IMG/VR virus record: IMGVR_UViG_3300043539_002606
Coordinates: 1 to 64,000 of that record
Direction: 5' to 3' (one strand)
Origin: a virus
DNA: 64,000 nucleotides
A program made the translations under genes and the position numbers. Below, one piece after another: positions 1 through 64,000 of the stretch. The notes beneath the pieces are model-generated. The model searched no databases. It was given only the letters and a program-made list of their open reading frames with translations, and had not been told where the DNA came from. Positions within the stretch are counted from its first letter, which is position 1, and every line of letters begins with the position of its first letter.

Positions 1-171
1 GCATAGGCCATAGGCACTATGCTCTTCTAATAGATTTGCCTTTCTTTTTACAATAAGCTCAAGTTTGCGTTTACTTGGCAGCAATTCCTTTATGGCAAAA
101 TCTATTGATTTTTTTACGATAGCCTTAAGTGTCGGATCATCCTTAAATCCATATATTCTTATGCGTATCAT
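1..171 (-). CDS. Hypothetical protein, N-terminal part only (runs off the window edge)
   Basis: Manual translation from the ATG at 171: MIRIRIYGFKDDPTLKAIVKKSIDFAIKELLPSKRKLELIVKRKANLLEEHSAYGLC, with no stop before base 1. Not in the ORF track. Confidence 0.6.
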   Translation of the reverse strand, partial: MIRIRIYGFKDDPTLKAIVKKSIDFAIKELLPSKRKLELIVKRKANLLEEHSAYGLC

Positions 172-188
172 AATCTATCTATGCTAAT

Positions 189-217
189 AAAAAAGGGCTG
201 AGGTTTCCCCCAGCCCC
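189..217 (-). terminator. Rho-independent terminator after the ATPase gene
   Basis: Minus strand GGGCTGGGG-GAAA-CCTCAGCCC followed by TTTTTT. Confidence 0.8.
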
Positions 218-232
218 TATCAACCCATAAAA

Positions 233-1771
233 TTAGGCGTATAATTTAATCATTTCAGCTAGCGCTGCACCATCAATACTAACTCCGGCTGCACTTGCTC
301 CTGCTGCCATATTAAGACCGCGTTGAAGTTTTCGGAAGTTAGCAGTTTGTTTGCTCTTGCCTGCTTTAAGCAATGTAATAACCTCTTTGCGTTTTGCCGA
401 GCTAAGTACTAGACCGTCTGCAATTTCCATATCGTCAACGATTTTTTCCATGTGCTCATAGACTTCTTCGTCGGTTGGATCAATGTCAATCATAAACGCA
501 CGTGTACGAATAGCACCATCTGGATCGAGTTTATCCATGCTTAGGTTACTAATAAAGATAATACGACCTGTAAATTCGAAATAGCGAGGTATCAAGCCCT
601 GATCGAGAATCTCTTCATCAGTCATATCCTCGTCTGGATCAACAACGTTTTTACCCATTTTGTTCCAAACAAGTTTACGCTTTTTCTTTGTATCAGTTGC
701 TGCTTTAATAATGTTGCGGCTTTCTTGATCTTTTAGTGCATCGTCACTGTCGTCAAACAAGATAACTTTATCTTTATATTTGAATAGCAAGCTATACATA
801 CCAGCTGCTGTTGCGCTGCCTGTATTTTTGAAATAGCCAGCACCGTCTCTAAGTCCAGCCTGTTTTAGGATCTTTTCAACGCCGTGTGTTTTACCAACAC
901 CGCCGCGACCAGCAATAAAGAGAGCATTGCTTGCACCGCTAATGGTCATGCGAATAAGGTTTTCCATGTGCTCAAGCTGCTTTTCATATACAAGACGCTC
1001 TACATTGTCTTCAATTTGTTTTTCTTTTGCGCTCGGTGTATATTCCTCATCGCTGCTTCCTTTACGAACACTTACTTTAACGCAACCAAGTTTTGTAAGA
1101 ATACGCTCTTTATCGTCTTTGAATTTCTTAAGATCAGCTTTTGTACCAACAAAGGCAAACTTGTTGCCGTTCTTTGTGATTACATCTTCGCTTGCATTTG
1201 CAACAAGATAGTCAAAGATTTTTTGGCCAGCACTGCGATATGCTTTATATACAGCAAGACGACTAAACTTAGGATCAGTGAGCATGTCAACAACACCATC
1301 AAAAATGTCGTTCATATCGCTTGATGCACTCTCAACAATAAAGTTAGGCTTATATTGCAATGCGCTCTCATTAAGCTCTACTTCGTTTGGCATTGTCCAG
1401 CCATCTTTCATATTAGAGCCAGTCAATACAGCAGCCGCAATTGGCAATGTCTTTACAAGACTAACCTTTTTATCAAACTCAATAGTTTTCTTTGATTTTC
1501 CGTTAAAGACGTCAATGCTTTGCAAAGCCATCATGTTAACATTCTTGCTCGACCAGTTAAAACGAACGCTCTGATCACCAGCTTTGCTATAGAGACGAAT
1601 GCCATGGCCGCTGTGATCGCCGCTGCTAAACTTCTCAATTCCAGGATATCTGAAAAACTTTGTACCAGTCTTCTTGTTTAGATAGCTAATAATAATCTTT
1701 ATTGCTCCATCAATAGAGCTGACATCAAGCTCTTCTTTTAAATATTCACTAAATGATAATGTTGTCTGCAT
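233..1771 (-). CDS. P-loop/AAA-type ATPase with a long N-terminal extension; late-expressed, possibly capsid-packaged
   Basis: Walker A GRGGVGKT and Walker B ILFDDSD; N-terminus LSFSEYLKEE; TATAAATA 6 nt upstream of the ATG. Confidence 0.75.
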   Translation of the reverse strand: MQTTLSFSEYLKEELDVSSIDGAIKIIISYLNKKTGTKFFRYPGIEKFSSGDHSGHGIRLYSKAGDQSVRFNWSSKNVNMMALQSIDVFNGKSKKTIEFDKKVSLVKTLPIAAAVLTGSNMKDGWTMPNEVELNESALQYKPNFIVESASSDMNDIFDGVVDMLTDPKFSRLAVYKAYRSAGQKIFDYLVANASEDVITKNGNKFAFVGTKADLKKFKDDKERILTKLGCVKVSVRKGSSDEEYTPSAKEKQIEDNVERLVYEKQLEHMENLIRMTISGASNALFIAGRGGVGKTHGVEKILKQAGLRDGAGYFKNTGSATAAGMYSLLFKYKDKVILFDDSDDALKDQESRNIIKAATDTKKKRKLVWNKMGKNVVDPDEDMTDEEILDQGLIPRYFEFTGRIIFISNLSMDKLDPDGAIRTRAFMIDIDPTDEEVYEHMEKIVDDMEIADGLVLSSAKRKEVITLLKAGKSKQTANFRKLQRGLNMAAGASAAGVSIDGAALAEMIKLYA

Positions 1772-1777
1772 ATTTCT

Positions 1778-1785
1778 TATTTATA
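1778..1785 (-). promoter_or_regulatory. T4-type (gp55-dependent) late promoter
   Basis: Perfect TATAAATA, 6 nt before the ATG at 1771. Confidence 0.75.
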
Positions 1786-1793
1786 CTTTTTAT

Positions 1794-3191
1794 TTATTCA
1801 ACAGTGAAATCTTTAAAGTCATTGACCTTACGTGATTTATTAGAAAATGGGCTGCTCACAACTGGATTTGAAGTTGGGCTTGCTGCATTAATTAGATTTG
1901 CAGTAGGATCTGCAATATCATAGAGCCTCATTTTTGCTCGATCAAGACCAACTGTAAATCTCTTATTTTTGGATATATCATTATAACGATTTTTAAGTTG
2001 TTTGATCATAAGCTGACCCATACTTTCAAGCTGTTCAGTGCTTAGCAATGCAAGAAATAAGTCTGCTGTAGCTGGCAAACCAAAGCTCTCACTTGTATCT
2101 GTAAGCTCCATATCACTGCTGCTTGCGCCTTGGCGATTAACTTGTGTTGCAGTCCAGATCGGCACGTTATTTTCAACAGCAAGACCACGTAATTCTTCAG
2201 CAATTGCTTTTACGAGACTATATGTGTTAACACCACCGCTTAGACCTTTGATTCTGCTGCTTGCACAAATATTCAAATAGTCAATAAAAATTACATCGGC
2301 CTTGAAATTCTTTTTAAGAGCTAGCTCGTTAATGAGTGCTCTAAAGTGTCCAGCGTGTGCGCTCGCAGTGGGATATTCCTTAATAAGAAGTTTGCCTCTT
2401 GTCTTTTTAGCAAGATCACCTATCTTACTTGAGAAGCTGCTTTCACTTAGATTTTTTAGTTGATCAATTCGAGTATCAAGCAGATTGGCATCAATACGTT
2501 CAGCGATTCTCTCCTCTGCCATTTCCATGGTAATATAGAGAACATTCAAACCCTGCGAGAGATATGAACTTGCAAAGTGACACATAACCAAACTCTTACC
2601 AACACCAGTGCCTGCCATGAGCAGGTTAAGAGTCTTGCGACCTACTCCACCGTTTGTAATGGTATTGAGCATATCAACATCAAAAGCAATCTTATCTTCT
2701 TTTTTATGATAAAAGTCATAGCGAGCAGCAGCATTGTCAATATAATCATGACCAACGTTTGTATCAAAGCAAACACTAAGTGCACTGCTTAGTAACTCAG
2801 GGATCATGCCTTCTGTTTTATTAGATCGCTTGCCATCAATAATAGCAATGCTCTCCATTACAGCATTAAAGACTGCTCGATCTTTACACCATTTTTCGGT
2901 GTTTTCGAGCAACCATTCTCTATCTGTTTCAAGTGGAGTTGCAAAGCCAGTTAGATGTTTTGCAATCTCAGAGATATGTGGACTATTGACAATATCCGCA
3001 TTCTGGCATTCAACAGCCAGACTTGTTGCATTTGGTCTATTATTATATTTTGTGATATATGCATCAATGAGTTTAAACGTTTCCTTTGATGCTCCTTCAA
3101 AATATTCTGCCTTTAAATGTGGCAGCGCAGTTCTGCAAAATTCTTCATTTGTTACGAGATTATTAAGAATGATTTCTTCAATGCTGTGCAT
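1794..3191 (-). CDS. gp41: Replicative DnaB-like helicase
   Basis: AGTGVGKS Walker A, YITMEMAEERIAERIDAN, IFIDYLNIC, SESFGLPATAD and KQLKNRY motifs; uvsX-40-41 synteny. Confidence 0.97.
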   Translation of the reverse strand: MHSIEEIILNNLVTNEEFCRTALPHLKAEYFEGASKETFKLIDAYITKYNNRPNATSLAVECQNADIVNSPHISEIAKHLTGFATPLETDREWLLENTEKWCKDRAVFNAVMESIAIIDGKRSNKTEGMIPELLSSALSVCFDTNVGHDYIDNAAARYDFYHKKEDKIAFDVDMLNTITNGGVGRKTLNLLMAGTGVGKSLVMCHFASSYLSQGLNVLYITMEMAEERIAERIDANLLDTRIDQLKNLSESSFSSKIGDLAKKTRGKLLIKEYPTASAHAGHFRALINELALKKNFKADVIFIDYLNICASSRIKGLSGGVNTYSLVKAIAEELRGLAVENNVPIWTATQVNRQGASSSDMELTDTSESFGLPATADLFLALLSTEQLESMGQLMIKQLKNRYNDISKNKRFTVGLDRAKMRLYDIADPTANLINAASPTSNPVVSSPFSNKSRKVNDFKDFTVE

Positions 3192-3459
3192 ATTTTTCAG
3201 TTAAAATGTTGTGTAGTATTTTGTTCATAATTATTTTAAAATCGTCATCTAGTTCTAGTTCAGATGTGCATTCATAGAGTTCATTGCCATTCTCGATTTT
3301 AAAACTATAGTGCAGTGTAGCACTATCTTCATTCTCAGTTACGCTTACGCTTGAGTAATAGTATTTAATGCCAGCATATTCACCAGTTAGTAATTCAATG
3401 CTAGTGTGCTTTTCATCATGAGTGCTTGGCACTAATTTATAATGTTTGTTTTCAATCAT
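3178..3459 (-). CDS. gp40: gp40-like head vertex assembly chaperone (probable start MIENK at 3459)
   Basis: Small acidic protein between uvsX and gp41, the position of T4 gene 40. The longer start at 3477 falls inside a hairpin. Confidence 0.5.
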   Translation of the reverse strand: MIENKHYKLVPSTHDEKHTSIELLTGEYAGIKYYYSSVSVTENEDSATLHYSFKIENGNELYECTSELELDDDFKIIMNKILHNILTEKYAQH

Positions 3460-3466
3460 AAAAATT

Positions 3467-3487
3467 AGGGGAGACATTGTCTCCCCT
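3467..3487. terminator. Stem-loop after uvsX (terminator or processing site)
   Basis: AGGGGAGACA-T-TGTCTCCCCT inverted repeat with A/T flanks. Confidence 0.65.
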
Positions 3488-3498
3488 TTAGGTTAAGA

Positions 3499-4536
3499 TT
3501 AATTTTCTTCTTCTTCGAAAAGGGCTACACCGCCAAGTTTATAGTTTTGTTCAATCTTGTCTTTAAAGTTAGTTTGATTAAATAGCAAATCCCAGAATTC
3601 TTTATTTTCTGTATCAGCAGCTCTTAAATTACCAGTCAATGGACTTGATGTTTCAGGATTATAAGCCATATACCAACCATTTTTTGGTTTTTGCACATAG
3701 CCAAGTTTAAGAGCTAGCTCGAGCAAGCCACTCCATTTGCTTACACCATGTTCATAGGTAACAAGCAAAGGAATTTTACTGCCTTCACGAACTGTTCGGC
3801 TCTTTTCAATCTTGATATTGAATTTGAATCCAATTAGATCTGTGCCATCCTTTTCTTGAGAACGACTAATAAACCAAATAGCATTAGCACCATAATATGC
3901 GCCTTTACCACCAGACAAAATAGTTTTGCCATACATCTTTTGCTCTTCATAGGTATGTCCAATTGCAATCATTGGAATATCTTTAAGAGTAAGATATGGT
4001 GTGATCATACGGAAAAGACCTTTAAGCGCTTTAGCGCGACTCATATCAGCAGCGCTATTCTCATTCACTGCATCATCAATTTCCTTTTTACTTGCGATAT
4101 TACCAAAGCTATCAAGAATAATAAAGACTTTTTCTTTTTTATCAATAGTTTCAAGTTGATTAACAATATCAAACTTAAGCTCTTCGATATTTTTTACTGG
4201 AATATGCAGCACTCGATTTGTATCAATGCCAAATGTTTCAAAATAGCTTTGTGGACTGCCAAACTCACTATCATAAAACATCAATACACCATCATCATTT
4301 GCTTTTAGCCATGCCGCTGCCATAAGCAAGCTTAATGTACTCTTAAAGCTTTTGCTATCACCAGCAAAAATGGTTAATCCATTTGTGATGCCTCCATCAA
4401 TCTTTCCACTTAGGCCAACATTTAGCATTGGCACGCCAACACTAATTAACTCCTTTGCTTCAAAGAATGACGAATCAGCCAACACTTCTGCCTCTTTAAC
4501 TCGGCAGTTCTTTTTTAGTTTCTCTAATAATGACAT
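3499..4536 (-). CDS. uvsX: RecA-like recombinase
   Basis: AGDSKSFKS P-loop, FYDSEFG, DSFGNIASKKE and ADMSRAKALKGLFR motifs. Confidence 0.96.
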   Translation of the reverse strand: MSLLEKLKKNCRVKEAEVLADSSFFEAKELISVGVPMLNVGLSGKIDGGITNGLTIFAGDSKSFKSTLSLLMAAAWLKANDDGVLMFYDSEFGSPQSYFETFGIDTNRVLHIPVKNIEELKFDIVNQLETIDKKEKVFIILDSFGNIASKKEIDDAVNENSAADMSRAKALKGLFRMITPYLTLKDIPMIAIGHTYEEQKMYGKTILSGGKGAYYGANAIWFISRSQEKDGTDLIGFKFNIKIEKSRTVREGSKIPLLVTYEHGVSKWSGLLELALKLGYVQKPKNGWYMAYNPETSSPLTGNLRAADTENKEFWDLLFNQTNFKDKIEQNYKLGGVALFEEEEN

Positions 4537-4542
4537 ATCTCT

Positions 4543-4571
4543 ATCTTATACTGTTTTTTCGTATTGTAAAC
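4543..4571 (-). promoter_or_regulatory. Early sigma70-type promoter for uvsX
   Basis: GTTTAC-17 nt-TAAGAT; ATG 6 nt downstream. Confidence 0.6.
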
Positions 4572-4911
4572 CTAATTTTCTATTTAAAAAGTCCCTATCA
4601 GGACTTTGACCTTGCATTTGCCCTCGCGAATATTCAACTGCAAAGCTACAATAGTTAATAGTATCTTTAAAACTATCTTCAATACTCTCAAAGTTTGGAG
4701 AGTAGTTTGGATCATGTTGCATCGCTTCAATGACACTACGAATACGCAGCATTTTAGCCCAAACAATATCAAGCAGTGTGCTTACTCCATTTGGATAATA
4801 GTCAGCTTGTTGAATGCTGCTATATGGATTCTGATAATCATTTCCCTTTTTGAGTTGTAATTCTACACACTCTCGTAATACCTTTACGCTTTCTTTTTCT
4901 TCTAGTCTCAT
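4546..4911 (-). CDS. DUF1599 / nucleotide-modification-associated domain 1 (Nmad1)-like all-alpha protein (probable start 4911)
   Basis: KKGNDY...K.LRI...SIEDSFKDTINY pattern; directly downstream of gp42. Confidence 0.7.
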   Translation of the reverse strand: MRLEEKESVKVLRECVELQLKKGNDYQNPYSSIQQADYYPNGVSTLLDIVWAKMLRIRSVIEAMQHDPNYSPNFESIEDSFKDTINYCSFAVEYSRGQMQGQSPDRDFLNRKLGLQYEKTV

Positions 4912-4912
4912 G

Positions 4913-5593
4913 TTATTTTTGTTTATAAATTTCTCCAGTTTTTGCATAGTGTTCAACAAGATAAAACTGTCTTTCGTATAGATGTAAATTACCAACTTGC
5001 CAGACTATATCTCCAGGCAAGATGCCAAGATCATCAGCTAGCGCATGTTGAACGTGACATTGCCATGCATAGTCATTGCGATAGCCAGCCCATGCATCAT
5101 TGCTTCGCATCTGCACAACTGTTTGCAAGCGACCATCGCGAATTTGATATTGTACTGTATTTGTACAAATGAAATCGCTCATGCCATCTGTATTATATTC
5201 ATAGTGCATACTTGGTCGAGTATAGATCATAACAGCGCGACGGCTATTAGGATTAGTTCTTAATTCAAGCAATACGTTTTGATATTGATTATAGTTCTTT
5301 TCGTGCCAAACCAAATAGCCATAGTTGCTGTTAATATATCCACCTTTACTTGCTACTTGTTGCCAGATCTTTGGCACATCACCCGGAATATCATCTACTC
5401 TTAGACTTTGAGAGAGATACCATGCCAGTTCGCGTGTGACATAATCTTCGTTGACTTCACCGAAAATACTTGGCTCATCAGCAATAAAACTAGCGCCCAA
5501 TATTTCGATTGTTTTGCAACCAGTCTTATCAGTTGTAAACTGTCCTGAATTATAGGCAGTTAAAAAATTATTTCTTATATCTGTTATCAACAT
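4913..5593 (-). CDS. gp42: dCMP hydroxymethylase (thymidylate synthase family); probable start 5593
   Basis: Long blocks match T4 gp42 as recalled: DKTG.KTIEI.GASF.ADEP.IFG, PKIWQQVAS, INSNYG, IYTRPSM, DGMSDF.CTNTVQY, MRSND...G.RNDYAWQ. It has Asp (dCMP-specific) rather than the Asn of thymidylate synthase. Confidence 0.92.
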   Translation of the reverse strand: MLITDIRNNFLTAYNSGQFTTDKTGCKTIEILGASFIADEPSIFGEVNEDYVTRELAWYLSQSLRVDDIPGDVPKIWQQVASKGGYINSNYGYLVWHEKNYNQYQNVLLELRTNPNSRRAVMIYTRPSMHYEYNTDGMSDFICTNTVQYQIRDGRLQTVVQMRSNDAWAGYRNDYAWQCHVQHALADDLGILPGDIVWQVGNLHLYERQFYLVEHYAKTGEIYKQK

Positions 5594-5597
5594 AGAT

Positions 5598-6011
5598 TTA
5601 TACATAACGGTTAATTGTTGCACGATTATCAAGCAACATGATCATATAACGGCGATCAAATTCTTGGATCTTTTCAATTGCTGCGCACAAATTTTGTTCA
5701 TCAATTTTGCCGTGAATATATTCCAATTCAGTTTCAATAAGCCAATTGACCATAAGCTCACGATCGTTATTTAGATATTCGATAAATTCTTCAAAATCTA
5801 TACGAGTTTGATCAGTTGGCCAAATATAATCACCAGCTAAAGTTTCTGTTATATGCTTATAGAAAGTTTCACCTGCTTTAAACAAATGACATCTAATGTC
5901 ATCGTTTTCTGCGACAATGAGACAATCAATTGCATTTGACAATTCATGGCTTGTTGTTTGCATATCTTTTGTTTTTATCATATTGTTATGGAATGTATTA
6001 TAGTCTATCAT
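5598..6011 (-). CDS. Hypothetical protein (true start probably 5981 or later, downstream of the promoter)
   Basis: Fills the gap between gp42 and the primase-like gene; no recognisable motif. Confidence 0.6.
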   Translation of the reverse strand: MIDYNTFHNNMIKTKDMQTTSHELSNAIDCLIVAENDDIRCHLFKAGETFYKHITETLAGDYIWPTDQTRIDFEEFIEYLNNDRELMVNWLIETELEYIHGKIDEQNLCAAIEKIQEFDRRYMIMLLDNRATINRYV

Positions 6012-6030
6012 GTTTTTTGTATTTTGTAAA
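6002..6030 (-). promoter_or_regulatory. Early promoter driving hypothetical-gp42-Nmad1
   Basis: TTTACA-17 nt-TAGACT with extended -10 TGn. Confidence 0.6.
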
Positions 6031-6038
6031 TCATAAAA

Positions 6039-6983
6039 TCATATTAAAACGCTTTCAATTGCCCAATTAAGAGCTCTTTGGCTTTCAGTATGCAAATCTC
6101 GGCTTTTATACCAGCCTCCAGTATCGGCGTCAAGTTGTTTAGCAATCATTTCAAGATCATATGCACTTATATCAAAGCCTCGTTTGAGGGCATTTGCGGC
6201 TGTTGAGCAGAGTATAAGATACATCTTATGATACCAACCACTCGTAGTTAGTGCTCGATATTCTGCAACTGCTTTTTTATTAACAAACGGACAATCAACA
6301 TAGCTGCTCCATTTAGCATTGCGATTTAAACGCTGACGCTGATAATCAAGCAACTTTTGTTTAATCTCATCACTTAGTTGTGCCTTAAAGCTTGTGCTCT
6401 TGAAACTATTGTCATTATACTCAACACTTGCGAGAAGTTCATCAACTTTAATAGGCTCTCCGTTAAAACTATGGAAAAAACTATATGCTTGTGGATATTG
6501 TGCAGGCACATAATACATGCGACTAAGATCTTTAGTTTGTGGATCTCCTAGTTCATTATATCTCTTATTAAGCGCATACCAAAAATGTTTGATTTCACCA
6601 GCTGCGATATCTCGATCGCATGCTAAGACTATTCTAAACTTAGCATGTTCAGCACGACTGCTTGAGCTGTTATAAACCACACACTGACAATCCTTAAAGG
6701 TATCAATAACGCTTTGAGCATCACCATTATAGTCATCAATATCGAGTGCAGCCCAACCAGCCCAGCATTCAACATTGGCATTTGCTCGTGTTGAATCTCG
6801 TTTATAAACAGCTGGACTAATTAGTGGACTGCCCTGTCGTCTTTCATCGCGTTTGGGTTTATAGCCAGGCTGAGTGTATAGATTATGCAAACATTCAACA
6901 AACTGTTCCCAGTTTTCAAACTCACCATGTCGATGAGTCTTGTTATCAAAAATTGATTTGAATATTGTAAAACCTATTTTCAT
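6039..6983 (-). CDS. Archaeo-eukaryotic primase (AEP/PrimPol)-like protein with a helical C-terminal domain
   Basis: hhhDhD motif WAALDIDD, VYNSSSS...KFRIVL, and DPQTKDLSRMYYVP. Confidence 0.7.
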   Translation of the reverse strand: MKIGFTIFKSIFDNKTHRHGEFENWEQFVECLHNLYTQPGYKPKRDERRQGSPLISPAVYKRDSTRANANVECWAGWAALDIDDYNGDAQSVIDTFKDCQCVVYNSSSSRAEHAKFRIVLACDRDIAAGEIKHFWYALNKRYNELGDPQTKDLSRMYYVPAQYPQAYSFFHSFNGEPIKVDELLASVEYNDNSFKSTSFKAQLSDEIKQKLLDYQRQRLNRNAKWSSYVDCPFVNKKAVAEYRALTTSGWYHKMYLILCSTAANALKRGFDISAYDLEMIAKQLDADTGGWYKSRDLHTESQRALNWAIESVLI

Positions 6984-7387
6984 ACAAGTTCAGAAAAACG
7001 GCCATGATTGCCGCTATGATTTGGTGGTTGCCAGCCTTCTGGCTTAATTAAGTCTGGAAGACCAAAGGCATTTGGTCGACTTGCTTTTACGCCAACCTCT
7101 TTATTCATATTTGCAGCAAGTACTTCATTCCATGCTGCATGACTATCAACACCAAAAAGATCAAGTGTGCCGATCGCGACAACACAAAGATCAATCAATG
7201 CATCAACTGTTTCTTCAGAATCACGACGCGTAATTGCTTCTTGCAATTCAGCTAGCTCTTCTGCTAGAAAGCTTACTCTAAATTTAATAAACTCATGTAG
7301 CAGCTCTGGCGAAAGAGTCGCCATTTTAGCTTTTACATTATAATGCTCATGCATCTTTTCAATATCTTCTACCCAGTTTTGTGACAT
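6980..7387 (-). CDS. MazG/PRA-PH-like all-alpha NTP pyrophosphohydrolase (candidate dCTPase/dUTPase)
   Basis: EELAEL...ETVDALIDL acidic motif, ANMNK, and DLIKPEGWQPP C-terminus. Confidence 0.8.
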   Translation of the reverse strand: MSQNWVEDIEKMHEHYNVKAKMATLSPELLHEFIKFRVSFLAEELAELQEAITRRDSEETVDALIDLCVVAIGTLDLFGVDSHAAWNEVLAANMNKEVGVKASRPNAFGLPDLIKPEGWQPPNHSGNHGRFSELV

Positions 7388-7409
7388 ATATTTTTTTAGT
7401 TATTTGTTA

Positions 7410-9932
7410 TTATGCGAAAAAGTCTTCGAGGCTTGAACGCTCCTCTGCGCTCCAGCCAATTGCATCAAGAATTAGTTGTATTGGCTCAAGAAACGCCTTT
7501 TGAAATTGCATATCAAAGTCAATATAACTTTCAATCTTAAATTCAATTGGCAGTTTACCAACAAATGCTATGCAATTTTCTCGTGTTGGATTTTGTGGTC
7601 GCAAGAATATGTATTTAATCTTTTCTCCGTTTTTAATCTTTGGCACATTTTTGCAATTCACTTCATCAAGCAACCAGTTATGCATAAGACATCCACGCAC
7701 ATGCAGCGGTGTGCCCTTTGTATAGATGGTTTTGCGATCAGCATATTTGCGAACATTAGTAACACCACGCGGCAATCCAATTTGTTCAGGAGTCATGCTT
7801 TCAAACTCACGTCTAAATTTAGCAATTGCATCTTGTGTTTGTTTTTGATTGCCGCTAATAATAACAGAGAATAGATTTTTCATAGCTTCACGACAAACCT
7901 TTGGCGTACTGCTTTTTACTGCTTCAATGCCTTTCATTTTAATTTTAGGCTTTGCATATTGTACGCCTTCACTGTTATGCACATTCAGAATATATCTTTT
8001 CTTTGCAGTCCAGATTGCGCGATCAGCAATAACTTCTCGCTTCATATTCATAGTATTTTTATATGCTTGAGTCATATCAGCGAGAGTTTTAAATGTTTTT
8101 TGAAAAAGAGGCTCAAGTGCCTTGGAACCAAACTCATCAAGAAATGCTACTGGATTTTTAGGTGAGAATTGATTAACTACGTCTTCAACATTCAAATAGA
8201 TGCTATCAGTGTCCATTGCAATAACATAGTCTTTAGACTTTGTGTTTTTCAAAAAGCTATTGAGATATGTATTGATTGCATACTCAGCTTTGTTAATAAC
8301 AAGCTGGCCAGTAAGTGTAATGCCTTCTGCAATAAGAATATCAAAATAGCGGAAATATTTGTTTGCAATAGCACCGTAAAGACTATTCATCAAAATCTTG
8401 ATACACATCTGCTCGGTATCAAGACGAGAGATTTCAGATACGAGAGCTGGAGACTTTGAGATTTCATAGTCTTGCTGTTTGCCTAACATCTCCTTTTTAA
8501 TAATCACTCGGCGATTATAAAGCTCTTCAACAATCGCTGGCAAAAAGCCTTGTTTATCTCGACGAAATGTTGCACCATTTGCGGCAACAGCAAGATTATC
8601 TTCTAAGCCATCAATTTTAGATAGAGTCAATAGCTTATCAGGACCTAATCCACTAATCACGCTATGTCGTACGAGCATTTCTGGACTCATGTTATATTGA
8701 ATAATGATATTAGGATATAGACTATTCAAGTCGAAGCTTAGCACCCAATTATACATGCCAGGTTTTGGATCCTTAACATATCCACCAGCATAGTCTTGTG
8801 CAAAGCTAGCTCTGTTATTTGGTGGTACAGCAATTTTTTTATTTGCAAGATAGCGAAAGATAATGCTATCCCAGATACCAACAGTGCCGAGCGTGTCGGC
8901 ATAGTTAACACCGCCAAAATAGGCAAGTGTAAAAACAAGATTAAGTAGACCAAGCTTTTGCTCAAAGCGTTCAATAAGTTCAACGTCAACAACGTTATAT
9001 TCAACATATGTTTGATAGTCTGTTTCATAGAGATTTTTTAGACTGCCACTATAATCAACCTTATTTTCGCCAAGCACAACTTCAGCGATATGATCAAGCT
9101 TATAACTTTCTTGTTGACCATATGTGTTGAGAGTAAATTTCTTAAAGAGCTCAAGATAGTCGAGCTGTTGTATGCCTACGATATTATAACCATATTGCTC
9201 TTGACCTTTGACAGTGACATTACGCTCTTCAATTTGTTTCCATGGACTAAGCTTAAGAACTTCTCCTTCATCAAGCAAAAGACTGCAGCGATTAACAAGA
9301 TATGGTATATCGAAAAAGTTTGTGTTCCAGCCAGTAATAACATCAGGCGTATTATCAGGATCACTCCACCAATCAATAAAGTCTTGAAGCATATCAGACT
9401 CTTTGATAAACTCGCGATATTCAATTTTCAAATGGCGAAGCTTGCTAATTGACATGTCATATTCTTTAAGACCCCAAACAATATAAACATCTTGTCGACT
9501 ACTCTTAACAGTAATTGTTAGCACACGATTGCTTGCCATGCGTGCTTCACTATAGCTTCCTTCTTCATCGCAGTCAACCTCAATATCGATATACGCAATA
9601 TCAATAAAACGCTTGACATAGTCAATCCTATCTGGAAATTGACTTTGAATAAACGCAGGAATCCAACGATCATTGCCATAGATCTTAAAACCAGAAATGC
9701 CTTCATATTGTTTTGTAAAAGCTCGGGCTTCGCTCATGCTATCAAATCGAACTGGCTCCAGAGCTTTGTCATCAAGACTGCGCCAACCACTTTTTGGATC
9801 CTTTGATTCAACATATAGACATGGCTTATATCGAAAGCTTTCATAGAGTTTTTTACCGCTCGCATCATAGCCTCGATATTTAATGCTATTCATGTGGCGA
9901 TCCACGTTTGTATAAAAACCAGTTAATGTCAT
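7410..9932 (-). CDS. gp43: Family B DNA polymerase
   Basis: Exonuclease motifs DIEVD, GWNTNFFDIPY and YNVVDV; polymerase motifs SFDLNSLYP, KILMNSLYG, DTDS and KKRY. Confidence 0.98.
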   Translation of the reverse strand: MTLTGFYTNVDRHMNSIKYRGYDASGKKLYESFRYKPCLYVESKDPKSGWRSLDDKALEPVRFDSMSEARAFTKQYEGISGFKIYGNDRWIPAFIQSQFPDRIDYVKRFIDIAYIDIEVDCDEEGSYSEARMASNRVLTITVKSSRQDVYIVWGLKEYDMSISKLRHLKIEYREFIKESDMLQDFIDWWSDPDNTPDVITGWNTNFFDIPYLVNRCSLLLDEGEVLKLSPWKQIEERNVTVKGQEQYGYNIVGIQQLDYLELFKKFTLNTYGQQESYKLDHIAEVVLGENKVDYSGSLKNLYETDYQTYVEYNVVDVELIERFEQKLGLLNLVFTLAYFGGVNYADTLGTVGIWDSIIFRYLANKKIAVPPNNRASFAQDYAGGYVKDPKPGMYNWVLSFDLNSLYPNIIIQYNMSPEMLVRHSVISGLGPDKLLTLSKIDGLEDNLAVAANGATFRRDKQGFLPAIVEELYNRRVIIKKEMLGKQQDYEISKSPALVSEISRLDTEQMCIKILMNSLYGAIANKYFRYFDILIAEGITLTGQLVINKAEYAINTYLNSFLKNTKSKDYVIAMDTDSIYLNVEDVVNQFSPKNPVAFLDEFGSKALEPLFQKTFKTLADMTQAYKNTMNMKREVIADRAIWTAKKRYILNVHNSEGVQYAKPKIKMKGIEAVKSSTPKVCREAMKNLFSVIISGNQKQTQDAIAKFRREFESMTPEQIGLPRGVTNVRKYADRKTIYTKGTPLHVRGCLMHNWLLDEVNCKNVPKIKNGEKIKYIFLRPQNPTRENCIAFVGKLPIEFKIESYIDFDMQFQKAFLEPIQLILDAIGWSAEERSSLEDFFA

Positions 9933-9938
9933 GTCACT

Positions 9939-9968
9939 ATATTACCACAAATTTTATCATTTGTAAAC
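9939..9968 (-). promoter_or_regulatory. Early promoter for gp43
   Basis: GTTTACA-17 nt (ending TGG)-TAATAT; ATG 6 nt downstream. Confidence 0.7.
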
Positions 9969-9969
9969 C

Positions 9970-9997
9970 AAAAAAGCACTGCTTAAGCAGTGCTTTT
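9970..9997. terminator. Palindromic, probably bidirectional terminator
   Basis: Perfect palindrome AAAAGCACTGCTTAAGCAGTGCTTTT at 9972-9997. Confidence 0.75.
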
Positions 9998-10021
9998 GTT
10001 TTAAGAATATTGGACTTAATA

Positions 10022-10675
10022 TTATTTAATAGTTTTGCCAAACAATAGTTCCTTTGCTTGCTCTAATATTGTTTTTCCACTATAATGAGATTCGTTTTTC
10101 ATTTTGGAGATTTTGGCTAAATCAACAATGGATCTTTTTAAGCCGCTCATATCGGCAGGAGACTGCAAATATAGCTTACCAATATTTTTTAGTGCAGAGG
10201 CAGCAACTGTTGCACGTGTTCTAACTCCATCTTTTTCTTTTTGCAATATTAGATTAAGAAGATCTTTGCCTGCGACTAGTGGTTTTAAGTATTTGGTAAC
10301 ATAGTTAACTGTTAAAAAGTCAGTTTTTACCCCTTTATCATTTTCTAGGCCATAGCTCTTTAATTTAGCTTTCGTAGCTGCACTTTCATTATTAATAATC
10401 TCAGTAAGAGCAGCTAATGCCTCTTTATAATTATTTTTGAAAAATGTTTTTGCGATACTATTAATTAGGGCATTGCTATCTTTTAGACACTTAAGAAGTG
10501 CATCAGCATAATATTGATTCATATCATCAACTGAGATTTCTGTTTTCATAATACCAGCTTTTGCCTTTGATGCAGACTTTAATAGATCCTCTGAATCACC
10601 AATAAATTGTTCTGTAGCATCTTGATAAGCAACGGCAATACTTTTTATTAATTTCTTATATTGATCTTTTTCCAT
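10022..10675 (-). CDS. Hypothetical Lys-rich helical protein with its own late promoter (possible internal head protein)
   Basis: 217-aa ORF flanked by TATAAATA and a terminator. Confidence 0.7.
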   Translation of the reverse strand: MEKDQYKKLIKSIAVAYQDATEQFIGDSEDLLKSASKAKAGIMKTEISVDDMNQYYADALLKCLKDSNALINSIAKTFFKNNYKEALAALTEIINNESAATKAKLKSYGLENDKGVKTDFLTVNYVTKYLKPLVAGKDLLNLILQKEKDGVRTRATVAASALKNIGKLYLQSPADMSGLKRSIVDLAKISKMKNESHYSGKTILEQAKELLFGKTIK

Positions 10676-10682
10676 ATTATCT

Positions 10683-10690
10683 TATTTATA
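10683..10690 (-). promoter_or_regulatory. Late promoter
   Basis: TATAAATA 7 nt before the ATG at 10675. Confidence 0.75.
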
Positions 10691-10696
10691 GTTTTT

Positions 10697-11152
10697 TTAC
10701 TTTTTAACTACTCCAATTTTATATTTGGCTTCAAGACTCCATTCACTCTTTTCGCGATATGGTACAATCTTGATGCTCTTTAGGCTGCTAACGTTATTAG
10801 CAATCTTATTGCGATCAACAATAGTGCATAGTCCCCAATCGTGCAGCAAGCTTGCAATTGCATTACGACGAGCAATGTCATCGCTACTCAATGTGCTAGG
10901 CTTGCCATCAAGCATAAAGAGCTCTTTGAAATGGCAGATATAATAACGACCTTGTTTATGCAAGATGTGACAGCTTTGCCAAAGTTTCTTTTCTTCGTTT
11001 TTACTTGCGACACCAATACGTGTTAGCGTCTCTTTAACCTTCAAGAAATCATCTGGCTCTTCAAGTGAAATCTCTAGCATCCAGCTACTATTCCATTCAT
11101 AATCTGATTGTGTTGTCATGTTACTATTTATCTTAACATTTTCCTCCAACAT
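10697..11152 (-). CDS. regA: Translational repressor RegA (true start may be slightly downstream)
   Basis: PDDFLKVKETLTRIGVAS, QSCHILHKQGRYYICHFKELF and RRNAIA motifs. Confidence 0.97.
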   Translation of the reverse strand: MLEENVKINSNMTTQSDYEWNSSWMLEISLEEPDDFLKVKETLTRIGVASKNEEKKLWQSCHILHKQGRYYICHFKELFMLDGKPSTLSSDDIARRNAIASLLHDWGLCTIVDRNKIANNVSSLKSIKIVPYREKSEWSLEAKYKIGVVKK

Positions 11153-11570
11153 TCATAGCAAGTCGCAATTCTCGCAAAGCATCCTCTCCGAAGAGAGGCA
11201 ATACTTCTCGAGCTTTTTGACTGCTATAGTCATAGCGACGTTTGATTAGTTCAACATCATCGCCGTCTGGCAATGCCTTGAACCATTTACTAAAACGTTT
11301 GCGAGGCCTCAGACTATGTCGATAAAAATCATATGACATTTTTGCGGGCAAATCATGATGAATATTCATCTCATTTGCAAAGAGTATGCTGTCTTGAAAA
11401 AAGCTTAATCCGCGATTAATCATAAACGAGTTATAAGCCTTTTCATTCTCAGAGACTGTCGCTTCTGTTGGAGTAGCAGTGCTATCACACAACAAATCAT
11501 CGACCTTTGGGCCACTATTGATATTTGTTAATATATCAAAAAAGTTAATTGATTTTTTACTCATTTCCAA
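11133..11570 (-). CDS. gp62: Clamp loader small subunit
   Basis: YNSFMINRGLS, FANEMN and RPRKRFSKW motifs; 44-62-regA synteny. Confidence 0.92.
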   Translation of the reverse strand: MEMSKKSINFFDILTNINSGPKVDDLLCDSTATPTEATVSENEKAYNSFMINRGLSFFQDSILFANEMNIHHDLPAKMSYDFYRHSLRPRKRFSKWFKALPDGDDVELIKRRYDYSSQKAREVLPLFGEDALRELRLAMNVGGKC

Positions 11571-12496
11571 TTTACATTACCCATAAGTTCAGTGCAGCAT
11601 GCAACAAGATTAATTTCTTTATCTGCTACAAAACTAGATTTATATTGATAGTCGGCTAGAATAAGAACAGCTGCTGGTTTACTCGCAGGCTCGATCCAAC
11701 TATCCATGTTATCATAGATCTTGCGAAACACATATGTGCTATCGCCATTGCTGCTATTTGCAACCCACTCACGCATAGTCTTAAAATTTTTAGTTTTAAG
11801 GCTATCACGCAGAACTGCAAAACTATCATCACCGCTATCAGCTAGAATGTGAGCTCCGATACTACCACTTAATGCATGACGTTGACATTCACCAATCACT
11901 CGTCTCCAGTCTGGAGCATGCTTGCAAATAAGTTGGGCAAGCACAGCATCATCTGCACTTACACCTTCGCTTTGCAAGATATATTGCAGCCGTTGCATAA
12001 ACTTGCCTGCTAATGAAGCTAGTGTCTTTTTATTGACATTAAATTCAACTACAGTGCATCGACTATGCAATGGCTCAATAATACGATTTTTGAAATTACA
12101 AGTTAAGATGAAACGACAGTTATTACTAAACTCTTCCATAAATGCACGCAACGCTGGCTGAGTGCTATGAACGCCGAGATATTCGGCCTCGTCAATAATA
12201 ACAACTTTGGTGCCACCACTTAAACTAATGCTGCTTGCAAATTGTTTAATTTTGTTTCGCAGCACATCAATGCCACTCTCTTCAGAGCCGTTGATGAAAA
12301 TCCAATCACACCCCATTTCTTTGCAAAGTGCCTTCGCTAGTGTTGTTTTGCCAGTGCCTGCGCTGCCAGCAAAAATCATATTTGGTACATTGCCACTCTT
12401 AACAATCTCTTGAAAGGTTGTCTTAAGAGTTTTTGGCAGGATGCAATCTTCAATTTTTTGTGGTCTATATTTTTCTACCCAAAGTGTTTCTGTCAT
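11561..12496 (-). CDS. gp44: Clamp loader large subunit (RFC-like AAA+)
   Basis: LWVEKYRP, GSAGTGKT, IIDEAE and IIEPLHSRC motifs. Confidence 0.97.
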   Translation of the reverse strand: MTETLWVEKYRPQKIEDCILPKTLKTTFQEIVKSGNVPNMIFAGSAGTGKTTLAKALCKEMGCDWIFINGSEESGIDVLRNKIKQFASSISLSGGTKVVIIDEAEYLGVHSTQPALRAFMEEFSNNCRFILTCNFKNRIIEPLHSRCTVVEFNVNKKTLASLAGKFMQRLQYILQSEGVSADDAVLAQLICKHAPDWRRVIGECQRHALSGSIGAHILADSGDDSFAVLRDSLKTKNFKTMREWVANSSNGDSTYVFRKIYDNMDSWIEPASKPAAVLILADYQYKSSFVADKEINLVACCTELMGNVNWK

Positions 12497-12499
12497 AAT

Positions 12500-12754
12500 T
12501 TATTGTTTCTTCAATGCGTCATATAATGATTTAATATCGCTCGTTTCTTCTTCGAAACTTGCTCCAGCTCGTTTATGATAGAGACGCGCTACCTTACGAA
12601 CCATTGGTTTTGGCAGATCAAGACTATCATGCACAGCATGAATAATTTCTTTGATCTGATCTTTAGCAGCATCGACAATATCGAGCTGCTCATCAATTTC
12701 TTTGATCGCATCATAAAATGCGACTCGATCTGTTTCAGACTTGAATTCAATCAT
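12500..12754 (-). CDS. dsbA: T4 DsbA-like dsDNA-binding protein
   Basis: AIKEI...IKEII...LPKPMVRKVARLYHK helical pattern and size. Confidence 0.65.
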   Translation of the reverse strand: MIEFKSETDRVAFYDAIKEIDEQLDIVDAAKDQIKEIIHAVHDSLDLPKPMVRKVARLYHKRAGASFEEETSDIKSLYDALKKQ

Positions 12755-12756
12755 GT

Positions 12757-13020
12757 TTATAGAGGAAGTTCAAGTTGTTGTTGAGCTGCGTCAGGTTGGC
12801 AATCACCATCACAAACTTCAAGCTGACGCTCGCAGTCGCAGTCGGTTGAGCATTCAGCTTCAACATCAGATTCTAGCATCTGACCGAGAAACTGCATGGT
12901 AGCATATACTTCGCCAACGAGTTGCAACTCATCTTCATGAAATGCAGCGCGCTCTCGACATGCTTCAAGAATTGCCAATACACAGAAAAATGGATTTTTA
13001 TTTGCTTCGATTAATTTCAT
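12757..13020 (-). CDS. Small acidic, Cys-rich hypothetical protein
   Basis: ORF closely packed between gp45 and dsbA. Confidence 0.6.
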   Translation of the reverse strand: MKLIEANKNPFFCVLAILEACRERAAFHEDELQLVGEVYATMQFLGQMLESDVEAECSTDCDCERQLEVCDGDCQPDAAQQQLELPL

Positions 13021-13033
13021 AGTAAGTTATCTA

Positions 13034-13705
13034 TTACGCGTTAAATGTTGAAGTTTTTTCAAGTGCGATGTAATATTGAACGCCTGCACCAGCGTGAGTC
13101 CAATGACTAATAAAGCGTTTACTAAGCTCGACACTATAGTCACCATTTAGCAACTTAAGATTGGCAATCAAAATATGAAAGTCAAAGCTATCAGTATTGT
13201 CATTGCTAGAGTCAAGCAGCAATTCAAAACTATTTGCGCTACTATTTTTTGGATCACTAATTCGTGCAATAATCTTGCCACTATTGCCAACAATACTCAG
13301 CACGCTTTGACCAAGAACTGCAGCAGCTTTGCGTAATTGACCAAGCTGAGCATTTGAAAATGATACTGTCACATCAACGCTAGGCATAGTAATGCTCTTT
13401 TGTGGATGTGTAAGAATATTTGGATCTGCAAAACGATAGTTTGCGCTAATGCCTCCATCGCTAATCTTGACGCTCTTGTCCGAGAATTCAAGTTCAGCAT
13501 CAGTGGAGCCGATCAAGCCATATACATTCATGAATTCATTGAGATCATAGATTCCAAAGTCAACATCAAATGTTTCATTTGCAGTGGCATAGATGCTTTT
13601 TGCATCGTTAATTGTATCAAGCGGCTTATTAGCCTTGACAACAAGATTAGGGTTGATTGACGCAAAATTGCGTAGGATTTCGATTGTGTTTGTTTCTAAC
13701 TTCAT
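13034..13705 (-). CDS. gp45: Sliding clamp
   Basis: ILRNFASINPNL, FGIYDLNEF, NLKLLNGDY.V and YYIALE motifs. Confidence 0.95.
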   Translation of the reverse strand: MKLETNTIEILRNFASINPNLVVKANKPLDTINDAKSIYATANETFDVDFGIYDLNEFMNVYGLIGSTDAELEFSDKSVKISDGGISANYRFADPNILTHPQKSITMPSVDVTVSFSNAQLGQLRKAAAVLGQSVLSIVGNSGKIIARISDPKNSSANSFELLLDSSNDNTDSFDFHILIANLKLLNGDYSVELSKRFISHWTHAGAGVQYYIALEKTSTFNA

Positions 13706-13714
13706 AGTGTTATT

Positions 13715-13744
13715 AATATATCATAAGGCGTGATGTTTGTAAAC
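13715..13744 (-). promoter_or_regulatory. Early promoter for the gp45 operon
   Basis: GTTTACA-17 nt (ending TGA)-TATATT. Confidence 0.6.
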
Positions 13745-13785
13745 AAAAAAATGCATCTTGTCGACCACCACAATCGACAAGATGC
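13745..13785 (-). terminator. Rho-independent terminator
   Basis: GCATCTTGTCGA-loop-TCGACAAGATGC followed by a T-run on the minus strand. Confidence 0.75.
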
Positions 13786-13802
13786 TATTGCTAAGCGAGC
13801 TA

Positions 13803-14072
13803 TTAGCCACGCTTAGGAGATCCCAAACGATAGCGCATAACTGTGCCACCAGATTTGGTCTTACGAGGATTGCAATAGATTGCAGCTCCTTCGTTACGAA
13901 GATTATAAATTACGCGAGCAGGATCAGCGATGCCGGCAAGCTTAGCCTCAACTGTGCTAAATTCATGGCCTTCTCCGAGAAAGCGAAGAATCGCATTGGC
14001 TTGAGTGCTATTTTTTACGAGACGAACGAATTTATCGAGTTGTTTTTGTGTCAGTTTTGTACTTGGTTTCAT
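13803..14072 (-). CDS. Small basic winged helix-turn-helix protein
   Basis: TQANAILRFL...STVEA...GI..PARVIYNLRNEG.AI...YRL pattern. Confidence 0.7.
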   Translation of the reverse strand: MKPSTKLTQKQLDKFVRLVKNSTQANAILRFLGEGHEFSTVEAKLAGIADPARVIYNLRNEGAAIYCNPRKTKSGGTVMRYRLGSPKRG

Positions 14073-14122
14073 ATGTTATGTTGTTTGTTGTTTTGTGATT
14101 AGTCAATATTGTCGACTAAAGC

Positions 14123-15289
14123 TTAGAAAGGGACTTCGTCAACTGCAGTGAGGAGAGTATTATCGGCGAGACTCTGTGCATCAATTTTGCTATAGAGGTC
14201 GAGAAAGGCTTCGCGAGTATCGCTATCAAAGCGAGCAATGCACATGCGAATTGCAGTCATGCGATCGCGAAAGATAGCAAAGCTCTTAACGATGTGACAG
14301 AGGCGTCGTGTAGAGACTACTTCATCCACACCTTCGTTTTCAAAGGTTGCGCGAATAACGCTGCTCCATGATACAAGTCTATTAGCAAACTCATCGTCAT
14401 CACATTGCAAGCTAGTCATATGCTTCTTGACGATTTTGAGCTCAGTAGCAAACTCAGGATATGGCTGGTCGATGCTAGCAACAAAGCGTTCAATGAATGC
14501 TTCGTCAATGATTTGAGCTGCCACATAGCGACCATCATCGCTGCCGCGACCCTTTGTGTTGGCTGTTGCAATGACGTTAAAGCCTGGGGCCGGAGTCACG
14601 GTCTCACCTGTTTTCTTGATGAGAATTGGCTTGCCTTCGAGAACGCCTTGCAAACACATAATTTTGTTGCTGCCGCGGTCGAGCTCATCAATAAGTAGGA
14701 TGGCACCACGTTTCATCGCTTTAATGACTGGACCATGTTGGAAAACTGTCTCGCCATTGACAAGACGAAAGCCGCCGAGAAGATCATCTTCGTCTGTTTC
14801 GGGACTGATTTGCACACGCACATATTCGCGCTTGCTTTTGGCGCATGCTTGCTCAACCATAATGGTCTTGCCATTGCCGCTCATGCCGCTAATATAGAGT
14901 GGGAAAAACATGCGACTATCAACAATGCGCTTGACATTTTGATATTCTCCCCATGGAATGAAATTACTATCGACAGCAGGCACATAAATCTCATCGCTCG
15001 AGACACTCTGCACGCCACGTAGAGCCACAACTGGTGCAGCCTTTGGAGTTGGAGTTGGAACTGGAGCTTGAGTTTGAACTTGTGCGGCAACTACGCCATC
15101 GGCGAGATGCGCTAAGTTCCATGAGCCGCGACCAACTTTGTGCGTCATAAAGGTGCTATTTGCACCGTTATAGCTAAAGCCATTGGCACGTGCGTGCTCA
15201 TAGATTTGAGTTGTGCTTGCTGTGGGCCAGGCGCCAATAGCTTTGAGTGACGCGAGGGTGGATTCGATATTTCCTGATTTAGTGGACAT
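14123..15289 (-). CDS. cobS: MoxR/CobS-like AAA+ ATPase
   Basis: GMSGNGKT, ETDEDDLLGG, LLIDELD, TANTKGRGS, EAFIERF and STRRL motifs; typical of the phage CobS family. Confidence 0.9.
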   Translation of the reverse strand: MSTKSGNIESTLASLKAIGAWPTASTTQIYEHARANGFSYNGANSTFMTHKVGRGSWNLAHLADGVVAAQVQTQAPVPTPTPKAAPVVALRGVQSVSSDEIYVPAVDSNFIPWGEYQNVKRIVDSRMFFPLYISGMSGNGKTIMVEQACAKSKREYVRVQISPETDEDDLLGGFRLVNGETVFQHGPVIKAMKRGAILLIDELDRGSNKIMCLQGVLEGKPILIKKTGETVTPAPGFNVIATANTKGRGSDDGRYVAAQIIDEAFIERFVASIDQPYPEFATELKIVKKHMTSLQCDDDEFANRLVSWSSVIRATFENEGVDEVVSTRRLCHIVKSFAIFRDRMTAIRMCIARFDSDTREAFLDLYSKIDAQSLADNTLLTAVDEVPF

Positions 15290-15309
15290 AATATTGTGGT
15301 GTTGAGATT

Positions 15310-15339
15310 ATTATAAACTGAAATTGTGATATTGTAAAC
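15310..15339 (-). promoter_or_regulatory. Early promoter for cobS
   Basis: GTTTACA-17 nt-TATAAT. Confidence 0.75.
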
Positions 15340-15349
15340 AAAAAAGTGA

Positions 15350-15613
15350 TTAAGCCAGTGTTGCTTTGTAACACTCAGCGCTAACGCGCATGACAGATTC
15401 ATCTGCATCGCAGAAGCAGACTCCAGATGGGTGGCAAAGACCATCAGCGTCGATCCATTCCTTTCCAAGGATGTATTGATCGCAGCTTTTTTTGGTTAAG
15501 AGGCATATTCTGAAAAAGCCTTGTTCAAGTGATATGACGTTGCCTACTGCGCAGTCGGAGATTTTGATTGCTTTGAGGGGGGTATTAGCGTTGGTGAACT
15601 TGTACTTGATCAT
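15350..15613 (-). CDS. Hypothetical early protein (probable start MIKYKF at 15613)
   Basis: ORF lying between two early promoters; the longer start at 15658 overlaps the promoter. Confidence 0.6.
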   Translation of the reverse strand: MIKYKFTNANTPLKAIKISDCAVGNVISLEQGFFRICLLTKKSCDQYILGKEWIDADGLCHPSGVCFCDADESVMRVSAECYKATLA

Positions 15614-15628
15614 ATTGGTTACAGGATC

Positions 15629-15681
15629 ATTATACCATATTTTGATGAGATTGTACACAAAAAAGTGAAAAAAAGTGAAAA
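15629..15681 (-). promoter_or_regulatory. Early promoter with a phased T/A-tract upstream element
   Basis: GTGTACA-17 nt (ending TGG)-TATAAT, preceded by (TTTTCACTTT)x2. Confidence 0.7.
15660..15681. repeat. 22-bp inverted repeat, copy 1 (partner at 18121-18142)
   Basis: AAAAAGTGAAAAAAAGTGAAAA is the exact reverse complement of 18121-18142. Confidence 0.85.
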
Positions 15682-15684
15682 TAT

Positions 15685-15714
15685 TTTAGGGCCCCCCTGG
15701 GGGGGGGTGGCCTC
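15685..15714. repeat. GC-rich hairpin containing a 15-bp direct repeat (partner at 18174-18188); possible terminator
   Basis: TTTAGGGCCCCCCTG followed by a G-run. Confidence 0.7.
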
Positions 15715-15717
15715 AGA

Positions 15718-18069
15718 TTAGGCAATCAAGTCCATGAACTTGCTCAGAAAGACTCGGCTTTGCTTTTTGTTAGCAGTATGCTTCGTGAACTCCTTGGCGA
15801 GCTTATTACGACCTGCGCGGCTTTCAGTATCAAGATCATTGATGCTAAAGTCATCCTCGGCTAGTTTAACTCCGGCACGAGCATCGCGCATTACGAAATA
15901 GCCGTCGAAGCCAAAGCCGCCTGGGATATAGATCACTCGCTCATTTGAAGTGCGCGAAGCTTTCATAGTCTTTTCATAGGCAGTATAACCTTCGCCCCAA
16001 GTTTTGATATTTGGAAAAGAATCGCTGCTGATATATGCATTGGAGCATTTAGCAACAAGATCTTTTTTGCCGCTAGTTGGCAAGAAGAAGCAGAGAGTGT
16101 TGCTGCCAGTGATTGCTTTAAAGTCGCGCATCAACTGACTTGCCATTGCTGCTTTATCTGTAGCTTCGCGAGCGAAAAACTTGATCTCTTTCTTATGCCA
16201 GACAAAGCTTCGTTGAGTGCTATAGCTATGGTTATGAGAATCTTTGTTATGCAGTGAATCATTGCCATTTTTAAAGACACTGAGATTGCAACCATCACCA
16301 TCGCTAATGAAAATTGTGTTCATCTTTTGCACTCCAGTTTTTGCTCTAAAGGCATTGACAAGATGTGCAGCAATGATGGTTGTTTCATAGAGAGGTGTGC
16401 CGCTCATAACTTCAAGTTGGCTGCCAAAGACATTGCTACGACCGCATGCATAGTTGAGAAAGAGCTCTTTGCTCGCAGTTTCAAAGTCGACTTTATTGAG
16501 CTCACTATTGAGAAGCTCATTGACTGTCGCCCAGCGAAAATCAATATTGTCACCAATGCGAGCTTCGCGATAGTCATAATTTTCGCTGATCGAGGTAAAG
16601 CCATAGACAACAAAAGGAACGCCAACCGCTTTGCAAAACCAAACAAGTTCAAAAGTTTGTTTGACGACATCAGAAATTACGCCCTCCATGCTTTGACTGC
16701 AATCAAGAAAGAATGCCATGCCGTGGCTTTTGCTTTGTGCTAGGCGAGATACGCTCTTGAAGATTTGGTCGTCATAGCGATAGGCATGCAGTTTGTTGAC
16801 GTTGATCTGACCAGTTGTAGCAAGAGTAGCTCTGCTATATTCAAAGGCGCTCTTTTTACGTTCGAACTCTTTGACAAAGCTTGCTACACTTGACTTGCTG
16901 CTCTTTTTGAAATCGTTCCAACGATCATTCCAGTCTGCATGAGTCATGGCATCGTTATAGCGACTCAAGCGTTTTTGACGTTCAGCACGAACTTTCTTGA
17001 TATCGTTAATGCATTTTGCAAAGTCAGATGGAATTGGAGTATTGACTGTGCTATAGTCATTGCCTTCGTGAAGCTTGTTCAATTCGCTGTCAAAGCTTTG
17101 TTGTGTCGAGCAGCTATAGTCAGCTTCTTTGGTCTGAGTTGGAACTTTGACATTTTTGCCGGCACCGGGGTTTTCAGACTTATCAGCTTGAGGCTGAGTA
17201 ATTGGCTTTTGCTCTTTTGCATCGTCTTGAGAAGCTTCAGTCGTAGACTCTGCTTCAGTGCCATCATCGACCTCGTCAGACTTCTCAGAGCTTTCAGATT
17301 TGTCGCTCTCAGATTTGTCAGATGCTGCATCGCTCTCAGAGCTTTCGCTATCATCTGCAGGCTTAGGGTGACTCAGATTTTGAGTATCGTCATCTGCTTC
17401 ATCTTCGCTTTTTTCATCGCTGCTTGGAGATGACATGTCATCTTCTTCGGACTCTTGCGGCTGGGGAATTTGAGGATTGACATTTTTGTCGCTCTCAATA
17501 AAGTCAATGATGCGGCCGCAAACTTCAAGCACATCGCTCCATGTTTGTGTAGCGTCACATGCTTCAAAGAGAGCTTGCTCTGCATCAGAAAATGTGATGC
17601 TTACTTGATCGCGCAGTTTGCCTTTGAGATTAAGGCGATCAAGAAAGCTCAGTTGAGAGAGATCTTTGCCTGCGATCTTAAAGAAGTCTTGCTCTAAGAA
17701 GTAGCTATAGCCATTGCGAAATGGACTAATAAGGCCTGGGAAATTTTCTTGCACTAGACGCTCGATGCGAATATCTTCGACAATGTTTGCAATGTCAAAT
17801 GGTGCTTTTGGATAGCGAGTCATAAACTCAGTGTGTGCTTGAACTGGAGTATGCAGCGCATGTCCAACTTCGTGGCCTACTAGCAAGTCAGCCACATTCT
17901 TATCAGAGATGTTCCAACTTGGCAGGCCGAGGATTCGGTTTTTGACATCAAAGAAGGCGGTGCTATAATTGCCTACGCGAATCATGATGTTTTCTTTAGC
18001 CAACAGGCGGGCGAGTTGCTTTTGGCTCTCGAAGTTGAAGGCTGGTTGTTTTGAGGTGGTGTTGCTCAC
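15718..18069 (-). CDS. Metallopeptidase-like + acidic linker + VWA domain protein (CobT-like partner of the MoxR ATPase); GTG start
   Basis: HEVGH zincin motif with NIVEDIRIE; S/D/E-rich linker; MIDAS motif DCSQS, GTPL and FISDGD. Confidence 0.85.
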   Translation of the reverse strand: MSNTTSKQPAFNFESQKQLARLLAKENIMIRVGNYSTAFFDVKNRILGLPSWNISDKNVADLLVGHEVGHALHTPVQAHTEFMTRYPKAPFDIANIVEDIRIERLVQENFPGLISPFRNGYSYFLEQDFFKIAGKDLSQLSFLDRLNLKGKLRDQVSITFSDAEQALFEACDATQTWSDVLEVCGRIIDFIESDKNVNPQIPQPQESEEDDMSSPSSDEKSEDEADDDTQNLSHPKPADDSESSESDAASDKSESDKSESSEKSDEVDDGTEAESTTEASQDDAKEQKPITQPQADKSENPGAGKNVKVPTQTKEADYSCSTQQSFDSELNKLHEGNDYSTVNTPIPSDFAKCINDIKKVRAERQKRLSRYNDAMTHADWNDRWNDFKKSSKSSVASFVKEFERKKSAFEYSRATLATTGQINVNKLHAYRYDDQIFKSVSRLAQSKSHGMAFFLDCSQSMEGVISDVVKQTFELVWFCKAVGVPFVVYGFTSISENYDYREARIGDNIDFRWATVNELLNSELNKVDFETASKELFLNYACGRSNVFGSQLEVMSGTPLYETTIIAAHLVNAFRAKTGVQKMNTIFISDGDGCNLSVFKNGNDSLHNKDSHNHSYSTQRSFVWHKKEIKFFAREATDKAAMASQLMRDFKAITGSNTLCFFLPTSGKKDLVAKCSNAYISSDSFPNIKTWGEGYTAYEKTMKASRTSNERVIYIPGGFGFDGYFVMRDARAGVKLAEDDFSINDLDTESRAGRNKLAKEFTKHTANKKQSRVFLSKFMDLIA

Positions 18070-18075
18070 AAGGAA

Positions 18076-18142
18076 ATAGTACCATATTTCGGGAGAAAAG
18101 TAAACAAAAAAATGATATTTTTTTCACTTTTTTTCACTTTTT
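18076..18142 (-). promoter_or_regulatory. Early promoter with an A-tract upstream element
   Basis: GTTTACT-17 nt (ending TGG)-TACTAT; GTG start 6 nt downstream. Confidence 0.7.
18121..18142. repeat. 22-bp inverted repeat, copy 2
   Basis: TTTTCACTTTTTTTCACTTTTT. Confidence 0.85.
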
Positions 18143-18173
18143 AGCCAAAGCTATGATGGGCATGGAGACAAAA

Positions 18174-18240
18174 TTTAGGGCCCCCCTGACATGGGAGGCC
18201 CCGGTTTTTAAATAACGTGCGCCCCCAGGCGGGGGAGTCA
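18174..18240. repeat. GC-rich stem-loop cluster including copy 2 of the 15-bp repeat
   Basis: TTTAGGGCCCCCCTG at 18174-18188; GGGCC-CCC...GGG-A-GGCCC; CCCCC-AGGC-GGGGG. Confidence 0.65.
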
Positions 18241-18241
18241 C

Positions 18242-19966
18242 CTACTCAGTCTCAGACTTGAGTCTCGTGAAGTTTTTCACCTTCTCAAATTCAAGCTTAC
18301 GTTCAAATTTGCCGTCCTGCATCTCGGCATTGTGCGAGATAACAAAGACTCGTGTGCTCGGATCAAGCGTCTCCATAATCTTGAATAGATTCTCAATGCC
18401 CTCACCATCCAAACTGCCATCAAATACCTCGTCAAGCATAAGCAGATTGGTATTTGCGCTATTCTTCATCTTTGAGATTTGTCTCCATGCAAAGAGCAAG
18501 CTTAAATCAATACGTGCTCTTTCGCCTTCGCTGAAACTAGCATAGCTAAAGTCATCACGATAGCGACTACGCAGGGTCTCGGTGAAATTCTCATCAAGCT
18601 CAAAGCTTACGAAAAAGTCAAGAACTTGCAAATAGTTATTGATCAGCTGATTCATGACTGGCAGATATTGGCGAATAATCTTGGTTTTAATGCCAGTGTC
18701 CTTTAGCATCTCTGCAACCACATCATTATAGTGACGGCTGTCTTGTAGATTGCTCTTAAGATCCGAGAGATTATCTCGTTGACTCTTTAGTGTTTCAAGT
18801 TCAGCTTGTGAGCTTTCAATTGCAACAGCATCAGCAATACTATCTCTGGACTTTTTACACTCAGCCAATCTCTTTTCAAGATTTCGCAAATGCAAGCTGT
18901 TTGCATGAATAGCATTTTGTAATTTGGAGAGTTCATTCATCTGCTCTGTAAGAGCTCGAGCTTTTTCTGCAGCATGTGAAATTGTTTCTGTGATGCTTGT
19001 ATCACCAGCTGCCAACTCAGTTGCTTTGTGGGTGCATGTCACAAGTGCTTTTTCTCGAGTCTCGCTAGAGATGTCCTGTGTGCAGGTAGGGCAGTGTGTA
19101 TGCTCAGAATAGAATGCGCTCTGCTCTTGCAGATCCTTGTATTTGAGTTTGATTTGGGTTTTTAGGCCTTGTAACTCTGCAATCTTTTCTCGTTGCTTAT
19201 CGAGTTTGATCTTTACATCTGGGGCATGTGCATTATAGGTTTGTAGCTTGCTTGAGTTTTCCTCTAGCACACTCGCTATTTCGGCATCAATCTCTGCAAT
19301 CTCAATCTCAAGTTTATCAGAGCTATCACCACTAATCTTTTGTAGCTTTTCAATGTGACCATGCTGCAATCGCACTCGCTCACGTAAACTCTCAAGTTGA
19401 GTCTCTGTATAGCGAAGCTGTTCTTTGAGCTTGCCTTGATTTTCTTTAAGCAGCGTATTCATTTTACTAAAGATACTAATGTCAAGCAGATCTTCAATAA
19501 CAGTACGACGCTGACCTTGGGGCAGTTGCATAAATGGTATAAAGTTACCACTGCCGAGAACAATGACCTGGTGAAAGCTCTTATGATTTAGTTTTAGGAT
19601 GTTTGTCTCAAGAATCTTTTGATAATCACGATTATGTGATTCCTGATTAAGCATCTCTCCGTCAAGCCAGATCTCAAAGATATTTGGCTTTTGACCTCGT
19701 ACTACTCGATATTGTTTGGTGCCGCAACGAAACCATATTTCAACGAGCAGACCTTTGCCGTTGATGCTATTCACAAGCTGTGTTTTGTTAATGCCTCGAT
19801 GAGGCTTGCCAAAAAGTACAAAGCTAATCGCATCAAGCAGCAAACTCTTGCCACTGCCGTTTTTTCCAACAATAAGAGTTGATCTATATCCTTCGAGATC
19901 AACTTCAATAGGAGAAGCACCAACGCTCAGGAAATTTACATATTTAATTTTTTCGAAAATGATCAT
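18242..19966 (-). CDS. gp46: Rad50/SbcC-like recombination endonuclease subunit
   Basis: GKNGSGKS, CPTC zinc hook, FSEGE signature, LDEVFD and ISH motifs. Confidence 0.97.
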   Translation of the reverse strand: MIIFEKIKYVNFLSVGASPIEVDLEGYRSTLIVGKNGSGKSLLLDAISFVLFGKPHRGINKTQLVNSINGKGLLVEIWFRCGTKQYRVVRGQKPNIFEIWLDGEMLNQESHNRDYQKILETNILKLNHKSFHQVIVLGSGNFIPFMQLPQGQRRTVIEDLLDISIFSKMNTLLKENQGKLKEQLRYTETQLESLRERVRLQHGHIEKLQKISGDSSDKLEIEIAEIDAEIASVLEENSSKLQTYNAHAPDVKIKLDKQREKIAELQGLKTQIKLKYKDLQEQSAFYSEHTHCPTCTQDISSETREKALVTCTHKATELAAGDTSITETISHAAEKARALTEQMNELSKLQNAIHANSLHLRNLEKRLAECKKSRDSIADAVAIESSQAELETLKSQRDNLSDLKSNLQDSRHYNDVVAEMLKDTGIKTKIIRQYLPVMNQLINNYLQVLDFFVSFELDENFTETLRSRYRDDFSYASFSEGERARIDLSLLFAWRQISKMKNSANTNLLMLDEVFDGSLDGEGIENLFKIMETLDPSTRVFVISHNAEMQDGKFERKLEFEKVKNFTRLKSETE

Positions 19967-21048
19967 AGACTATCAAGGGCTTGGGCTTCAACATAAAGTT
20001 CTTGCAATAATGTTTTAATTCGATCTCTGTCAAGATCTGTTTCAACAGCATCTACATAGTTATTAAGCAAACTAACTGTGTCTGTTGCAACTGTAGATTC
20101 ATCGATCGTTACATTGCTTGCATTATATTCATCAAAATTTTCAACTGTCTTTACTTCAAATGGATTTGTTGCTTGTATTGCATCAACAAATTTGTCAAAG
20201 AGATAGGGATTCTTTTTGACTCTCACAACTAGCTTGACATAGGTCGATGTTAATGCACTAAAATCATATTCAGCGAGATCAGCATAGATGTTATCATCTG
20301 CATCGCTATCATCATAAACAAGCTTATTGAAAAGAGTAATGGGATTACGAATTGCAGTTAGCTCACGAGTCTCACTATCAAGAATATGAAAATATTTTGG
20401 ATCATCACAATCTGCCCATGTTAATTCATAGGGTGTGCCAAGATAGTGTATATTTCCTTTGTCACTTTTTGTATGATAGTGACCACTCAACACACTCTCA
20501 TAGCGAGAGAAAAGTTCTGCGTTCATGCCATGACTTGCAGCTGGCATGCCTTTCATCATCTCAAAGCCAGCAAGCTCTAGATGTGCACCAAGTATTGGAG
20601 CTTGGGCAGTTTGTATAAATTCAATGCTGCTAGCATAATTCTCTGGATTAATCCATGGCAGCAGTGCAATCTTTAATCCATCATAATCCAAAATTGTTGG
20701 ACTCATATGCAGCTTAATAACATCGCTATGCAACATGACAATCTCTTGCAAGCTGCAGACATCGTTTGTGCTCTTGTAATAGACATCATGGTTGCCAGGA
20801 ATAATATTCATCGTCATGCCATATTCACGAAGCTTTTCAATGAAATTGGCTTTGTTTGCAGCCAATGCTTTGATGTTCGTAAATTTGCGATGATCATAAT
20901 AATCACCTAGATGCAGGATTTCAGTGATGCCTTGTTTTTTACATTCAGGAAAAAATACTTCATCATAGAATCTCTTTTCATTGTTAATAAAGACATCGCT
21001 GCCATTTTTGATCCCGCTATGGGTATCTGTGATAATAGCTATTTTCAT
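19963..21048 (-). CDS. gp47: Mre11/SbcD-like recombination nuclease subunit
   Basis: ITDTH, HLGD, PGNHD, AHLEL and SGHYH motifs. Confidence 0.97.
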   Translation of the reverse strand: MKIAIITDTHSGIKNGSDVFINNEKRFYDEVFFPECKKQGITEILHLGDYYDHRKFTNIKALAANKANFIEKLREYGMTMNIIPGNHDVYYKSTNDVCSLQEIVMLHSDVIKLHMSPTILDYDGLKIALLPWINPENYASSIEFIQTAQAPILGAHLELAGFEMMKGMPAASHGMNAELFSRYESVLSGHYHTKSDKGNIHYLGTPYELTWADCDDPKYFHILDSETRELTAIRNPITLFNKLVYDDSDADDNIYADLAEYDFSALTSTYVKLVVRVKKNPYLFDKFVDAIQATNPFEVKTVENFDEYNASNVTIDESTVATDTVSLLNNYVDAVETDLDRDRIKTLLQELYVEAQALDSL

Positions 21049-21689
21049 AGTGTTGCAAAGAAATCACTCAATGGACCAAGTTCTGGTGTTTTTTTAGCTG
21101 GTCGACCTCTTTTCTTTTTGGTCGGCAATGGCTCATGATCCTTAACGCTGCAAAGATCATCATTATAAAAGTCTCCATCAAGTTTATGACGAGCTCGTTC
21201 AATCATGCTCTCTCCGATCTGACCGCTGTCGTCACCAAAGTCTGCAAATGAATCAAGACTTGAACCTTCAATAAGTTTCTGCTTAATCTCGGTTTGTTTC
21301 TTTTCTTTTTCAATGCGTCTCAAAAAGGCATAATAACTGATTTGGGTAAAATAGCTAAATGCATTTGGTGTGCCAGTTCGAGTAGGAGCATCAATATTAA
21401 AGTTATTGACAACCTTAATGCAATTCTCAACTGCATCCATAACCATATCATCTCGATAGCTATAGTTCATGAAGTTGGGACTTCTTGATAAGCCATTGGC
21501 AATCTGATAAATCCCCAATGCAATATAGTCTGTAACTACTGGATCCTCAATGCCGCTTGCTCGGGCAGTTTTAACGCTTTGAACATATGAGGCCAAAGCC
21601 AAACTAAGTTCTTTATTGTTAATATAATCGGATCCTTCTTTTCTTTTACGTGTACTTTTTACTTTTTTTGGTTGATCTTCTTCAATCAT
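21045..21689 (-). CDS. gp55: Late-transcription sigma factor (probable start MIEED at 21689)
   Basis: YINNKEL, NFMNYSYRDDMVMDAVENC and NAFSYFTQISYYAFLRRIEKEKK motifs. Confidence 0.96.
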   Translation of the reverse strand: MIEEDQPKKVKSTRKRKEGSDYINNKELSLALASYVQSVKTARASGIEDPVVTDYIALGIYQIANGLSRSPNFMNYSYRDDMVMDAVENCIKVVNNFNIDAPTRTGTPNAFSYFTQISYYAFLRRIEKEKKQTEIKQKLIEGSSLDSFADFGDDSGQIGESMIERARHKLDGDFYNDDLCSVKDHEPLPTKKKRGRPAKKTPELGPLSDFFATL

Positions 21690-21696
21690 GCTATCT

Positions 21697-21725
21697 AGTA
21701 TACCACAAAACAAAAGTTTGTAAAC
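21697..21725 (-). promoter_or_regulatory. Early promoter for gp55-47-46
   Basis: GTTTAC-17 nt (ending TGG)-TATACT; ATG 7 nt downstream. Confidence 0.7.
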
Positions 21726-21747
21726 AATTATTTTTATGAATTTTTTG

Positions 21748-21776
21748 GTTTACAAACAATCAGATTCATGTATAAT
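21748..21776 (+). promoter_or_regulatory. Antisense-oriented sigma70-type promoter, copy 1
   Basis: GTTTAC-17 nt-TATAAT, divergent from the gp55 promoter. Confidence 0.75.
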
Positions 21777-21815
21777 AGGTGCCATGCACCTTCGGCTGAA
21801 TGTAATGAAGCCGAT
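21768..21815 (+). repeat. 48-bp exact repeat, copy 1 (-10 box plus two hairpins)
   Basis: ATGTATAATAGGTGCCATGCACCTTCGGCTGAATGTAATGAAGCCGAT, identical to 35162-35209. Confidence 0.95.
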
Positions 21816-21879
21816 AGATGTTGCTGATTGTTTGCTCTTAAAATATCTATAATGATATTATAATCTCATAAGAGCATGA

Positions 21880-22893
21880 TTATTCTTTAATCTTTCGAAA
21901 GCCAAGTAAGGTATGTTTTACTGCCATCCACATGTCTAGATACTTATAGTTGCTTAATCTGCCTGTAAACATTACATTCTTTTCTTCGGCTTTAAGCTTT
22001 TCATATTGGGAGTATTGACGCTGTGCATCTCCCCATGGTATTGGATAATAAGGTATATCATTCTCTCTTGCCTCTTTTGGCAATTCGCTTGTAATGACAG
22101 TCAAGCCTTTATGATCTGGGTTAAAATAGCTATGATCATAGATTCTTGTATATGGCACATCAGCTCTATTTTGATTGACAATAAATGTTTCTTGTTTTGG
22201 AACAAATGCCTTATGATGAAATTCCAAACTACGATATGGCAATCGTCCATAGCAATAGTCATAATATTCATCAATTTTTCCAGTATAGACCAATAGATCT
22301 CGAGGAGCAGATTTCCATGCATCACCATCGGAGTTTATATGCACAGTTATATTCTCATGATCAAGCATGCTGGCAAACATAGCGCTATAGCCATGCTTTG
22401 GCAAGCACTGATATTTTTGATGTCGAAACCATGTTGGATTTTCATCATCTGCTGTTTGAGGTATGCGATTTGTAATGGTTTGTGGGATTTCTTCAAATGG
22501 CACACCCCATTGTTTTTCGCTATATTCCTTAAAGAAATATTCTCGAATCTCCTCTGGCTCAAGTTCTCGACCCAGTGCTGCAACTGTTGCCCGTGAATAT
22601 GGCAATGGCACAACTCCCAATCGAGTATCTCCTAATGGTCTTAATTCAAATGGAATCCATTCAGTGAATCGACTCAAAAATTCAAAAACCTCTTCATCAT
22701 CAGTATGAAAAATATGAGGACCATAGGTGTGTACTCTTACGTGACCCATTAACTGATCTGCACAATTGCCTCCAATATGATCACGTGATTCATATATTGT
22801 TACGTTCGCGCCAGCATCAGCAAAGCATCGAGCAGCTGTGCAGCCACTTAGGCCTGCTCCAACCACTACTATATTTTTATTAACATATTCCAT
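21880..22893 (-). CDS. glf: UDP-galactopyranose mutase (FAD-dependent pyranose-to-furanose mutase)
   Basis: VVGAGLSG, IGGNC, HTYGPHIFHT, YSEKQWG, YTGKID, LPYRSL, YTRI, PYYP and GRLSNYKYLDM motifs. Confidence 0.93.
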   Translation of the reverse strand: MEYVNKNIVVVGAGLSGCTAARCFADAGANVTIYESRDHIGGNCADQLMGHVRVHTYGPHIFHTDDEEVFEFLSRFTEWIPFELRPLGDTRLGVVPLPYSRATVAALGRELEPEEIREYFFKEYSEKQWGVPFEEIPQTITNRIPQTADDENPTWFRHQKYQCLPKHGYSAMFASMLDHENITVHINSDGDAWKSAPRDLLVYTGKIDEYYDYCYGRLPYRSLEFHHKAFVPKQETFIVNQNRADVPYTRIYDHSYFNPDHKGLTVITSELPKEARENDIPYYPIPWGDAQRQYSQYEKLKAEEKNVMFTGRLSNYKYLDMWMAVKHTLLGFRKIKE

Positions 22894-23557
22894 TGTCTTT
22901 TGCATATCTATAGACTAATTCTTCTTGATATTTTGTATCTGTATATGTTGCAATAATTTCATCGAGATTCTCATGAAATGCCTTTGCTATTTTCTTCATA
23001 TTCTGAAGATCACCACAATAAAAATTATCAACACCAATTACTGATCTGCTTAATCTTGGATGTCTAAAGACGAACTCTCTGGTAAAAATTAATTTATTGC
23101 ATATTGACATATTTGCTTGACATATTGGTCGGGTGAAATAGTCCCAACGTGTATTAATGATTCTAAAATAATCATCTGGTATTTTCTCTAATCCGCTGTG
23201 TATGCCAGCCCACATATTTTTCCAACTTATTTTTGGTATTTTACTTTGACAAATTTGACCATCAATCGTTTGATGTAGTTTTAATTTGCTATCATCAAGA
23301 ATCGTGATATTTTTAATAATATCCTTATGCTCAATAAAATAGTGTTCAATAAGATTTGGAGTAACAATCAATTTTGCACTATTATTGACTTCGCGATAGC
23401 TGCTATCAGCTTCAGCATATTTCCAACTTTGACAATAGACGTGTAAATCAACATCGCGTTTGCTTCTTAAATTTTGTACAAATTCCTTTAGACTTGGACT
23501 AAATAAGCCATCACGAATATGTCCTCGAATATAAAGGGCTATTTTGTGTTTGTTCAT
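22880..23557 (-). CDS. Hypothetical protein overlapping glf and uvsW; possibly a nucleotide-sugar-dependent transferase
   Basis: IALYIRGHIR start, INTRWD and GVDNFY motifs. The function is inferred from context only. Confidence 0.6.
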   Translation of the reverse strand: MNKHKIALYIRGHIRDGLFSPSLKEFVQNLRSKRDVDLHVYCQSWKYAEADSSYREVNNSAKLIVTPNLIEHYFIEHKDIIKNITILDDSKLKLHQTIDGQICQSKIPKISWKNMWAGIHSGLEKIPDDYFRIINTRWDYFTRPICQANMSICNKLIFTREFVFRHPRLSRSVIGVDNFYCGDLQNMKKIAKAFHENLDEIIATYTDTKYQEELVYRYAKDNGIC

Positions 23558-25038
23558 ATCTTAACTGTATATATTTTGTAATTAAAGCCTTCTTTATCAT
23601 AGATAGCAACACGCTCTGCTCCATGCTTTAGGCTGAAGTTTTTCTTTTTCTTCCATGAGAAGTTATCGCTAATATCATAGACAGTGGTAGCTTGACCATT
23701 ATCGCTCAATCGCAGGCCACGACCAATGCTTTGTAGAATTTTAATTTGGCTTTTGGTTGGTGCTGCAAAAATAATATTATGCAAATTGCGTATATTAATG
23801 CCTGTGCTAAAAGTAGCGCTGCTCGCAACAATAACTGCATTTGACTCGCTCTCTACTTCTCCACGTACTTTTTCGCGAACATCTGTATCTGTTTCACCAC
23901 TGACATAATAGATCTTACGATCTGGCTCCGCTGCAACCAATGCAGCATGCAACGGCTTGCCATGTTTTACTACATAGTTGAAAATTACAAGTGTATTGCC
24001 TTTGAGGCCTCGAGCAAGATTAACAATAAACCTATTGCGGGCAGAATGAGAAATAATCACATCAATCTCGCTAGCATAATCAAGCTTGCTTACTGCCTTT
24101 TTAACTTCATCATCATAATCAAGCACGATGCAGTGTATATTCAACTCTGCAAGTGTCTTGCTCTCCATAAGAGCCTTTGTTGTTGTGACTTTAAATATTG
24201 GCCCAAAATGTCCAACAAGCACACGCTCATTGCATTTGCTGCCATCAAGTGTGCCCGTTGTGCCAATGCGATAGCTTGCATTGGTCAGTGTATTCATAAT
24301 TGTATTGAGACTCTTTGCTTTAAACTGATGTGCTTCATCCCCAACAATCATGCCATATTTTTTGAACCAACTTTCAGGACATGTGATTGCACTCTGCCAT
24401 GTTGTGATTGTCACTCGTGTGCCAGCAACTTCTTTTTCTTTGCCGCTATAGATGCGATGCACTAGTTTTTCAGAATCAAATTCATTATCATGAGTGCTAT
24501 AGTCTGCAAAATCGCTGGCTAGCTGTTCAACAAGACTGGTCGTTGGCACAACAACTAGTGCCTTTTCAGTCTCATGATCAATATACCAACGCAGCAGCAT
24601 ATAAATGATCAAGCTCTTGCCGCTGCCAGTTGGACTCAAGACAAGTGTTCTGCCGCTTGTCAAGCTTTGTACAACTGCTTCAACCTGATAATCATGTGGT
24701 GTTATGCTATTTCCACGAGCAGATAGATTTAATTTTGAAATATAGTCAATCACCTCTTGACGAGATGGCAAAGGAGCTCGCAAGCTGTCATCATAATCAA
24801 CTGCATAGCCTCGTTCTTTTGCAAATTTTGCTAGCTCACCAATCAAGCCATAAGGCAGTGTATGCGATCTTAAATTAAACAATCTGATTTTGCCATCCCA
24901 GAGTTTATTACGATATGCAGGAATAAACTTATAGCCTTCTGCATAAAACGTAAAATGCTCACCAAGCTCCATGAGTGCACCAGTATCGGCGCTTCTCACA
25001 AAGATCTCTGCTTCATTCTTTTTACTTAGTTTAAACAC
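23554..25038 (-). CDS. uvsW: SF2 DNA/RNA-DNA helicase (probable GTG start at 25038)
   Basis: WDGKIRLF, SPTGSGKS, DEAH, GTTGT and QSIGRGLR motifs. Confidence 0.96.
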   Translation of the reverse strand: MFKLSKKNEAEIFVRSADTGALMELGEHFTFYAEGYKFIPAYRNKLWDGKIRLFNLRSHTLPYGLIGELAKFAKERGYAVDYDDSLRAPLPSRQEVIDYISKLNLSARGNSITPHDYQVEAVVQSLTSGRTLVLSPTGSGKSLIIYMLLRWYIDHETEKALVVVPTTSLVEQLASDFADYSTHDNEFDSEKLVHRIYSGKEKEVAGTRVTITTWQSAITCPESWFKKYGMIVGDEAHQFKAKSLNTIMNTLTNASYRIGTTGTLDGSKCNERVLVGHFGPIFKVTTTKALMESKTLAELNIHCIVLDYDDEVKKAVSKLDYASEIDVIISHSARNRFIVNLARGLKGNTLVIFNYVVKHGKPLHAALVAAEPDRKIYYVSGETDTDVREKVRGEVESESNAVIVASSATFSTGINIRNLHNIIFAAPTKSQIKILQSIGRGLRLSDNGQATTVYDISDNFSWKKKKNFSLKHGAERVAIYDKEGFNYKIYTVKI

Positions 25039-25477
25039 CTGCTTGGAATCTCTTAAAGTCAATAATGTTCTTGATTGTTTGATGTCTCCAACGCAACGTA
25101 TCAAGTATTTCTTTGCATGTATCAACATACACACCTATATATTCACATGCCATTTTGCACTCACTGATGTCAGTGTCTGTGTTATAATACATATCCATAT
25201 CACCCTTAAGTGGTTTATTCATGCCATGAAATGGATCATATATCCAGCCTCGCGCATCCATTTCATCCTTTGTCATTTTGCCATTATAATAGAGCCACTT
25301 ATCTTTTTTAAGTATGGCAAGATCAAGCTCTTTCTTTTTTAATCTCAGTTTGGCAACTGTATGGAATTCAAGATATTTGCTATGCAGCATTGCACCTCGT
25401 AAGGTTGTTTCATCAAGCGCATGCTCACTAATCTTTGAATCATTTGCCCATTGTTTTAATAGCTCTTCGACATCCAT
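25031..25477 (-). CDS. uvsY: Recombination mediator
   Basis: LHSKYL, KWLYYNGK and IKNIIDFKRFQAG motifs; gp3-uvsY-uvsW synteny. Confidence 0.9.
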   Translation of the reverse strand: MDVEELLKQWANDSKISEHALDETTLRGAMLHSKYLEFHTVAKLRLKKKELDLAILKKDKWLYYNGKMTKDEMDARGWIYDPFHGMNKPLKGDMDMYYNTDTDISECKMACEYIGVYVDTCKEILDTLRWRHQTIKNIIDFKRFQAGV

Positions 25478-25485
25478 GAATTTAT

Positions 25486-25944
25486 CTATACAAGATCAAA
25501 TTCGTCATAACTGAAACTTATGTCAAAGCTAGCATAGCCTGGCTCACCACTGCTATTAAATTCAATTGAGCTCAAACTGGTTGGAAATGCATTTGCAAAT
25601 CGAAAGCCGCGACTAACATTAAAATGGCTTGTTAGAGTCTCAATAGTGATATCAGTTGTTTTAATATCTGGTCCATCCTTTGCATTATGTTTAAGCCATG
25701 AGAAGCATTCGAGATATGCTGTCATCTTTTCATCACAAAGCAGTGTACAATTAAGAGCATCATATGTCAGGCTATTTCCAGGTGTAAATCCAGGCAAATT
25801 TCGATATTTAGTCGATATGGCTTCGCTCGAAACACCAGGTAAAGTAACACTAGTTGCAAAAAATGACAACTTTGGAAATTCATTTGTTCCGCCAATTATC
25901 ACGCGAAATTGACTATTGGCTAATAGGCTATTATCAATGCTCAT
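25486..25944 (-). CDS. gp3: Tail completion / tube terminator protein
   Basis: SVTLPGVS, LCDEKMTAY.E...W and NAFPTSLS motifs; position after gp23; CATAAATA 5 nt upstream. Confidence 0.85.
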   Translation of the reverse strand: MSIDNSLLANSQFRVIIGGTNEFPKLSFFATSVTLPGVSSEAISTKYRNLPGFTPGNSLTYDALNCTLLCDEKMTAYLECFSWLKHNAKDGPDIKTTDITIETLTSHFNVSRGFRFANAFPTSLSSIEFNSSGEPGYASFDISFSYDEFDLV

Positions 25945-25959
25945 GACTATATTTATGCA

Positions 25960-25990
25960 AAATAAAGCAGGGGAGCCGTAGCTCCCCTGC
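25960..25990 (-). terminator. Terminator after the major capsid gene
   Basis: GCAGGGGAGC-TACG-GCTCCCCTGC followed by TTTATTTT. Confidence 0.85.
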
Positions 25991-26026
25991 TGGGTTTCGT
26001 CCTAAGGTAAATGGACGTTAAGTTAA

Positions 26027-27337
26027 TTAGAATCCGTATTGACCGGAGAAGTTAGGCTCACCGCTGTTGATGTTAGTCACGCTAAAGTTACGGAAGTAAA
26101 CGTTAGAATTTTCAGTGATTGCACCAAGAGTGTTTGTTGGACCAGAACCTGCGCTGAATGGGTTAGCAACTAGACCGTAACGAGTCTTGAAGCCAATTTT
26201 TGGCTGGAAGCTTGCTTGGTCAACTGCACGAACCATAGTAAGTGGTACATATGGGCAGTAGTAGATACCTGCGTCATAAGCATTCGAACCTTTGAAACCA
26301 ACAGTGATATAATCAGCTGTGCTATAAGGGTCGATGAATACTTTAAGACGGCCATTGATGATACCAGCAAATGTGTTGCCAGTGTCGTCAACGTTAAGGC
26401 TTGTTGACAATGCTGGAGCATAGTCAAGTACACCTGCTGCTGCAAGAGCGCTAGCTACGTTGCTTGAGCAGATAACGAAGTTACCTTTACCACGACGTGT
26501 TGCTTTAGCAATCGCGTTAGCTTCTTTTTCAATTTGGAAAAGAAGAGACTTGAATTTTTCAACAGCCCAACGACCGTCTGCATCAACTGCAAGGTCAAAG
26601 TCACCGCTGATACCACCTGTGCTAGCAGACCAGTTGATCTTGTTGATAACCTCACGGTTGATTTCAGCAAGAATTTCTGTGCTCAAGATGTTAGCAAGTT
26701 CAGTTTCAGCGTCAAGGCCGTGAACACTCTTAAGGTCTTGTGCAAGCTCCATTGAGTATTCAGCTTTAAGCTGACGAGTTTTAGCTTCAACAATGCATTT
26801 TTCGATTGTGAAACCCATTTCGCCTGAAATGTTACCTTCACCAGCAGAACGCTCAAGGCCTTGACCAGTTGGTGTACCGGATGTACCAGAGAATGCGGTG
26901 TTAGCTTCATTGAAAAGCGCTTCTGGGTTATTAGCGTTACCACCAGTTGATTGAGTTGCGTCAAGACCATCACCTTTTCCTGCTGCGTCATGGCTATTGT
27001 AACGAGACTTCATCGCAAAGATAAGACCTGTTGGTCCTGTCATTGGCTGAACGCCAGCTACGTCATAAGCGATAAGGTTAGGCATCGCGCGGCGTACAAG
27101 GCTGATGAGAACTGGATCCCAGCGATCAACACCTGCACCTTGATAGTTACCGCCTTGGGCGCTAACATCAGTTTCAGTTAGGTATTGTGCTTGTTCGCGA
27201 GCCTCACGAGCTGCTTTTTGTTGGTTTTCCAAAAGAACAGCAGTTACACTCTTACGATATGTGTCTGCGAATTTTGGTGCGTCGGCAGCCTCAAGAATAG
27301 GTGCCCATTTTTTTTCTAGTGCTTCTGATTTAAACAT
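26027..27337 (-). CDS. gp23: Major capsid protein
   Basis: LISLVRRAMPNLIAYDVAGVQPMTGPTGLIFAM, LKAEYSMELAQDLK and FQPKIGFKTRYG motifs. Confidence 0.99.
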   Translation of the reverse strand: MFKSEALEKKWAPILEAADAPKFADTYRKSVTAVLLENQQKAAREAREQAQYLTETDVSAQGGNYQGAGVDRWDPVLISLVRRAMPNLIAYDVAGVQPMTGPTGLIFAMKSRYNSHDAAGKGDGLDATQSTGGNANNPEALFNEANTAFSGTSGTPTGQGLERSAGEGNISGEMGFTIEKCIVEAKTRQLKAEYSMELAQDLKSVHGLDAETELANILSTEILAEINREVINKINWSASTGGISGDFDLAVDADGRWAVEKFKSLLFQIEKEANAIAKATRRGKGNFVICSSNVASALAAAGVLDYAPALSTSLNVDDTGNTFAGIINGRLKVFIDPYSTADYITVGFKGSNAYDAGIYYCPYVPLTMVRAVDQASFQPKIGFKTRYGLVANPFSAGSGPTNTLGAITENSNVYFRNFSVTNINSGEPNFSGQYGF

Positions 27338-27366
27338 AGTAGTTATTTTGTTTTTTAGTTTGGGAA

Positions 27367-28506
27367 TTAGTAAGTAACGCTTTTATTCATTGCGTTAAGT
27401 GCTTTTAGGTATTGTGACATCTCAGGATCAAGTTTAGTTTGTTCTAAAATTTGGCCTTCGACGATTGTTTCAATTTCAGAATCTTCGTATTCGGAAGTTT
27501 CTTCGGTTAGAGTTTTCTTTGTTTTATTCTTTGAACTCTTGTTCGTAAAATAAAACTCTTTAAGGGTTTTAACCTTATCTGCAAATGTGTTTTCACTTGT
27601 AAATTCAACGCTCTCTGCAAGCTTCTTCAAACGAAGTGCTTCAGTTTGTGTCAAATCTTCGCATGCTTCTTCAATTGCTTTTGCGCGAGATAGATCTTCT
27701 ACTTTTTCAACAAGACCGCCAAGTAGTTCAAGTGATCGACCAAGTTTGGTTTCAACCTCTTGTTTTTCCTCTTCAAGTTTTGCGAATAGGTCAAGCTTGC
27801 TAGCTGGAACTTCAACATAGCTTTCAGTGAAGAGAGTCTTCAATGAGCCCATGAAGTTTTCAGCAATCTCTGTACGAAGGCTGCTTTCAATTGCAACTTG
27901 ATTTTCTTTCATCCATTGCTGTACAGCATAGGTGAGATAGCCATCAATTTGCTCTGTAAGAGAGTCTTCAACAAATGATACTGCTTCTTCTAGACGACGA
28001 GTGTAAGATTTTTTAAGACCTTCTCTAATGGTGCGAAGTTGTGATTTAACCTCAGCTTCGAAAATAAGGGCAGCTTTGCTCTTAAATTCTTCAGTAAGAC
28101 CAGCTTCACTTTCGATTAGATTGCTAACGTTAGTAAGATCGACTTTGAAGTTTTCATATTGTTCTTCAACTTCTTCCTCATCTTCTTCCTCATCTTCGTC
28201 TTCTTCTTTAGATTCGCCTTCAGACTTCATTTCGTCCTCGTCTTCTTCTTCAGATTCTTCTTCAGATTCTTCTTCATCTTCGCCTTCAGACATGTCATAA
28301 TCACAGGAAGCTTCATCAACTTCTTCCTCATCTTCTTTGTCTTCGCCTTCAGACTTCATTTCATCTTCGTCCTCGTCTTCTTCAAGATCATCTTCGTCCT
28401 CATCGCGCGCTTCTTCCTGAGACTGATAGTCGGACTCATCAAGAGCGAGCAAATCAGAATCAACAATATCTTCGATAAGATCTTTTAGTTTTGATTTTTG
28501 TTTCAT
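27367..28506 (-). CDS. gp22: Prohead core scaffold protein with a long acidic N-terminal tract
   Basis: LTEEFKSKAALIFEA, IDGYLTY...WMKEN and FTESYVEVP motifs. Confidence 0.93.
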   Translation of the reverse strand: MKQKSKLKDLIEDIVDSDLLALDESDYQSQEEARDEDEDDLEEDEDEDEMKSEGEDKEDEEEVDEASCDYDMSEGEDEEESEEESEEEDEDEMKSEGESKEEDEDEEEDEEEVEEQYENFKVDLTNVSNLIESEAGLTEEFKSKAALIFEAEVKSQLRTIREGLKKSYTRRLEEAVSFVEDSLTEQIDGYLTYAVQQWMKENQVAIESSLRTEIAENFMGSLKTLFTESYVEVPASKLDLFAKLEEEKQEVETKLGRSLELLGGLVEKVEDLSRAKAIEEACEDLTQTEALRLKKLAESVEFTSENTFADKVKTLKEFYFTNKSSKNKTKKTLTEETSEYEDSEIETIVEGQILEQTKLDPEMSQYLKALNAMNKSVTY

Positions 28507-28594
28507 CTATTTTGTTTTCGTTGTTGAGAGGAGGTTTATCCTCAGTCTCACATTTTCACCTTTCCCATACTAAATTCAAATAATCCATAATATA

Positions 28595-29248
28595 TTAAAA
28601 CTTGACTGAAATTTCAGTCAAGAAATCTTTGAAAATTTTAGCTTGCTGTTCAACAAGTTGTTTCTTATTAAGCTTTTTAATTTTTTTAACTGCTTGTTCT
28701 GCAGCAACAGCAACAATCTCGTTGCCTTTATAGAAATATTCAACGCCTTCCATGATGCCATTAACAAATGCACTTGGTGCGCTTGGATCCTGTACAATAT
28801 CAACTGTAGCAAGAATAAAGTCGTCATTAACTTTACTTGTGCCTTCAGTTTGACTAACACTGCCCATACCTCGGCTTGATACACCGAGCTGACAACCACC
28901 TTCAAGTAAACCTTTTGCGATGTTGCCCATAGGTGTGTTTAGGATAAGAGCTTTGCCATAGACATCGTTTTTATCCCAACGCAATTCAGTGATGCGGTGA
29001 CTTACTTTATCGAGATTAATTGCTGGACCTTCGGGGTGATTAAGCTCACCAACTGCACGGCCTTTTGAAACATATTCTTTTACATAACGATCAACAGCAG
29101 ACTCAAGAACCGCTTTAGGATAGATTCGTCCATTGCGATTTTTTTGCTCTGCTTGCATGAAAATACCTTCGATGATATATTTCTTATCACCCTTCTCACC
29201 TTCAGTAAGAAACTTAATATTTTCGTTATGTTCAGTAATTAACTTCAT
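28595..29248 (-). CDS. gp21: Prohead protease
   Basis: IEGIFMQ, NRNGRIYP, GELNHP, GVSSRGMGS and DPSAPSAFV motifs; TATAAATA at 29259-29266. Confidence 0.97.
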   Translation of the reverse strand: MKLITEHNENIKFLTEGEKGDKKYIIEGIFMQAEQKNRNGRIYPKAVLESAVDRYVKEYVSKGRAVGELNHPEGPAINLDKVSHRITELRWDKNDVYGKALILNTPMGNIAKGLLEGGCQLGVSSRGMGSVSQTEGTSKVNDDFILATVDIVQDPSAPSAFVNGIMEGVEYFYKGNEIVAVAAEQAVKKIKKLNKKQLVEQQAKIFKDFLTEISVKF

Positions 29249-29278
29249 CTCTGATCTTTATTTATATAAAATCACTTT

Positions 29279-29434
29279 TCAACTTTCACTGTTGAAAACT
29301 TTATTTGCAACTTCAACTCTTTGTTGATCAATCGCAACTGCAATTTTATCCTTTAGGATTTGATCAAGACGCAAATTAGCAATCTCCATCTTATTATCCT
29401 GCACATCATGTATTAGACTCTTTACTTCGCTCAT
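29279..29434 (-). CDS. gp67: Small prohead core protein (gp67-like), 51 aa, not in the ORF track
   Basis: Manual translation MSEVKSLIHDVQDNKMEIANLRLDQILKDKIAVAIDQQRVEVANKVFNSES; lies between portal and protease. Confidence 0.7.
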   Translation of the reverse strand: MSEVKSLIHDVQDNKMEIANLRLDQILKDKIAVAIDQQRVEVANKVFNSES

Positions 29435-29457
29435 AACTTTTTATTTATTTGTTTAAT

Positions 29458-31062
29458 TTATGCTTCTTCTGGAGGAGCTTCATCCGCCGGTTCTTCTTCA
29501 GCACCGGCATCAATTTCAGGCTCAGGAGATTCATCTGCTCCAAAATCCATGCCGCTATCACCTCCAAAGTCATCAGCCGACGGCTCTTCTTTTTTACCTC
29601 CAGCTTTTGCTTCAGCATTTTCGCTATCCATACGCTCAATATCTTCATCGCTTTGATTGAGAATATTGCTGCGTACCCATTTTTCGCTATAATATTTTCC
29701 AATATATTGTTCAATGCTGCTTAATACTTCAAGACGATCTTTAATAATCTCGAACTCTTTAATCTCACTGAAATAGTTGTCTTCAATAAAGTCAACACTA
29801 ATATTCTCGCGAATGATTTTCCATTCTTCAGGTGTGCAAACATTTTTTAGGATGCATTGTACACGCAGTGCATTAATAAAGAGCAAGCTAAATTTGCGGC
29901 GCAGTTTATTAACGAATTTCTGAAACTTAACCTCTTCACGAGTAATCTCAGAGACACGACCAATGTTATAGGCATTATCAGCATCAAGACGACCAGCTGG
30001 TACGTTAAGAGCTCTATATAGTTTTTTCTGGAAAAAGACGATATCTTCAATCTGACCCAAGTTTTCTCCACCTGGCAATGTTTGAATCTCTGTGCCTCTG
30101 CCGCCTTCGCGACGTGGCAACCAGAAATCCTCCATGATATTCATGCTCTTGCGATCTTCTCGAACTTCACCGCTGCTAGCATCATATACAAGCTTGTTTT
30201 TATATTTGCCCATGATGCCTTGCACATATTCTTCAGCTTTGCCTTTTGGCAAGTTGCCTACATCAATATAAAAGATACGACGTTCTGGTGCACGAGAGAT
30301 ACGATAGATAACCAAGCTATCCTCCATGATACGCAACTGATTCACAAGCTTAATGCACTTATGCAAATAGCTAATTGAAAACGCTCCGCTCTCATCAAGC
30401 AAGCCGCTTGGCACATAACATATGCTATCAACGTGAATTTTTAATGCATCGCTGCTAGTATGAATGTCTTCAGTATAGAGATAATATTCATCACTAACAA
30501 ACTTAACGCGAGTGCCAGTTTCTTTGTTTGTTCGAGTTGTTACCTCTTTGACTTTTTTCATTTTAAGAGGGTCAATGAGACGCATCTCTTGAACACCTTT
30601 TTCAACTTTTTCATTATCAACAACAAGGTGATAATAGAGTTTGCCGTCAACATACCAACGGCGGAAAATATCATGGCCATCAAAGTTGAAGTTTAGCATC
30701 TTAACGATGTTATCAAACTCATCGCGTAATCGATTTTTAATTTCATCAGGATAGTCAAGACTATCAAGCGTTAGTGTAACTGGTGTTTTATCGCTATCAC
30801 TAATAATTGCTGCATTAACAATATCGCTAACAGCAAGGTCACACTCAGGTTGAGCAGCTGCCATACGATATTTTAGGATAAGACCTTTTTCATCGTTGAC
30901 ATTAATGTCATCCATATTCAACACATGCCCATAATAAGCACTTGTCATGCTGCCATTGATTTCAATGGTGCCGTCAGTTGAAATTGGGGTAGAAAAGCCT
31001 TCTATTGTTTTTGACTTTCCAGCTTCTACAGCTTTACCTATTTCGAATCCAAAAATCTTCAT
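29458..31062 (-). CDS. gp20: Portal vertex protein
   Basis: FRRWYVDG, IYRISRAPERRIFYIDVGNLPK and EDFWLPRREGGRGTEI motifs. Confidence 0.98.
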   Translation of the reverse strand: MKIFGFEIGKAVEAGKSKTIEGFSTPISTDGTIEINGSMTSAYYGHVLNMDDINVNDEKGLILKYRMAAAQPECDLAVSDIVNAAIISDSDKTPVTLTLDSLDYPDEIKNRLRDEFDNIVKMLNFNFDGHDIFRRWYVDGKLYYHLVVDNEKVEKGVQEMRLIDPLKMKKVKEVTTRTNKETGTRVKFVSDEYYLYTEDIHTSSDALKIHVDSICYVPSGLLDESGAFSISYLHKCIKLVNQLRIMEDSLVIYRISRAPERRIFYIDVGNLPKGKAEEYVQGIMGKYKNKLVYDASSGEVREDRKSMNIMEDFWLPRREGGRGTEIQTLPGGENLGQIEDIVFFQKKLYRALNVPAGRLDADNAYNIGRVSEITREEVKFQKFVNKLRRKFSLLFINALRVQCILKNVCTPEEWKIIRENISVDFIEDNYFSEIKEFEIIKDRLEVLSSIEQYIGKYYSEKWVRSNILNQSDEDIERMDSENAEAKAGGKKEEPSADDFGGDSGMDFGADESPEPEIDAGAEEEPADEAPPEEA

Positions 31063-31072
31063 AAAGTATATA

Positions 31073-31096
31073 TGCGGGGGTTTTTCAACCCCCGCA
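31073..31096. terminator. Stem-loop after the tail tube gene
   Basis: TGCGGGGGTT-TTTC-AACCCCCGCA. Confidence 0.7.
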
Positions 31097-31112
31097 GTAG
31101 AATATCATTTAA

Positions 31113-31673
31113 TTAGTCAGTAATAACTTCGTTACCAACTCTTTCCCAGTATTGATATGCAAATTCAACTTCGAAAGTTTCAACTTCGTCAGTTTCATAG
31201 CTAAGCTCAATTGCATTAACATTAACAGGAAACGCGTCGATAAAACGATATTGAGCAATGCCAATATCTTCACTACGACCGCTCTTATCAAGCTGTACTA
31301 CTTGCAAATCACGCATATAATTCAATGGTGCACCAACTGCAGCATCAGCCGCAAAGTTACGGCTGTGAGAGTTAATGCTATTCATCCATTTTTCAAATGC
31401 GTTACGCAAATCGAAACTTGTGTCGTTATATACTGTTACTGTCCAGTTGTCTTCAAATGTACGTTCACCTGCAACCTTTAGATTACGACCACGATATGGC
31501 ACGTCAATCTTTGTGATTGTGCTAGCAGGAATGCTAGCAGCTTTAATCATAAAGCTTGCTCTACGGGTTGTGTTTGTATTTCCAGCGATACTTGGAAAGT
31601 CAACTACACACTTGAATAGGTTTGGTCTTGCTCCTCCGGCAAAATTACTTTTAAATTGAGAAATATTACTCAT
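31113..31673 (-). CDS. gp19: Tail tube protein
   Basis: GGARPNLF, GRNLKVAGERTF, WTVTVYND and FEVEFAYQYW motifs. Confidence 0.96.
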   Translation of the reverse strand: MSNISQFKSNFAGGARPNLFKCVVDFPSIAGNTNTTRRASFMIKAASIPASTITKIDVPYRGRNLKVAGERTFEDNWTVTVYNDTSFDLRNAFEKWMNSINSHSRNFAADAAVGAPLNYMRDLQVVQLDKSGRSEDIGIAQYRFIDAFPVNVNAIELSYETDEVETFEVEFAYQYWERVGNEVITD

Positions 31674-31698
31674 AGTTCTTTATTGTTTTCTTTGTTAT

Positions 31699-33474
31699 TT
31701 ATAGTGTGCTTGTTCCAATTACTTCTTCAAACGATACACCTGTGCGAACAGCTACAAAGTTTAGAGTGATATAGTTAATGCTCTTAGATGGCTTGATAAA
31801 GATCGTACCAACAAATCGATTGTTATCAACAACTTCAGATGTGTTATTGCTTTCATCGCAAATTACTCTAAAGTCAATGATGCCTCTACGACCTTGAACT
31901 TCACGGAGATATGGCTCAACTGCATTTCTGAATGCTGCACGAGTAAATTCGTCGTTAAGTTCGAATAGCAAGAATTTACTTGCTGTAGCAATTGCCTTTT
32001 CAATTGTAATAAAGAGGCGGCGAACGTTGATGCGGTCAAACGCACCAGGTTTAGCTTGCGCTGTTTTATCACCAAAGAGAACAATGCCATTACCTGGGCT
32101 GCTAACGATTGGATTAATACGTGCAGTGTATAGATCATCGCGATCAGTCTGTTTTGGATTATAAGCAAGTTTTGTTACACCCAATAGATTGCCTCTGTTG
32201 AATCCAGCAGGACTAAACCATGGATCAGCGAGACGATCTGTTTTGGCGCAAAGACCAGCCATATGTCCGCAAGCCGGAATCCAAACAAAAGCATCACGAT
32301 AACGGTTATAGACATAAACTGGAGTGCTATCAAATACAGTATAGCTATTTGCTCCACTAAGAGCACTGAATTTAGCTTTAACTGTTTCAAGCCTATCAGT
32401 AGATGAAGTAGCTATTGAAAGTGGTGCACTAATAAAAGCTAAACAATCGCGACGAGATGATGCAAGTTCAATAAGCTTATTATCTACTTGCAATTGAGTT
32501 GCTGTTACTGCAAAATTATGAGCAAACACAAAGTTAATATCAATTGATTCAGCATTTTGAAACTCGTCAATGGATGCTAATATAGTAGATTCAGAAAATG
32601 TAGTAGAATCAACTCCACCTTCAAAAAGATATGGACCGTCAAATAATTCAATAGTGAAATAATCAACATATGATGCTGATGTTAAACCATCTTTATCAGT
32701 TGTGAAGTTTACACCCCAAACATAACTTGAATTATTATTAAGAACATCAGCCCAATAGATTGATTGACCTGAAGTATTTTTTGCTGCAGTAAAGTAAGAA
32801 AGACCTTGATATACCTCAAGAACTTCTCCAGCAGTACCAGTAATAAGACCCAATCTATCATAAACAATAATTGTTAATTCATCATTTACTACAGTCTTAT
32901 TAAGTATACCTGCTTGATCGTCGCTCCAACCAGTAGAACTTGGATTATATGTTTTTGCTGATTTAATAGCCGCTGGTATTTCGATATCAGTTGTATTTGA
33001 ATCAATAACAAATACACTAATAGAATTTCCAAGTGCACCAGGGTAACGGGAAACAAATCTTATACGAGAGGCTTGAAGCGCACTTTGACTATTTGAAAGG
33101 TCACCAATATTATTAATATTAAGAGCTGGAGAAATGCCTGTGCCATTAGCAGTTTCACCGTAGCCATAACCAGCGGTAAAATCATTTGAACTATGAGCAT
33201 TTGAGCTGCCATCGGCTGTACGAACAACACGCAATGCGTTGCTATATTTCAAATAGCTTGCTGCTGTCATGAAACTAGTTTCATAATCTCCTGCACTTGT
33301 TGGTGCTCCGAATGTTCGTGCTAGTTCAGTTTCAGAACCGATGTTAACTGGTGTGTTAACTGGTCCCCATCTAAAAAACCCTGCAAAACCACCAACGCTT
33401 GTTGCTAGTGCGGGTATGATATTTGTCAAATCTGTTTCTTTGACTTCTACTCCAGGTGATATTAAAAATCCCAT
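31699..33474 (-). CDS. gp18: Tail sheath protein
   Basis: SPGVEVKETDLT, PWFSPAGFNRG and FDRINVRRLF motifs; SD-like GAAAGGA; TATAAATA at 33538-33545. Confidence 0.98.
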   Translation of the reverse strand: MGFLISPGVEVKETDLTNIIPALATSVGGFAGFFRWGPVNTPVNIGSETELARTFGAPTSAGDYETSFMTAASYLKYSNALRVVRTADGSSNAHSSNDFTAGYGYGETANGTGISPALNINNIGDLSNSQSALQASRIRFVSRYPGALGNSISVFVIDSNTTDIEIPAAIKSAKTYNPSSTGWSDDQAGILNKTVVNDELTIIVYDRLGLITGTAGEVLEVYQGLSYFTAAKNTSGQSIYWADVLNNNSSYVWGVNFTTDKDGLTSASYVDYFTIELFDGPYLFEGGVDSTTFSESTILASIDEFQNAESIDINFVFAHNFAVTATQLQVDNKLIELASSRRDCLAFISAPLSIATSSTDRLETVKAKFSALSGANSYTVFDSTPVYVYNRYRDAFVWIPACGHMAGLCAKTDRLADPWFSPAGFNRGNLLGVTKLAYNPKQTDRDDLYTARINPIVSSPGNGIVLFGDKTAQAKPGAFDRINVRRLFITIEKAIATASKFLLFELNDEFTRAAFRNAVEPYLREVQGRRGIIDFRVICDESNNTSEVVDNNRFVGTIFIKPSKSINYITLNFVAVRTGVSFEEVIGTSTL

Positions 33475-33557
33475 ATTTGTTTCCTTTCAGTTGTTGTTAA
33501 TAAGTTTATTGCATACTAAGTTTATGACTCACAAACTTATTTATAAATTATTCACTT

Positions 33558-35135
33558 TCAAAGAGTATGCCACTCTCTTGCATTATCTATAAGCTCATCA
33601 TATGCACTGCCCGTTGATGATGTTGTTGAAACATAACCAAATGGTGGTAGATCCTCTTCCATCTCAAGCATCTTTTCGCTATATAACAACTCGCGCAGGT
33701 CAGTATCGCTCATGCCATTAAACACGTCCGTACTCACAAACCACGAGAAGAGTACGAAATTCATAACACTATCATCATGTGCGCCTTCACTTGCAGCAAA
33801 GCTATCACCCTTTGGTACAAAGTTTGCAAGTTCAGCAATAGTATATGCATCAACAATATGCAGTTTATTAGCTTCAAGCAAGTCTTTTAAGTTACTGCAG
33901 CCAATGCGTTTAACTTTTTTGGTCATGACAACGCCAATGCCATTGCTCTTAACAGCACTTGTCGTAAACATATTTTCATATTCATAGTCATAATAAACAG
34001 CATTACACACAACCTGACCAACGTCATTGTTTTCAATAATAACAAGTGCTTGATTATATTGCGTTGCTGCCCGAACAATAAGATTTGGAAATAGCAGTGG
34101 TGAAATGGTATTGTTGCGATAGGTACAAACCTGCTTAAATGGTTTAGTTGATATATCAATTACCGAGAAGGTGCTATAATCCTGTCCACGACCTTTACTA
34201 ACATCAGCTACAAGTATATAGGCATGATCTTCTTGTGGTGCCTCATAATAAACAATATCATGCTGCATATTAATTGGACTTTGTGCTTGCAAGCCCAACA
34301 AACATGTGCTGCCTATTAGTGTATCAGCGCTGCCAACAAATTCACAAGAGAACTCCTGTCGAAACTGTGCTTCACTTGTATTTGCAATTGTCTTTGCACG
34401 CCAATCATCATCTCGACCTGGCACATCACGCCAATTAATAGTAAACGGTTTAAATTCGTTGCTATTACTAATTGCGCCTTGCCATAGTTTATAGAACATA
34501 TTGCCAACACCATTTGGTGTGCTTGTAATAATAACCTTTGTATCACTGCCAGAACTAATTACTGGATAGGTTGAGGTATAAAACTCTTCAGCTTTATGCA
34601 CAAAGGCAAACTCATCAAGAAAAATAATGTTTGCACTTATGCCTCGAATACTGCTGCTGCTTGTTGCCGCTGCAATAATCTCACTATTATGAGCAAATAC
34701 AATATTACCTTTATTGAGCACTCGCACACCTGGCTGCAAAAAGAATGGCAGATTTTCAAGCATGAGAGTAAAGCGACTCAACATCTCGCGAGCAGTTGCA
34801 CCTTTATTAGCAAGCACTGCAACCTTTTTATCTGCATTGAAAACCATATAGTGCAGCAGCCATGCAACACTAGTCACACTCTTACCGCTCTGTCTAGGTG
34901 CTAGAACAATACTAAATCGATTATCACTATAGTGTTTTACAAGATTGCTCTGATAGCCTCGCAATTCAAATGGCACAAGTCCATGATCCAGACTAATAAC
35001 CTTTACATAATTCTTGCAAAAATATTCAACATCATTTCGGCAACGAATATATTCGCTAACTTCATGCGCTGAGAAATTTTGTTGTACCCCATCTGCTTTG
35101 ATTTTGGGATTTCCATTATATGAATTATTTTGCAT
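33558..35135 (-). CDS. gp17: Terminase large subunit
   Basis: YNGNPKIK, PRQSGKS, FLDEFAF, TSTPNG, DVSKGRGQDYS and HDDSVM motifs. Confidence 0.98.
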   Translation of the reverse strand: MQNNSYNGNPKIKADGVQQNFSAHEVSEYIRCRNDVEYFCKNYVKVISLDHGLVPFELRGYQSNLVKHYSDNRFSIVLAPRQSGKSVTSVAWLLHYMVFNADKKVAVLANKGATAREMLSRFTLMLENLPFFLQPGVRVLNKGNIVFAHNSEIIAAATSSSSIRGISANIIFLDEFAFVHKAEEFYTSTYPVISSGSDTKVIITSTPNGVGNMFYKLWQGAISNSNEFKPFTINWRDVPGRDDDWRAKTIANTSEAQFRQEFSCEFVGSADTLIGSTCLLGLQAQSPINMQHDIVYYEAPQEDHAYILVADVSKGRGQDYSTFSVIDISTKPFKQVCTYRNNTISPLLFPNLIVRAATQYNQALVIIENNDVGQVVCNAVYYDYEYENMFTTSAVKSNGIGVVMTKKVKRIGCSNLKDLLEANKLHIVDAYTIAELANFVPKGDSFAASEGAHDDSVMNFVLFSWFVSTDVFNGMSDTDLRELLYSEKMLEMEEDLPPFGYVSTTSSTGSAYDELIDNAREWHTL

Positions 35136-35141
35136 TTTTTT

Positions 35142-35170
35142 GTTTACAAACTTTCAACATTATGTATAAT
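35142..35170 (+). promoter_or_regulatory. Antisense-oriented sigma70-type promoter, copy 2
   Basis: GTTTAC-17 nt-TATAAT in the gp16/gp17 gap. Confidence 0.75.
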
Positions 35171-35209
35171 AGGTGCCATGCACCTTCGGCTGAATGTAAT
35201 GAAGCCGAT
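35162..35209 (+). repeat. 48-bp exact repeat, copy 2
   Basis: Identical to 21768-21815. Confidence 0.95.
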
Positions 35210-35222
35210 TGCTACATCTTAT

Positions 35223-35657
35223 CTATGCCTGTTGATTGCTTAAGAATTTTTGAAGTTCAATAGTTGTACCAACAAAAATTGCATTGTTTGTTGTACTATT
35301 TGCCTCATTAGGTTTATTTCCTTTGATCAACAGCTTACGCTGCTTTTGAAGATCAAGTAGCTGCTGATTCATTTCAGCACTTTGTTTAATCATATTGCCA
35401 AGCACCTCATATGCCCGAGGATGTTCAGCATCGGTAGCAAGTGCATGTAAATTACTAATTACTTCATCACTTGTATCAAGCAATTTTTTCATGCGCACTC
35501 GAGCATATTCAAAATCATCCTGTGCATCGCTTATTAGTGCTTCATCGCTTGGCTCAGGTGTTAAAATCTTTGGAGCTGGTGGGGCTGGCATCATAATCTC
35601 AAGCTGACCAGTCAAATTTTTCATTAACTCGCTCTTATGGGATTGGTCTGGTTTCAT
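35223..35657 (-). CDS. gp16: Terminase small subunit
   Basis: DDFEYAR, HPRAYEVL and NNAIFVGTT.ELQKFL motifs. Confidence 0.93.
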   Translation of the reverse strand: MKPDQSHKSELMKNLTGQLEIMMPAPPAPKILTPEPSDEALISDAQDDFEYARVRMKKLLDTSDEVISNLHALATDAEHPRAYEVLGNMIKQSAEMNQQLLDLQKQRKLLIKGNKPNEANSTTNNAIFVGTTIELQKFLSNQQA

Positions 35658-36441
35658 AAGTTACTGGTATGGGTGGAAATTGTTCCTCAAAATATTCAAT
35701 CTCAAAGCCTTCATTAAGGGATGTTTGATCCTCAAAGTGTGCACGTGTTCGAGTTGACACCAAAGGATCTGCATCAGGCTCACTGTCAAAGTCAAAATAG
35801 CTAACATCAACTGCACTAATTAATCCGCCTCCTGCACTTAGATTAATTGGAGCGCTGATAAATTTAACGCGCACATCAAAGTCAAGGGTGTAGATAACAG
35901 TTCTTCTGCTATTTTCATAATCACCTTCATAGTTGTCTTCTTTATTAACCGCAGTTAGACTAACGGGTATATCTGTCAAACTATCAGGACCTTCTAGACC
36001 CTTTGCAGTAACACTATATGTTGGATTGAAATATGGCAAGATCTGTTCAACAATTTGCATTGCCTCGTCATGACCGCGACTTATAATGCTAAGACTAAAG
36101 TTTAGGATATATGGCACAGCTTGCCAGACTTTAACAACATTGTCTCCGTCTTGTTGTACAGTGCGATTCATGCGATTAAGCTTTGATTCTGTGTCAAGAT
36201 TCATGCTTGTTATTTCAAAAGCCATGCGAGGCAATTTGATACTAATAGCATCAGCTGGACCTTTAGCATTAATACGAGAAAGATAGCGTTCGATCGGTGC
36301 ATAGGTTAATGGCACACGAACTGTGCCAACACCTGCTCCATTTTCAGCAGGACGTACAATCTTTATATCATTAAAAAGTGTGCCAAAAATAGCTACAGTC
36401 TTTTTAATGGTTTTGTTATAATAATATTCGCGACTCATCAT
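35635..36441 (-). CDS. gp15: Tail sheath stabiliser / completion protein
   Basis: FGTLFNDI, VPLTYAP, LPRMAFE and QIVEQILPYFNP motifs. Confidence 0.95.
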   Translation of the reverse strand: MMSREYYYNKTIKKTVAIFGTLFNDIKIVRPAENGAGVGTVRVPLTYAPIERYLSRINAKGPADAISIKLPRMAFEITSMNLDTESKLNRMNRTVQQDGDNVVKVWQAVPYILNFSLSIISRGHDEAMQIVEQILPYFNPTYSVTAKGLEGPDSLTDIPVSLTAVNKEDNYEGDYENSRRTVIYTLDFDVRVKFISAPINLSAGGGLISAVDVSYFDFDSEPDADPLVSTRTRAHFEDQTSLNEGFEIEYFEEQFPPIPVTYETRPIP

Positions 36442-36444
36442 GGC

Positions 36445-37365
36445 TTAACTAGGCTCCCCAAATGGATTATCTTCAGAGAAATCAATAAAGTCCTCTTCAA
36501 TTGCTGTTTGTTTAAATTTGCTATTTTGACTCATGCGATCATTGTTGAATAGCAAATCGTTATTATCACCAATGACATAGCTATCTATAACTGTTGCAAC
36601 TGCACCTGATTTTGTGCCAGTAAAGACAGTGCCAACACCAAGTTGGGTAGGCGCTCCTGTTGTAAAGGTTGGCACACCTACAATTATTTGATTTTTATTT
36701 TCGTCAAGTTTATATTTGTAGAATTTAACAAGACCGCTTGTTCCAGAGAATGTAAATGTTAGGCTTTCACCAGCAAGAAACTCACCAGTTGCCGTTGTAG
36801 AATTATATTCAAAAATATTACTATCGCTGTTATTATATTCAATGCTATCAATCTCGTGCACACCTGTGTTTATATTCTGACTTTCATATTCAAAAAGTTC
36901 ACATGTGAGTGTCCAGATCGGTGCATCCTTTAATTGTAAAAAGGGCTTTTCATTTTCCACATATTTGATTTCAAATAATTTTTTAATAGGACTAAGCGGA
37001 AAGAATATAAGATCACCTTCTGTTGGTCGATTATTATTAACACCAAACCCATAACGACCAACTCCTTGAATCCAACGACGTTTGCTAACAACAAGATTCA
37101 TCTGATCTCGTATCTCGAGGCCAAATTTACCAAGCAGCTTGCCATCACCCTCATAGCCATCAATACTTTCAACATACATTTCAATCTTAAAACTATGGAT
37201 GAAATTGCTTAGCAGATCTTCGTTTAGGATATTATCTTTTGTTACAATATGACGAGGTATATAATAGACGTCGGTGCCATAGATCTTAATGGCCTCAATG
37301 ATTAGATTTTCATAGAGTTCCTTTTCTGATCTCTGACCATTCTGGAAATATTGATTAACTGGCAT
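36445..37365 (-). CDS. gp14: Neck protein
   Basis: IIEAIKIYGTDVYYIPR, KFGLEIRD, RPTEGDLI and DFSEDNPFG motifs. Confidence 0.95.
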   Translation of the reverse strand: MPVNQYFQNGQRSEKELYENLIIEAIKIYGTDVYYIPRHIVTKDNILNEDLLSNFIHSFKIEMYVESIDGYEGDGKLLGKFGLEIRDQMNLVVSKRRWIQGVGRYGFGVNNNRPTEGDLIFFPLSPIKKLFEIKYVENEKPFLQLKDAPIWTLTCELFEYESQNINTGVHEIDSIEYNNSDSNIFEYNSTTATGEFLAGESLTFTFSGTSGLVKFYKYKLDENKNQIIVGVPTFTTGAPTQLGVGTVFTGTKSGAVATVIDSYVIGDNNDLLFNNDRMSQNSKFKQTAIEEDFIDFSEDNPFGEPS

Positions 37366-37368
37366 AAT

Positions 37369-38118
37369 TTATCCAACAAAAAAGTCAACAGGATTGCTAT
37401 AGAAAAGATCAAATCTTTCTTTAAGTTCTTTGAGATCTGTGACAGCATCATCATAGATCTGACGACCACTAATTGTCACACCGCCTGGTAATTGCATGCC
37501 TTCGAACTTGCTAAGATTCTGACCCCATTGTTTTTTAATCATTAGTGTCAGCAGCTCTTTAAGTGCCATGTCATTATAAACATCTGGATAGCCATTAGGA
37601 TCGACGCTCGTATAGCATTCAATAATAATAAAGTCACCTACTTTTGTTTTATCTCGCAATAGACCATGAAATTGAAGAGTGTCCATGTGACGAGCATAGC
37701 TTAATTGACCAGTATGACCTGTGATAATATTCTGCACAAGACTAATATATTGACTTGTCATCTCATAGTTAATAATGCCACCTGGGTTTCTCAGACCATA
37801 TACGTCATTAAGAAACATTTGATATTTAGCGCTAAACATACTCGCGCTGCTCGTATCATTAAAACTAAGTATTCGAGTGACACTTAAGATATTCTCTGGC
37901 AAATTGCTAATCTTATTGTCATCGAGATCAGATTGTGTAATCTCATGCTTAAGAAGTGTGCGTACAACTGCGTCGCTGTGATATTCTTGCCAATATTGAA
38001 TTGCTTCATCAATGCGATCCTCTAATTGATCGTCATCAATATTAATCTCCATAACTGGTGCACCAAGTGCGCGCAAACAATAGTCGGCCAGTTCTTGTCT
38101 TGTACTAGGTCTTGCCAT
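37369..38118 (-). CDS. gp13: Neck protein
   Basis: YCLRALGAPVMEINI and KKQWGQNLSKFEGMQLPGGV motifs; TATAAATA at 38124-38131. Confidence 0.96.
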   Translation of the reverse strand: MARPSTRQELADYCLRALGAPVMEINIDDDQLEDRIDEAIQYWQEYHSDAVVRTLLKHEITQSDLDDNKISNLPENILSVTRILSFNDTSSASMFSAKYQMFLNDVYGLRNPGGIINYEMTSQYISLVQNIITGHTGQLSYARHMDTLQFHGLLRDKTKVGDFIIIECYTSVDPNGYPDVYNDMALKELLTLMIKKQWGQNLSKFEGMQLPGGVTISGRQIYDDAVTDLKELKERFDLFYSNPVDFFVG

Positions 38119-38147
38119 AAGACTATTTATATGTTAAATAAGATCAT

Positions 38148-38744
38148 TCAATTCTTTTCTTTTTTACATATGTAGGGCAAGCTAATGACTACGCTTAGCA
38201 TTGCAGCACTATATAAAAAATTCTTGAATCGTTCTAAAGATTGTGTAATCTTTACAGCATTTGAATTTACATAAGACGTCTTGATATTTAGAATCTCATT
38301 TATGGCAGAGACTGTTGGATCAGTTAAGCTATACATTTCTTGCACAACATTTGATTTGTTAACGCTAATATCTTCAGTCAACACTTTATCAATAAAAAGA
38401 TCTATCTTAACGTCATTGTCTTTTATAAGCTGCATATATGCAAGTTCATCTGGCGTAGTAGTTTTAAAATATTCATTAAGCAGTTTATTTTTTTCTTCGC
38501 GCTGACTTAACAAGATCTTTTTTAAATCTTCTTTGCTTTGCATGCCATATGAAAATTTAATAATGTTATCAACTATGGTTAATCCATACCAGTCGAATAC
38601 CAGGCCGATATTTTCAACTGTTGCTTTTTGCTGTGTCAAATTATCATTTATGGTTTTCTCAACATGATTCACTGTCTTAACACCTTGAAAGACAAATCCA
38701 AGAATGATTATTGTTAAGCAAATAATAAAGGTTCTTGGTTTCAT
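38148..38744 (-). CDS. Two-TM membrane protein with a chemoreceptor-type four-helix-bundle (4HB_MCP-like) periplasmic domain and no cytoplasmic signalling domain
   Basis: N- and C-terminal hydrophobic helices around about 150 aa of helical sequence with V.D.Y...IVD...K...G..S, Y..T.TP.E and E.Y...DP motifs. Confidence 0.6.
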   Translation of the reverse strand: MKPRTFIICLTIIILGFVFQGVKTVNHVEKTINDNLTQQKATVENIGLVFDWYGLTIVDNIIKFSYGMQSKEDLKKILLSQREEKNKLLNEYFKTTTPDELAYMQLIKDNDVKIDLFIDKVLTEDISVNKSNVVQEMYSLTDPTVSAINEILNIKTSYVNSNAVKITQSLERFKNFLYSAAMLSVVISLPYICKKEKN

Positions 38745-39058
38745 CTTTTGATAAATTTTTCAGGATTGTTTTGAAATTTTTTTCCAAGCTTAACGAGGCC
38801 GTTAATAATCTCTGGACTCACTACGCCGATGATACCATATGCAATAGCTTTATACAAACTAGAAATATCTGTTTGTTCAAGAATAAACCAGGCAATACCA
38901 GATGCGATTGCTGCACTAAATATTTTCTTAAGCTGTTCAAGTAAACTAAATTTAGTATCACTTGACATTAAGCGCGCTAGCATTGCAGCGGCACCAATAA
39001 GAGGAATAATCCATCCACCTTCGATAAATTGTTTTGCTAGAGCTCTAAAGTCTTCCAT
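38741..39058 (-). CDS. Holin-like small membrane protein (about 3 TM helices, basic C-terminus)
   Basis: 105 aa with three Gly/Ala-rich hydrophobic segments and a KLGKKF...KFIKR tail; TATAAATA at 39065-39072. Confidence 0.65.
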   Translation of the reverse strand: MEDFRALAKQFIEGGWIIPLIGAAAMLARLMSSDTKFSLLEQLKKIFSAAIASGIAWFILEQTDISSLYKAIAYGIIGVVSPEIINGLVKLGKKFQNNPEKFIKR

Positions 39059-39092
39059 AAATACTATTTATAAAAATAACAATATTAAGATT

Positions 39093-39260
39093 ATGAAACG
39101 TATATCTATCAATGACAATTACAAACAGCTATTCTGGAAACTTGGTTGCGGAACAGTTGAATATATCGAAATCTATAATGAAGATGGAGATAAACTATAT
39201 TTTAGAGCCGGCTCAGGTCGGTTTCATATGTTAAGGGGGGAGCTAGCTGATTATCAATAA
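39093..39260 (+). CDS. Small hypothetical protein (55 aa); the only plausible plus-strand gene
   Basis: MKRISINDNYKQLFWKLGCGTVEYIEIYNEDGDKLYFRAGSGRFHMLRGELADYQ fills an otherwise empty gap and has an AT-rich leader. Confidence 0.5.
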   Translation: MKRISINDNYKQLFWKLGCGTVEYIEIYNEDGDKLYFRAGSGRFHMLRGELADYQ

Positions 39261-39622
39261 GCTAGCTCAATTTTTTTCCAGGCACGGCCGCCATTCTCTG
39301 CAAAATCAGCTGGCACAACATAGTCAAGATCATAGAGAATAGTTTCAAGAATAACTGGCACAATCTGATAAAATTCAAGTGCTGGTGCGGCTCCTAATCC
39401 TGCAGTTGCATTCATAATGCCTATAACTGCATTTGTTGGAAACTCAGTACTAACAATAGTACTTACACCGGCTGTAGTTGTAATTGACAGGAAAAAAACA
39501 ATTGGATATGCAAGCGGACTATAGTCAACTGTATATGCACCCAATTGATTTAATGCAGCACGCGACTCGTTGTATGTCGCGGCTGTCAGCAATGTATCGA
39601 CGTTTTGTGTAACTTTTGGCAT
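39254..39622 (-). CDS. Hypothetical late protein
   Basis: ORF with CATAAATA 5 nt upstream (39628-39635). Confidence 0.7.
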   Translation of the reverse strand: MPKVTQNVDTLLTAATYNESRAALNQLGAYTVDYSPLAYPIVFFLSITTTAGVSTIVSTEFPTNAVIGIMNATAGLGAAPALEFYQIVPVILETILYDLDYVVPADFAENGGRAWKKIELAY

Positions 39623-39630
39623 AAACCTAT

Positions 39631-40071
39631 TTATGCTGTTATATCGCTGGTCTCTTCAGTAATAATTTCAGGCTCTGGAGTTATAACCTCTTCAATCACT
39701 TGTGGCTCAACAATAATTTCAGGCTCTGGAGTTATAACCTCTTTTACGATTAAAGAAACAACTCCATCAACAATTTCAAACTCTCGACCTGCAACAGCAA
39801 TTGCTGTGACTCCTTCGCTATTTGCTCTGCTCTTAATTTCATTTAATGCTGTAGCACTATATTCATGATTAGTGAATAACGACAAGAGTTGATTGTTGTC
39901 ATATAGCTTTTGTAGAACCGCTGTCAATCTATCGTCAGGTAGACTCCAAAAAACTCGGTGAGAGTTATTGAGAGAATCTATAGCAGCATTAACAGCATTC
40001 AAAAATGTTGTTGCTGATGCTTCTATACTGGCGATGTCAATATCTATTTGTTGTTTTGTTATTAAGTTCAT
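39631..40071 (-). CDS. Hypothetical fibre-associated protein with an EVITPEPEII repeat
   Basis: ORF directly after the fibre gene; 32-bp direct repeat at 39661-39692 and 39712-39743. Confidence 0.7.
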   Translation of the reverse strand: MNLITKQQIDIDIASIEASATTFLNAVNAAIDSLNNSHRVFWSLPDDRLTAVLQKLYDNNQLLSLFTNHEYSATALNEIKSRANSEGVTAIAVAGREFEIVDGVVSLIVKEVITPEPEIIVEPQVIEEVITPEPEIITEETSDITA

Positions 40072-40074
40072 ATT

Positions 40075-42753
40075 TTAAAATCTTAGTGAGTTCCAATTTG
40101 ATGGGGCTGATGAAGTTCCTGTTACTTTATAATGTAGGTAATCTATGAAAAGTTGAGATCTATTAGGAGCAGTATAAACGAAATGTCCACTTTGCAGACC
40201 AATCTCATTACTAGCACCAGTGGTATGTAAACCATTTCTGTTTGTCCATGTGCTAACAACGGGGTGCGTAGCTACATTATAACTAGCTTGAAATAGGACT
40301 ACATTATCCCTAGAGATAATGATTGTTATAGTAGGTCCAACCGCACGATCAATCTTATATGTTATGTTCACCCATTTAAATAACAGGTCAGTGAAATTAA
40401 CTCCAGTGTTTAAGAAGTCAACATTTGCTGATGTAGTTGTAAATGTAAATGGAGTTACAACGCCAGATTTATGAACTCCAAGAACTAAATTAGTGGGGTG
40501 TAGATAAGGATTAAATATCAAACCTCCTTGTAATGTAGTATCAGATCCTCCTGTTCCACCTTTTTGTATTGGTCCAACTTTCAAATATCCTTGAGTCGCA
40601 AAATCATTACCAGTTATAAATACACGAGATGTAAATTCATCTACTCTATTTGTTAAGCCATATGGTATAGTTGTTCTGTTTATGCCAATGTAGAATGCTT
40701 GACTATTTGCAGTTGGTCCTCTAACAAGAAAAACGCCTCGATGTGTATATAAATCATTACCTGTAAATCCAGGTGCATACACGTTACCTGAAACCCAAGT
40801 ATCACCAAAAACTGGACTTGCTGCAAACGTTGTCGCACCAGAAGCAGCAGTTATTATAAGATCTTGGTTATATTGATCATCAAAATCTAAAAATTGCTCC
40901 CATGTAGTTTGAACAAATGTAGTGTCATCAATGATTCTTTTGTTTCGGCTAGTATATCGAGAGTCTGCCGATCCTTTTATAATTATATCAGATGTAGCGA
41001 CAGCCAATTGATTTGGCAATCTATTTGCAGTTCCATTTCCAACAATACTATCAGAGAATGTCTTTACTCCAGCTATTGTTTGATCTCCAGTTGAGTATGC
41101 CAAATTGCTTGCAGTTACATTTCCACTAGCAATTATATTACCAGAGACAGTTAGTTTTTCAGTTGGTGATGTTGTGCCTATACCTACATTACCTGCAAAA
41201 TATCCATTGCCTTGATAATCAATAGTGTGAATAAGAGAACCTCCAAGAGTGTATCTTGTAAAGAATTTAGAACCTGTGCCACCAGTTCCACCAGTAGCAT
41301 CAATGTTAAACAGTGAATATCCACCTGTACCTGTATTATTTAATGCAACCGTGCCAAGTGTAAGTAGTTTATTCTCACCCCCTGAAGCAGTCCAAGTAGT
41401 GGGGTTATATCTGACAAATGATGTATTGCCGAGAGAGGTTCCTGAGTCAATAATAGAAGCCCAATCAGTACCACCTCTTTCCAAATCAAAGTTCAACGCC
41501 ACTGAAATATTGGAAGATTTTAATCTTACTTTCCTTAATGCTCCTGTACCTCTACCAAAAGTTCCAACTTCAAATACGTTGTTAATCCAGTTTAGTCCAC
41601 CGTATTCAACATTGTTCTCTTCATCTGTTGTGTTGTATAAGACGACCTGCGGAAACGTTGTACCAGTTGCAACTTCTCTTTTCGACATTCTAAACGAATT
41701 ATACGGATTTGCGAGTTTCAATGCTCCAGTGCTGTCTATTTCGATGTTTTTAGTTCCATCAGCAAATATATTACAAGCTGTTGTATTACCTACGAAGCGT
41801 GTTCTATATTGTAAGTTAGAAGTAACAGTTGCAGTATTATCTACATACAAAGTGGTTGTATTGTCACTAACCGTTGCTAAAAAACCAGCCACAGCAGTTG
41901 AAGTTCCACGATAAATTTTCCTTGCTATTACTTTCGGATCACTTGATACAGGGAGTGTTACATTGACCTGTGCATTTGCGGCAGAAGCTACTGTTATATT
42001 TGCAGAATCACCAAACTCCGTTTCGCCATCTGCTGTAACATAAGTTATATGATAGTAGTTTGTTCCAACTGGAACATTACCAGCAAGACCAGCTAGAGCT
42101 AGTGTAGGTGCTATAGGTTTTGTAACATAATCGAAATCAATACCTTGCTTTATTATACTTAATCTATTCTCTAGATCAACATTACTACTGATAACAAATT
42201 TAGCACCTGATCCTACTGCACTAAGAATAGTACTACCTACGGAATTTGTTGTAGCGTTCCAGTAATTATTTGTATCATAACCAAATCTTACTTGCTCTGT
42301 TGTGGAGATTGTGTGAAGTTTAGCTGACGGTGTTGTTGTACCGATACCAACATTACCCGCAGCAAAATTATGAATCGTTGTTGAAGCGTTACCGTAATTG
42401 ATCGTTGTGAAATATGTAGCAGCTCCTAGCGTTAATGAATTAGCTCCTTGAGTGAGAGATTGTTGGCTGTTCAAATATAAAATATAGCCGCCGCATAATA
42501 TATTACCACCAATCTTAGCTGCTCCCACTACATCTAGTGCGTAGCCAGCAGTTGGTGATGTTGTACCAATGCCTACACTATTATTGACACTATCAACAAA
42601 CAATGTATTTGTATCAACTGTTAAATTACCGCTTAAAGATAATGTATTATTAATCTGTGTCGGCACTGACAAAGTAAAGGAACCATCATTGTTGATGTTG
42701 GTTTGTGCAGCACTTGGTGCTAATACTTTTGATGTGATTTTAGTTCTTGCCAT
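40075..42753 (-). CDS. Tail fibre / adhesin with GNVGIGTT(S/T)P repeats
   Basis: Three (N/S)VGIGTT.P repeats, GDQTIAGVKTF fibre motif, G/T/S/N-rich composition. Confidence 0.75.
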   Translation of the reverse strand: MARTKITSKVLAPSAAQTNINNDGSFTLSVPTQINNTLSLSGNLTVDTNTLFVDSVNNSVGIGTTSPTAGYALDVVGAAKIGGNILCGGYILYLNSQQSLTQGANSLTLGAATYFTTINYGNASTTIHNFAAGNVGIGTTTPSAKLHTISTTEQVRFGYDTNNYWNATTNSVGSTILSAVGSGAKFVISSNVDLENRLSIIKQGIDFDYVTKPIAPTLALAGLAGNVPVGTNYYHITYVTADGETEFGDSANITVASAANAQVNVTLPVSSDPKVIARKIYRGTSTAVAGFLATVSDNTTTLYVDNTATVTSNLQYRTRFVGNTTACNIFADGTKNIEIDSTGALKLANPYNSFRMSKREVATGTTFPQVVLYNTTDEENNVEYGGLNWINNVFEVGTFGRGTGALRKVRLKSSNISVALNFDLERGGTDWASIIDSGTSLGNTSFVRYNPTTWTASGGENKLLTLGTVALNNTGTGGYSLFNIDATGGTGGTGSKFFTRYTLGGSLIHTIDYQGNGYFAGNVGIGTTSPTEKLTVSGNIIASGNVTASNLAYSTGDQTIAGVKTFSDSIVGNGTANRLPNQLAVATSDIIIKGSADSRYTSRNKRIIDDTTFVQTTWEQFLDFDDQYNQDLIITAASGATTFAASPVFGDTWVSGNVYAPGFTGNDLYTHRGVFLVRGPTANSQAFYIGINRTTIPYGLTNRVDEFTSRVFITGNDFATQGYLKVGPIQKGGTGGSDTTLQGGLIFNPYLHPTNLVLGVHKSGVVTPFTFTTTSANVDFLNTGVNFTDLLFKWVNITYKIDRAVGPTITIIISRDNVVLFQASYNVATHPVVSTWTNRNGLHTTGASNEIGLQSGHFVYTAPNRSQLFIDYLHYKVTGTSSAPSNWNSLRF

Positions 42754-42792
42754 TGTGATTTTTTGTTTGTGACATTGTTATAAATTTAAATA

Positions 42793-45297
42793 TTAAACTC
42801 TGTAAGCCAATGAGCGTATATTATGAAATGCAAATCCAGAGCTGCCAGCTCCACCGCTATTGGTAATTTGAAAAGAACATACATGGTTATTAGTAGTTAC
42901 TGAGCCAGTTGGTCCTCCAATTAGTGATGGTATGGTAGTAGAATTTAGGTAGCCACTAACTTGTCCATTATAATAAGACAACTTCCAGTCTGCTACAGTT
43001 GTCCAAGACGTGTATGCTAATTGACCGCCTTCAAATAAGTTGGTTCCATCGTGCGCCCAAAGACTTATTCCTGTAGGTGTTGCTTTAAAACCGAATCCTT
43101 TTTTATTTGGAAGCGTTACTGGTATGGCTTTATTAAATGTCTCTCCTATTACAAACCAAAACACTGACGCGCTATTACCAAATGTAATACGGCTCATTAT
43201 CATTTCCAACATAAATACTTTGTTATCGAATGAAAGTGCTGATACATCACCAGCAAGGATAAATGGACTAACTGGTTGTTGTGCGCTAGTCCAGTTATAT
43301 ATTTGGTCGGCTGTTGAATTATTAAAACCTACACCATCATTTGTAGAATTTGCTACTTGCCAAGATTTCCATTTTGGACCAAATCCTAAAAAGGATTCGT
43401 CATACAATCCTTTTGTCATTACATGAGAATCTCCTAACGCGCTTAAAGCTGGTTGTCCTACAACTGTCAATTCGCCAGAAACTTCAATGTTATTATCTAA
43501 CTTAGCACTCGTTACGCTGCCATCACTTGGTACAACCTGTCCTACTTGCACAGTATTGACTGGCGATATTACCACTGCTTTTGCTCCAGATTCGAGAGGC
43601 GATGTGAATATTATATTTCCACCGCTAACACTATAGTCAGCACCTGGCTCTTGCAATGCACCATCAATAGCAACAATTAATGCACTTGGATTAGTTAGTC
43701 CGCTTGCACCACTAATAGCATATACACTAGTTGAGCCATTGCCAGTAACTGTTGTGCGAACAGGATCAACGTAAGGAGCCGGTGGACCTTCAGGACCAAC
43801 ATCACCTTTTTCAGATGTTAATGTAACAGCAACAAACTTTAAGAATTCAACCTTGATACTAGCAGTGCTATCTTTGTTTTGAACAATAAAAAATATTCTA
43901 TCACCTGGATTTAGATCAAGAACTGTTTGAACAGCAGCAGCTGATGGTTTAGTCTGACTTACAGCGTTGGCATATATCTCACTTTCACTAATACGATTGA
44001 GATTTGGATCTAACGCTGATCCAGGAACTGTATTTTTACCTATGTAAAATCCACATGTATCATTTGAGCCTGAGTAAAAGTTGAAACTAGCAACCACATG
44101 AAAACGCCCACCGTCACCTGTATATTTCAATGAATTGGTAGTTGCATCCTTCTCAAAATTGAATAATAAACCAGTCTCCATTGTACCTGCTACAACTGCC
44201 CTACCATTTATGCTTGGTATAGTTGTTGCTGTAGCATTATTTTTTAAGTAGATTACACCAACATCATGATTACCTGCAACACCTGATCCAGGCAAGCCTT
44301 GATCGCCTGTATCGCCCTTCTCACCCTGAATTCCTTGTATGCCTTGTATGCCTTGTATGCCTTGATCACCAGTATCACCTTTGTCACCTTTTAAACCCTG
44401 TATGCCTTGAATGCCTTGATCTCCCGTATCACCTTTGTCACCTTTTAAACCCTGTATGCCTTGATCACCAGTATCACCCTTTAATCCTTGAATTCCTTGA
44501 ATTCCTTGATCACCTTTTAAACCCTGTATGCCTTGTATGCCTTGATCACCAGTATCACCCTTTAATCCTTGAATTCCTTGATCACCTTTTGATGCAGCGA
44601 GAACCCAATCAACACCAGGATAACCTGGATAATACGAAGAATACACACCAGTTGCTGTATAATAAAGAGAGCCATTATAAGTGACGAGATCTCCAGCAGC
44701 ATAGTCATACCCATTGACCCACACGCCTCTAAAATTCCAAAGTGCATCTGCACCGTCTGCGCCATTAGAACCTTGTATGCCCTGATCACCCTTTAAACCT
44801 TGTATTCCTTGTATGCCCTGATCACCCTTTAAACCTTGTATGCCTTGTATGCCCTGTATACCCTGTATGCCTTGATCACCTTTATCACCCTTCTCGCCTT
44901 TATCTCCGCGTGGTATTGTAAAGTTTATGATTGCATCATGAATACTACCAGCATTTGTTATAACGACATTTGATCCAGCGGCACCTGTTGTTACAGTGCC
45001 AATACTTATAGTAGCTGCATCACCTGTATCTCCCTTTGGTCCTTGAGCTCCAACATCTCCACGAGGTATTGTAAAATCAAAAATAGCAACACTGCTTGTG
45101 CCTCTATTGTTAACAATTACAAGACTGCCTGGTGCACCTGTTGTTACTGTGCCAACACTTATAGTAGCTGCAAGACCCTGAGGACCTTGTGTGCCAGTTT
45201 GAAATATAGGCCCAACATAATTGCCAGCTTCATGCAATGCTGGTATAATCAAATTAGGATTATTGTTAATTATAACGGGTGGTAATATTTCAGACAT
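42793..45297 (-). CDS. Collagen-like fibre protein
   Basis: Extensive Gly-X-Y repeats (GIQ/GLK/GDQ), duplicated ATIS.GTVTTGA.GS modules, beta-rich C-terminal domains. Confidence 0.85.
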   Translation of the reverse strand: MSEILPPVIINNNPNLIIPALHEAGNYVGPIFQTGTQGPQGLAATISVGTVTTGAPGSLVIVNNRGTSSVAIFDFTIPRGDVGAQGPKGDTGDAATISIGTVTTGAAGSNVVITNAGSIHDAIINFTIPRGDKGEKGDKGDQGIQGIQGIQGIQGLKGDQGIQGIQGLKGDQGIQGSNGADGADALWNFRGVWVNGYDYAAGDLVTYNGSLYYTATGVYSSYYPGYPGVDWVLAASKGDQGIQGLKGDTGDQGIQGIQGLKGDQGIQGIQGLKGDTGDQGIQGLKGDKGDTGDQGIQGIQGLKGDKGDTGDQGIQGIQGIQGIQGEKGDTGDQGLPGSGVAGNHDVGVIYLKNNATATTIPSINGRAVVAGTMETGLLFNFEKDATTNSLKYTGDGGRFHVVASFNFYSGSNDTCGFYIGKNTVPGSALDPNLNRISESEIYANAVSQTKPSAAAVQTVLDLNPGDRIFFIVQNKDSTASIKVEFLKFVAVTLTSEKGDVGPEGPPAPYVDPVRTTVTGNGSTSVYAISGASGLTNPSALIVAIDGALQEPGADYSVSGGNIIFTSPLESGAKAVVISPVNTVQVGQVVPSDGSVTSAKLDNNIEVSGELTVVGQPALSALGDSHVMTKGLYDESFLGFGPKWKSWQVANSTNDGVGFNNSTADQIYNWTSAQQPVSPFILAGDVSALSFDNKVFMLEMIMSRITFGNSASVFWFVIGETFNKAIPVTLPNKKGFGFKATPTGISLWAHDGTNLFEGGQLAYTSWTTVADWKLSYYNGQVSGYLNSTTIPSLIGGPTGSVTTNNHVCSFQITNSGGAGSSGFAFHNIRSLAYRV
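44290..44905 (-). repeat. Two tracts of 9-bp-unit collagen-coding tandem repeats
   Basis: Repeated CCTTGTATG / CCTTGATCA / CCTTTTAAA units on the plus strand, interrupted by about 170 bp of unique sequence. Confidence 0.9.
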
Positions 45298-45301
45298 AAT
45301 T

Positions 45302-45655
45302 TTAGTTTACAACTGGTGGTCTTGTCGCGCGCGGTGTGATTGTAACTTGTCCTTCAATAACACGTATAACATCATTGTCATTTGCGGTATAAACTTCAAT
45401 GTCAAATACATATCGTCCAGCTTTCATGCCTGAGGTCTGAGCTGGTGTTAGACTAATTCTTACGAGTCCATCTTCAGGATCGCCTTGCACCTGAACAAGA
45501 AAGTTAACTGCAAGAGTAGCATTATAATTGCGACGAATCTGACCTCGACCAGAATAATTAGTCAGATCAAGCGGCAAATTATTTAATGTCAATACAGGCA
45601 GAGTTGCATTATATGCAGAGCCTTGATCAATAATAATATCTGTATAGAAAGCCAT
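45302..45655 (-). CDS. Small conserved virion structural protein
   Basis: IIDQGS...DLTNY...QIRR...LTPAQT..MKAGRYVFDIE...RVIEG.V.ITP pattern common in T4-like phages; TATAAATA at 45661-45668. Confidence 0.75.
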   Translation of the reverse strand: MAFYTDIIIDQGSAYNATLPVLTLNNLPLDLTNYSGRGQIRRNYNATLAVNFLVQVQGDPEDGLVRISLTPAQTSGMKAGRYVFDIEVYTANDNDVIRVIEGQVTITPRATRPPVVN

Positions 45656-45713
45656 GTTTCTATTTATAAGATATAAACTTCAACAGAACGTGAGCTGTTT
45701 ATATCAACATTAA

Positions 45714-46010
45714 TTATGCCCAGAAAATATTAGGCGTCGCATCGTCAGTTGGTCGCGGCTCATCTGATGTGCTTGTCCAATGAATATATTGTTCACTGCC
45801 TTCAGGAATCGGAATACCGACAAGATCGCGAAACAACACCCACCATTGACCATCACCGTTATGCTCGCCAATGACGCACAGTGCGTGTTCGTGAGATGCA
45901 AGGGTTGATTGAGGTTCACCATTCTCGTCGATTGTTGTAAAGCCGTTGTCAATACCAAATTGTACAGCTACTTCTTTGCTTGGAAATTTCAAGATGTAAT
46001 CTATAGTCAC
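45714..46010 (-). CDS. Hypothetical protein coupled to the upstream spike/fibre gene (possible chaperone)
   Basis: 4-bp overlap with the 46007-47563 gene; higher GC. Confidence 0.65.
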   Translation of the reverse strand: MTIDYILKFPSKEVAVQFGIDNGFTTIDENGEPQSTLASHEHALCVIGEHNGDGQWWVLFRDLVGIPIPEGSEQYIHWTSTSDEPRPTDDATPNIFWA

Positions 46011-47563
46011 GTTGTGAGTGATTGGAGCTTCGCGTTAGGGAGGCGTTTCTTAAAGTATTGGATTCGGGCGATGTGTCCGTTAAGGAACAACGAAGCCCCA
46101 TTACCTCGGCTTCCAATGCTTAATGATGTGCTAATATCTCCTTGCAAGGGATCGGCTTGCACTGTCTTAGCTAAACTGCCATTAAGGCAAATCTGCTCGC
46201 CAGACGTTAATGCGATTTTATTCAGTTCAGTTAAAGAATATGCGGCGTTAGATGATGCGTCTAATCTGCTTGCTGCACCTCCGTGTCGGTAGATACATCT
46301 ATTAAATACTCCCCCAACCCCAGTAAAACTAATACTTTGCCAAGAAACTGAAGGACTTCCCTCCGTAATCATAGCACCACTAATACCCTGCCTAACAAAA
46401 TAGCCTATTACTATCGTGTCGTCTCCAGCGTTTGCCCAACCAGCAGTCGTCACACTACACACATCCGCGCTGCGGGTGAGTGCTGTGGTGGTTGTTGGAA
46501 TGTAGCTGGTGGGGAAGGAGCCAGCTTCTAGTTGTGCAAATTGAACCGTTCCCGTAACTGTTAAAGTAAGAGTGCCTGCCGTTGGTGTAAATGTAAGTGT
46601 GGTTCTAGCGGGATACGCTCCCGTGCCAACAACAGTTGCTGTATGCACCCCAGACAAGACAACTGTTCCTGTTCCGTAGAACGAAAGAGTGCGAGCAGCG
46701 GCAGTTACCGTTACGCTTTGAGTCGATAAGTTATCTGAGTTAAGCAGTGAGTTTTGCCTCGACTCCTCGATCAACAGCCCTTTGCAAGCAAGCGTCACAG
46801 GGTCGTGGTCAAAGCGTGGAGCATAGTAGGGATTTGTTAATGTTTGAAAATGTGGCCATGCAAATGTACCAGATGATAGTTGGCAGCTGCCGACGAGCAG
46901 ACCGCGAATAGCAGTGATAGGACTTCCATAATAGTCAGTGTTTGTGAAGACCAACTTATGAGTAGTAGACGAGGGTGTTTCACCTGGCAGATAAGCAATT
47001 AGCTTATACCATCCATTAGACTCTACTATCGAGCCAGTCGCACCTTCTGTCTGTGTTGCTACTGACCAAGTAGCTGTAGAGAAAGACACCCTTGCATTGT
47101 CTTTATATACTAAATGCAAATATGCAGGAAGAGTCACTCCAGGAGATGGCTTAACCCACCAGCTAAAAACACGTCTACGTGTATATGCATCAGCAAAGGA
47201 AGATGGAAGTTCTGTTCTTGCCTGTGATGAAATATTCGTCTCGACAACCATTAAGCAAGAACTTCCGCCGTCTGGATCTAATTCGTTGCTTGCATATTTG
47301 GTAGCAAATGCGCTCGTACGAGATGCGCCTCCACTATTCAAGAAAAGATTCTCAGGAGCATATTGAATCAATCCCGCTTCATTAACTCTAGTTGCGCTTG
47401 TTCCACGGCTGAAAGTCGGGGTCGGGCCCTTTCTAGCTGTCAGCGTCTTATCAAGCGCAAAATCAAGATACAATGATAATTCATTGATATCAATATCATC
47501 ATTTTTTTCTAATGAAAAAGCTTGAGGTCGATATAACGGCTGATATAGTGGCTGAGCGATCAT
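46007..47563 (-). CDS. Spike/fibre protein with LamG/concanavalin-like beta domains
   Basis: TFSRGTSAT, PRFDHDP...GLLIEESRQN, QLEAGSFPTSYIPT...TRSAD and LNGHIARI motifs. Confidence 0.75.
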   Translation of the reverse strand: MIAQPLYQPLYRPQAFSLEKNDDIDINELSLYLDFALDKTLTARKGPTPTFSRGTSATRVNEAGLIQYAPENLFLNSGGASRTSAFATKYASNELDPDGGSSCLMVVETNISSQARTELPSSFADAYTRRRVFSWWVKPSPGVTLPAYLHLVYKDNARVSFSTATWSVATQTEGATGSIVESNGWYKLIAYLPGETPSSTTHKLVFTNTDYYGSPITAIRGLLVGSCQLSSGTFAWPHFQTLTNPYYAPRFDHDPVTLACKGLLIEESRQNSLLNSDNLSTQSVTVTAAARTLSFYGTGTVVLSGVHTATVVGTGAYPARTTLTFTPTAGTLTLTVTGTVQFAQLEAGSFPTSYIPTTTTALTRSADVCSVTTAGWANAGDDTIVIGYFVRQGISGAMITEGSPSVSWQSISFTGVGGVFNRCIYRHGGAASRLDASSNAAYSLTELNKIALTSGEQICLNGSLAKTVQADPLQGDISTSLSIGSRGNGASLFLNGHIARIQYFKKRLPNAKLQSLTT

Positions 47564-47901
47564 CGATTATGAACAATAGCTGTTAGTTTAATAGCTGGAG
47601 TGGTTGTTGATCCAGTTACTCTAACAGCAAGCAATTTACTAGGTGGTGAAGTAACAATAGCACCGCCACTACTTGTTAGTGTAACATCTTCATTACTTGC
47701 ATTTTTAAATGACACAAAGGTATCAAGACTATCAATAAATCCAAGAGTAACTGTATCACTACCAAAAGTTCCAGCAGCATAGAGCACATAATTTGTACCA
47801 GCAAATGGAGCAACTAATGCATAGGTATTATTAGTCGCGATGCTTGTGATGCCAGTCGTTGGGTTATATTCGACGTAATTCGGTGATGTTGGTATTGCCA
47901 T
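47560..47901 (-). CDS. Hypothetical beta-rich virion protein
   Basis: ORF with TATAAATA 5 nt upstream (47907-47914). Confidence 0.7.
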   Translation of the reverse strand: MAIPTSPNYVEYNPTTGITSIATNNTYALVAPFAGTNYVLYAAGTFGSDTVTLGFIDSLDTFVSFKNASNEDVTLTSSGGAIVTSPPSKLLAVRVTGSTTTPAIKLTAIVHNR

Positions 47902-47922
47902 AATTCTATTTATATGATAATG

Positions 47923-48333
47923 TTATCTAAAGATGTCTTTAAACTGTTCTTCACTAATATCAAGAGCAGAGCATATCTCACTCATATTTTCTGCAATATA
48001 AGCATAGTCTGGAGATATTGTTGGGCTAGCATCATAACGCAACTTTTCTTCAAGAGGTAAGCTTTCAAGAATAGCTGAAAATGCTGTTGCAAGATTGCGT
48101 TCAATTAGTCGATCAACTAATTCTCGTTTTGTGAGAGAACGCAATTTCTTATCCTTTTGAATAAGAGTCGCGCCTAATTGTGATATTGCTGAATCTATAT
48201 TGTCAGCACTAACAATATTATGTTTAATCCTATCTAACAAATTAGGGGGTATTTCTCTAATTAAAAATAGTTTATTTTCAATCGTAATATTCGCTGAAAA
48301 TTTACTTGCTGAATGGTAAAAAAAATGTTTCAT
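47923..48333 (-). CDS. Hypothetical protein (possible fibre assembly factor)
   Basis: ORF directly after a fibre gene. Confidence 0.65.
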   Translation of the reverse strand: MKHFFYHSASKFSANITIENKLFLIREIPPNLLDRIKHNIVSADNIDSAISQLGATLIQKDKKLRSLTKRELVDRLIERNLATAFSAILESLPLEEKLRYDASPTISPDYAYIAENMSEICSALDISEEQFKDIFR

Positions 48334-48335
48334 AT

Positions 48336-49766
48336 TTAAGCTGGATCGTAGTAATAGTATTGTCTTTCAATATCTGTAGGATCTGAACTCATTTGCAGAT
48401 CATAGGATGTAAAGTAGAGATTATTAACATAATTACGATAAGGAAAAACACCAATATTTGGTACAGGAGTCATTTCTGTTAATATCGTAGGAGTCGAAGT
48501 ACTAAAATAAAGAACACCATTTGATTGTGAATAAAAGTTTCCTGGTGATAAAGAATTATAGGAAGGCCAATCTTCTATCGTAATATAAGGATCAACACTT
48601 ATACCGTCAAATGGCCAATCTATAGTCCATCCTGAGTCTAACATTTTTTCAATTGTAGCTTGTATCGGTTCAGAAAAAAAACATCCACCGTTACTAAAAT
48701 TAGCTGAGGCTAAATCTAATAATCTTACGAAGCTAGCTGGATAATCCAGCATAGTATTACAATTTCCAATCGTTTCTATAATAGCATCAATTGTTGGTTT
48801 ATCTGCTGGATTTGATGTAGCAGTAATTATTGAGTTTAACGAAAATGGCAACGGATCATAACCATAATAACTATTTTGAGTTAATGGTAAAACAAAATCT
48901 CCATCAATTACTAATTCTTCTAATCCATCAGGAAATATTGTTACTTCATATCCAGTATTGCCAGGACCATATACATAATTCCAACCATCATATTGCCAAT
49001 ATGCAGGAACCACAGTTTCTGCTAAGTGCTTATTATACAAATAAGGTTTAAGTATTTCAGGACCAGTTGGGCCCGGTGGTCCTTGTATGCCCTTTAGATT
49101 AACTCCTTCTTCTGGCCAAACACCAGCACTCTTTGGACCAAATAACACATAATTAATTCTATCAAGATAATAATCACCATCTTGACTCGATTCAGGAGGA
49201 GTCTCTAATATTCCACTAATTATTGTAGTGCCATTTGTGCCATTCAAACCAGAAGCAGCAACTGTTGCTCCAGTTAATTCTGTCCATGTTCCGCTGCTAG
49301 CAGTAGAATAGCTATAGATTCGTGGTCCAACTGGACTAAATTTAACACCAGGTGTCGCTGAATTTAGTCCTTCACGAACAATAAAGAGTGTGCCATTTTT
49401 ATTTAGGACATTAGCTATTGTGCTGCTATTTGGTAATTGATTAACATAATCAACAACACCATCAATAGCAAGACCACGACCTGCTGGACCAACGACATTA
49501 CCTAGAGCCTTTGATGTATTGTCTGAATATCTTGCAACCAATACTCCTTCAGAATTTAGATCAACGTCGCGCACATTAATTAAATCAGTTGACGTCGTTA
49601 AATCAATTTCAATAATAGGATTTATTGCGTCACGATTTTTATAATAGAGTTTGTTATCTGGAATGTTAATAAAGATTTCACCAAGCAATAGATCGCTATC
49701 AACTGGTTTTTCTCCAGAAACATTGCTATGGCGTAATACAATTCGAGATGGTGTTAGACTAGGCAT
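48336..49766 (-). CDS. Tail fibre-like protein with an N-terminal attachment motif and a short collagen stretch
   Basis: IVLRHS...P...L..GEI.INI.D.KLYYK; DGDYYLD...LFGPK..G.W; GIQGPPGPTGP. Confidence 0.7.
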   Translation of the reverse strand: MPSLTPSRIVLRHSNVSGEKPVDSDLLLGEIFINIPDNKLYYKNRDAINPIIEIDLTTSTDLINVRDVDLNSEGVLVARYSDNTSKALGNVVGPAGRGLAIDGVVDYVNQLPNSSTIANVLNKNGTLFIVREGLNSATPGVKFSPVGPRIYSYSTASSGTWTELTGATVAASGLNGTNGTTIISGILETPPESSQDGDYYLDRINYVLFGPKSAGVWPEEGVNLKGIQGPPGPTGPEILKPYLYNKHLAETVVPAYWQYDGWNYVYGPGNTGYEVTIFPDGLEELVIDGDFVLPLTQNSYYGYDPLPFSLNSIITATSNPADKPTIDAIIETIGNCNTMLDYPASFVRLLDLASANFSNGGCFFSEPIQATIEKMLDSGWTIDWPFDGISVDPYITIEDWPSYNSLSPGNFYSQSNGVLYFSTSTPTILTEMTPVPNIGVFPYRNYVNNLYFTSYDLQMSSDPTDIERQYYYYDPA

Positions 49767-49781
49767 ATGAGTTTATTTATC

Positions 49782-52700
49782 TTATAGGATATCGCGATCA
49801 ATCTTCTTAAATTGAGGAATTGTTTTTAATTGTGTAGAAACTGGGAAATATGAACGACTAACTTCTTTACCGGCAACATAAACTCTTCCAATATCTTCAC
49901 CTTCGTCCTTACATAAGATATATGTTTGATCCATCGCACCAGCTATATTGACAATATTTTTTGCATTTTCTGGAAAGATAACCTTAGCATATTTTGGTGT
50001 TGCAACTCCTAAAGATACACTTGTGCCAAGAATATAGTTAATATTAATTCCACCAACATAGAGTTCAAAGATACCACTGCTTGGAGCTGTTTCCACGATT
50101 ACAAATATTCGGGTGCGGCTTGCGTCATCAATAACGAAAAAGTCATGAACATTTGGCAGGTTAAAACTTGTCCATATTGATATATTACCCGTAGCAGCAC
50201 TACCACTATTTGCACAACCGCTTGCACGATTGCCCGCGAAATATAATACTCCGTTACTAGCTAGAGCAAATGAAACTGCACTAAAATTACATGTTTGTAT
50301 TTTAACTATTTTATTATTAGTTCCAGGAGCAGATCCACTAAAGGCTGTTATTGTTGGTAAATTTGGATTAGTCAAATTATCTTGACCAACTGCCAAACGA
50401 CCATTGCTGTTTAAGCCACAGCAATATAATCTATCAGTTAAAATGTTTTGTTCAGGCACACTATCAAGTAATCCAGCTGGCAGAGTATCAAACGTTAAAG
50501 CTTTTCTGAGTATAATGCCGTCACCTGAAGTATCAGCTCCAGTGCCTCGAGAAACACTAATGTCAACAATACCTCTTAGTCTGCTACGACGTAGGTTAGC
50601 TGCTGCAATTCCATTAGTTGCACTATTAGAAAGAAGCACATCGTCTGTTGTTTGACTAGAACCAATAAATGCAAGTCTAGCACCATTAAAACTACTGAAT
50701 AGTCTAAATTGCGTTGCACGATTTGCTCCAGCAGCATTTCCTAAAATTACATAATAGTTTGTTGTGCCATATGTTAATGTATCAAAATCTAATAGGTTAT
50801 GTGCTGCAAGATTTGAACGTTCAAAAACTGTTCCAGTTGCAGTTGGTGTTGTTGTTCCTAATACTCTAAATGTGCCAGCGATATTTGATGGTTGAGGATT
50901 AATAACAGCATCAGACTCTGCAGTTAACATTGGGGCAAAATCGCTAAGACTTAAAGAGTTAGCTCTTAGATTTCCAAATGCACCTTTACGATTTACACCT
51001 GTACACCAAACCTCGTTATCACTTTCGTTTCCTGGTTTTCCAACAATTACATAATGAGCATCATATGTTCGTACTACCTTTTTAATATACCAACTATAGT
51101 CATTAAATGCTTCGGTAGTTAAACCCGTTTGCGTTCTCCATGCACTTAGTGCATCTGGAGCTGATGTAGCAAGGCCTCCTGCTGTTATTGCATTTGGTTT
51201 AAACCAATTGAATCTCTTACGAATTTGTTCAGAGCTGCTGCTATTCAACAATGTTGTTAATTCTCCAGGTGTTTTAATCGTTTGCTTTTGTGTTTCAGTT
51301 AAAGCAAAATTATACCAAAGATTTCTACCAGGAGAATCAACAGTTGGTCCCCAAACAAGTGGGCCAGTTGCTGCTGAAGTTGATACAAGATCTCCACGAC
51401 CAAATTGACCAGTATTATTAAGACCTGTGCTTAGATAATAACCACGTGTATATGGTATAGTGCCATTGAAATAGCTAACTAAGCCTGATGTTGCAGAATT
51501 AACGTTATTGTAACTATTATCATAACCATCCTTTGTTTTTAAGGTTATATTAGAATAGCTATCGTTAGAACCCGATATACCAGTTACGCTATCAAGTAAT
51601 ACTGCATTTGCTGACCATTTTTCTTTAATTGGCAAAAACGCAGGCAGAAGCTGACTAATTTGAACAGAGCTATTATATGGATTAGTTGGGAAAAATCCGT
51701 CATAATAGCTGCTAAATTCACTAATACCACGACTTGTTGCAGCAATATCACCTCTTGCATTTGTGCCATAGCCATATACTACATCATCTTGATCAACAAA
51801 AAAGAATTGATCAGGTGTTGCAAATGTTCGTTGTAATTGTGTAACCTTTCCTAGGTTAGAACCAAATGGGCCAATACTGTTTAATGTAACATCAGCATCA
51901 ATTGAACCTGAAGAAAGTGTGCTTGTTGCAACTGTTCTCCATGCTCGGCCTGCTCCACTTTTATCAACAATACTAAACGAATTTTTAGCGTCGCTATAGC
52001 CTAAACCATCTGAAGATTCCATTAAGTCAAAGCAACTGCCTTCAACTCCACCCGATAATATTCGTGTATCAACATACTCTTTATTTACTGCATCTGTATT
52101 TGCAGCAGGAGTTGCAGTAGTTAAGCGACCACTATTATAACGCGGAATATTTGTTTTTAGTTGAAGTTGTCCACCTGTAAATTGAAAAACAGTACTATCA
52201 GCATTAAGTGCAATATGAGTTATTCCATTTTTTAATGACGCAGTATTTTTTGGAGTAGTGCCATTTGCTTCAAAAAATGATATACCATTTCCTTTTGCTA
52301 GTGAAAAACTAGAAACAGCATCAGGCAAATATTTAATAAGTTTAACAGTCGCCGGTGATCCTGTTGTTGAATTTGGTAATAGAGTCGCACTTCTTGGAAA
52401 ACCAGTTTGACCGGGAACAAGCAAATCAACTAGTTCTACAAAAACACTATTTGCATCAGTTGCAGTAATTGTTCCTCCATTTAAGATAAGCCAACCATAA
52501 AAATCTTCATCTGGTATATTTCCACCAGCTAATGAACCCGACCATTGTTGAGCTTTTGTTGTATCAACTTCAATGATCGTGCCAACAGGCATCATTTCAT
52601 TAGTATTAATTAACGCAACACTACTAGCAATTTCACTAGTTAAATCTTCAACAAGTGAAGTAGCAGATTTCCAAACAATTGCTGAAGTTCCTGTATCATA

Positions 52701-53231
52701 TGTTAATACTGATTCAACACCAGGAAAACTAGGAAATGTCCATGTATTAGCGCCAAATTTAATTTTTGAATTTTGAATTTCTAAATTAACATTGTTGGCA
52801 ATCTTAAAAATTCCACCAGCTGTTTCATAATCAAGAATTAGGGTGTTAAATGTTGAAGCAGTTGGAAAACTAAAACTAAATCCATAGTCTGATGCATTTG
52901 CTAGCAAATTAATGCCATTTGCTCCAATAAAATTTATATTGCCGTCAACAGCATATGTTGAATTGAACTGTTTAGCCGCATTATTTGTTTGAATAAGGCC
53001 ATTGGCTAGATTTAAGTTACCGCTGATTGTAACATTTGAATTAAAAATACTAGCATTGTCAAATGTTTTTACTCCAATAATTGTTTGATCATTTTGACGA
53101 TCAACATATTCATCATTAACTGCGAAATTTGTAGTTTTCAACTCAGTAACAATATCATTGAATCGATCAATCCACACTTTAAAATTATCGCTATATGCGA
53201 TAGGCTCAATACTGTATAGTATAGTACTCAT
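49782..53231 (-). CDS. Large baseplate/tail fibre protein with RCC1-like beta-propeller repeats
   Basis: DNFKVWIDRFN N-terminus, DAVNKEYVD motif, repeated G.N..G..G (YGYGTNARG, TGLNNTGQFG, CGLNSNGRL). Confidence 0.7.
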   Translation of the reverse strand: MSTILYSIEPIAYSDNFKVWIDRFNDIVTELKTTNFAVNDEYVDRQNDQTIIGVKTFDNASIFNSNVTISGNLNLANGLIQTNNAAKQFNSTYAVDGNINFIGANGINLLANASDYGFSFSFPTASTFNTLILDYETAGGIFKIANNVNLEIQNSKIKFGANTWTFPSFPGVESVLTYDTGTSAIVWKSATSLVEDLTSEIASSVALINTNEMMPVGTIIEVDTTKAQQWSGSLAGGNIPDEDFYGWLILNGGTITATDANSVFVELVDLLVPGQTGFPRSATLLPNSTTGSPATVKLIKYLPDAVSSFSLAKGNGISFFEANGTTPKNTASLKNGITHIALNADSTVFQFTGGQLQLKTNIPRYNSGRLTTATPAANTDAVNKEYVDTRILSGGVEGSCFDLMESSDGLGYSDAKNSFSIVDKSGAGRAWRTVATSTLSSGSIDADVTLNSIGPFGSNLGKVTQLQRTFATPDQFFFVDQDDVVYGYGTNARGDIAATSRGISEFSSYYDGFFPTNPYNSSVQISQLLPAFLPIKEKWSANAVLLDSVTGISGSNDSYSNITLKTKDGYDNSYNNVNSATSGLVSYFNGTIPYTRGYYLSTGLNNTGQFGRGDLVSTSAATGPLVWGPTVDSPGRNLWYNFALTETQKQTIKTPGELTTLLNSSSSEQIRKRFNWFKPNAITAGGLATSAPDALSAWRTQTGLTTEAFNDYSWYIKKVVRTYDAHYVIVGKPGNESDNEVWCTGVNRKGAFGNLRANSLSLSDFAPMLTAESDAVINPQPSNIAGTFRVLGTTTPTATGTVFERSNLAAHNLLDFDTLTYGTTNYYVILGNAAGANRATQFRLFSSFNGARLAFIGSSQTTDDVLLSNSATNGIAAANLRRSRLRGIVDISVSRGTGADTSGDGIILRKALTFDTLPAGLLDSVPEQNILTDRLYCCGLNSNGRLAVGQDNLTNPNLPTITAFSGSAPGTNNKIVKIQTCNFSAVSFALASNGVLYFAGNRASGCANSGSAATGNISIWTSFNLPNVHDFFVIDDASRTRIFVIVETAPSSGIFELYVGGININYILGTSVSLGVATPKYAKVIFPENAKNIVNIAGAMDQTYILCKDEGEDIGRVYVAGKEVSRSYFPVSTQLKTIPQFKKIDRDIL

Positions 53232-53241
53232 ATATTGTTAT

Positions 53242-53448
53242 TTATGCTAGCAAAGTTTGTATTTTTTTCTCTAATTCATGGACACGCATCTCAAGATTAT
53301 CAATTCTTTCTAATAGTTTTTTCTCGTGAGCAGCTCTCTTTTTACGGGCTAATGCCGCGGCATATGCTTCATTATCAACATTAATTACTGCTCCAGATCG
53401 CGGGTCTTTTGCAAGACCCGCATTACCTTGAACTTTAACTAAACTCAT
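53242..53448 (-). CDS. Small conserved T4-like protein with a coiled coil
   Basis: KVQG...L.KDP.SGAVIN followed by a coiled coil; usual position after the DUF4815 gene. Confidence 0.75.
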   Translation of the reverse strand: MSLVKVQGNAGLAKDPRSGAVINVDNEAYAAALARKKRAAHEKKLLERIDNLEMRVHELEKKIQTLLA

Positions 53449-56400
53449 AGTGTTGCAATAGCTCTAAAGTTTCTAATTGTTGGAACGTCAATATAATCTT
53501 TTCCTCTAAATTCGATCTTAACTGCAAATTGTTTGAAATCAACTGGAGGATTAACATTGAATTTTACTTCGCTATATTTTGCACGATCGCTATTAACTGG
53601 TATAATTTTTGGCGATGCTGGTGTTAATTCAATCCAATCTGTTTCAACTGAAACGGGCAAAGCAATACTATTTGAATCAACATCAACTTTTCCACTTGTT
53701 CCAGATGCTGGCACTAAATCATAGGGAGTTGCGGTATTAATTGCTGTTTTTTCGGCATAGTAATAACGCCAAACACCGTCAACCTGTTGAATATCAATTA
53801 TGATTGCAACTACATCTTGTGTGTTATTAGCAACTAATCTCCAACCAACATCAACACCACTGAATCGAACTCCTGAATTTGGAGATTTTCTTGTGAAATA
53901 TTTGTTATCAATAGCATTGCTATTCTCATCAAAGAATTGACCATAGACTTTAACATTTGATGTTGTTGTTGGCAAATTAATATCAATAATAACATCAAGC
54001 TGATCAGCTGGGTCTGCAAGATATACTGGTTTTGAAAAATATCGGCTAGTAGCACCAGACTCTCTTATCGCATATTCTCTTGTTTCAAGACTAAGTGATT
54101 CGAGATCAATAACAGGACTAATACGATTATCTGTTGTTGTTAAACGTGTAGACAATCTAACATCAGCTGTTGTATCAGTACCAATTGCAAAATTGCTATT
54201 AACGAGATCTTCAATAGGCTCTCCAGATTCAACACTATATGTTCTAGCATTAGCACCAGTATCAAGTTCAAGAATATTGGAAATTTGTGTTTTTCCACTA
54301 AGTTCAATAAACTTCTGATTGAGATTAAATGCACCAATTCGATATTGAGGACGTTTGCCTGCAAATGTTGCGCTTCTTACAATAGTTCCAGTTGTTTGAT
54401 TAGTTTGAGTGACAGTAATTACTGGATCACTTGTATAACCAGTTCCGGGCTCAGTAATATTAAATCCAACAATAGCAGTATTAATGCTATTAAAGACTGG
54501 ACTAACAACTGCATTTCTACCACCAGCTGGAGCTGCAGTAACACTAACAGTTACTACAGCAGATGTTTCCCAACCAATGTTTTCAAAAGGTGCACCGATG
54601 ACATCATTAAACGAGGATATATCAACTCTATGTAAACCACTGCCAATAACAGGATTAACTGCCAGTGTTCCACTTGTCGCGTTAAAGTTAGCACGATTAA
54701 TCTTGAATTTAAGATCTCTGTTTTGTGATGCTGACCATGTTGTTTTATTTGCGCTAGTGAAAAATACACCAACTGCAGGCTGTTCAGAAATAATATCTCC
54801 AGCATTTGTAATATCAGGTGCACCTAAATCTGCGATATATGCTTTATAACCATATGAACCGCTAAATGCAACAACTGCATATTCAACATTTGGCTCAAGA
54901 TAGATTGGATTATCAAACTCAAATCGAGTCATAGCACTTGAATCATCGCTAACAACAATTTCACTATTTTTCAAACTCGTCTCACTGCCTGGCACAATGA
55001 AATCAGTTGGATAGCCATTAGCCACTGTCACAAGATATACCTGTACTTGAGCACTGCCAACTGGTGGTTTTTGTGCAAACGCAAGTTCTATGCTGCTTGC
55101 GAATATACCGCTATCATCTTGAATTCTGAATGTTTGGGCAATCGGATCGTTTTTGCGTACACAAATTCTATTGCGTTTAACCTCTTGACGTTTTACACGT
55201 GGAACTTGTGTTGAAATTACAGTTTCAGCACTATCAATATCAAGACCATTTGATATAAAGCGCGCTTCAGCAAAACTATCCTCTTCATCGTTAATATTGC
55301 GAGGACTGTTTGTTAAACGAAGTAATTTTTCTCCAGTTGAGAATTTAAAGTTCGCATCATTTGGTATGATAAACATAGCAACAATATTGCCATCATCATC
55401 ACTCTTCAATTCGAGCTGTGGAGTTGTGGAATATTTAGCTAAGAGTTCTGCTTGTGATTTACCTTCATCTGCTGTCAGATTATAGGTCGCAGGATCAAAT
55501 GCATCAGGCAATAGTTTTACAAATTGTGTAACATCTTTACCATCAAAAAATGCATAGAACTGAGTATTTGGTTTTACACCTGCAACATCAACGAGAACAG
55601 GTCGTGTTCTCATATATGTTGAGATCTTTACATCTTTGACATAATCACCTAAACTCTGTTCAACATCTTCAAATGCAAGATCAGTTTGTATGCCGCTTGC
55701 TACTTGGTTTTGAATAGTAATTCTCTTTTTCTTTTTGCCGAAAAGGCCGCCGAAAAGTCCACCAAATTTATTAGAAAATTTACCAATATCAACACCTGTT
55801 GCTCCATTAGCTTCTAAGAACTTAAGAGCAGCTTTTTTGTTTTTAACTTTCTTAGAAACCTTTGATGTTGTTACCCATGAATTCCATTGTGTGCCAGTAA
55901 AACCAGCTTCATTTGCAAAATCTCGCAATACACTATCAAATCCGTCATAGAGTTCAACAGTTGTTTGAGCTTGTTCTGATTTTTCAGACCAGGTATCAAC
56001 TTCTGGAGTCAGATTCATAATACCAACATCAGCGCTCTGCTCATGTGGTTGTAGATCAATAAATTGACTTGCTGATAACTGTGTCAAATAATCAACATCT
56101 GTTTCAGTATATGATAAAAATGCTTTATTATTTTTAATAGTAATTCCATTGCTTATCGCATTTGGATTAAATGGTATGCTATATCCAGTATGATATGGAT
56201 AGAGTATGCCTCGTGCACTATCGATCGAACATAGAAACTCTGGCTGAGAACTATCGCTAACATCTAGATTTCTAAAGCCATCAGTGATAAATCCATTTTT
56301 GAATTTTTCACCATCTGTTCCAAAAATACTACGATCATTTGCATCTCTTTCTAATAGAGATAGACTTGTGTAATATTCAATAGCACCAATGCGTTTTTCA

Positions 56401-58943
56401 ATATTTCCAATATCGCTCATAGTATAGCGACGATTTTCAATAAATCGTACGTCAACATCAGTTGCATTTGCAGTAAATTGTGGCACATAGAGTGCATATA
56501 TTGCCATGCCATCATCTGGAATATTTGGCAATTTTGGCTCAAGGTCAGATTGACCGTTGATAACAACCAAACTATTGTCGCTATTTACACAGATCAAGTC
56601 AAGTCTTGGCAAGTAGAAATCGATATCGGCTGTGATAGCGCTATATGGATCAAGACTCAAACGAAGTGATCCAGGAAATGTTCTGCAATCAACAGCGTCA
56701 CTTAAAGCAATATCACCATATGTTGGAATTTCATCAAGTGGCGCTTGTGTTAAAGTTGTGATATTTCCGACCTTATAGCTATTAACTGTATAATAATTGG
56801 TACCAGTTGTTATAAAGTCCCAGTGAGTTACTTCTATGTCATCTGATGTTGATGCATTGCCGATTCTTCTAACTTTAGCATTAACATAGCTATTATCGCG
56901 TTGACCATCATCGACTAAAATCCAGTTATTAGTATCAGTAACGCTAATAGCATGATATACATTATTAAGACTATAAATGTCTCCTTCGACTGCAGTTAAA
57001 CCCACTAGTTCAGTTGTTTTTAACTTTGTACCAAGACTTGATTCAATATCTCCAGTTTCAGTTACAATAACAGAAATTACAGTACCAATTGTTTGATTCG
57101 CATCAAAGATAATACTAATTGCTCCGTTACTAGCTGGAATAATATAATATCCTGATGTTATGATTTGTTCATTTTTTGCAACAATGACATTATTGCGACT
57201 TGCATCCAATGATCTTAGACTAGATGTAGGTTCAAACGTGACAACGTTATTAGCCGATGTTAGTGTTTGTGTTAAAGATAGACGACGACTGACAACTAAA
57301 TTCTTTACATCAGTAATAGCTTGATTGGAAAATTCAAAGATTGAATCATTATTGTTAATGTCATTTAGTGCTATGCCATTTAGTTTTTCAACAACAAAAT
57401 TAAATATTCCAAAATTATTAATATCAGCTCCTAATATTTCAACAACATCGCTAAAGCGCTTACCACTATTAAGAACAATACTATGAAGATATACTCGTGC
57501 GCGAATTTGACCAGTTGCTTCTTCTCCTTCTGGCTCGATGCCTAATATTTTTGTAGTACCAATAACTTGATCATAAAGATCTAAAAGATTATAGCTAATA
57601 CTATCATTTTCAAAACTAGGCAAACCGCTGCCGCTTAGACCTGCAGTATAACCAACAACATAGTTTCCATATATTGCAGTTGTTGCTGCATTATATGTTG
57701 TTCTTTGACCCTTTCTTTCAAATGTCAAATCAGTATATGTTTTTGTTGCTTTAGGAATAACTAAATTAGTAGGAGCAAGGGTCTCAACTCTTTTTCCTTT
57801 AACATAAGCAACTCCAGGAGAAAGCTTTGCTGCAAAATATTTAGATGCATCTGTTGAAGATATGCCTGTAAAATCAAGTACATCATTAGAAGAGGTATAG
57901 AGTGCGTTATAATCTGAACCAAATAATTCTTTTAGTTCAAGTTCGAAATTCTTTACAGTATAATTCCCAGATTCCTCGTAAGTTCTACGTGCAAGAGTAT
58001 CTTCAAGAGTAGCGCCACTTTGATCAATGCCGTTATATTGAATATAAATTTCGTTTGATCTAATATCAGCTAGCTTAACTGCATTTGCCGCGATGCTTAA
58101 TTCCGCTGCTGTTAAAAGTTTTAAGGTTAAAACAATTTGATAACGATCTGCACCAGATTCTAAAAAGTTACTTGTATCAAATGCATTGTCGTTTAGAGTA
58201 GAATCATCATATGATTCACCTCCATTTGAGGAAACATATCGTTCTTCAACTAAGAAATAAGCAAATCCATTGAAATTATCACTATCTGTATCGAGAGGTC
58301 TTGCTGCATATTGTCTTTGCGCAGCAACCATGCTGCCTCTTACAAAATAAATGCCAGCATCTGCTGTTAAGCCAATTGCTTTTTTATAATCAATTGGAGT
58401 TAGTGTATATGAGTCAGTAATAACATCACCATATAATAGTGTTAAAGCTTCGCTTGTTGAAATAACATTTTCAATTGGAGTGCCTTCCGTATTTTTATAA
58501 TAGATGCGATGAGTTGCACCTGGAGAACCTGGCGCAGTTGAATTTGTAACGGACTCAATAGCAGTAACAGTAGCTTTGCTAATAGCAGCAGTAGAATCAG
58601 ATGTTTGTCTTGTAATTTTAAGAAGTGTCAAATCCTCTTGAAATTGTGTAAGTAAAGATTCTGTAATTTGAGTATTATCTGTAATAGAAAATTCAATACA
58701 ACCAATAGTAGAATCGAGTGTAACTTGTCCACCAACAACCTGGCTATTAGGTTTAAATAGTCCAGATCCAAGACGATCGATTTGCGCTTGCAATATGCTC
58801 TGTGCTTGGTTAAGTTCGCGTGTTTGAACATTAACACCTGGCTTAAAAAGAACTCGTAGATAATTCTTATCAAGATGTGAGCCATCAGCATATTGAACGT
58901 TTAAATCGTCAAAATATGTGTCAGTTTTGGTAGTGATTGCCAT
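53445..58943 (-). CDS. DUF4815 / VrlC-like large virion structural protein
   Basis: YFDD...RVLFKPG..VQTRELNQ.QSILQ.QI, GADR, LARRTYEESGNY, RRYTMSDIG.IEKRI..IEYYTSLSLLE, DPIAQTF and DLKFKINRA motifs. Confidence 0.9.
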   Translation of the reverse strand: MAITTKTDTYFDDLNVQYADGSHLDKNYLRVLFKPGVNVQTRELNQAQSILQAQIDRLGSGLFKPNSQVVGGQVTLDSTIGCIEFSITDNTQITESLLTQFQEDLTLLKITRQTSDSTAAISKATVTAIESVTNSTAPGSPGATHRIYYKNTEGTPIENVISTSEALTLLYGDVITDSYTLTPIDYKKAIGLTADAGIYFVRGSMVAAQRQYAARPLDTDSDNFNGFAYFLVEERYVSSNGGESYDDSTLNDNAFDTSNFLESGADRYQIVLTLKLLTAAELSIAANAVKLADIRSNEIYIQYNGIDQSGATLEDTLARRTYEESGNYTVKNFELELKELFGSDYNALYTSSNDVLDFTGISSTDASKYFAAKLSPGVAYVKGKRVETLAPTNLVIPKATKTYTDLTFERKGQRTTYNAATTAIYGNYVVGYTAGLSGSGLPSFENDSISYNLLDLYDQVIGTTKILGIEPEGEEATGQIRARVYLHSIVLNSGKRFSDVVEILGADINNFGIFNFVVEKLNGIALNDINNNDSIFEFSNQAITDVKNLVVSRRLSLTQTLTSANNVVTFEPTSSLRSLDASRNNVIVAKNEQIITSGYYIIPASNGAISIIFDANQTIGTVISVIVTETGDIESSLGTKLKTTELVGLTAVEGDIYSLNNVYHAISVTDTNNWILVDDGQRDNSYVNAKVRRIGNASTSDDIEVTHWDFITTGTNYYTVNSYKVGNITTLTQAPLDEIPTYGDIALSDAVDCRTFPGSLRLSLDPYSAITADIDFYLPRLDLICVNSDNSLVVINGQSDLEPKLPNIPDDGMAIYALYVPQFTANATDVDVRFIENRRYTMSDIGNIEKRIGAIEYYTSLSLLERDANDRSIFGTDGEKFKNGFITDGFRNLDVSDSSQPEFLCSIDSARGILYPYHTGYSIPFNPNAISNGITIKNNKAFLSYTETDVDYLTQLSASQFIDLQPHEQSADVGIMNLTPEVDTWSEKSEQAQTTVELYDGFDSVLRDFANEAGFTGTQWNSWVTTSKVSKKVKNKKAALKFLEANGATGVDIGKFSNKFGGLFGGLFGKKKKRITIQNQVASGIQTDLAFEDVEQSLGDYVKDVKISTYMRTRPVLVDVAGVKPNTQFYAFFDGKDVTQFVKLLPDAFDPATYNLTADEGKSQAELLAKYSTTPQLELKSDDDGNIVAMFIIPNDANFKFSTGEKLLRLTNSPRNINDEEDSFAEARFISNGLDIDSAETVISTQVPRVKRQEVKRNRICVRKNDPIAQTFRIQDDSGIFASSIELAFAQKPPVGSAQVQVYLVTVANGYPTDFIVPGSETSLKNSEIVVSDDSSAMTRFEFDNPIYLEPNVEYAVVAFSGSYGYKAYIADLGAPDITNAGDIISEQPAVGVFFTSANKTTWSASQNRDLKFKINRANFNATSGTLAVNPVIGSGLHRVDISSFNDVIGAPFENIGWETSAVVTVSVTAAPAGGRNAVVSPVFNSINTAIVGFNITEPGTGYTSDPVITVTQTNQTTGTIVRSATFAGKRPQYRIGAFNLNQKFIELSGKTQISNILELDTGANARTYSVESGEPIEDLVNSNFAIGTDTTADVRLSTRLTTTDNRISPVIDLESLSLETREYAIRESGATSRYFSKPVYLADPADQLDVIIDINLPTTTSNVKVYGQFFDENSNAIDNKYFTRKSPNSGVRFSGVDVGWRLVANNTQDVVAIIIDIQQVDGVWRYYYAEKTAINTATPYDLVPASGTSGKVDVDSNSIALPVSVETDWIELTPASPKIIPVNSDRAKYSEVKFNVNPPVDFKQFAVKIEFRGKDYIDVPTIRNFRAIATL

Positions 58944-60415
58944 TATAGTTGAATTATGATTTTGATTTCTTCGTTTTGACCTTGTTCGCGAGTAACCGCA
59001 CCTCTATTATCTATAAAGAGAATTTCACCAGTAGCTGTATTAAATAGATTGCTACTATCGTTTAGATCATATTGGTTTGAGGCGAGAGTTATATTAGAAG
59101 TTATATTAATATATGATGGAGCAACAAGAGTTAATGATGCAGTATCGTCAATATTAAATAAACCAGCTTGAATACTATTACGATAATAATAATGCCATAC
59201 ACCATCTTTAAATTCAACAGCACTAATTGTCGCAATATCGTATGTGCCTTGTTGAATTTTCCAATCAGCATCAACATCAAAACCATCAACAGTTAATCTA
59301 ACATTGGCTGGTTTTCCATTTCCAGTTGTAGAAAATGATTTATGAATACGATCATATGTTGCATCGATCATGCTGCTATTATTATTTCTCTTTGGATTTT
59401 TAATAATTGAGATTTGTCGATACGTAGTTCCACTTGGTACGAATTGTGCATTAATAGTATCAGCTCCAACACCAACATACCAACTTGGCAATGTTGTTTG
59501 AATATTATTCTCATAGCCATTACTTGGTGCAACAATTGGAACAATACGCGTTGATGTATAACCTGCTGTTGTTATTCTTGCAGTAACATTTGAAAAGAGT
59601 TTATATGTTGTACCACTGGTAATATCAGCATTTAGAGTTACTTTGACAATTTTTCCATTTACTATTTTAAGTAAAGCTGGAACGTCGGATAATGTTGTTT
59701 TAACACCATTTTTTAAACCTTTGATTTCTATTGTAACAGCAACAGAATCGGCATTTGTTAAACTAACACCTCCATTAATAACATGAAAGCCATGAATAAG
59801 TCCTTCAGATACTGCTGAAGAAATAGTTTGTTCAAAATCATATGCAACAAATGCTCCGTTATTTACTGCAGTAGCTGTTGGCGAATAACGACCCATATAA
59901 AGCCAAGTATAACCATCTTGCGAATAAGAATAAAGACCCGGAACTGCAGCAGTAGGTGAACCAATACGCCCGTAGCTATAACTTGCTACCGTTGCAGCAT
60001 GAGTTTTAGCTACGCATAAAAACACGTGATCGCCTGTTCCACCACCAACTGTGTCTAGTCGTGATATCACAAAGCATGGAAATTCACTAGAGCTAGCATA
60101 AAAACATGTAGGATCATATGGGTTATAAACTTTATAACTACGATCTGCTTGAATTATGTGTTTTGGCAACATTGTAGAAATGCTACTGCCCAATACTTTA
60201 AATAAGGCAGAAATATTATTTCTTACTTCAGTTGCGTCTCCTGGTGTGCCAGCTGGAAATGGACTAGATGGAACCGTTTGATCAGGGTTTAATTCTGACC
60301 AAGCATCTTGTTTACCAATGCTAATATAATAATTGTTATTAGCATTATTCTTAATATCATCAAATAGTCTTTTTCTAGAATTGATTCTAAATTGTTCTGT
60401 TATAATCGCTGCCAT
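58943..60415 (-). CDS. gp8: Baseplate wedge subunit
   Basis: MAAIITEQFR, DGYTWLYM, YRQISIIKNP and GEILFIDNR...R...Q.EEIKIIIQL motifs; TATAAATA at 60425-60432. Confidence 0.88.
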   Translation of the reverse strand: MAAIITEQFRINSRKRLFDDIKNNANNNYYISIGKQDAWSELNPDQTVPSSPFPAGTPGDATEVRNNISALFKVLGSSISTMLPKHIIQADRSYKVYNPYDPTCFYASSSEFPCFVISRLDTVGGGTGDHVFLCVAKTHAATVASYSYGRIGSPTAAVPGLYSYSQDGYTWLYMGRYSPTATAVNNGAFVAYDFEQTISSAVSEGLIHGFHVINGGVSLTNADSVAVTIEIKGLKNGVKTTLSDVPALLKIVNGKIVKVTLNADITSGTTYKLFSNVTARITTAGYTSTRIVPIVAPSNGYENNIQTTLPSWYVGVGADTINAQFVPSGTTYRQISIIKNPKRNNNSSMIDATYDRIHKSFSTTGNGKPANVRLTVDGFDVDADWKIQQGTYDIATISAVEFKDGVWHYYYRNSIQAGLFNIDDTASLTLVAPSYINITSNITLASNQYDLNDSSNLFNTATGEILFIDNRGAVTREQGQNEEIKIIIQL

Positions 60416-60442
60416 GGTTATTTGTATTTATATTGATTTGTT

Positions 60443-61750
60443 TTAAAAAATAATTGCTCCTTCATCGCTAATAGCAGAAGCTTCATTATCGTTGTTATAG
60501 TTTTGTGATGTTCCGAGCTGATCATAACCTGAATTATAATTGCCATCAAATACAAAATATGAATTTAGACTATTGAATTGTGGGCCAGAACCTGTTATTG
60601 GTGGATTTGCAATTGCATCTGATAATGTCAAATCTCCATATTCAGCAAGACTTGCGCTATCAATTGTTTTATCATAACCGTTCCAACCTTCTCTAAAGAT
60701 TGACAGCGGTGTATTTTGATTTGTATTAGTTATGCCATATGTTGTATAAAATGCTCTAAGAGCTTCATCAAAAACATATGAGCCATTATTACTTCTAATT
60801 GGTCTTAGATTTCTAATAAAATGATAACCACCATCAGGCAGCAATGATAGGATTGTAATAAAGTCGTAGATATATGCTGCACTTTGATTTGTCGGCGTAT
60901 GCTTGCCTCTAGCAGATTCCCAGTTAATACTACGCCAACAGTTATCATCAACTATAGGATCTATTTTATCAAGATTTAAATCCAATTCAATGAAATAATA
61001 ATAATCTTCGCCGTTTTCGAAATAATAATAGTCATTATCTGGACCAGCATAAGCATTATCTCTAGATATATTTGGAGTTTCTGACCAATCAATATTCAAA
61101 CAACCAATATTTGTCCAATCATTATTATTCGCAAGCTCAAGTACAATTGTTGCAAAAAACTTTAAACCAGCTGGGTGAATGTATTTTGCATATTCTAGAC
61201 CCCATTCACTTTTATCCAATTGGGTATAAATGACATATGAATAGTTTTGCCAGCGTTGATTATCATTTAAACGATAAACGTCAGATGTCTTTGATCGGTT
61301 AATATCACTTGTTGTAAACAAAAAGTTTTTAGGATAAAACAGACTAACGATTTCATTGAAAAACAATCGAAAGAAACTAAAGATACTCTCTTCACTGCCA
61401 CGATTTGTATAATAGTTTGCAATAATCTTGTAAAGACGCACTCGGTCAATAGATTGACTTGGCGGTATATAAGAGCCAATAAGTCTTTCAATAGCATCAA
61501 GATAACGATCATCTGTCGTCATATCAATGTCATGATTTCGAGTAATATTGCTTATCTCAAAACTTGCTCCGCTTGAATTATTGTCAACTCCAGTATATTT
61601 CTTATTAAGAAATCGATAATAAGCTTCAAGCAATTTCACTAATTCACCTGCTTCATTTTCAAAATGATGCGGCAAACTGCTTAAAGCCTTTGCTGGCTCA
61701 ACAATTTCAGAATATTCGATACGCGCGTTGGCTGTTACTAATTCACTCAT
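60443..61750 (-). CDS. gp7: Baseplate wedge initiator-like protein
   Basis: LLEAYYRFL, YTNRGSEESI..FFRLFFNE and WQNYSYVI...IHPAGLKFF motifs; lies between gp6 and gp8. Confidence 0.7.
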   Translation of the reverse strand: MSELVTANARIEYSEIVEPAKALSSLPHHFENEAGELVKLLEAYYRFLNKKYTGVDNNSSGASFEISNITRNHDIDMTTDDRYLDAIERLIGSYIPPSQSIDRVRLYKIIANYYTNRGSEESIFSFFRLFFNEIVSLFYPKNFLFTTSDINRSKTSDVYRLNDNQRWQNYSYVIYTQLDKSEWGLEYAKYIHPAGLKFFATIVLELANNNDWTNIGCLNIDWSETPNISRDNAYAGPDNDYYYFENGEDYYYFIELDLNLDKIDPIVDDNCWRSINWESARGKHTPTNQSAAYIYDFITILSLLPDGGYHFIRNLRPIRSNNGSYVFDEALRAFYTTYGITNTNQNTPLSIFREGWNGYDKTIDSASLAEYGDLTLSDAIANPPITGSGPQFNSLNSYFVFDGNYNSGYDQLGTSQNYNNDNEASAISDEGAIIF

Positions 61751-63669
61751 CTATCTTTAGGAAATGTTTTATAATCAACACTACGACTATTACCACCTCT
61801 AGCAATTTCATCAACAAATACATTGGTTGTTGAAAGAGATTCATTGATCTGCAATAGTGTATTTCTTTTTGCTATGACGTCATTTGAAAAGCTATTAACA
61901 ATAAAGTTAAATGTTACATTGCTATCACTATAAAGAGTGTTAAGAGTCATTATGCCAGTTTCAATGTTAAAAGTTCCAACATCTGCATATTTTACTTGCT
62001 TATTATCTCTGATATAATAGCTATAGATTTTTATAATCTTTTTGTCAGATGTTTGCTCTTCATTAAAATAAAGTTCAAGATCACCTAAAACCCATGGCAC
62101 ATCGCTAACAATGTTAACAAAAACTTTGCCATCATCGGTCGCACAGCGTGCACCAAAATTCAAAGAAACGTTATTAACTCCAGTATCATTTAACGTAAAT
62201 GATTGACTAAGATAGACACGAACAAGGCTGTTTAATATGGAATTAGAACTATCTTCAATTGCTCTCACAAATTGGCTATGTCTAAAAACACTATTAAATT
62301 CATTGATGCGATTAACATTATAGCTTGTTATGACATCATCAATTCGCGATGCAATAGCTGATTGAGATAGTGACGTGATATTTGGATTATATTTTACCAA
62401 AATATCCAATACAATATTGCATGTATTAGGATCAATTATTTCTGGAAAAATACTCAATACCTTTTTAGATTGCAAATAGTCAAGTATATCTGCTTTATCA
62501 GAATCGCTAAGAGTTGTGATTACTGACGCATTCTCGACTGTTTGAATCTTATTAGCGCTAATAAAAACTTTACCATAGACTGGAGGCACATTATCTTCTC
62601 CACCCCAAACGCTTAGGCTATTGATATAACCAAATTGGGCTTTAATTAGATTGGTATAGTCATCGCTTGTAACTGCACGATTTTGGGTAGCAAAACTTGA
62701 TATTGCATTATTTTTTAGTGCAGATATACTTTCTTTTTCTTGACCACCGCTTGAACGGCCTAAAACACTTAGCGAACCTATCGTTATATTGCCAATTGTA
62801 TTTGGATTTGAAACAATCAGATTCTGATTAATAAGCGTTCTACAATTATTTGCAACTACACCATTTGTAACAATATATTCAAGTCGAATGATATCGCCTG
62901 ATTCTAGTTTTTTTCCAAAGACTCCATCACCAAAACTAATTTCATATTTTCCAAAAATGTTTTCAGTAATGAAATATACAGCAGTTTTATCAGTTACATT
63001 TGAACTGCTATTAAACTGCTGAAATAATAAATTACTCGTGAAACCAGCGGAACCTGATGATTCTACTCGCACCTTTAGTGAAGAAATATCAATGTTCTCG
63101 TCAGTTATTTCATAGGTTGCGCTTGAATCATATGCAAGAGCTGAATATGATCGTGTTACTAAACTTCCTTCATGAGCAATAACATTGGTTGCGACATAGT
63201 TATCTCCAGTTAGTGTTAATACTACATCTTCAAGTAGAGTAAAATTATAATCGCCTGAATCATTTTGAGCACGCACAGTTGAAGTTGTATTATTAACTAC
63301 ACCTCCGCTAATTGTTATTTGTTGATCTGGATCAGTAGCATTAGGATTTTTAGGTATGCTAATATTGAATGTTATTTCTGATGAACTACGACTACGCGGT
63401 ATATAACCTAATAGTTTGGCTGCTGATACAACACTGCTTCTTAATTGTGCGCTATCAATGAAACTTTCATTAACTGCCATATGAGCAAGCATCGCATTAT
63501 AGTGTGTATTATATGCAAGCACATCGATTATTGTATTAAGATTGCTGCCTTCAAAATCCCAATCCGAAAATCGACCATTTTCATCATTTTTGAAATAGTT
63601 AATAAGATTGGTTTTGATTTGATCAAAATCAAGAGTTGTAACATCGATCTGTTTGCCTAGATTTGCCAT
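61747..63669 (-). CDS. gp6: Baseplate wedge subunit
   Basis: LDFDQIKTNL, DFEGSNL, LAYNTHY, FGDGVFG, QNRAVT..DY and WGGEDN.PP.YGKVFIS motifs. Confidence 0.96.
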   Translation of the reverse strand: MANLGKQIDVTTLDFDQIKTNLINYFKNDENGRFSDWDFEGSNLNTIIDVLAYNTHYNAMLAHMAVNESFIDSAQLRSSVVSAAKLLGYIPRSRSSSEITFNISIPKNPNATDPDQQITISGGVVNNTTSTVRAQNDSGDYNFTLLEDVVLTLTGDNYVATNVIAHEGSLVTRSYSALAYDSSATYEITDENIDISSLKVRVESSGSAGFTSNLLFQQFNSSSNVTDKTAVYFITENIFGKYEISFGDGVFGKKLESGDIIRLEYIVTNGVVANNCRTLINQNLIVSNPNTIGNITIGSLSVLGRSSGGQEKESISALKNNAISSFATQNRAVTSDDYTNLIKAQFGYINSLSVWGGEDNVPPVYGKVFISANKIQTVENASVITTLSDSDKADILDYLQSKKVLSIFPEIIDPNTCNIVLDILVKYNPNITSLSQSAIASRIDDVITSYNVNRINEFNSVFRHSQFVRAIEDSSNSILNSLVRVYLSQSFTLNDTGVNNVSLNFGARCATDDGKVFVNIVSDVPWVLGDLELYFNEEQTSDKKIIKIYSYYIRDNKQVKYADVGTFNIETGIMTLNTLYSDSNVTFNFIVNSFSNDVIAKRNTLLQINESLSTTNVFVDEIARGGNSRSVDYKTFPKDR

Positions 63670-64000
63670 TATCGTATTTTGTTAAGTATAAATTTAATTT
63701 CTCCAGTTTGGGAATATTTAGTTTGAAAAAAGATGCTAATGTTATAACTATTGCCATCATAATCTGCAACGGTCTTTACATTAAAGTCTGAAACTCGAGG
63801 CTCAAAGTTTCTAATGCCATTTTCAATTTCAAGCGTAATTTGACGTTGTGTTATAATGTCAATATTTTCAAATAGCAGACTCGTCACACGTGTGCCAAAC
63901 TCTGGATTAAATGGTCGCGTACCGACTTCGGTCAAAACAATGTTTTTAACACTATTTTTAATAGCATCAATATCACTTGCTACCATAACATCACCTGTTG
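63669..64000 (-). CDS. gp25: Baseplate wedge subunit, 5' end beyond the window
   Basis: TGDV...DAIKNSVKNIVLT..G.RPFNPEFG and FEPRV motifs; the frame stays open to the window edge. Confidence 0.9.
   Translation of the reverse strand, partial: TGDVMVASDIDAIKNSVKNIVLTEVGTRPFNPEFGTRVTSLLFENIDIITQRQITLEIENGIRNFEPRVSDFNVKTVADYDGNSYNISIFFQTKYSQTGEIKFILNKIR

What the first reader, a model, noticed from the sequence alone, without database searches (positions are those of the whole stretch)
4546..7387. Coliphage-T4-type cytosine hydroxymethylation block inside a cyanomyophage-type genome
Seen: between gp43 and uvsX lie a MazG-like pyrophosphatase, an AEP-like protein, an unknown gene, a gp42 with long blocks matching T4 dCMP hydroxymethylase (catalytic Cys in FICTN, dCMP-specifying Asp in RNDY) and a DUF1599/Nmad1-like gene. 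Known: T4 has gene 42 at this same position followed by beta-glucosyltransferase. Here Nmad1 occupies that slot, and nothing separates gp55 from gp47, where T4 has alpha-gt. The rest of the gene order (23-3-uvsY-uvsW-55-47-46-cobS-45-44-62-regA-43) is Kyanoviridae-like, a group I do not recall typically carrying gp42. Inference: the genome contains hmC with a non-T4 decoration step, and the two all-alpha proteins may replace gp56 in removing dCTP.
Basis: partly seen in the sequence, partly recalled or inferred. Interest (0 to 1): 0.75.

Follow-up and report, generated by a model that had tools for sequence, protein, structure and literature searches.

The report
T4-type hydroxymethylcytosine module, non-T4 accessories
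An uncultured T4-like water phage with a cyanophage-type backbone carries a genuine T4-type enzyme for making hydroxymethylcytosine, served by a different dCTP-removing enzyme and a small partner protein, and this module proves to be common in environmental phages rather than a one-off.

Summary
On the minus strand, between DNA polymerase gp43 and UvsX, lie five genes:
- a MazG/PRA-PH-type pyrophosphatase
- an AEP-type primase
- a lineage-specific ORFan
- a dCMP hydroxymethylase
- an Nmad1/DUF1599 protein

The hydroxymethylase is 59% identical to T4 gp42 and matches it at all 16 active-site positions checked. It keeps the Asp that separates 5hm-dCMP synthases from the RB69-type 5-hydroxy-dCMP synthases.

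- **MazG-like protein:** it is the likely gp56 substitute. A 99%-complete relative has it and lacks gp56; Serratia phage Muldoon has the reverse.
- **Nmad1:** it does not stand in for beta-gt. It follows gp42 in 56 of 59 environmental loci and is fused to the MazG-like domain in the 5mC phage Xp12.
- **AEP gene:** it replaces the gp61 primase and is not part of the pathway.
- **Glucosyltransferases:** no T4 alpha-gt or beta-gt is present in the 46%-complete contig.

Two decoration candidates remain:
- a four-gene cluster at the contig tail, which in relatives sits directly after gp42-cd
- a strain-variable UDP-galactopyranose mutase cassette

The module is widespread: at least 566 IMG/VR Nmad1 relatives were found. 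It is partly anticipated by Yang et al. 2021, and this scan has noted it before on other DNA.

The parts
9972..9997 (-). Terminator-like hairpin (11-bp stem plus T run) upstream of gp43; the upstream boundary of the gp43-to-uvsX transcription unit
   Evidence: terminator-like sites number 12 against 4.4 expected
7410..9932 (-). gp43 family-B DNA polymerase (context; first gene of the unit)
   Evidence: phrog_262 E 3.9e-291; 46.6% identity to phage C48C1; 28.5% to T4 gp43
6980..7387 (-). MazG/PRA-PH-type all-alpha dNTP pyrophosphatase, 135 aa; predicted dCTP/dUTP pyrophosphatase and functional analogue of T4 gp56
   Evidence: PF01503 E 2e-10. The family profile hits the Deinococcus DR2231 MazG-like dUTPase at E 1e-7. 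E43, E44, E47, D62 and D66 are invariant. Present in 53 of 59 Nmad1 loci. No BLASTP similarity to gp56.
6039..6983 (-). AEP-type primase-like protein, 314 aa; start overlaps the MazG-like stop (ATGA). Replication backbone gene, not part of the modification pathway
   Evidence: phrog_9765 E 1.4e-41. Homologues at 42-44% identity in the same slot in C48C1, L015, L018 and L021. gp61 is absent where AEP is present and present where it is absent.
5598..6011 (-). Acidic ORFan, 137 aa (pI 4.6), function unknown; found only in the closest relatives
   Evidence: No Pfam or PHROG match; ESM Atlas gave nothing. Homologues only in L004, L005 and L022, at 69-95% identity. pI.
4913..5605 (-). gp42, T4-type dCMP hydroxymethylase (5hm-dCMP synthase), 230 aa
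   Evidence: PDB 1b49 E 6e-87. 59% identity to T4 gp42, 26% to RB69 gp48, 22% to Xp12 gp59. Identical to T4 at 16 of 16 active-site positions, including C148, D145, D171 and D179.
4546..4911 (-). Nmad1/DUF1599 protein, 121 aa, four-helix; conserved partner of gp42 and of the MazG-like pyrophosphatase
   Evidence: PF07659 24.3 bits (cut-off 25), with 12 of 15 relatives matching. AF2 pLDDT 90. gp42 lies beside it in 56 of 59 loci. Fused to the MazG-like domain in Xp12 gp60.
3499..4536 (-). uvsX recombinase (context; last gene of the unit)
3467..3487 (-). Terminator-like hairpin (9-bp stem, 6 GC pairs) just after uvsX; the downstream boundary of the unit
21880..22905 (-). UDP-galactopyranose mutase; candidate donor-sugar enzyme for a furanosyl decoration. 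Strain-variable
   Evidence: PF03275 E 3.7e-57. Window 21853-23551 is missing from the 91-93%-identical relative G004. UGM homologues lie after gp42-cd in 4 loci, and also in C48C1, which lacks gp42.
22880..23557 (-). Unknown 225-aa partner of the mutase in the same insertion/deletion cassette
   Evidence: No family match; deleted together with UGM in G004

Best explanation
The interval belongs to one tightly packed transcription unit, gp43 to uvsX, of an uncultured T4-like phage with a Kyanoviridae-type backbone. The unit carries a pre-replicative cytosine-replacement module.

Proposed pathway:
1. The MazG/PRA-PH-type pyrophosphatase hydrolyses dCTP, and probably dUTP, to the monophosphate. 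This keeps C out of the DNA and feeds dCMP to the next enzyme. It is an analogue of T4 gp56, not an orthologue.
2. gp42 hydroxymethylates dCMP with methylene-tetrahydrofolate to give 5hm-dCMP.
3. Kinases that remain unidentified raise 5hm-dCMP to the triphosphate.
4. gp43 then builds hmC DNA.

Nmad1 is a four-helix protein that most likely works as a partner or subunit of the pyrophosphatase, or couples it to gp42. It is not a decoration enzyme. The AEP-like gene is the primase of this phage clade, and the 137-aa ORFan has no assigned role.

The hmC is probably decorated further, but not with T4-type glucose. The leading candidate is a four-gene cluster at 79.1-83.6 kb of the contig: F383, t334, t331 (GDSH motif) and a PLP enzyme. 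A UGM cassette near gp55 is a second, strain-variable candidate.

Shown here: gene identities, active-site residues, synteny and fusions. Inferred: substrate of the pyrophosphatase, role of Nmad1, full replacement of C, and any decoration.
For: **gp42**
- E 6e-87 to the T4 dCMP hydroxymethylase structures.
- 59% identity to T4 gp42, with identity at 16 of 16 active-site positions.
- These include Asp at the ThyA-N177 position (dCMP specificity), Asp at the L143 position (hydroxymethyl rather than methyl product), and Asp rather than Asn at the D169 position. The D169N change is the marker of 5ho-dCMP synthases (PMC13326640).

**Module conservation**
- Among the first 21 IMG/VR loci found with gp42, a MazG-like gene was detected in 18 and Nmad1 in 19.
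- Of 59 Nmad1 loci with enough flanking sequence, 56 have gp42 (41 of these within 200 bp), 53 have the MazG-like gene, and 50 have both.

**Rosetta-stone fusion**
- Xp12 gp60 is a MazG-like domain (hhalign probability 98.9%) joined to Nmad1 (97.8%), directly upstream of the Xp12 TS homologue.

**Complementary distribution**
- G001 (99% complete): MazG-like and Nmad1 present, gp56 absent.
- Muldoon: gp56 and Nmad1 present, MazG-like absent.
- C48C1: none of gp42, MazG-like or Nmad1.

**Superfamily**
- The MazG-like profile hits the DR2231 dUTPase at E 1e-7.
- gp56 itself falls in the same all-alpha superfamily: PF08761, plus a weak PF01503 match.

**Published experiment**
- PRA-PH, TS and dCMP-deaminase domains are enriched and co-occur on cytosine-modified environmental phage contigs (PMC8670742).

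**Operon structure**
- Overlapping or abutting genes, bracketed by two terminator-like hairpins.

**Decoration**
- The tail-cluster genes are 64-73% identical to, and colinear with, genes lying directly after gp42-cd in L021, L018 and L015.
- In 33 of 53 F383 loci, gp42 lies 0.4-1.8 kb upstream. Seven of 7 large contigs with F383 (G000, G001, G005-G009) carry a T4-type gp42.
- t331 and F383 are fused in seven protein clusters.
Against: - No enzyme was assayed and no DNA was analysed.
- No gp1-type or Tmk-type dNMP kinase was found in the contig, or in the 99%-complete relative G001. The 5hm-dCMP phosphorylation step is therefore unexplained.
- The MazG-like protein has no detectable sequence similarity to gp56, and its substrate is inferred only.
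- The resemblance of Nmad1 to NTP pyrophosphatases is weak: VIA-align Z 5.5-6.8, Foldseek E >= 0.5, hhalign against the MazG-like profile 0.9%.
- T4 itself makes hmC without Nmad1.
- The contig is only 46% complete, so the absence of glucosyltransferases, gp56 or a kinase is not proven.
- The F383 cluster is not next to gp42 in this genome, and its families match no Pfam, PHROG or PDB sequence.
- UGM is absent from a near-identical relative and present in a phage that lacks gp42.
Confidence: 0.72

Rival explanations
1. The DNA carries plain, undecorated hmC. The tail cluster and the UGM cassette serve other purposes, such as host or virion glycans or metabolism.
For: - No recognisable DNA glycosyltransferase in 83.6 kb.
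- The UGM cassette is missing from a 91-93%-identical relative, and a UGM is present in C48C1, which lacks gp42.
- The F383 cluster is not adjacent to gp42 in this genome.
Against: - The slot after gp42-cd in relatives always holds modification-type genes: the F383 cluster in 40 of 79 loci, alpha-gt in 7, UGM sets in 4 and beta-gt in 1.
- All 7 large contigs with F383 carry a T4-type gp42.
Confidence: 0.15
2. The TS homologue is an RB69-type 5-hydroxy-dCMP synthase. The phage would then make glycosylated 5-hydroxycytosine with galactofuranose, as proposed for Rhizobium phage RL38J1.
For: - A UGM gene is present.
- RL38J1 combines a 5hoC synthase with a UGM (PMC13326640).
- MazG-like homologues occur in Agrobacterium and Rhizobium phages of about 150 kb.
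Against: - Only 26% identity to RB69 gp48, against 59% to T4 gp42.
- Asp, not Asn, at the diagnostic ThyA-D169 position.
- Five further active-site positions follow T4 rather than RB69.
Confidence: 0.03
3. The TS homologue is an Xp12-type dCMP methyltransferase and the DNA carries 5-methylcytosine.
For: The MazG-like and Nmad1 pair is the split form of Xp12 gp60, which sits next to the Xp12 dCMP-modifying TS homologue.
Against: - 22% identity to Xp12 gp59.
- The water-admitting Asp145 is kept; Xp12 has Asn there.
- Positions 149, 167 and 170 follow T4, not Xp12.
Confidence: 0.03
4. The enzyme acts on dUMP, giving hmU DNA. The AADT-like and PLP cluster would then be an ordinary thymidine-hypermodification system.
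For: - The ESM Atlas places F383 near clusters named amino acid:DNA transferase or carrying HMUDK_hel.
- A PLP enzyme is present, as in phages ViI and M6 (PMC8989533).
Against: - Asp179 specifies cytosine.
- All 135 close homologues aligned keep this Asp and, with two single-position exceptions, the rest of the T4 signature.
- No 5-HMUDK-type kinase was recognised.
- The published cytosine-modified contigs carry the same TS, PRA-PH and cd set.
Confidence: 0.03
5. The MazG-like gene is the usual cyanophage MazG auxiliary gene, acting on the nucleotide pool or on starvation signalling, and lies beside gp42 only by chance.
For: - MazG is common in cyanomyophages.
- A cyanophage MazG hydrolyses dNTPs (title and abstract of PMC6850273).
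Against: - It matches PF01503, not the classical MazG family.
- tblastn found it in 143 phage records. No cyanophage genus appears among the ten commonest names listed, which are Xp12-like, Rhizobium/Agrobacterium, Achromobacter and Microbacterium phages, among others.
- It lies within a few kb of gp42 in 50 of 59 loci and is fused to Nmad1 in Xp12.
Confidence: 0.04

Closest known systems
Phage T4 hydroxymethylcytosine pathway (gp56 dCTPase, gp42 dCMP hydroxymethylase, gp1 dNMP kinase, alpha- and beta-glucosyltransferases)
   Same: gp42 is a clear member of the same enzyme family: 59% identity, identical active site, and the same position between gp43 and uvsX. The logic of removing dCTP and supplying dCMP is retained.
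   Different: - gp56 is replaced by an unrelated-in-sequence PRA-PH/MazG-type enzyme.
- An Nmad1 partner is added.
- No gp1, alpha-gt or beta-gt homologue was found in the contig. gp1 and gp56 are also missing from a 99%-complete relative.
- The backbone is Kyanoviridae-like.
Xanthomonas phage Xp12 5-methylcytosine cassette (gp60 MazG-Nmad1 fusion, gp59 TS homologue, dCMP deaminase, DHFR)
   Same: The same two accessory domains sit directly beside a dCMP-modifying TS homologue. The window has them as two separate genes.
   Different: The Xp12 TS homologue is only 22% identical, has methylase-type residues and yields 5mC. Xp12 is a siphovirus, and its two domains are fused.
Cytosine-modified environmental phage contigs of Yang et al. 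2021 (eLife, PMC8670742): TS, PRA-PH and dCMP deaminase, with or without hmC carbamoyltransferase
   Same: The same Pfam combination (PF00303 with PF01503, and with PF00383 in relatives) was shown experimentally to mark contigs whose cytosines are modified. Decorating enzymes vary in the position after the TS gene.
   Different: No carbamoyltransferase is present here. DUF1599 was not found in that paper's main text or in its stored, partly truncated supplements.
Serratia phages Muldoon, PS2 and SP1, and Cronobacter phage VP8 (cultured T4-like phages)
   Same: An Nmad1 homologue (59% identity) lies immediately upstream of gp42, between gp43 and uvsX.
   Different: These phages keep gp56 and T4-type beta-gt and beta-glucosyl-HMC-alpha-glucosyltransferase, and they lack the MazG-like gene.
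Thymidine hypermodification pathways of phages M6, ViI, PaMx11 and PhiW-14 (dUMP hydroxymethylase, 5-HMUDK, AADT, PLP decarboxylase; PMC8989533)
   Same: The candidate decoration cluster includes a fold-type-II-like PLP enzyme. Its helical F383 protein has as nearest language-model neighbours clusters named amino acid:DNA transferase or carrying HMUDK_hel.
   Different: The base is cytosine, not uracil. No DNA kinase was recognised. F383, t334 and t331 match no Pfam model of that pathway.
RB69, DLP3 and RL38J1 glycosylated 5-hydroxycytosine systems (PMC13326640)
   Same: A TS homologue lies between gp43 and uvsX with sugar-nucleotide genes nearby. RL38J1 also encodes a UGM.
   Different: The window's enzyme lacks the D169N signature and is only 26% identical to RB69 gp48.

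Membership tests
T4-type dCMP hydroxymethylase (5hm-dCMP synthase, gp42) | Thymidylate-synthase fold with the catalytic Cys (T4 C148) | tested here: met
   PF00303 E 1e-22; PDB 1b49 E 6e-87; Cys aligned
T4-type dCMP hydroxymethylase (5hm-dCMP synthase, gp42) | Asp at the ThyA-N177 position (T4 D179), giving dCMP rather than dUMP specificity | tested here: met
   RNDYAWQ motif, D aligned with T4 D179; criterion taken from PMC13326640
T4-type dCMP hydroxymethylase (5hm-dCMP synthase, gp42) | Acidic residue at the ThyA-L143 position (T4 D145), which admits water and gives a hydroxymethyl rather than a methyl product | tested here: met
   D in the window and in T4; N in Xp12 gp59
T4-type dCMP hydroxymethylase (5hm-dCMP synthase, gp42) | Asp kept at the ThyA-D169 position (T4 D171); Asn here marks 5ho-dCMP synthases | tested here: met
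   D in the window and in all 135 aligned homologues; N in RB69 gp48 (PMC13326640)
T4-type dCMP hydroxymethylase (5hm-dCMP synthase, gp42) | Folate-dependent conversion of dCMP to 5hm-dCMP | not testable with these tools
   Needs an enzyme assay, or expression followed by LC-MS
All-alpha NTP pyrophosphohydrolase superfamily (MazG / HisE-PRA-PH / dimeric dUTPase) | Family HMM match above the curated cut-off, with the acidic metal-binding motif | tested here: met
   PF01503 41.3 bits against 21.3; invariant E43, E44, E47, D62 and D66; DR2231 at E 1e-7
T4 gp56 dCTPase/dUTPase (orthology) | Detectable sequence homology to gp56 | tested here: not met
   BLASTP finds no alignment. tblastn with gp56 finds nothing in the contig or in G001-G003, while the same search hits Muldoon at 3e-73.
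T4 gp56 dCTPase/dUTPase (function) | Hydrolysis of dCTP and dUTP but not of hm-dCTP | not testable with these tools
   Inferred from superfamily membership, synteny and the complementary distribution with gp56
Nmad1 / DUF1599 (PF07659) | Pfam model match at or above the gathering score | tested here: inconclusive
   The window protein scores 24.3 bits against a cut-off of 25 (E 4e-5). Twelve of 15 aligned relatives match at E <= 0.01, the best at 3e-7.
Nmad1 / DUF1599 (PF07659) | Gene-neighbourhood association with nucleotide-modifying TS homologues | tested here: met
   56 of 59 loci; also Muldoon and Xp12
All-alpha NTP pyrophosphohydrolase fold, for Nmad1 | Structural similarity of the Nmad1 model to MazG, DCTPP1 or PRA-PH structures | tested here: inconclusive
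   VIA-align: AF1178 pyrophosphatase Z 6.8 (rmsd 4.5, 82 aligned), RS21-C6 Z 5.9, MazG-related 2yxh Z 5.9. All lie within the noise range for helical bundles. Foldseek best E 0.5.
T4-type DNA glucosylation (alpha-gt, beta-gt) | Presence of an alpha-gt or beta-gt homologue | tested here: not met
   tblastn with T4 alpha-gt, T4 beta-gt and the Muldoon GTs finds nothing in 83.6 kb. PF09198 gives no match in G000, while the Muldoon control scores 5e-95. The contig is only 46% complete.
Thymidine-type hypermodification machinery (5-HMUDK, AADT, PLP) acting on hmC | Recognisable AADT (aGPT-Pplase) and DNA kinase domains | tested here: inconclusive
   No Pfam hit for F383 or for 10 distant relatives. 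ESM Atlas neighbours are named AADT or HMUDK_hel, scores 0.90-0.97. VIA-align against the PaMx11 gp46 glycinyltransferase gives Z 5.1 on a low-confidence model.
AEP-type primase | Profile match to phage primase families, plus absence of the alternative DnaG-type primase | tested here: met
   phrog_9765 E 1.4e-41. gp61 is absent from G001 and C48C1, which carry AEP, and present in G002 and G003, whose fetched gp42-region loci show no AEP.

The most novel reading that the evidence does not exclude
This phage, together with a large group of uncultured aquatic T4-like phages, replaces C with hmC by a gp56-free and gp1-free route built on a MazG-like/Nmad1 pyrophosphatase pair. It then converts hmC in DNA into a chemically undescribed base. 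The conversion would use a kinase-less cassette (F383 helical transferase-like protein, t334, a GDSH-motif protein with a possible beta-gt-like acceptor domain, and a PLP enzyme). In some strains a galactofuranose branch would be added.
Probability: 0.4. Interest if true: 0.8.

Novelty: new variant of a known kind. Interest (0 to 1): 0.55.

Why it matters
The classic T4 recipe for cytosine replacement turns out to be one version of a modular system. The hydroxymethylase is strongly conserved: 59% identity between backbones whose DNA polymerases share only 28%. The dCTPase, the kinase step and the decoration are interchangeable.

- **Testable roles.** The MazG-like/Nmad1 pair is split here and fused in the 5mC phage Xp12. 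That gives a testable function to a domain family (DUF1599) that has had only a contextual name.
- **Ecological reach.** The module occurs in hundreds of environmental phage contigs. Modified cytosine may therefore be common in aquatic T4-like phages, which matters for restriction and CRISPR evasion and for biases in virome sequencing.
- **Decoration chemistry.** The slot after gp42-cd lists candidate hmC-decorating chemistries, of which only glucosylation and carbamoylation have been characterised.

Tried and rejected
- **Nucleotide search.** Megablast of the region against 50,697 phage records found no match.
- The 172-kb JGI contig that encodes an 84%-identical gp42 (P0013) therefore could not be inspected.
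- **Accessory proteins against gp56.** BLASTP of the MazG-like protein and of Nmad1 against T4 gp56, and against each other, gave nothing. hhalign of the Nmad1 profile against the MazG-like profile gave probability 0.9%.
- **Nmad1 structure.** The profile found no PDB sequence relative, and Foldseek gave nothing at E <= 0.001.
- **The 137-aa ORFan.** No Pfam, PHROG or ESM Atlas lead.
- **Literature.** Iyer et al. 2013, which named Nmad1, is not in the library. Text searches for Nmad1 or DUF1599 returned nothing relevant.
- **Promoters.** The sigma-70 scan was no better than shuffled sequence, 27 against 27, so no promoter is claimed.
- **F383, t334, t331 and PLP families.**
  - No PDB sequence hits.
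  - No Pfam hits, including for distant relatives and fusions.
  - No PHROG hit for F383 or t334; t331 matches phrog_13881 and the PLP enzyme matches phrog_7093.
  - The AF2 model of F383 was poor, pLDDT 57.6.
  - F383/t334 paralogy was not supported by hhalign.
  - t331 against T4 beta-gt: hhalign probability 2.5%; PF09198 gave only a sub-threshold hit in the G005 homologue and none in the window's own genome.
- **Kinases.** No gp1-type or Tmk-type kinase in G000 or G001.
- **gp42 tree.** It is informative only weakly. The clade containing the window is well supported (0.998), but deeper nodes have 0.81-0.85 support, and sampling was biased towards the window's best hits. I therefore make no claim about horizontal transfer of gp42.

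Full report
**What is there.**

The window is the first 64 kb of an 83.6-kb IMG/VR viral contig that is about 46% complete. Almost all genes are on the minus strand. Between gp43 (7410-9932) and uvsX (3499-4536) lie five genes:

| Gene | Coordinates | Size | Evidence |
|---|---|---|---|
| MazG-like | 6980-7387 | 135 aa | PF01503 PRA-PH, E 2e-10, above cut-off |
| AEP-like | 6039-6983 | 314 aa | phrog_9765 'DNA primase', E 1.4e-41 |
| unknown | 5598-6011 | 137 aa | acidic, no family |
| TS homologue (gp42) | 4913-5605 | 230 aa | see next section |
| DUF1599/Nmad1 | 4546-4911 | 121 aa | PF07659, 24.3 bits against cut-off 25 |

The genes overlap or abut. MazG-like and AEP share an ATGA overlap. 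The ORFan and gp42 overlap by 8 nt. One nucleotide separates gp42 from Nmad1. The whole gp43-to-uvsX block is bracketed by two strong terminator-like hairpins, at 9997-9972 and 3487-3467. It therefore reads as one transcription unit. The promoter scan was no better than chance, so I claim no promoter.

**The TS homologue is a T4-type 5hm-dCMP synthase.**

It matches the T4 dCMP hydroxymethylase crystal structures at E 6e-87, while ordinary thymidylate synthases score around 1e-10. Lee et al. (NAR 2026, PMC13326640) showed that the 'gp42-like' enzymes of RB69, DLP3 and RL38J1 make 5-hydroxy-dCMP instead. They are marked by Asn at the ThyA-D169 position.

In my alignment, identity to the window protein and active-site agreement are as follows:

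| Protein | Identity to window | Active-site positions |
|---|---|---|
| T4 gp42 | 59% | identical at all 16 examined |
| RB69 gp48 (5ho-dCMP synthase) | 26% | differs at six |
| Xp12 gp59 (dCMP methylase) | 22% | differs at four, including the L143-equivalent |

The 16 positions are E60, Y96, R123, R124, D145, C148, T149, M167, R168, S169, N170, D171, G175, D179, H216 and Y218. The 135 close homologues aligned keep the T4 signature, apart from two sequences that each deviate at one position: a gap at E60 in one and Gly for N170 in the other.

The rivals (5hoC, 5mC, hmU) are therefore each unlikely.

**The backbone.**

Identities to the window's replication proteins:

| Protein | Phage C48C1 (Kyanoviridae) | T4 |
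|---|---|---|
| gp43 | 46.6% (cyanophages 44-45%) | 28.5% |
| uvsX | 55% | 46% |
| gp41 | 54% | 43% |
| regA | 61% | 48% |

Against T4, gp42 at 58-59% is the best-conserved shared protein by a wide margin. C48C1 is a complete genome and has no gp42, no MazG-like gene and no Nmad1.

**The block is a widespread module.**

- gp42 has 7,435 database relatives at E <= 1e-20. A tight metagenomic clade sits at 78-99% identity.
- In the first 21 IMG/VR loci, a MazG-like gene was found in 18 and Nmad1 in 19. Most of the exceptions are loci cut off next to gp42.
- A profile scan for Nmad1 found at least 566 IMG/VR relatives. Of the 59 best loci with enough flank, 56 carry gp42 (41 of these within 200 bp), 53 carry the MazG-like gene and 50 carry both.
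- Yang et al. (eLife 2021, PMC8670742) showed experimentally that TS, PRA-PH and dCMP-deaminase domains are enriched and co-occur on environmental phage contigs whose cytosines are modified. This is independent support that the module makes modified cytosine. It also limits the novelty.
- This scan has recorded similar modules on other genomes. Those are unchecked notes and I treat them as leads only.

**Role of the MazG-like protein.**

- It belongs to the all-alpha NTP pyrophosphatase superfamily, with invariant E43, E44, E47, D62 and D66.
- Its family profile hits the Deinococcus MazG-like dUTPase DR2231 at E 1e-7.
- T4 gp56 lies in the same superfamily (PF08761, weak PF01503), but shows no pairwise similarity to it.
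- The distribution is complementary. The 99%-complete relative G001 has the MazG-like gene and no gp56. Serratia phage Muldoon has gp56 (67% identical to T4's) and no MazG-like gene.
- It is not the classical cyanophage MazG. tblastn finds it in Xp12-like, Rhizobium/Agrobacterium, Achromobacter and Microbacterium phages and in Pelagibacter phage Kolga, often beside a TS gene. No cyanophage genus appears among the ten commonest names listed.

I infer a dCTP/dUTP pyrophosphatase that stands in for gp56. The substrate itself is not shown.

**Role of Nmad1.**

- It is not a beta-gt substitute. In Muldoon, PS2, SP1 and Cronobacter phage VP8, a 59%-identical Nmad1 sits directly upstream of gp42. Muldoon, the one inspected in detail, also carries gp56 and true T4-type glucosyltransferases.
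- In Xp12, the classic 5mC phage, gp60 is a fusion of the MazG-like domain (hhalign 98.9%, E 1.6e-17) and Nmad1 (97.8%, E 1.3e-12). It lies immediately upstream of the TS homologue, dCMP deaminase and DHFR.
- The AF2 model is confident (pLDDT 90) and shows four helices.
- Conserved residues include a basic pair (K53, R56) and an acidic cluster (E62, E75, E78, D79, D83).
- Structure searches put all-alpha NTP pyrophosphatases at the top: AF1178 at Z 6.8, RS21-C6/DCTPP1 at Z 5.9 and a MazG-related protein at Z 5.9. These values lie within the noise for helical bundles.

My reading is that Nmad1 is a partner or subunit of the pyrophosphatase, or a coupler to the TS-like enzyme. This is an inference resting on the fusion and the synteny. 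T4 manages without it, so it is not essential to the chemistry.

**AEP gene and the ORFan.**

AEP homologues at 42-44% identity sit in the same slot in C48C1, L015, L018 and L021. The T4-type primase gp61 is absent from C48C1 and from G001, and present in G002 and G003, whose fetched gp42-region loci show no AEP. The AEP gene is therefore the clade's primase and not part of the modification pathway. The 137-aa ORFan occurs only in the closest relatives and stays unexplained.

**Decoration.**

- No homologue of T4 alpha-gt or beta-gt, of the Muldoon GTs, of the RB69 arabinose genes, of dCMP deaminase or of a C5-methylase is present in the 83.6 kb.
- In relatives, the position after gp42-cd, where T4 has beta-gt, is a variable decoration slot. 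Among the 79 Nmad1 loci it holds T4-type alpha-gt in 7 and beta-gt in 1. In 4 it holds a set made of an unknown 340-374-aa protein followed by UGM, flanked in three of them by a sugar epimerase. In 40 it holds a cluster led by a 383-aa helical protein, F383.
- The window's genome carries the F383 cluster at the contig tail, at genome coordinates 79,140-83,606, beyond the window. The order there is F383 (cut by the contig end), t334, a 201-aa ORF, t331 (GDSH motif) and a PLP enzyme (phrog_7093).
- These genes are 64-73% identical to, and colinear with, the genes directly after gp42-cd in L021, L018 and L015.
- F383 has at least 372 IMG/VR relatives. In 33 of 53 loci, gp42 lies 0.4-1.8 kb upstream. 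All seven large contigs with F383 carry a T4-type gp42.
- t331-like and F383-like domains are fused in seven protein clusters.
- What the cluster does is open. Pfam and PDB sequence searches are silent for all four families. PHROGs places only t331 (phrog_13881, unknown function) and the PLP enzyme (phrog_7093).
- The ESM Atlas puts F383 next to clusters named amino acid:DNA transferase or carrying HMUDK_hel.
- A low-confidence model gives weak matches to HhH glycosylases and to the PaMx11 glycinyltransferase.
- t331 relatives show sub-threshold similarity to the T4 beta-gt N-terminal domain, which hhalign does not confirm.

**The UGM cassette.**

Window 21853-23551 holds UGM (PF03275, E 3.7e-57) and an unknown 225-aa ORF. 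This stretch is an insertion/deletion relative to G004, which is 91-93% identical here. A 40%-identical UGM is also present in C48C1, which lacks gp42. Against that, UGM does occur in the gp42 decoration slot of four loci. I rate it a second, weaker decoration candidate.

**Open gap.**

No gp1-type or Tmk-type kinase is found in the contig or in the 99%-complete relative. How 5hm-dCMP is phosphorylated is unexplained.

**Verdict.**

The hmC module is a new variant of a known kind: the T4 enzyme with a different dCTPase, an added partner and different decoration genes. It is widespread and partly anticipated in print.

Noticed in passing
window 6039-6983; loci L002, L015, L018, L021: An AEP-type primase gene sits between gp43 and uvsX in a clade of Kyanoviridae-like phages. 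The complete or near-complete genomes that carry it (C48C1, G001) lack the T4 gp61 DnaG-type primase. Relatives without it in the fetched loci (G002, G003) have gp61. This looks like a non-orthologous primase replacement.
   Followed up: partly
genome 79140-83606 (beyond the window; L003:15540-20000): A four-gene cluster (F383 cut by the contig end, t334, the GDSH-motif protein t331 and a PLP enzyme) is colinear with genes that lie directly after gp42-cd in many relatives. t331-like and F383-like domains are fused in seven protein clusters of 639-790 aa.
   Followed up: partly
window 21853-23551: The UGM plus 225-aa ORF cassette is precisely absent from relative G004, which is 91-93% identical in this region. 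About 100 bp at window 21726-21828, beside the cassette, also matches a second site in G004 (83% identity), which suggests a repeated element at the cassette border.
   Followed up: partly
L021:6245-7723: The 99%-complete relative G001 encodes a 492-aa flavin-dependent tryptophan-halogenase-family protein (PF04820, E 1.5e-91) between gp43 and the MazG-like gene.
   Followed up: no
L013:12503-13702; L136:10891-12090; L178:10451-11638: C5-cytosine DNA methyltransferase genes lie within the gp42 decoration slot of several relatives. That is odd if all cytosines are replaced by hmC.
   Followed up: no
L197:7440-11541: One relative has, after gp42-cd, a T4 beta-gt homologue (31% identity), a SAM methyltransferase and a 593-aa CofD-like (2-phospho-L-lactate transferase family) protein.
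   Followed up: no
L005:6848-9558: In a relative whose gp41 is about 90% identical, the helicase gene matches in two pieces separated by about 1.3 kb. This suggests an intein, an intron or a homing-endonuclease insertion.
   Followed up: no
window 3178-3477: The 99-aa ORF after uvsX has a weak, sub-threshold Pfam match to the phi29 UDG inhibitor p56 (PF20763, E 0.002, 18.2 bits against cut-off 24.1).
   Followed up: no
G002:C1:53506-54150; G009:C1:159100-159801: The gp42 matches in two large relatives contain one in-frame stop each (TAA and TGA). This may be a sequencing error, a pseudogene or recoding.
   Followed up: no

Follow-up and report, generated by a model that had tools for sequence, protein, structure and literature searches.

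A duplicated promoter and hairpin cassette directed against the late genes of an uncultured T4-like phage as a candidate antisense early-promoter module

The genome of an uncultured, T4-like (Kyanoviridae-like) virus contains two copies of a short cassette that consists of a promoter, a palindrome, and a hairpin and points against the late genes around it. Sequence comparison identifies this cassette as a real, selected, and duplicated control element, because its palindrome is fixed among the available versions and its hairpin is kept via compensating mutations. The best explanation, to which we assign a probability of roughly 45%, is that both copies are early promoters that would give noncoding transcripts against the late operons, with the palindrome as a protein-binding site and the hairpin as a structured 5' leader.

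The window analyzed here, i.e., the whole stretch of 64,000 nucleotides, is part of an 83.6-kb IMG/VR record (estimated to be 46% complete; 37.6% G+C). Judged by TerL, the closest phage in GenBank is Phage C48C1 (Kyanoviridae), with 58% identity. Nearly all genes in the window are on the minus strand, in agreement with the statement in a preliminary description of this DNA that the cassette runs against almost every gene. The elements of the two copies and the neighboring genes, the latter named through profile searches, are as follows.

21045-21689, minus strand: gp55, late sigma factor
21697-21725, minus strand: gp55's own early promoter, GTTTAC-17-TATACT, back to back with the plus-strand promoter
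21730-21815, plus strand: repeat copy 1, 86 nt (T-run, promoter, palindrome, hairpin), between glf and gp55
21748-21776, plus strand: copy 1 promoter, GTTTAC-17-TATAAT, with a T-run before it; predicted early-class sigma-70
21748-21753, plus strand: copy 1 -35 box, GTTTAC, followed by the 17-nt spacer
21771-21776, plus strand: copy 1 -10 box, TATAAT
21777-21791: copy 1 palindrome, AGGTGC-CAT-GCACCT, 15 nt, over the predicted start point (the A of ATG, 21784)
21792-21814, plus strand: copy 1 hairpin 2, TCGGCT/AGCCGA, 6-bp stem and 11-nt loop GAATGNAATGA
21834-21875: the AT-rich tract of the preliminary description, an inverted repeat (GCTCTTA...TAAGAGC) that separates copy 1 from the glf stop codon
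21880-22905, minus strand: glf (UDP-galactopyranose-mutase-like)
Between the glf-like gene and uvsW: 225-aa gene without assigned function
23554-25128: uvsW (UvsW)
33558-35135, minus strand: terL
35124-35209, plus strand: repeat copy 2, 86 nt, filling the 87-nt terS-terL gap
35142-35147 and 35165-35170, plus strand: copy 2 -35 and -10 boxes
35171-35185 and 35186-35208, plus strand: copy 2 palindrome and hairpin 2
35223-35657, minus strand: terS
Elsewhere in the window: gp47, gp46, gp15, and the tail sheath gene

A repeat finder aligns the two copies (21730-21815 and 35124-35209) over 86 nt with 88% identity, and 48 bp of this stretch are identical (21768-21815 = 35162-35209; columns 39 to 86 of alignment A1). 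The copies are located 13.4 kb apart in the same orientation, i.e., as direct repeats, and every statement previously made on the sequence of the promoter, the palindrome, the hairpin, and the 48-bp recurrence is correct. There are only two copies in the 83.6-kb record. The palindrome likewise occurs just twice in this record and in that of each relative; allowing one mismatch reveals no further site in any of these records, and the covariance model R1 finds no extra or diverged copies in the record itself and those of five relatives. The scan for additional copies suggested in the preliminary description thus stops at two in this record and finds the cassette in relatives, too. An assembly artefact, which it had named as a possible source of the duplication, is ruled out, because three independent contigs, 97% related to the window, each contain both copies; further contigs contain one. 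Outside the clade, an exact 38-nt cassette query of IMG/VR returns zero matches, and a looser 17-nt query adds only a chance match within a gene of a G+C-rich phage. A megablast search of the region against GenBank phages also returns zero matches. In Rfam, nothing in the window reaches the gathering score, and around copy 1 there is only noise at E values below 10.

The perfect GTTTAC-N17-TATAAT pattern has only two plus-strand sites in the window, versus 0.05 expected, and no shuffled sequence reached two. A scan of the whole record shows that early promoters of this phage share a consensus that consists of a T-run, GTTTACAAA, and TATAAT, often with a preceding TGn, and is found ahead of gp55 and several further minus-strand genes. 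Both cassette promoters fit this consensus and are predicted to belong, most likely, to the host-type (sigma-70) early class. The T4-type late promoters (TATAAATA) are found on the minus strand only, directly ahead of start codons. The real terminators of the phage are long G+C-rich stems with a U-run, fused to the next early promoter. A terminator scan of the cassette calls no terminator-like site on either strand. For a plus-strand RNA, there is no terminator after copy 1, the single weak candidate that follows copy 2 is disrupted in relative L006, and the alignment of the region after copy 2 reveals no conserved 3' end.

Two minor features of these promoters may be recorded here. The -10 box of the gp55 promoter (21697-21702) is located 7 nt ahead of the ATG (21689), which is a leaderless layout, and this layout is the rule in the phage: TATAAATA is found just 5 to 7 nt ahead of the ATG in 7 of 10 late promoters, and, in the early class, gp55 and two or three more genes have their -10 box 6 to 7 nt from the start codon. 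Such sites are located at 1785, 10690, 38131, 45668, and 47914 of the window (minus strand) and at 64120, 70715, 79096, and 81058 of the record. In addition, the reverse complement of the backward -35 region at 35136-35147 reads TGTAAACA, matching the late promoter TATAAATA in 6 of 8 positions, and is located 5 nt ahead of the terL ATG, a spacing typical of late promoters in this phage; the likeness is probably due to chance.

Seven versions of the cassette were compared: two from the window, those found at both sites in the 97% relatives, those at the two sites in 85 to 90% relatives, and one from a metagenome contig. They were gathered by protein-guided and pattern searches, with a metagenome scan adding one (L088). 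Both promoter hexamers and the 17-nt spacing are invariant in all seven (alignment A1), without indels, whereas none of the 14 spacer columns is. The earlier argument that a spacer kept in length and free in sequence points to selection on function is therefore borne out. The cassette abuts the -10 box in every version, also without indels. None of the 15 columns of the palindrome varies, which argues for recognition of its sequence, beyond the fold alone, and makes it a candidate protein-binding site. In hairpin 2, three of the six pairs have changed on both sides and still pair (T-A to C-G, G-C to C-G, and G-C to A-T), so the covariation check proposed in the preliminary description finds compensatory changes in the relatives. 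Pairing is preserved in 97.6% of cells, compared with 26 to 50% in slid controls. Variation in the loop is restricted to 2 apical nucleotides. On the plus strand, this loop can zip into a tandem G.A, two A-T pairs, and a GNA-type triloop; the zipped form, which had been proposed before and is possible only on that strand, fits the confinement of the loop changes to the apex. As DNA, the 39-nt double hairpin folds better than shuffled sequences on either strand (z scores of -4.0 to -5.4). Covariation cannot separate the two strands, because every stem variant is Watson-Crick. Only four to five independent lineages bear the cassette, so these conservation statistics are thin.

The copies within one genome share the states of their lineage. 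Thus, the loop has a T in the window and an A in the 97% relatives, and the stem has TCGG in the window versus CCCG or CCCA in the 85 to 90% relatives. These shared changes indicate gene conversion. The block of identity begins at the -10 box. Ahead of this box, the sequence of each copy is closer to that of the orthologous site in distant relatives than to that of the other copy. Accordingly, the promoters have long stood at these two sites, and gene conversion has homogenized the segment that extends from the -10 box to hairpin 2. The three 97% relatives lack both the glf-like gene and its 225-aa partner (21853-23551), which are present in the 85% relative L064. This 1.7-kb indel, starting at 21853, is a recent event adjoining copy 1, with its break 37 nt from hairpin 2.

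Backward GTTTAC-N17/18-TATAAT promoters with perfect hexamers and unrelated spacers are found ahead of gp55 in all eight loci whose gp55 has at least 51% identity, in each case back to back with the gp55 promoter. In distant relatives, the promoter at this site faces a 139-aa gene and uvsW directly, with no hairpins between. A backward promoter in the terS-terL gap is also found in the lineage of L009, L019, and L042 and in G004 (TerL identity, 65 to 76%), followed in each by a different structured sequence. In L008 (TerL identity, 67%), the promoter pattern is unmatched in this gap; in relatives with TerL identity of 64% or less and in C48C1, terS and terL abut or overlap, and there is no promoter. 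The sequence downstream of the distant promoters is single-copy, a second copy having been looked for and not found, and the palindrome is not kept there. Given this conservation of position with differing downstream sequences, comparison of the loci indicates that the conserved feature is the backward promoter and that the cassette is a leader specific to one clade, appended to this promoter. The distant promoters are followed by no ATG-led frame or by ATG-TAA only, so the conserved function is not coding. On the working strand, the sister lineages conflict: the backward strand folds better in L009, and the sense strand folds better in the gap hairpin of G004, owing to G.U pairs (-20.5 versus -10.2 kcal/mol).

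In the preferred reading, both elements would be early promoters of the host sigma-70 RNA polymerase that fire against late operons. Transcription from copy 1 would enter glf, the 225-aa gene, uvsW, and head genes, and that from copy 2, whose predicted start is only about 45 nt from terS, would enter terS, gp15, gp14, and gp13. Both transcripts would be noncoding antisense RNAs, similar in kind to the "anti-late" RNA of T4. The 39-nt duplicated cassette may represent a promoter-proximal control and leader module, in which a sequence-specific protein would read the palindrome over the start point and switch the promoter, and hairpin 2 (about +9 to +31) would form a structured 5' leader that stabilizes or marks the RNA. 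Both promoters are old, and within this narrow clade gene conversion has equalized the stretch from the -10 box to hairpin 2 and has since preserved the match. The comparisons directly support the conservation of the promoter type, the covariation of the stem, the conservation of position, and the concerted evolution of the copies; a promoter conserved in position opposite coding genes, as in cis-antisense RNAs, is found here. From these, we infer transcription, its start point, the role of the operator, and an effect on the late genes. The preliminary description had put forward an R-loop origin, with a small RNA and a palindromic operator as the alternative. The selection that it proposed for the function of the promoter is upheld, the comparison with relatives supports selection on the second stem as well, and its alternative fits best, whereas the origin gains nothing.

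Such an origin, of the T4 type, would have the early-promoter RNA remain as an R-loop and prime the leading strand, with hairpins on the displaced strand holding the loop open. In T4, oriF and oriG combine a promoter with an A+T-rich unwinding element, oriE is dependent on an early promoter, most early synthesis begins in late-gene regions, and origins have no sequence signature beyond the promoter and the unwinding element (PMC3016281). As in T4, two strong promoters are located here in late-gene regions and are predicted to be able to supply a primer RNA, and the phage encodes UvsW. The AT-rich tract that was described as following the cassette is real at copy 1 (76% A+T over 50 to 80 nt) and weak at copy 2, which is followed by ordinary coding sequence with 68 to 70% A+T (genome, 62%). 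Unlike the T4 origins, the two copies have no unwinding element in common, and their conserved 39 nt after the -10 box are structured and about 53% G+C; a hairpin in the nascent RNA should also compete with hybrid formation. Cumulative GC and AT skew tracks gene direction only and shows no turn at either site, which is weak evidence, and distant relatives keep the promoter with no common tract downstream. Neither an origin nor a priming role is supported by these sequences, and we regard both as unlikely. A function at the DNA level seems equally improbable. The palindrome might be bound by a phage protein, e.g., TerS, in pac-type recognition or synapsis, or the repeats might be PeSL-like recombination points that shuffle modules. 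The preferred pac site of T4 is the 3' end of gene 16, and gp16 rings have been proposed to synapse two pac sites, driving amplifications (PMC3012670). Copy 2 is located 14 nt from the terS stop codon, the palindrome is invariant, the copies recombine, as judged from their concerted evolution, and the 1.7-kb indel ends 37 nt from copy 1. However, binding or shuffling would leave the conservation of the promoter type and the covarying hairpin 2 unexplained, distant relatives have the promoters without the palindrome, and there are no chimeric junctions among the assembled contigs.

It is conceivable, if doubtful, that the hairpins act in the gene-sense late mRNA, by protecting its 3' end, marking it for processing, or uncoupling the translation of terL and terS, and that the backward promoter is a separate neighbor. 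Both copies are found soon after a stop codon and ahead of the next gene (at 65 nt for copy 1 and, after terS, at 14 nt for copy 2, in gene sense), and, as no late promoter is dedicated to terL, the late mRNA has to pass through copy 2 and include the cassette. Covariation is equally valid on the sense strand, which folds as well and is the one favored by the G004 hairpin. However, the conserved loop ends give U.C and C.U mismatches on that strand instead of G.A pairs, the identity block starts exactly at the backward -10 box, a hairpin after the upstream gene is missing in those relatives that have the backward promoter ahead of gp55, and the L009 lineage folds better on the backward strand; lacking a U-run, the cassette hairpins are not terminators. 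It is highly improbable that the cassette starts a leaderless mRNA for a peptide of 20 to 27 residues beginning with MHL(R/P)LN. The TATAAT-N7-ATG layout is the same as in gp55 and other leaderless genes of the phage, and the frame is open for 20 to 53 codons in all seven versions, but the changes in the stem would be radical replacements (R4P; P10R, P10W, and P10T), homologous bases of L064 are read in another frame after codon 11, hairpin 2 falls inside the ribosome footprint, and the distant backward promoters have no ATG or ATG-TAA only. This peptide was rejected on its frame and substitution pattern. A sense-strand mini-ORF of 8 to 11 codons that begins in the palindrome seems unlikely as well, as its SD spacing is poor and its stop codon is not conserved.

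Among known elements, the promoter-early stem-loop (PeSL) cassettes of T4-type phages (Arbiol et al. 2010, PMC2839356; Comeau et al. 2014, PMC4122927) are defined by a terminator stem-loop upstream of a promoter that points with the genes to an SD sequence and a start codon (PMC4122927). Like these, the cassette is a short repeated unit with a strong sigma-70-type early promoter and a stem-loop. PeSL units are present in several recombining copies next to indels in plastic regions; the concerted evolution of the two copies here, one of which is 37 nt from the 1.7-kb indel, may be a partial likeness. Unlike them, it has its hairpins after the promoter and without a U-run, points against all neighboring genes rather than with them toward an SD sequence and a start codon, and is found in core late regions in just two copies. 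It has no terminator stem-loop just upstream, although such units exist elsewhere in the record. The cassette is not a canonical PeSL; it extends the theme of promoter and stem-loop in T4-like phages. PeSL-like composites are found on the gene strand at 9933-10021, 13706-13781, 15614-15717, and 17986-18241, with the U-run of the terminator hairpin passing directly into a GTTTAC...TATAAT early promoter. Repeated TCACTTTTTT words adjoin early promoters at 15620-15700 and 18060-18110 and are inverted at 18.1 kb, alongside C-run/G-run hairpins.

Antisense RNA is known in T4 in the form of the "anti-late" RNA of the 1970s literature. CfrI is reportedly an antisense RNA of cyanophage S-PM2, said to have been described by Millard and colleagues in 2010. 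Like the antisense RNAs of T4-like phages, the cassette combines a host-type promoter directed against phage genes with a predicted noncoding antisense transcript. We know of no counterpart among these RNAs to a duplicated leader cassette with a palindrome over +1. For T4 gene 32, antisense transcription is noted in the literature (Belin et al. 1987, as cited in PMC2988021). Candidate structured RNAs have also been described adjoining large-terminase genes (PMC10690425). These occupy the same genomic slot in the same backward orientation. The cassette leaves only the short distance noted above between its predicted start and terS and is also found at gp55.

The presence of backward promoters at the same two core positions in phages whose proteins are 51 to 76% identical points to a selected role for early antisense transcription in their timing program. 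To our knowledge, there are almost no experimental data on the timing of antisense early transcription in such phages. T4-like phages without MotA, AsiA, Alt, and Mod (PMC2984593) provide the setting for such a program. The cassette combines a promoter with a candidate operator of 15 bp and a stem-loop that covaries, and is thus compact and testable. More speculatively, and with a rather low probability, it might be the smallest member of a wider, undescribed class of backward-transcribed elements that uncultured Kyanoviridae-like phages retain at set core sites, i.e., in the terS-terL gap and at the boundary between uvsW and gp55, and that would couple early transcription by the host polymerase to a DNA transaction, either R-loop priming or the marking of DNA for packaging or recombination; the palindrome would then be a switch closed by a phage protein at the early-to-late transition. 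If an origin or packaging role were true, the cassette would be the first sequence-based entry point to the replication or pac-type signals of this large environmental group.

Two other observations concern neighboring sequences. In G004 (L093, 2401-3375, and L094), the match to TerL falls into two parts separated by about 1.4 kb, and the interval contains a 324-aa ORF, which could represent an intron, homing-endonuclease, or intein-type insertion. In the window, the segment at 44288-44910 contains 9-nt periodic, collagen-like repeats within an 834-aa ORF (42793-45297).

What the first reader, a model, noticed from the sequence alone, without database searches (positions are those of the whole stretch)
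21880..23557. Phage UDP-pyranose mutase + unknown partner: candidate furanosyl-hmC DNA (or virion) glycosylation system
Seen: glf and an uncharacterised 225-aa gene overlap each other and uvsW, inserted in the core next to gp55 rather than in a surface-polysaccharide island. Known: Glf makes UDP-galactofuranose and also accepts UDP-arabinopyranose; T-even phages sugar-coat modified cytosine (glucose in T4, arabinose in RB69-like phages) to block restriction and CRISPR nucleases. No alpha- or beta-glucosyltransferase is recognisable in the window. Inference: gp42 supplies hmC, Glf supplies a furanose donor and the 225-aa protein may be the transferase, giving galactofuranosyl- or arabinofuranosyl-hmC by a route I do not know to have been described. 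Glycosylation of fibres or of the host surface is the alternative.
Basis: partly seen in the sequence, partly recalled or inferred. Interest (0 to 1): 0.8.

Follow-up and report, generated by a model that had tools for sequence, protein, structure and literature searches.

The report
Phage galactofuranose cassette beside hmC pathway
A marine T4-like phage that makes hydroxymethylcytosine DNA carries a mobile two-gene cassette (a UDP-galactofuranose-making mutase plus a new virus-only glycosyltransferase-like protein) that most likely puts a furanose sugar on its DNA, although a role in decorating virion or host glycans is not excluded.

Summary
Glf (21880-22905, minus) and a 225-aa ORF (22880-23557, minus) overlap each other, and the ORF's start overlaps the uvsW stop. 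They form a 1.7-kb cassette that a 93-99% identical sibling phage lacks.

ORF225 matches no Pfam, PHROG or NCBIfam family. It folds as a GT-A-like nucleotide-sugar transferase without a DXD motif. It is almost virus-only and sits next to glf in 39 of 43 viral loci.

The window's gp42 is a true T4-type dCMP hydroxymethylase, with a MazG-like pyrophosphatase nearby. No alpha- or beta-glucosyltransferase homologue was found.

Phage Glf genes sit repeatedly inside cytosine-modification gene sets:
- gp42 - unknown 350-aa protein ("GAF350") - Glf, in 50 of 80 environmental T4-like loci
- TET - GAF350 - Glf, in phage C48C1
- thymidylate-synthase homologue - beta-glucosyltransferase - Glf, in Lactobacillus phage ATCCB

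A 2026 paper already proposes a phage Glf feeding galactosyl-5-hydroxycytosine.

Against DNA as the target:
- Most relatives keep the cassette beside tail-fibre genes.
- Distant ORF225 homologues lie in glycan clusters or multi-glycosyltransferase fusions of giant viruses.
- gp42-positive genomes without the cassette exist.

Verdict: DNA furanosylation about 0.55, virion or host glycan about 0.3. This is a new variant of a known kind. The scan's other notes on this genome (hmC block, hypermodification cluster) fit this reading.

The parts
21880..22905 (-). glf: UDP-galactopyranose mutase, 341 aa (alternative start ATG 22893)
   Evidence: Pfam GLF 3.7e-57 and NAD_binding_8 5.9e-18. PDB UGMs 3hdq 5.7e-64 and 1wam 1.5e-62, with Y155, W160, R174, R280, E301, Y314, Y349 and D351 (K. 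pneumoniae numbering) conserved and Y185 changed to W. TIGR00031 scores 261.6 bits, below the 303.75 cut-off; about 25-30 residues of the helical domain are missing.
22880..23557 (-). ORF225: virus-restricted GT-A-fold protein, candidate galactofuranosyltransferase
   Evidence: No Pfam, PHROG or NCBIfam family. AF2 model pLDDT 79.5, pTM 0.80. VIA Z 10.4 to mannosylglycerate synthase, 10.0 to Mnn9, 9.8 to GTB, 9.7 to IspD. Foldseek to GT6 and IspD at E about 1e-4. Invariant RGHIRD 11-16, D89, R137-x-D139, D177-N178, D199, E212, Y216. pI 8.9, no TM segment. 484 representatives in 1.84 billion proteins. One locus in 185,579 prokaryote species genomes.
21853..23551 (.). 1.7-kb cassette (glf + ORF225), present in the window and absent from the sibling contig G032
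   Evidence: blastn: G032 aligns to window 21000-21852 (93.8%) and 23552-23745 (91.8%), with about 49 bp in between. gp55 and uvsW lie 194 nt apart in G032.
23554..25134 (-). uvsW helicase; its stop overlaps the ORF225 start (ATGA), so the cassette has no promoter of its own here
   Evidence: Pfam UvsW_N, ResIII, Helicase_C. Sequence read. No sigma70-like site directly upstream of ORF225 or glf.
21045..21713 (-). gp55 late sigma factor, downstream neighbour
   Evidence: phrog_234 at 1.5e-46. In T4 the alpha-gt gene lies between genes 47 and 55.
4913..5632 (-). gp42: T4-type dCMP hydroxymethylase, the likely source of hmC
   Evidence: E 6.1e-87 and about 58% identity to T4 dCMP hydroxymethylase 1b5d. 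FICTN catalytic Cys and MRSND...YRND, that is Asp at ThyA positions 169 and 177 as in T4, unlike the SQN of RB69 and RHph_N34 5hoC synthases (diagnostic from PMC13326640).
6980..7387 (-). MazG-like nucleotide pyrophosphohydrolase (candidate dCTPase analogue of T4 gp56)
   Evidence: phrog_671 at 8e-25 and phrog_12019 MazG-like. Syntenic with gp42 in most gp42 loci.
4546..4995 (-). DUF1599-like small gene between uvsX and gp42. It fills the slot where relatives carry GAF350 (with or without Glf) next to DUF1599; no GAF350 gene is present here.
   Evidence: phrog_1485 and phrog_18404. Synteny gp42-DUF1599-GAF350-uvsX in the G002 lineage and gp42-GAF350-Glf-uvsX in others. No GAF350 hit in G000.

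Best explanation
The cassette is an accessory sugar-donor plus transferase unit of the phage's hydroxymethylcytosine (hmC) DNA modification system.

Proposed steps:
1. gp42, helped by the MazG-like pyrophosphatase, makes hmdCMP, so replicated DNA carries hmC. gp42 is shown by homology; the chemistry is inferred.
2. Glf converts host UDP-galactopyranose into UDP-galactofuranose. The enzyme family and its catalytic residues are shown; the activity is inferred.
3. ORF225, a small soluble basic GT-A-fold enzyme without a DXD motif, transfers the furanose to the hmC hydroxyl in DNA or to a group already attached there. This step is inferred from gene linkage only.

The expected result is galactofuranosyl-modified DNA that resists restriction and CRISPR nucleases.

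The cassette is mobile among aquatic T4-like phages. In most relatives it sits near the tail-fibre genes behind its own sigma70-like promoter. Here it is spliced onto the end of uvsW.

A DUF3431-like gene lies in the same genome, inside a gene set that relatives keep directly beside gp42. It probably works with the cassette, because Glf, DUF3431 and an ORF225-like domain occur fused in one protein elsewhere.
For: 1. hmC supply: gp42 matches T4 dCMP hydroxymethylase at E 6e-87, with Asp169 and Asp177 as in T4. MazG is adjacent. No alpha-gt or beta-gt is found in G000 or in the complete G002.
2. Glf is competent by its residues.
3. ORF225 has a GT-A fold and is adjacent to glf in 39 of 43 loci. 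Most loci carry two tandem paralogues, as with the serial DNA arabinosyltransferases of DLP3 (PMC13326640).
4. Phage Glf lies inside cytosine-modification gene sets:
   - Of 80 GAF350 loci, 62 have Glf directly downstream (median gap 6 bp), 67 have gp42 within 5 kb, and 50 have both. The order is gp43-MazG-DUF1599-gp42-GAF350-Glf-uvsX, which is T4's beta-gt slot.
   - C48C1 has an overlapping TET/JBP (PF12851, 3.3e-17) - GAF350 - Glf operon and no thymidylate-synthase homologue.
   - ATCCB has a TS homologue - beta-gt (PF09198, 9e-22) - Glf.
   - Aeromonas Aes012 and Erwinia FBB1 have Glf-GAF350 plus a T4-type gp42.
5. Complementarity: the only lineage whose GAF350 lacks an adjacent Glf is that of G002. 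Its single Glf is the Glf-ORF225-ORF225' module. G002 is 97% complete and gp42-positive.
6. Expression: 27 of 28 glf-first modules carry T[TG]TAC-N16-20-TAAA[AG]T and none carries the late TATAAATA box. In the window the cassette is translationally coupled to uvsW.
7. ORF225 is essentially absent from prokaryote genomes: one low-GC islet in 185,579 species.
8. DUF3431 link: the fusion P0071 is Glf+DUF3431+ORF225-like. G000's DUF3431-like gene (E 4e-7 to P0071) is inserted between c334 and SGNH331, genes that follow gp42 directly in eight or more relatives.
9. Precedents: GT-A DNA glycosyltransferases, and glycosyltransferases that depend on an adjacent sugar epimerase (bioRxiv 10.1101/2023.12.21.572611); Glf proposed for Gal-5hoC (PMC13326640).
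Against: - No direct evidence that DNA is the acceptor.
- The window's Glf type is only 29-39% identical to the gp42-linked Glfs.
- In 37 of 43 loci the cassette lies between tail-fibre or fibre-assembly genes and holin-like and neck genes.
- The distant module L041 sits in a GT90 - Glf - ORF225-like - pyruvyl transferase - GT2/GT92 glycan cluster.
- ORF225-like domains are fused to GT61, GT41 and Mannosyl_trans3.
- Giant-virus homologues sit beside ordinary thymidylate synthases and no glf is detected within the fetched flanks.
- gp42-positive genomes without the cassette exist: G032, and G031 at 99% completeness.
- The only prokaryote copy lies next to a multi-TM protein and a GT2.
- No GAF350 is found in the 46%-complete G000.
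- ORF225 lacks the DXD/DDD motif of known GT-A DNA transferases.
- Co-occurrence of the cassette with gp42 rests on only two informative records, G000 and G002.
Confidence: 0.55

Rival explanations
1. The cassette builds galactofuranose-containing glycans on something other than DNA. The acceptor would be virion proteins (for example the collagen-like tail fibres encoded next to it in most relatives) or host envelope glycans, as in giant-virus capsid and fibril glycosylation. The gp42 in the same genome would be coincidental.
For: - The cassette neighbours tail-fibre (phrog_5073), fibre-assembly (phrog_3304), holin-like and neck genes in 37 of 43 loci.
- L041 is a multi-glycosyltransferase and pyruvyl-transferase glycan cluster containing Glf and an ORF225-like gene.
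- ORF225-like domains are fused to GT61, GT41, Mannosyl_trans3 and DUF3431.
- The nearest Atlas and BFVD relatives are giant-virus glycosyltransferases.
- Giant-virus loci carry a canonical thymidylate synthase only.
- The prokaryote copy lies beside a GT2 and a multi-TM protein.
- gp42-positive relatives lack the cassette.
Against: - The cassette has sigma70-like rather than late-type promoters in 27 of 28 glf-first loci.
- In the window it is coupled to uvsW.
- ORF225 is a soluble, TM-free, basic protein.
- A one-transferase cassette is a thin basis for a glycan.
- The G002 lineage needs this Glf if GAF350 uses UDP-Galf.
- Glf is linked to gp42, TET or TS homologues in four other phage groups.
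- The family is near-absent from bacteria, where O-antigen Galf transferases would be expected.
Confidence: 0.3
2. ORF225 is not a glycosyltransferase. It is an IspD/GlmU-like sugar-1-phosphate nucleotidyltransferase that makes the NDP-sugar which Glf then isomerises. The actual transferase would be encoded elsewhere (GAF350, DUF3431-like or c300).
For: - IspD and GlmU nucleotidyltransferases score almost as well as glycosyltransferases in structure searches (Z 9.7 against 10.4; Foldseek).
- The invariant RGHIR loop directly after strand 1 recalls the GxGxR phosphate loop (family knowledge from memory).
- There is no DXD motif.
Against: - Tandem paralogues in most loci fit serial transferases better than duplicate pyrophosphorylases.
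- Fusions are with glycosyltransferase domains, not kinases.
- The Atlas's nearest cluster is auto-named 'Glycosyltransferase family protein'.
- Some Glf cassettes obtain UDP-Gal through a GalE-like epimerase instead.
- The Gly-rich loop is not a true GxGxR.
Confidence: 0.08
3. The cassette is a passenger moron with no role in this phage, for example one recently acquired and on its way to loss.
For: It is present or absent between near-identical genomes. It occupies a different position from most relatives.
Against: - Both ORFs are intact.
- Catalytic residues of Glf are conserved.
- 34 columns of ORF225 are invariant across 19 sequences at 39-94% identity.
- The precise ATGA coupling to uvsW is kept in L001, at 80-86% identity.
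Confidence: 0.04

Closest known systems
Rhizobium phage RL38J1 / Pootjesviridae glycosyl-5-hydroxycytosine system (Lee et al., NAR 2026, PMC13326640)
   Same: A large myovirus encodes a thymidylate-synthase-family base-modifying enzyme, a UDP-galactopyranose mutase and glycosyltransferases. Galactose is the base-proximal sugar, and the authors propose phage-made UDP-Galf as donor.
   Different: The base there is 5-hydroxycytosine, made by an Asp169Asn synthase. The window's gp42 keeps Asp169, the hmC type. The RL38J1 transferases are GT-B-like, whereas ORF225 is GT-A-like and unrelated. The window's Glf is about 30% identical to the Glf of the related Pootjesviridae phage RHph_N34; RL38J1's own Glf was not compared.
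Phage 5hmC sugar-hypermodification clusters, 'subclass II' (GT + adjacent sugar epimerase; bioRxiv 10.1101/2023.12.21.572611; Burke et al., PNAS 2021, PMC8256090)
   Same: A small glycosyltransferase, often GT-A fold, is paired with an NDP-sugar-tailoring enzyme that supplies its special donor. It acts on 5hmC in DNA, and successive glycosyltransferases add successive sugars.
   Different: The partner here is a pyranose-furanose mutase, not an epimerase. hmC comes from gp42 before replication, not from MT+TET. ORF225 lacks the R...DDD...EDY/F signature, and no JGT or TarP match was seen among the top structural hits.
T4 alpha- and beta-glucosyltransferases
   Same: These are accessory, variable genes of gp42-positive T4-like phages that decorate hmC. 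T4 alpha-gt lies in the 47-55 neighbourhood and beta-gt between uvsX and gp42.
   Different: They have the GT-B fold and use UDP-glucose directly. There is no sequence similarity to ORF225 and no homologue in G000 or G002.
RB69/DLP3 poly-arabinofuranosyl-5-hydroxycytosine
   Same: Furanose sugars sit on a C5-oxygenated cytosine in T4-like phages, and paralogous transferases add successive residues.
   Different: The donor is UDP-Araf, built from ribulose-5-phosphate by an isomerase, a kinase/uridylyltransferase and a phosphatase, not by a mutase. None of those genes was seen here.
Giant-virus multi-domain glycosyltransferases (the DUF3431- and DUF5672-type GT-A domains found here; chlorovirus- and mimivirus-type capsid glycan enzymes, from memory)
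   Same: These are the closest sequence and structure relatives of ORF225. Glf+DUF3431+ORF225-like fusions exist.
   Different: Those proteins are large fusions presumed to build capsid or fibril glycans. No hmC enzyme is nearby.

Membership tests
UDP-galactopyranose mutase (Glf; PF03275 / TIGR00031) | N-terminal FAD-binding Rossmann motif (GxGxxG) | tested here: met
   VVGAGLSG at residues 13-20; NAD_binding_8 at 5.9e-18.
UDP-galactopyranose mutase (Glf; PF03275 / TIGR00031) | Full-length GLF domain above the curated threshold | tested here: met
   PF03275 at 193.7 bits against a 26.3 cut-off, covering profile positions 2-203 of 203.
UDP-galactopyranose mutase (Glf; PF03275 / TIGR00031) | NCBIfam equivalog cut-off | tested here: not met
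   TIGR00031 scores 261.6 bits, below 303.75. The match is in two stretches and part of the helical domain is shortened.
UDP-galactopyranose mutase (Glf; PF03275 / TIGR00031) | Substrate-binding and catalytic residues (K. pneumoniae R174, R280, W160, Y155, Y314, Y349, E301, D351; residue list recalled from memory) | tested here: met
   All align identically in the phmmer alignment to 1wam; Y185 is replaced by W.
UDP-galactopyranose mutase (Glf; PF03275 / TIGR00031) | Interconversion of UDP-Galp and UDP-Galf | not testable with these tools
   Requires an enzyme assay.
GT-A fold glycosyltransferase | Single Rossmann-like alpha/beta/alpha nucleotide-sugar-binding domain | tested here: met
   AF2 pTM 0.80. 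VIA Z 10.4 (rmsd 3.8, 163 aligned) to 2bo4, Z 10.0 to 3zf8, Z 9.8 to 2y7a. Foldseek to GT6 at E 1e-4.
GT-A fold glycosyltransferase | DXD metal-binding motif after strand 4 | tested here: not met
   The conserved motif at that position is [NS][TM]R-x-D (R137, D139). No DXD is conserved in 19 sequences. Metal-independent GT-A enzymes exist, so this does not exclude transferase activity.
GT-A fold glycosyltransferase | Membership of a curated glycosyltransferase sequence family | tested here: not met
   No Pfam, NCBIfam or PHROG hit for any of 19 members.
JGT/TarP-like phage DNA GT-A transferases | R...DDD...EDY/F active-site signature and structural match to JGT or TarP | tested here: inconclusive
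   ORF225 has R11/R15, D88-D89 and E212-E213-x-x-Y216 but no DDD. TarP is not among the top 50 VIA rows. No JGT model was available.
T4 alpha-/beta-glucosyltransferase (GT-B, PF11440/PF09198) | Two-Rossmann-domain GT-B fold and sequence homology | tested here: not met
   ORF225 is a single-domain GT-A. T4 a-gt and b-gt give no tblastn hit in G000 or G002.
IspD/GlmU-type sugar-phosphate nucleotidyltransferase | GxGxR(L/M) loop after strand 1 and a structural match | tested here: inconclusive
   Z 9.7 to IspD 1w77. The loop reads I-R-G-H-I-R-D, which is not a canonical GxGxR.
T4-type dCMP hydroxymethylase (gp42) | Thymidylate-synthase fold with catalytic Cys, Asp at the ThyA-N177 position (dCMP specificity) and Asp retained at ThyA-169 (not the Asn of 5hoC synthases) | tested here: met
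   E 6.1e-87 to 1b5d. FICTN and MRSND...YRND are identical in pattern to T4; RB69 and RHph_N34 show SQN. The criterion comes from PMC13326640.

The most novel reading that the evidence does not exclude
ORF225 founds a new, DXD-less, virus-only GT-A family of DNA galactofuranosyltransferases. Galactofuranosyl-hydroxymethylcytosine, made with phage Glf together with either ORF225 or the equally uncharacterised GAF350 family, is then a widespread DNA modification of aquatic T4-like phages, Aeromonas Tulanevirus, Erwinia FBB1, Kyanoviridae phage C48C1 and Lactobacillus phage ATCCB. No paper in the library searched here describes it.
Probability: 0.3. Interest if true: 0.8.

Novelty: new variant of a known kind. 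Interest (0 to 1): 0.66.

Why it matters
Sugar-coated cytosines are a main way in which large lytic phages evade restriction enzymes and CRISPR nucleases. They are also a source of tools for hmC mapping and of nuclease-resistant DNA.

Furanose sugars on DNA are so far shown only as arabinofuranose on 5-hydroxycytosine. A galactofuranosyl-hmC would be a new DNA modification. It would come with a simple two-gene donor-plus-transferase cassette that should work in E. coli, which already makes UDP-Galp.

The comparative data point to at least two uncharacterised transferase families, ORF225 and GAF350, that travel with Glf. Cultured phages carrying GAF350 with Glf are available (Aeromonas 25 and Aes012, Erwinia FBB1, C48C1), so the idea can be tested directly; Lactobacillus ATCCB has Glf next to a beta-gt homologue.

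The data also show that T4-type hmC chemistry, known from enterobacterial and Aeromonas phages, is common in marine and freshwater T4-like phages, with several alternative decoration gene sets.

If the cassette instead glycosylates virions, it would be a rare case of Galf decoration by a T4-like phage.

Tried and rejected
Contexts of the long contigs holding P0002 and P0016 could not be read.
- Searching gp42 in 24 module-bearing IMG/VR records gave nothing, but all are 4-27% complete fragments, so this is uninformative. G001, G003 and G004 break exactly at the gp43 side of the gp42 block.
- Searching Glf in 12 fragments of the G002 lineage gave nothing for the same reason.
- The 331-aa gene of the downstream cluster was folded in the hope of finding a GT-B DNA transferase. 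It is an SGNH/GDSL esterase-like protein instead.
- The GAF350 fold is unresolved: no PDB sequence hit, hhalign against beta-gt at probability 11%, and only an Atlas lead to a cluster with 12% GT1-like members.
- tblastn of ORF225 against 50,697 phage records found no match.
- The thymidylate-synthase-like genes near giant-virus ORF225 homologues were checked as possible hydroxymethylases. They are canonical thymidylate synthases.
- Literature searches for Galf-hmC or for Glf in Aeromonas T4-like phages found nothing.
- The arabinofuranose reading was considered and put aside. RB69 and DLP3 use a dedicated UDP-Araf pathway absent here, and GalE-like epimerases accompany some Glf cassettes.
- Complex prediction, sequencing-run look-ups and read laying were not used.
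Full report
**1. What is there**

The window comes from a marine T4-like myovirus. The IMG/VR record is 83,606 bp and about 46% complete.

The minus strand carries gp46 (18242-19966), gp47 (19963-21048) and gp55 (21045-21713). These are followed by Glf (21880-22905), a 225-aa ORF (22880-23557), uvsW (23554-25134), uvsY, a tail-tube-like gene and gp23.

The nearest cultured relatives at DNA level are phage C48C1 (Kyanoviridae), Pelagibacter phage HTVC008M and cyanomyoviruses.

The ORF225 stop lies inside the start of glf, and its ATG overlaps the uvsW TGA.

**2. The two proteins**

*Glf* is a UDP-galactopyranose mutase:
- Pfam GLF E 3.7e-57, and solved mutases at E 1e-62 to 6e-64.
- In the alignment to K. 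pneumoniae UGM, residues Y155, W160, R174, R280, E301, Y314, Y349 and D351 are kept. The list of important residues is from memory; the alignment is.
- It is about 40 residues shorter than bacterial enzymes and falls below the NCBIfam equivalog cut-off.

*ORF225* has no Pfam, PHROG or NCBIfam family, and neither does any of its 18 first homologues.
- The 19-sequence alignment has 34 invariant columns: RGHIRD 11-16, W45, E49, S53-Y54, W112-K113, R137-x-D139, G175-x-D177-N178, D199, E212 and Y216.
- It is basic (pI 8.9) and has no membrane segment.
- An AlphaFold model (pLDDT 79.5, pTM 0.80) matches the GT-A / nucleotide-diphospho-sugar transferase fold.
- VIA gives Z 10.4 to mannosylglycerate synthase, 10.0 to Mnn9 and 9.8 to blood-group GTB, but also 9.7 to IspD. 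Foldseek gives GT6 and IspD at E about 1e-4.
- In the viral structure library the best matches are giant-virus and cyanophage proteins, some named glycosyltransferase or DUF5672.
- There is no DXD motif. The equivalent position carries R-x-D.

Fold alone therefore says 'nucleotide-sugar enzyme'. It cannot separate a transferase from a pyrophosphorylase.

**3. The pair is a unit, and a mobile one**

- A scan of IMG/VR found 43 loci with an ORF225 homologue. In 39 of them glf is directly adjacent.
- The order is either ORF225 then glf (as here), or glf, ORF225 and a second ORF225 paralogue.
- The three or four exceptions are giant-virus-like contigs.
- A profile search of 1.84 billion representatives found 484 family members.
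- Among the long ones, P0071 is a single protein with Glf, DUF3431 and an ORF225-like domain. Others fuse the domain to DUF3431, GT61, GT41 or Mannosyl_trans3.
- In 185,579 prokaryote species genomes there is one copy. It is again next to glf, as a 32%-GC islet in 61-64% GC DNA beside a transposase remnant.
- A sibling contig (G032; gp42 99%, gp55 96%, uvsW 95% identical) has about 49 bp where the window has 21853-23551.

The cassette is therefore an accessory insertion or deletion.

**4. Does the phage make hmC?**

Yes, as far as sequence can tell.
- The thymidylate-synthase-family gene at 4913-5632 matches T4 dCMP hydroxymethylase at E 6e-87 and about 58% identity.
- Lee et al. (NAR 2026, PMC13326640) show that 5-hydroxycytosine synthases differ by Asn at ThyA position 169.
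- The window's protein reads MRSND...YRND like T4, whereas RB69 and Rhizobium phage RHph_N34 read SQN.
- A MazG-like pyrophosphohydrolase lies next door.
- T4 alpha-gt and beta-gt have no homologue in this record or in the 97%-complete relative G002.
- Among 50,697 cultured phage records, gp42 at this similarity occurs in 771, and all the organism names shown are enterobacterial, Aeromonas or Acinetobacter phages; no cyanophage or pelagiphage appears among them, though 13 minor name groups were not displayed.

**5. Is phage Glf tied to cytosine modification?**

This was the most informative line.

Next to Glf in Aeromonas phage Aes012, Erwinia phage FBB1 and phage C48C1 lies an uncharacterised protein of about 350 aa. 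I call it GAF350.

- *G002.* The same protein sits between uvsX and gp42, which is the slot of beta-gt in T4.
- *Environmental loci.* A scan with GAF350 returned 80 T4-like loci. Glf follows GAF350 directly in 62 (median gap 6 bp). gp42 lies within 5 kb in 67. Both are present in 50. The order is gp43-MazG-DUF1599-gp42-GAF350-Glf-uvsX-gp41.
- *Epimerase variants.* Three loci without gp42 in reach have a GalE-like epimerase directly upstream of GAF350-Glf. This points to galactose rather than arabinose.
- *C48C1.* This phage has no thymidylate-synthase homologue at all. However, the gene overlapping GAF350 upstream is a TET/JBP dioxygenase (PF12851, 3.3e-17). That gives a TET-GAF350-Glf operon.
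- *Lactobacillus phage ATCCB.* It has a TS homologue, a beta-glucosyltransferase homologue (PF09198 9e-22; 31% identical to T4 b-gt) and Glf in a row.
- *Published case.* In RL38J1, galactose is the sugar on 5-hydroxycytosine and the authors propose a phage mutase making UDP-Galf.

Together these make five phage groups in which Glf accompanies an enzyme that creates a C5 hydroxyl or hydroxymethyl group on cytosine.

No paper in the library describes galactofuranosyl-hmC.

**6. Linking this to the window's cassette**

The window's Glf belongs to a different Glf lineage. It is 56-65% identical to the Glfs of nearly all other ORF225 cassettes (86% in L001, 38% in the distant L041). It is only 29-39% identical to the GAF350-linked ones. 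The link is therefore indirect, and three observations support it.

- *Complementary distribution.* The 18 GAF350 loci without an adjacent Glf are one truncated locus plus the G002 lineage. G002's only Glf is the Glf-ORF225-ORF225' module 53 kb away. If GAF350 needs UDP-Galf, that module supplies it.
- *DUF3431 and the gp42-linked gene set.* The window's genome has a gene set at 79.1-83.6 kb, outside the window, with genes I call c300, c334, DUF3431-like, SGNH331 and PLP315.
  - In at least eight relatives, including the 99%-complete G031, c300-c334-SGNH331 or c300-PLP315-SGNH331 follow gp42 directly.
  - Only here is a DUF3431-like gene inserted between c334 and SGNH331. It aligns to the DUF3431 domain of the Glf-DUF3431-ORF225 fusion (E 4e-7).
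  - DUF3431-like genes lie next to Glf in two further loci.
- *Expression signals.* 27 of 28 glf-first cassettes carry a conserved T[TG]TAC-N16-20-TAAA[AG]T sigma70-like promoter with an extended -10 box. None carries the T4-type late box. In the window the cassette is translationally coupled to uvsW.

Precedents exist for GT-A DNA transferases and for glycosyltransferases that depend on an adjacent sugar-tailoring enzyme.

**7. What speaks against DNA**

- In 37 of 43 loci the cassette lies between tail-fibre or fibre-assembly genes and the holin-like and neck genes.
- The most distant cassette (L041) sits in a GT90 - Glf - ORF225-like - pyruvyl transferase - GT2/GT92 cluster, which looks like glycan synthesis.
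- Giant-virus homologues have only a canonical thymidylate synthase nearby.
- gp42-positive genomes lack the cassette: G032, and G031 at 99% completeness.
- No GAF350 is present in the 46% of the genome in hand.
- Only two records (G000 and G002) are informative for co-occurrence of the cassette with gp42.

**8. Verdict**

The most likely reading, about 0.55, is that the cassette is an add-on of the hmC decoration system. Glf would make UDP-Galf, and ORF225 would transfer it to hmC or to a group already placed there.

ORF225 co-occurs with two different gp42-linked gene sets: GAF350 in G002 and the c300 set here. That slightly favours a secondary, chain-extending role.

The rivals and their weights are:
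- Galf glycosylation of virion or host glycans: about 0.3.
- ORF225 as a nucleotidyltransferase: about 0.08.
- An inert passenger: about 0.04.

This is a new variant of a known kind of system. Glycosylated C5-oxygenated cytosine, and a glycosyltransferase paired with a donor-tailoring enzyme, are both known. The pyranose-furanose mutase on an hmC background, the DXD-less virus-only GT-A family, and the breadth of the Glf-gp42 association are not described in the literature I could search.

Noticed in passing
L087:17148-18173 (G002 57148-58173, minus); L045:7110-8186; L049:6071-7132; L044:4970-6004; loci L095-L174: An uncharacterised phage protein family of about 350 aa ('GAF350'). It sits between uvsX and gp42 (the T4 beta-gt slot) or directly upstream of Glf in 80 environmental T4-like loci, Aeromonas Tulanevirus, Erwinia FBB1 and phage C48C1. 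It is a strong candidate for the primary hmC (galactofuranosyl?) transferase. Its fold is unresolved.
   Followed up: partly
L048:15140-19606 (G000 79,143-83,606, outside the window): A gene set of c300, c334, DUF3431-like, an SGNH/GDSL esterase-like protein (331 aa, GDSH motif) and a PLP-enzyme-like protein (315 aa). In eight or more relatives c300-c334-SGNH331 or c300-PLP315-SGNH331 lie directly downstream of gp42. This looks like a second, alternative hmC hypermodification set and supports the scan's note e1-6082014.
   Followed up: partly
L044:3555-7002 (phage C48C1, OQ984149 49583-53030): An overlapping operon of TET/JBP dioxygenase, GAF350 and Glf, in a cultured Kyanoviridae phage that has no thymidylate-synthase homologue. 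All three genes are annotated as hypothetical in the record.
   Followed up: partly
L050:3061-6116 (Lactobacillus phage ATCCB): A thymidylate-synthase homologue (MRSND...PYD, cytosine type), a T4-like beta-glucosyltransferase and Glf, all adjacent. This is a candidate Gram-positive phage with furanosylated hmC.
   Followed up: no
window 6039-6983 (minus): A 314-aa protein between MazG and gp42 matches phage primase families (phrog_9765 at 1.4e-41). It is an extra AEP/primase-like gene inside the hmC block.
   Followed up: no
G002 91011-93497; G032 25512-27089; loci L097, L101, L104, L105: uvsW is in two pieces about 1 kb apart in G002 and has one internal TAA in G032. uvsX and gp41 are split by 1-1.3 kb inserts in several GAF350 loci. 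These may be introns, inteins or homing-endonuclease insertions.
   Followed up: no
L061:4500-7000 (Pseudomonadales MAG JASLQO010000011.1): The only prokaryote copy of the Glf + ORF225-like pair. It is a 29-36% GC islet in 61-64% GC DNA, next to a transposase remnant and followed by a multi-TM 555-aa protein and a GT2. It looks like recent transfer from a virus.
   Followed up: partly
window 21714-21879: The gp55-glf intergenic region holds a divergent sigma70-like site (TTTACA-16-TATAAT on the plus strand, 11 of 12 matches) and hairpins. The same region is kept in G032, which lacks the cassette. It corresponds to the scan's note e1-6082004 and was not examined further.
   Followed up: no
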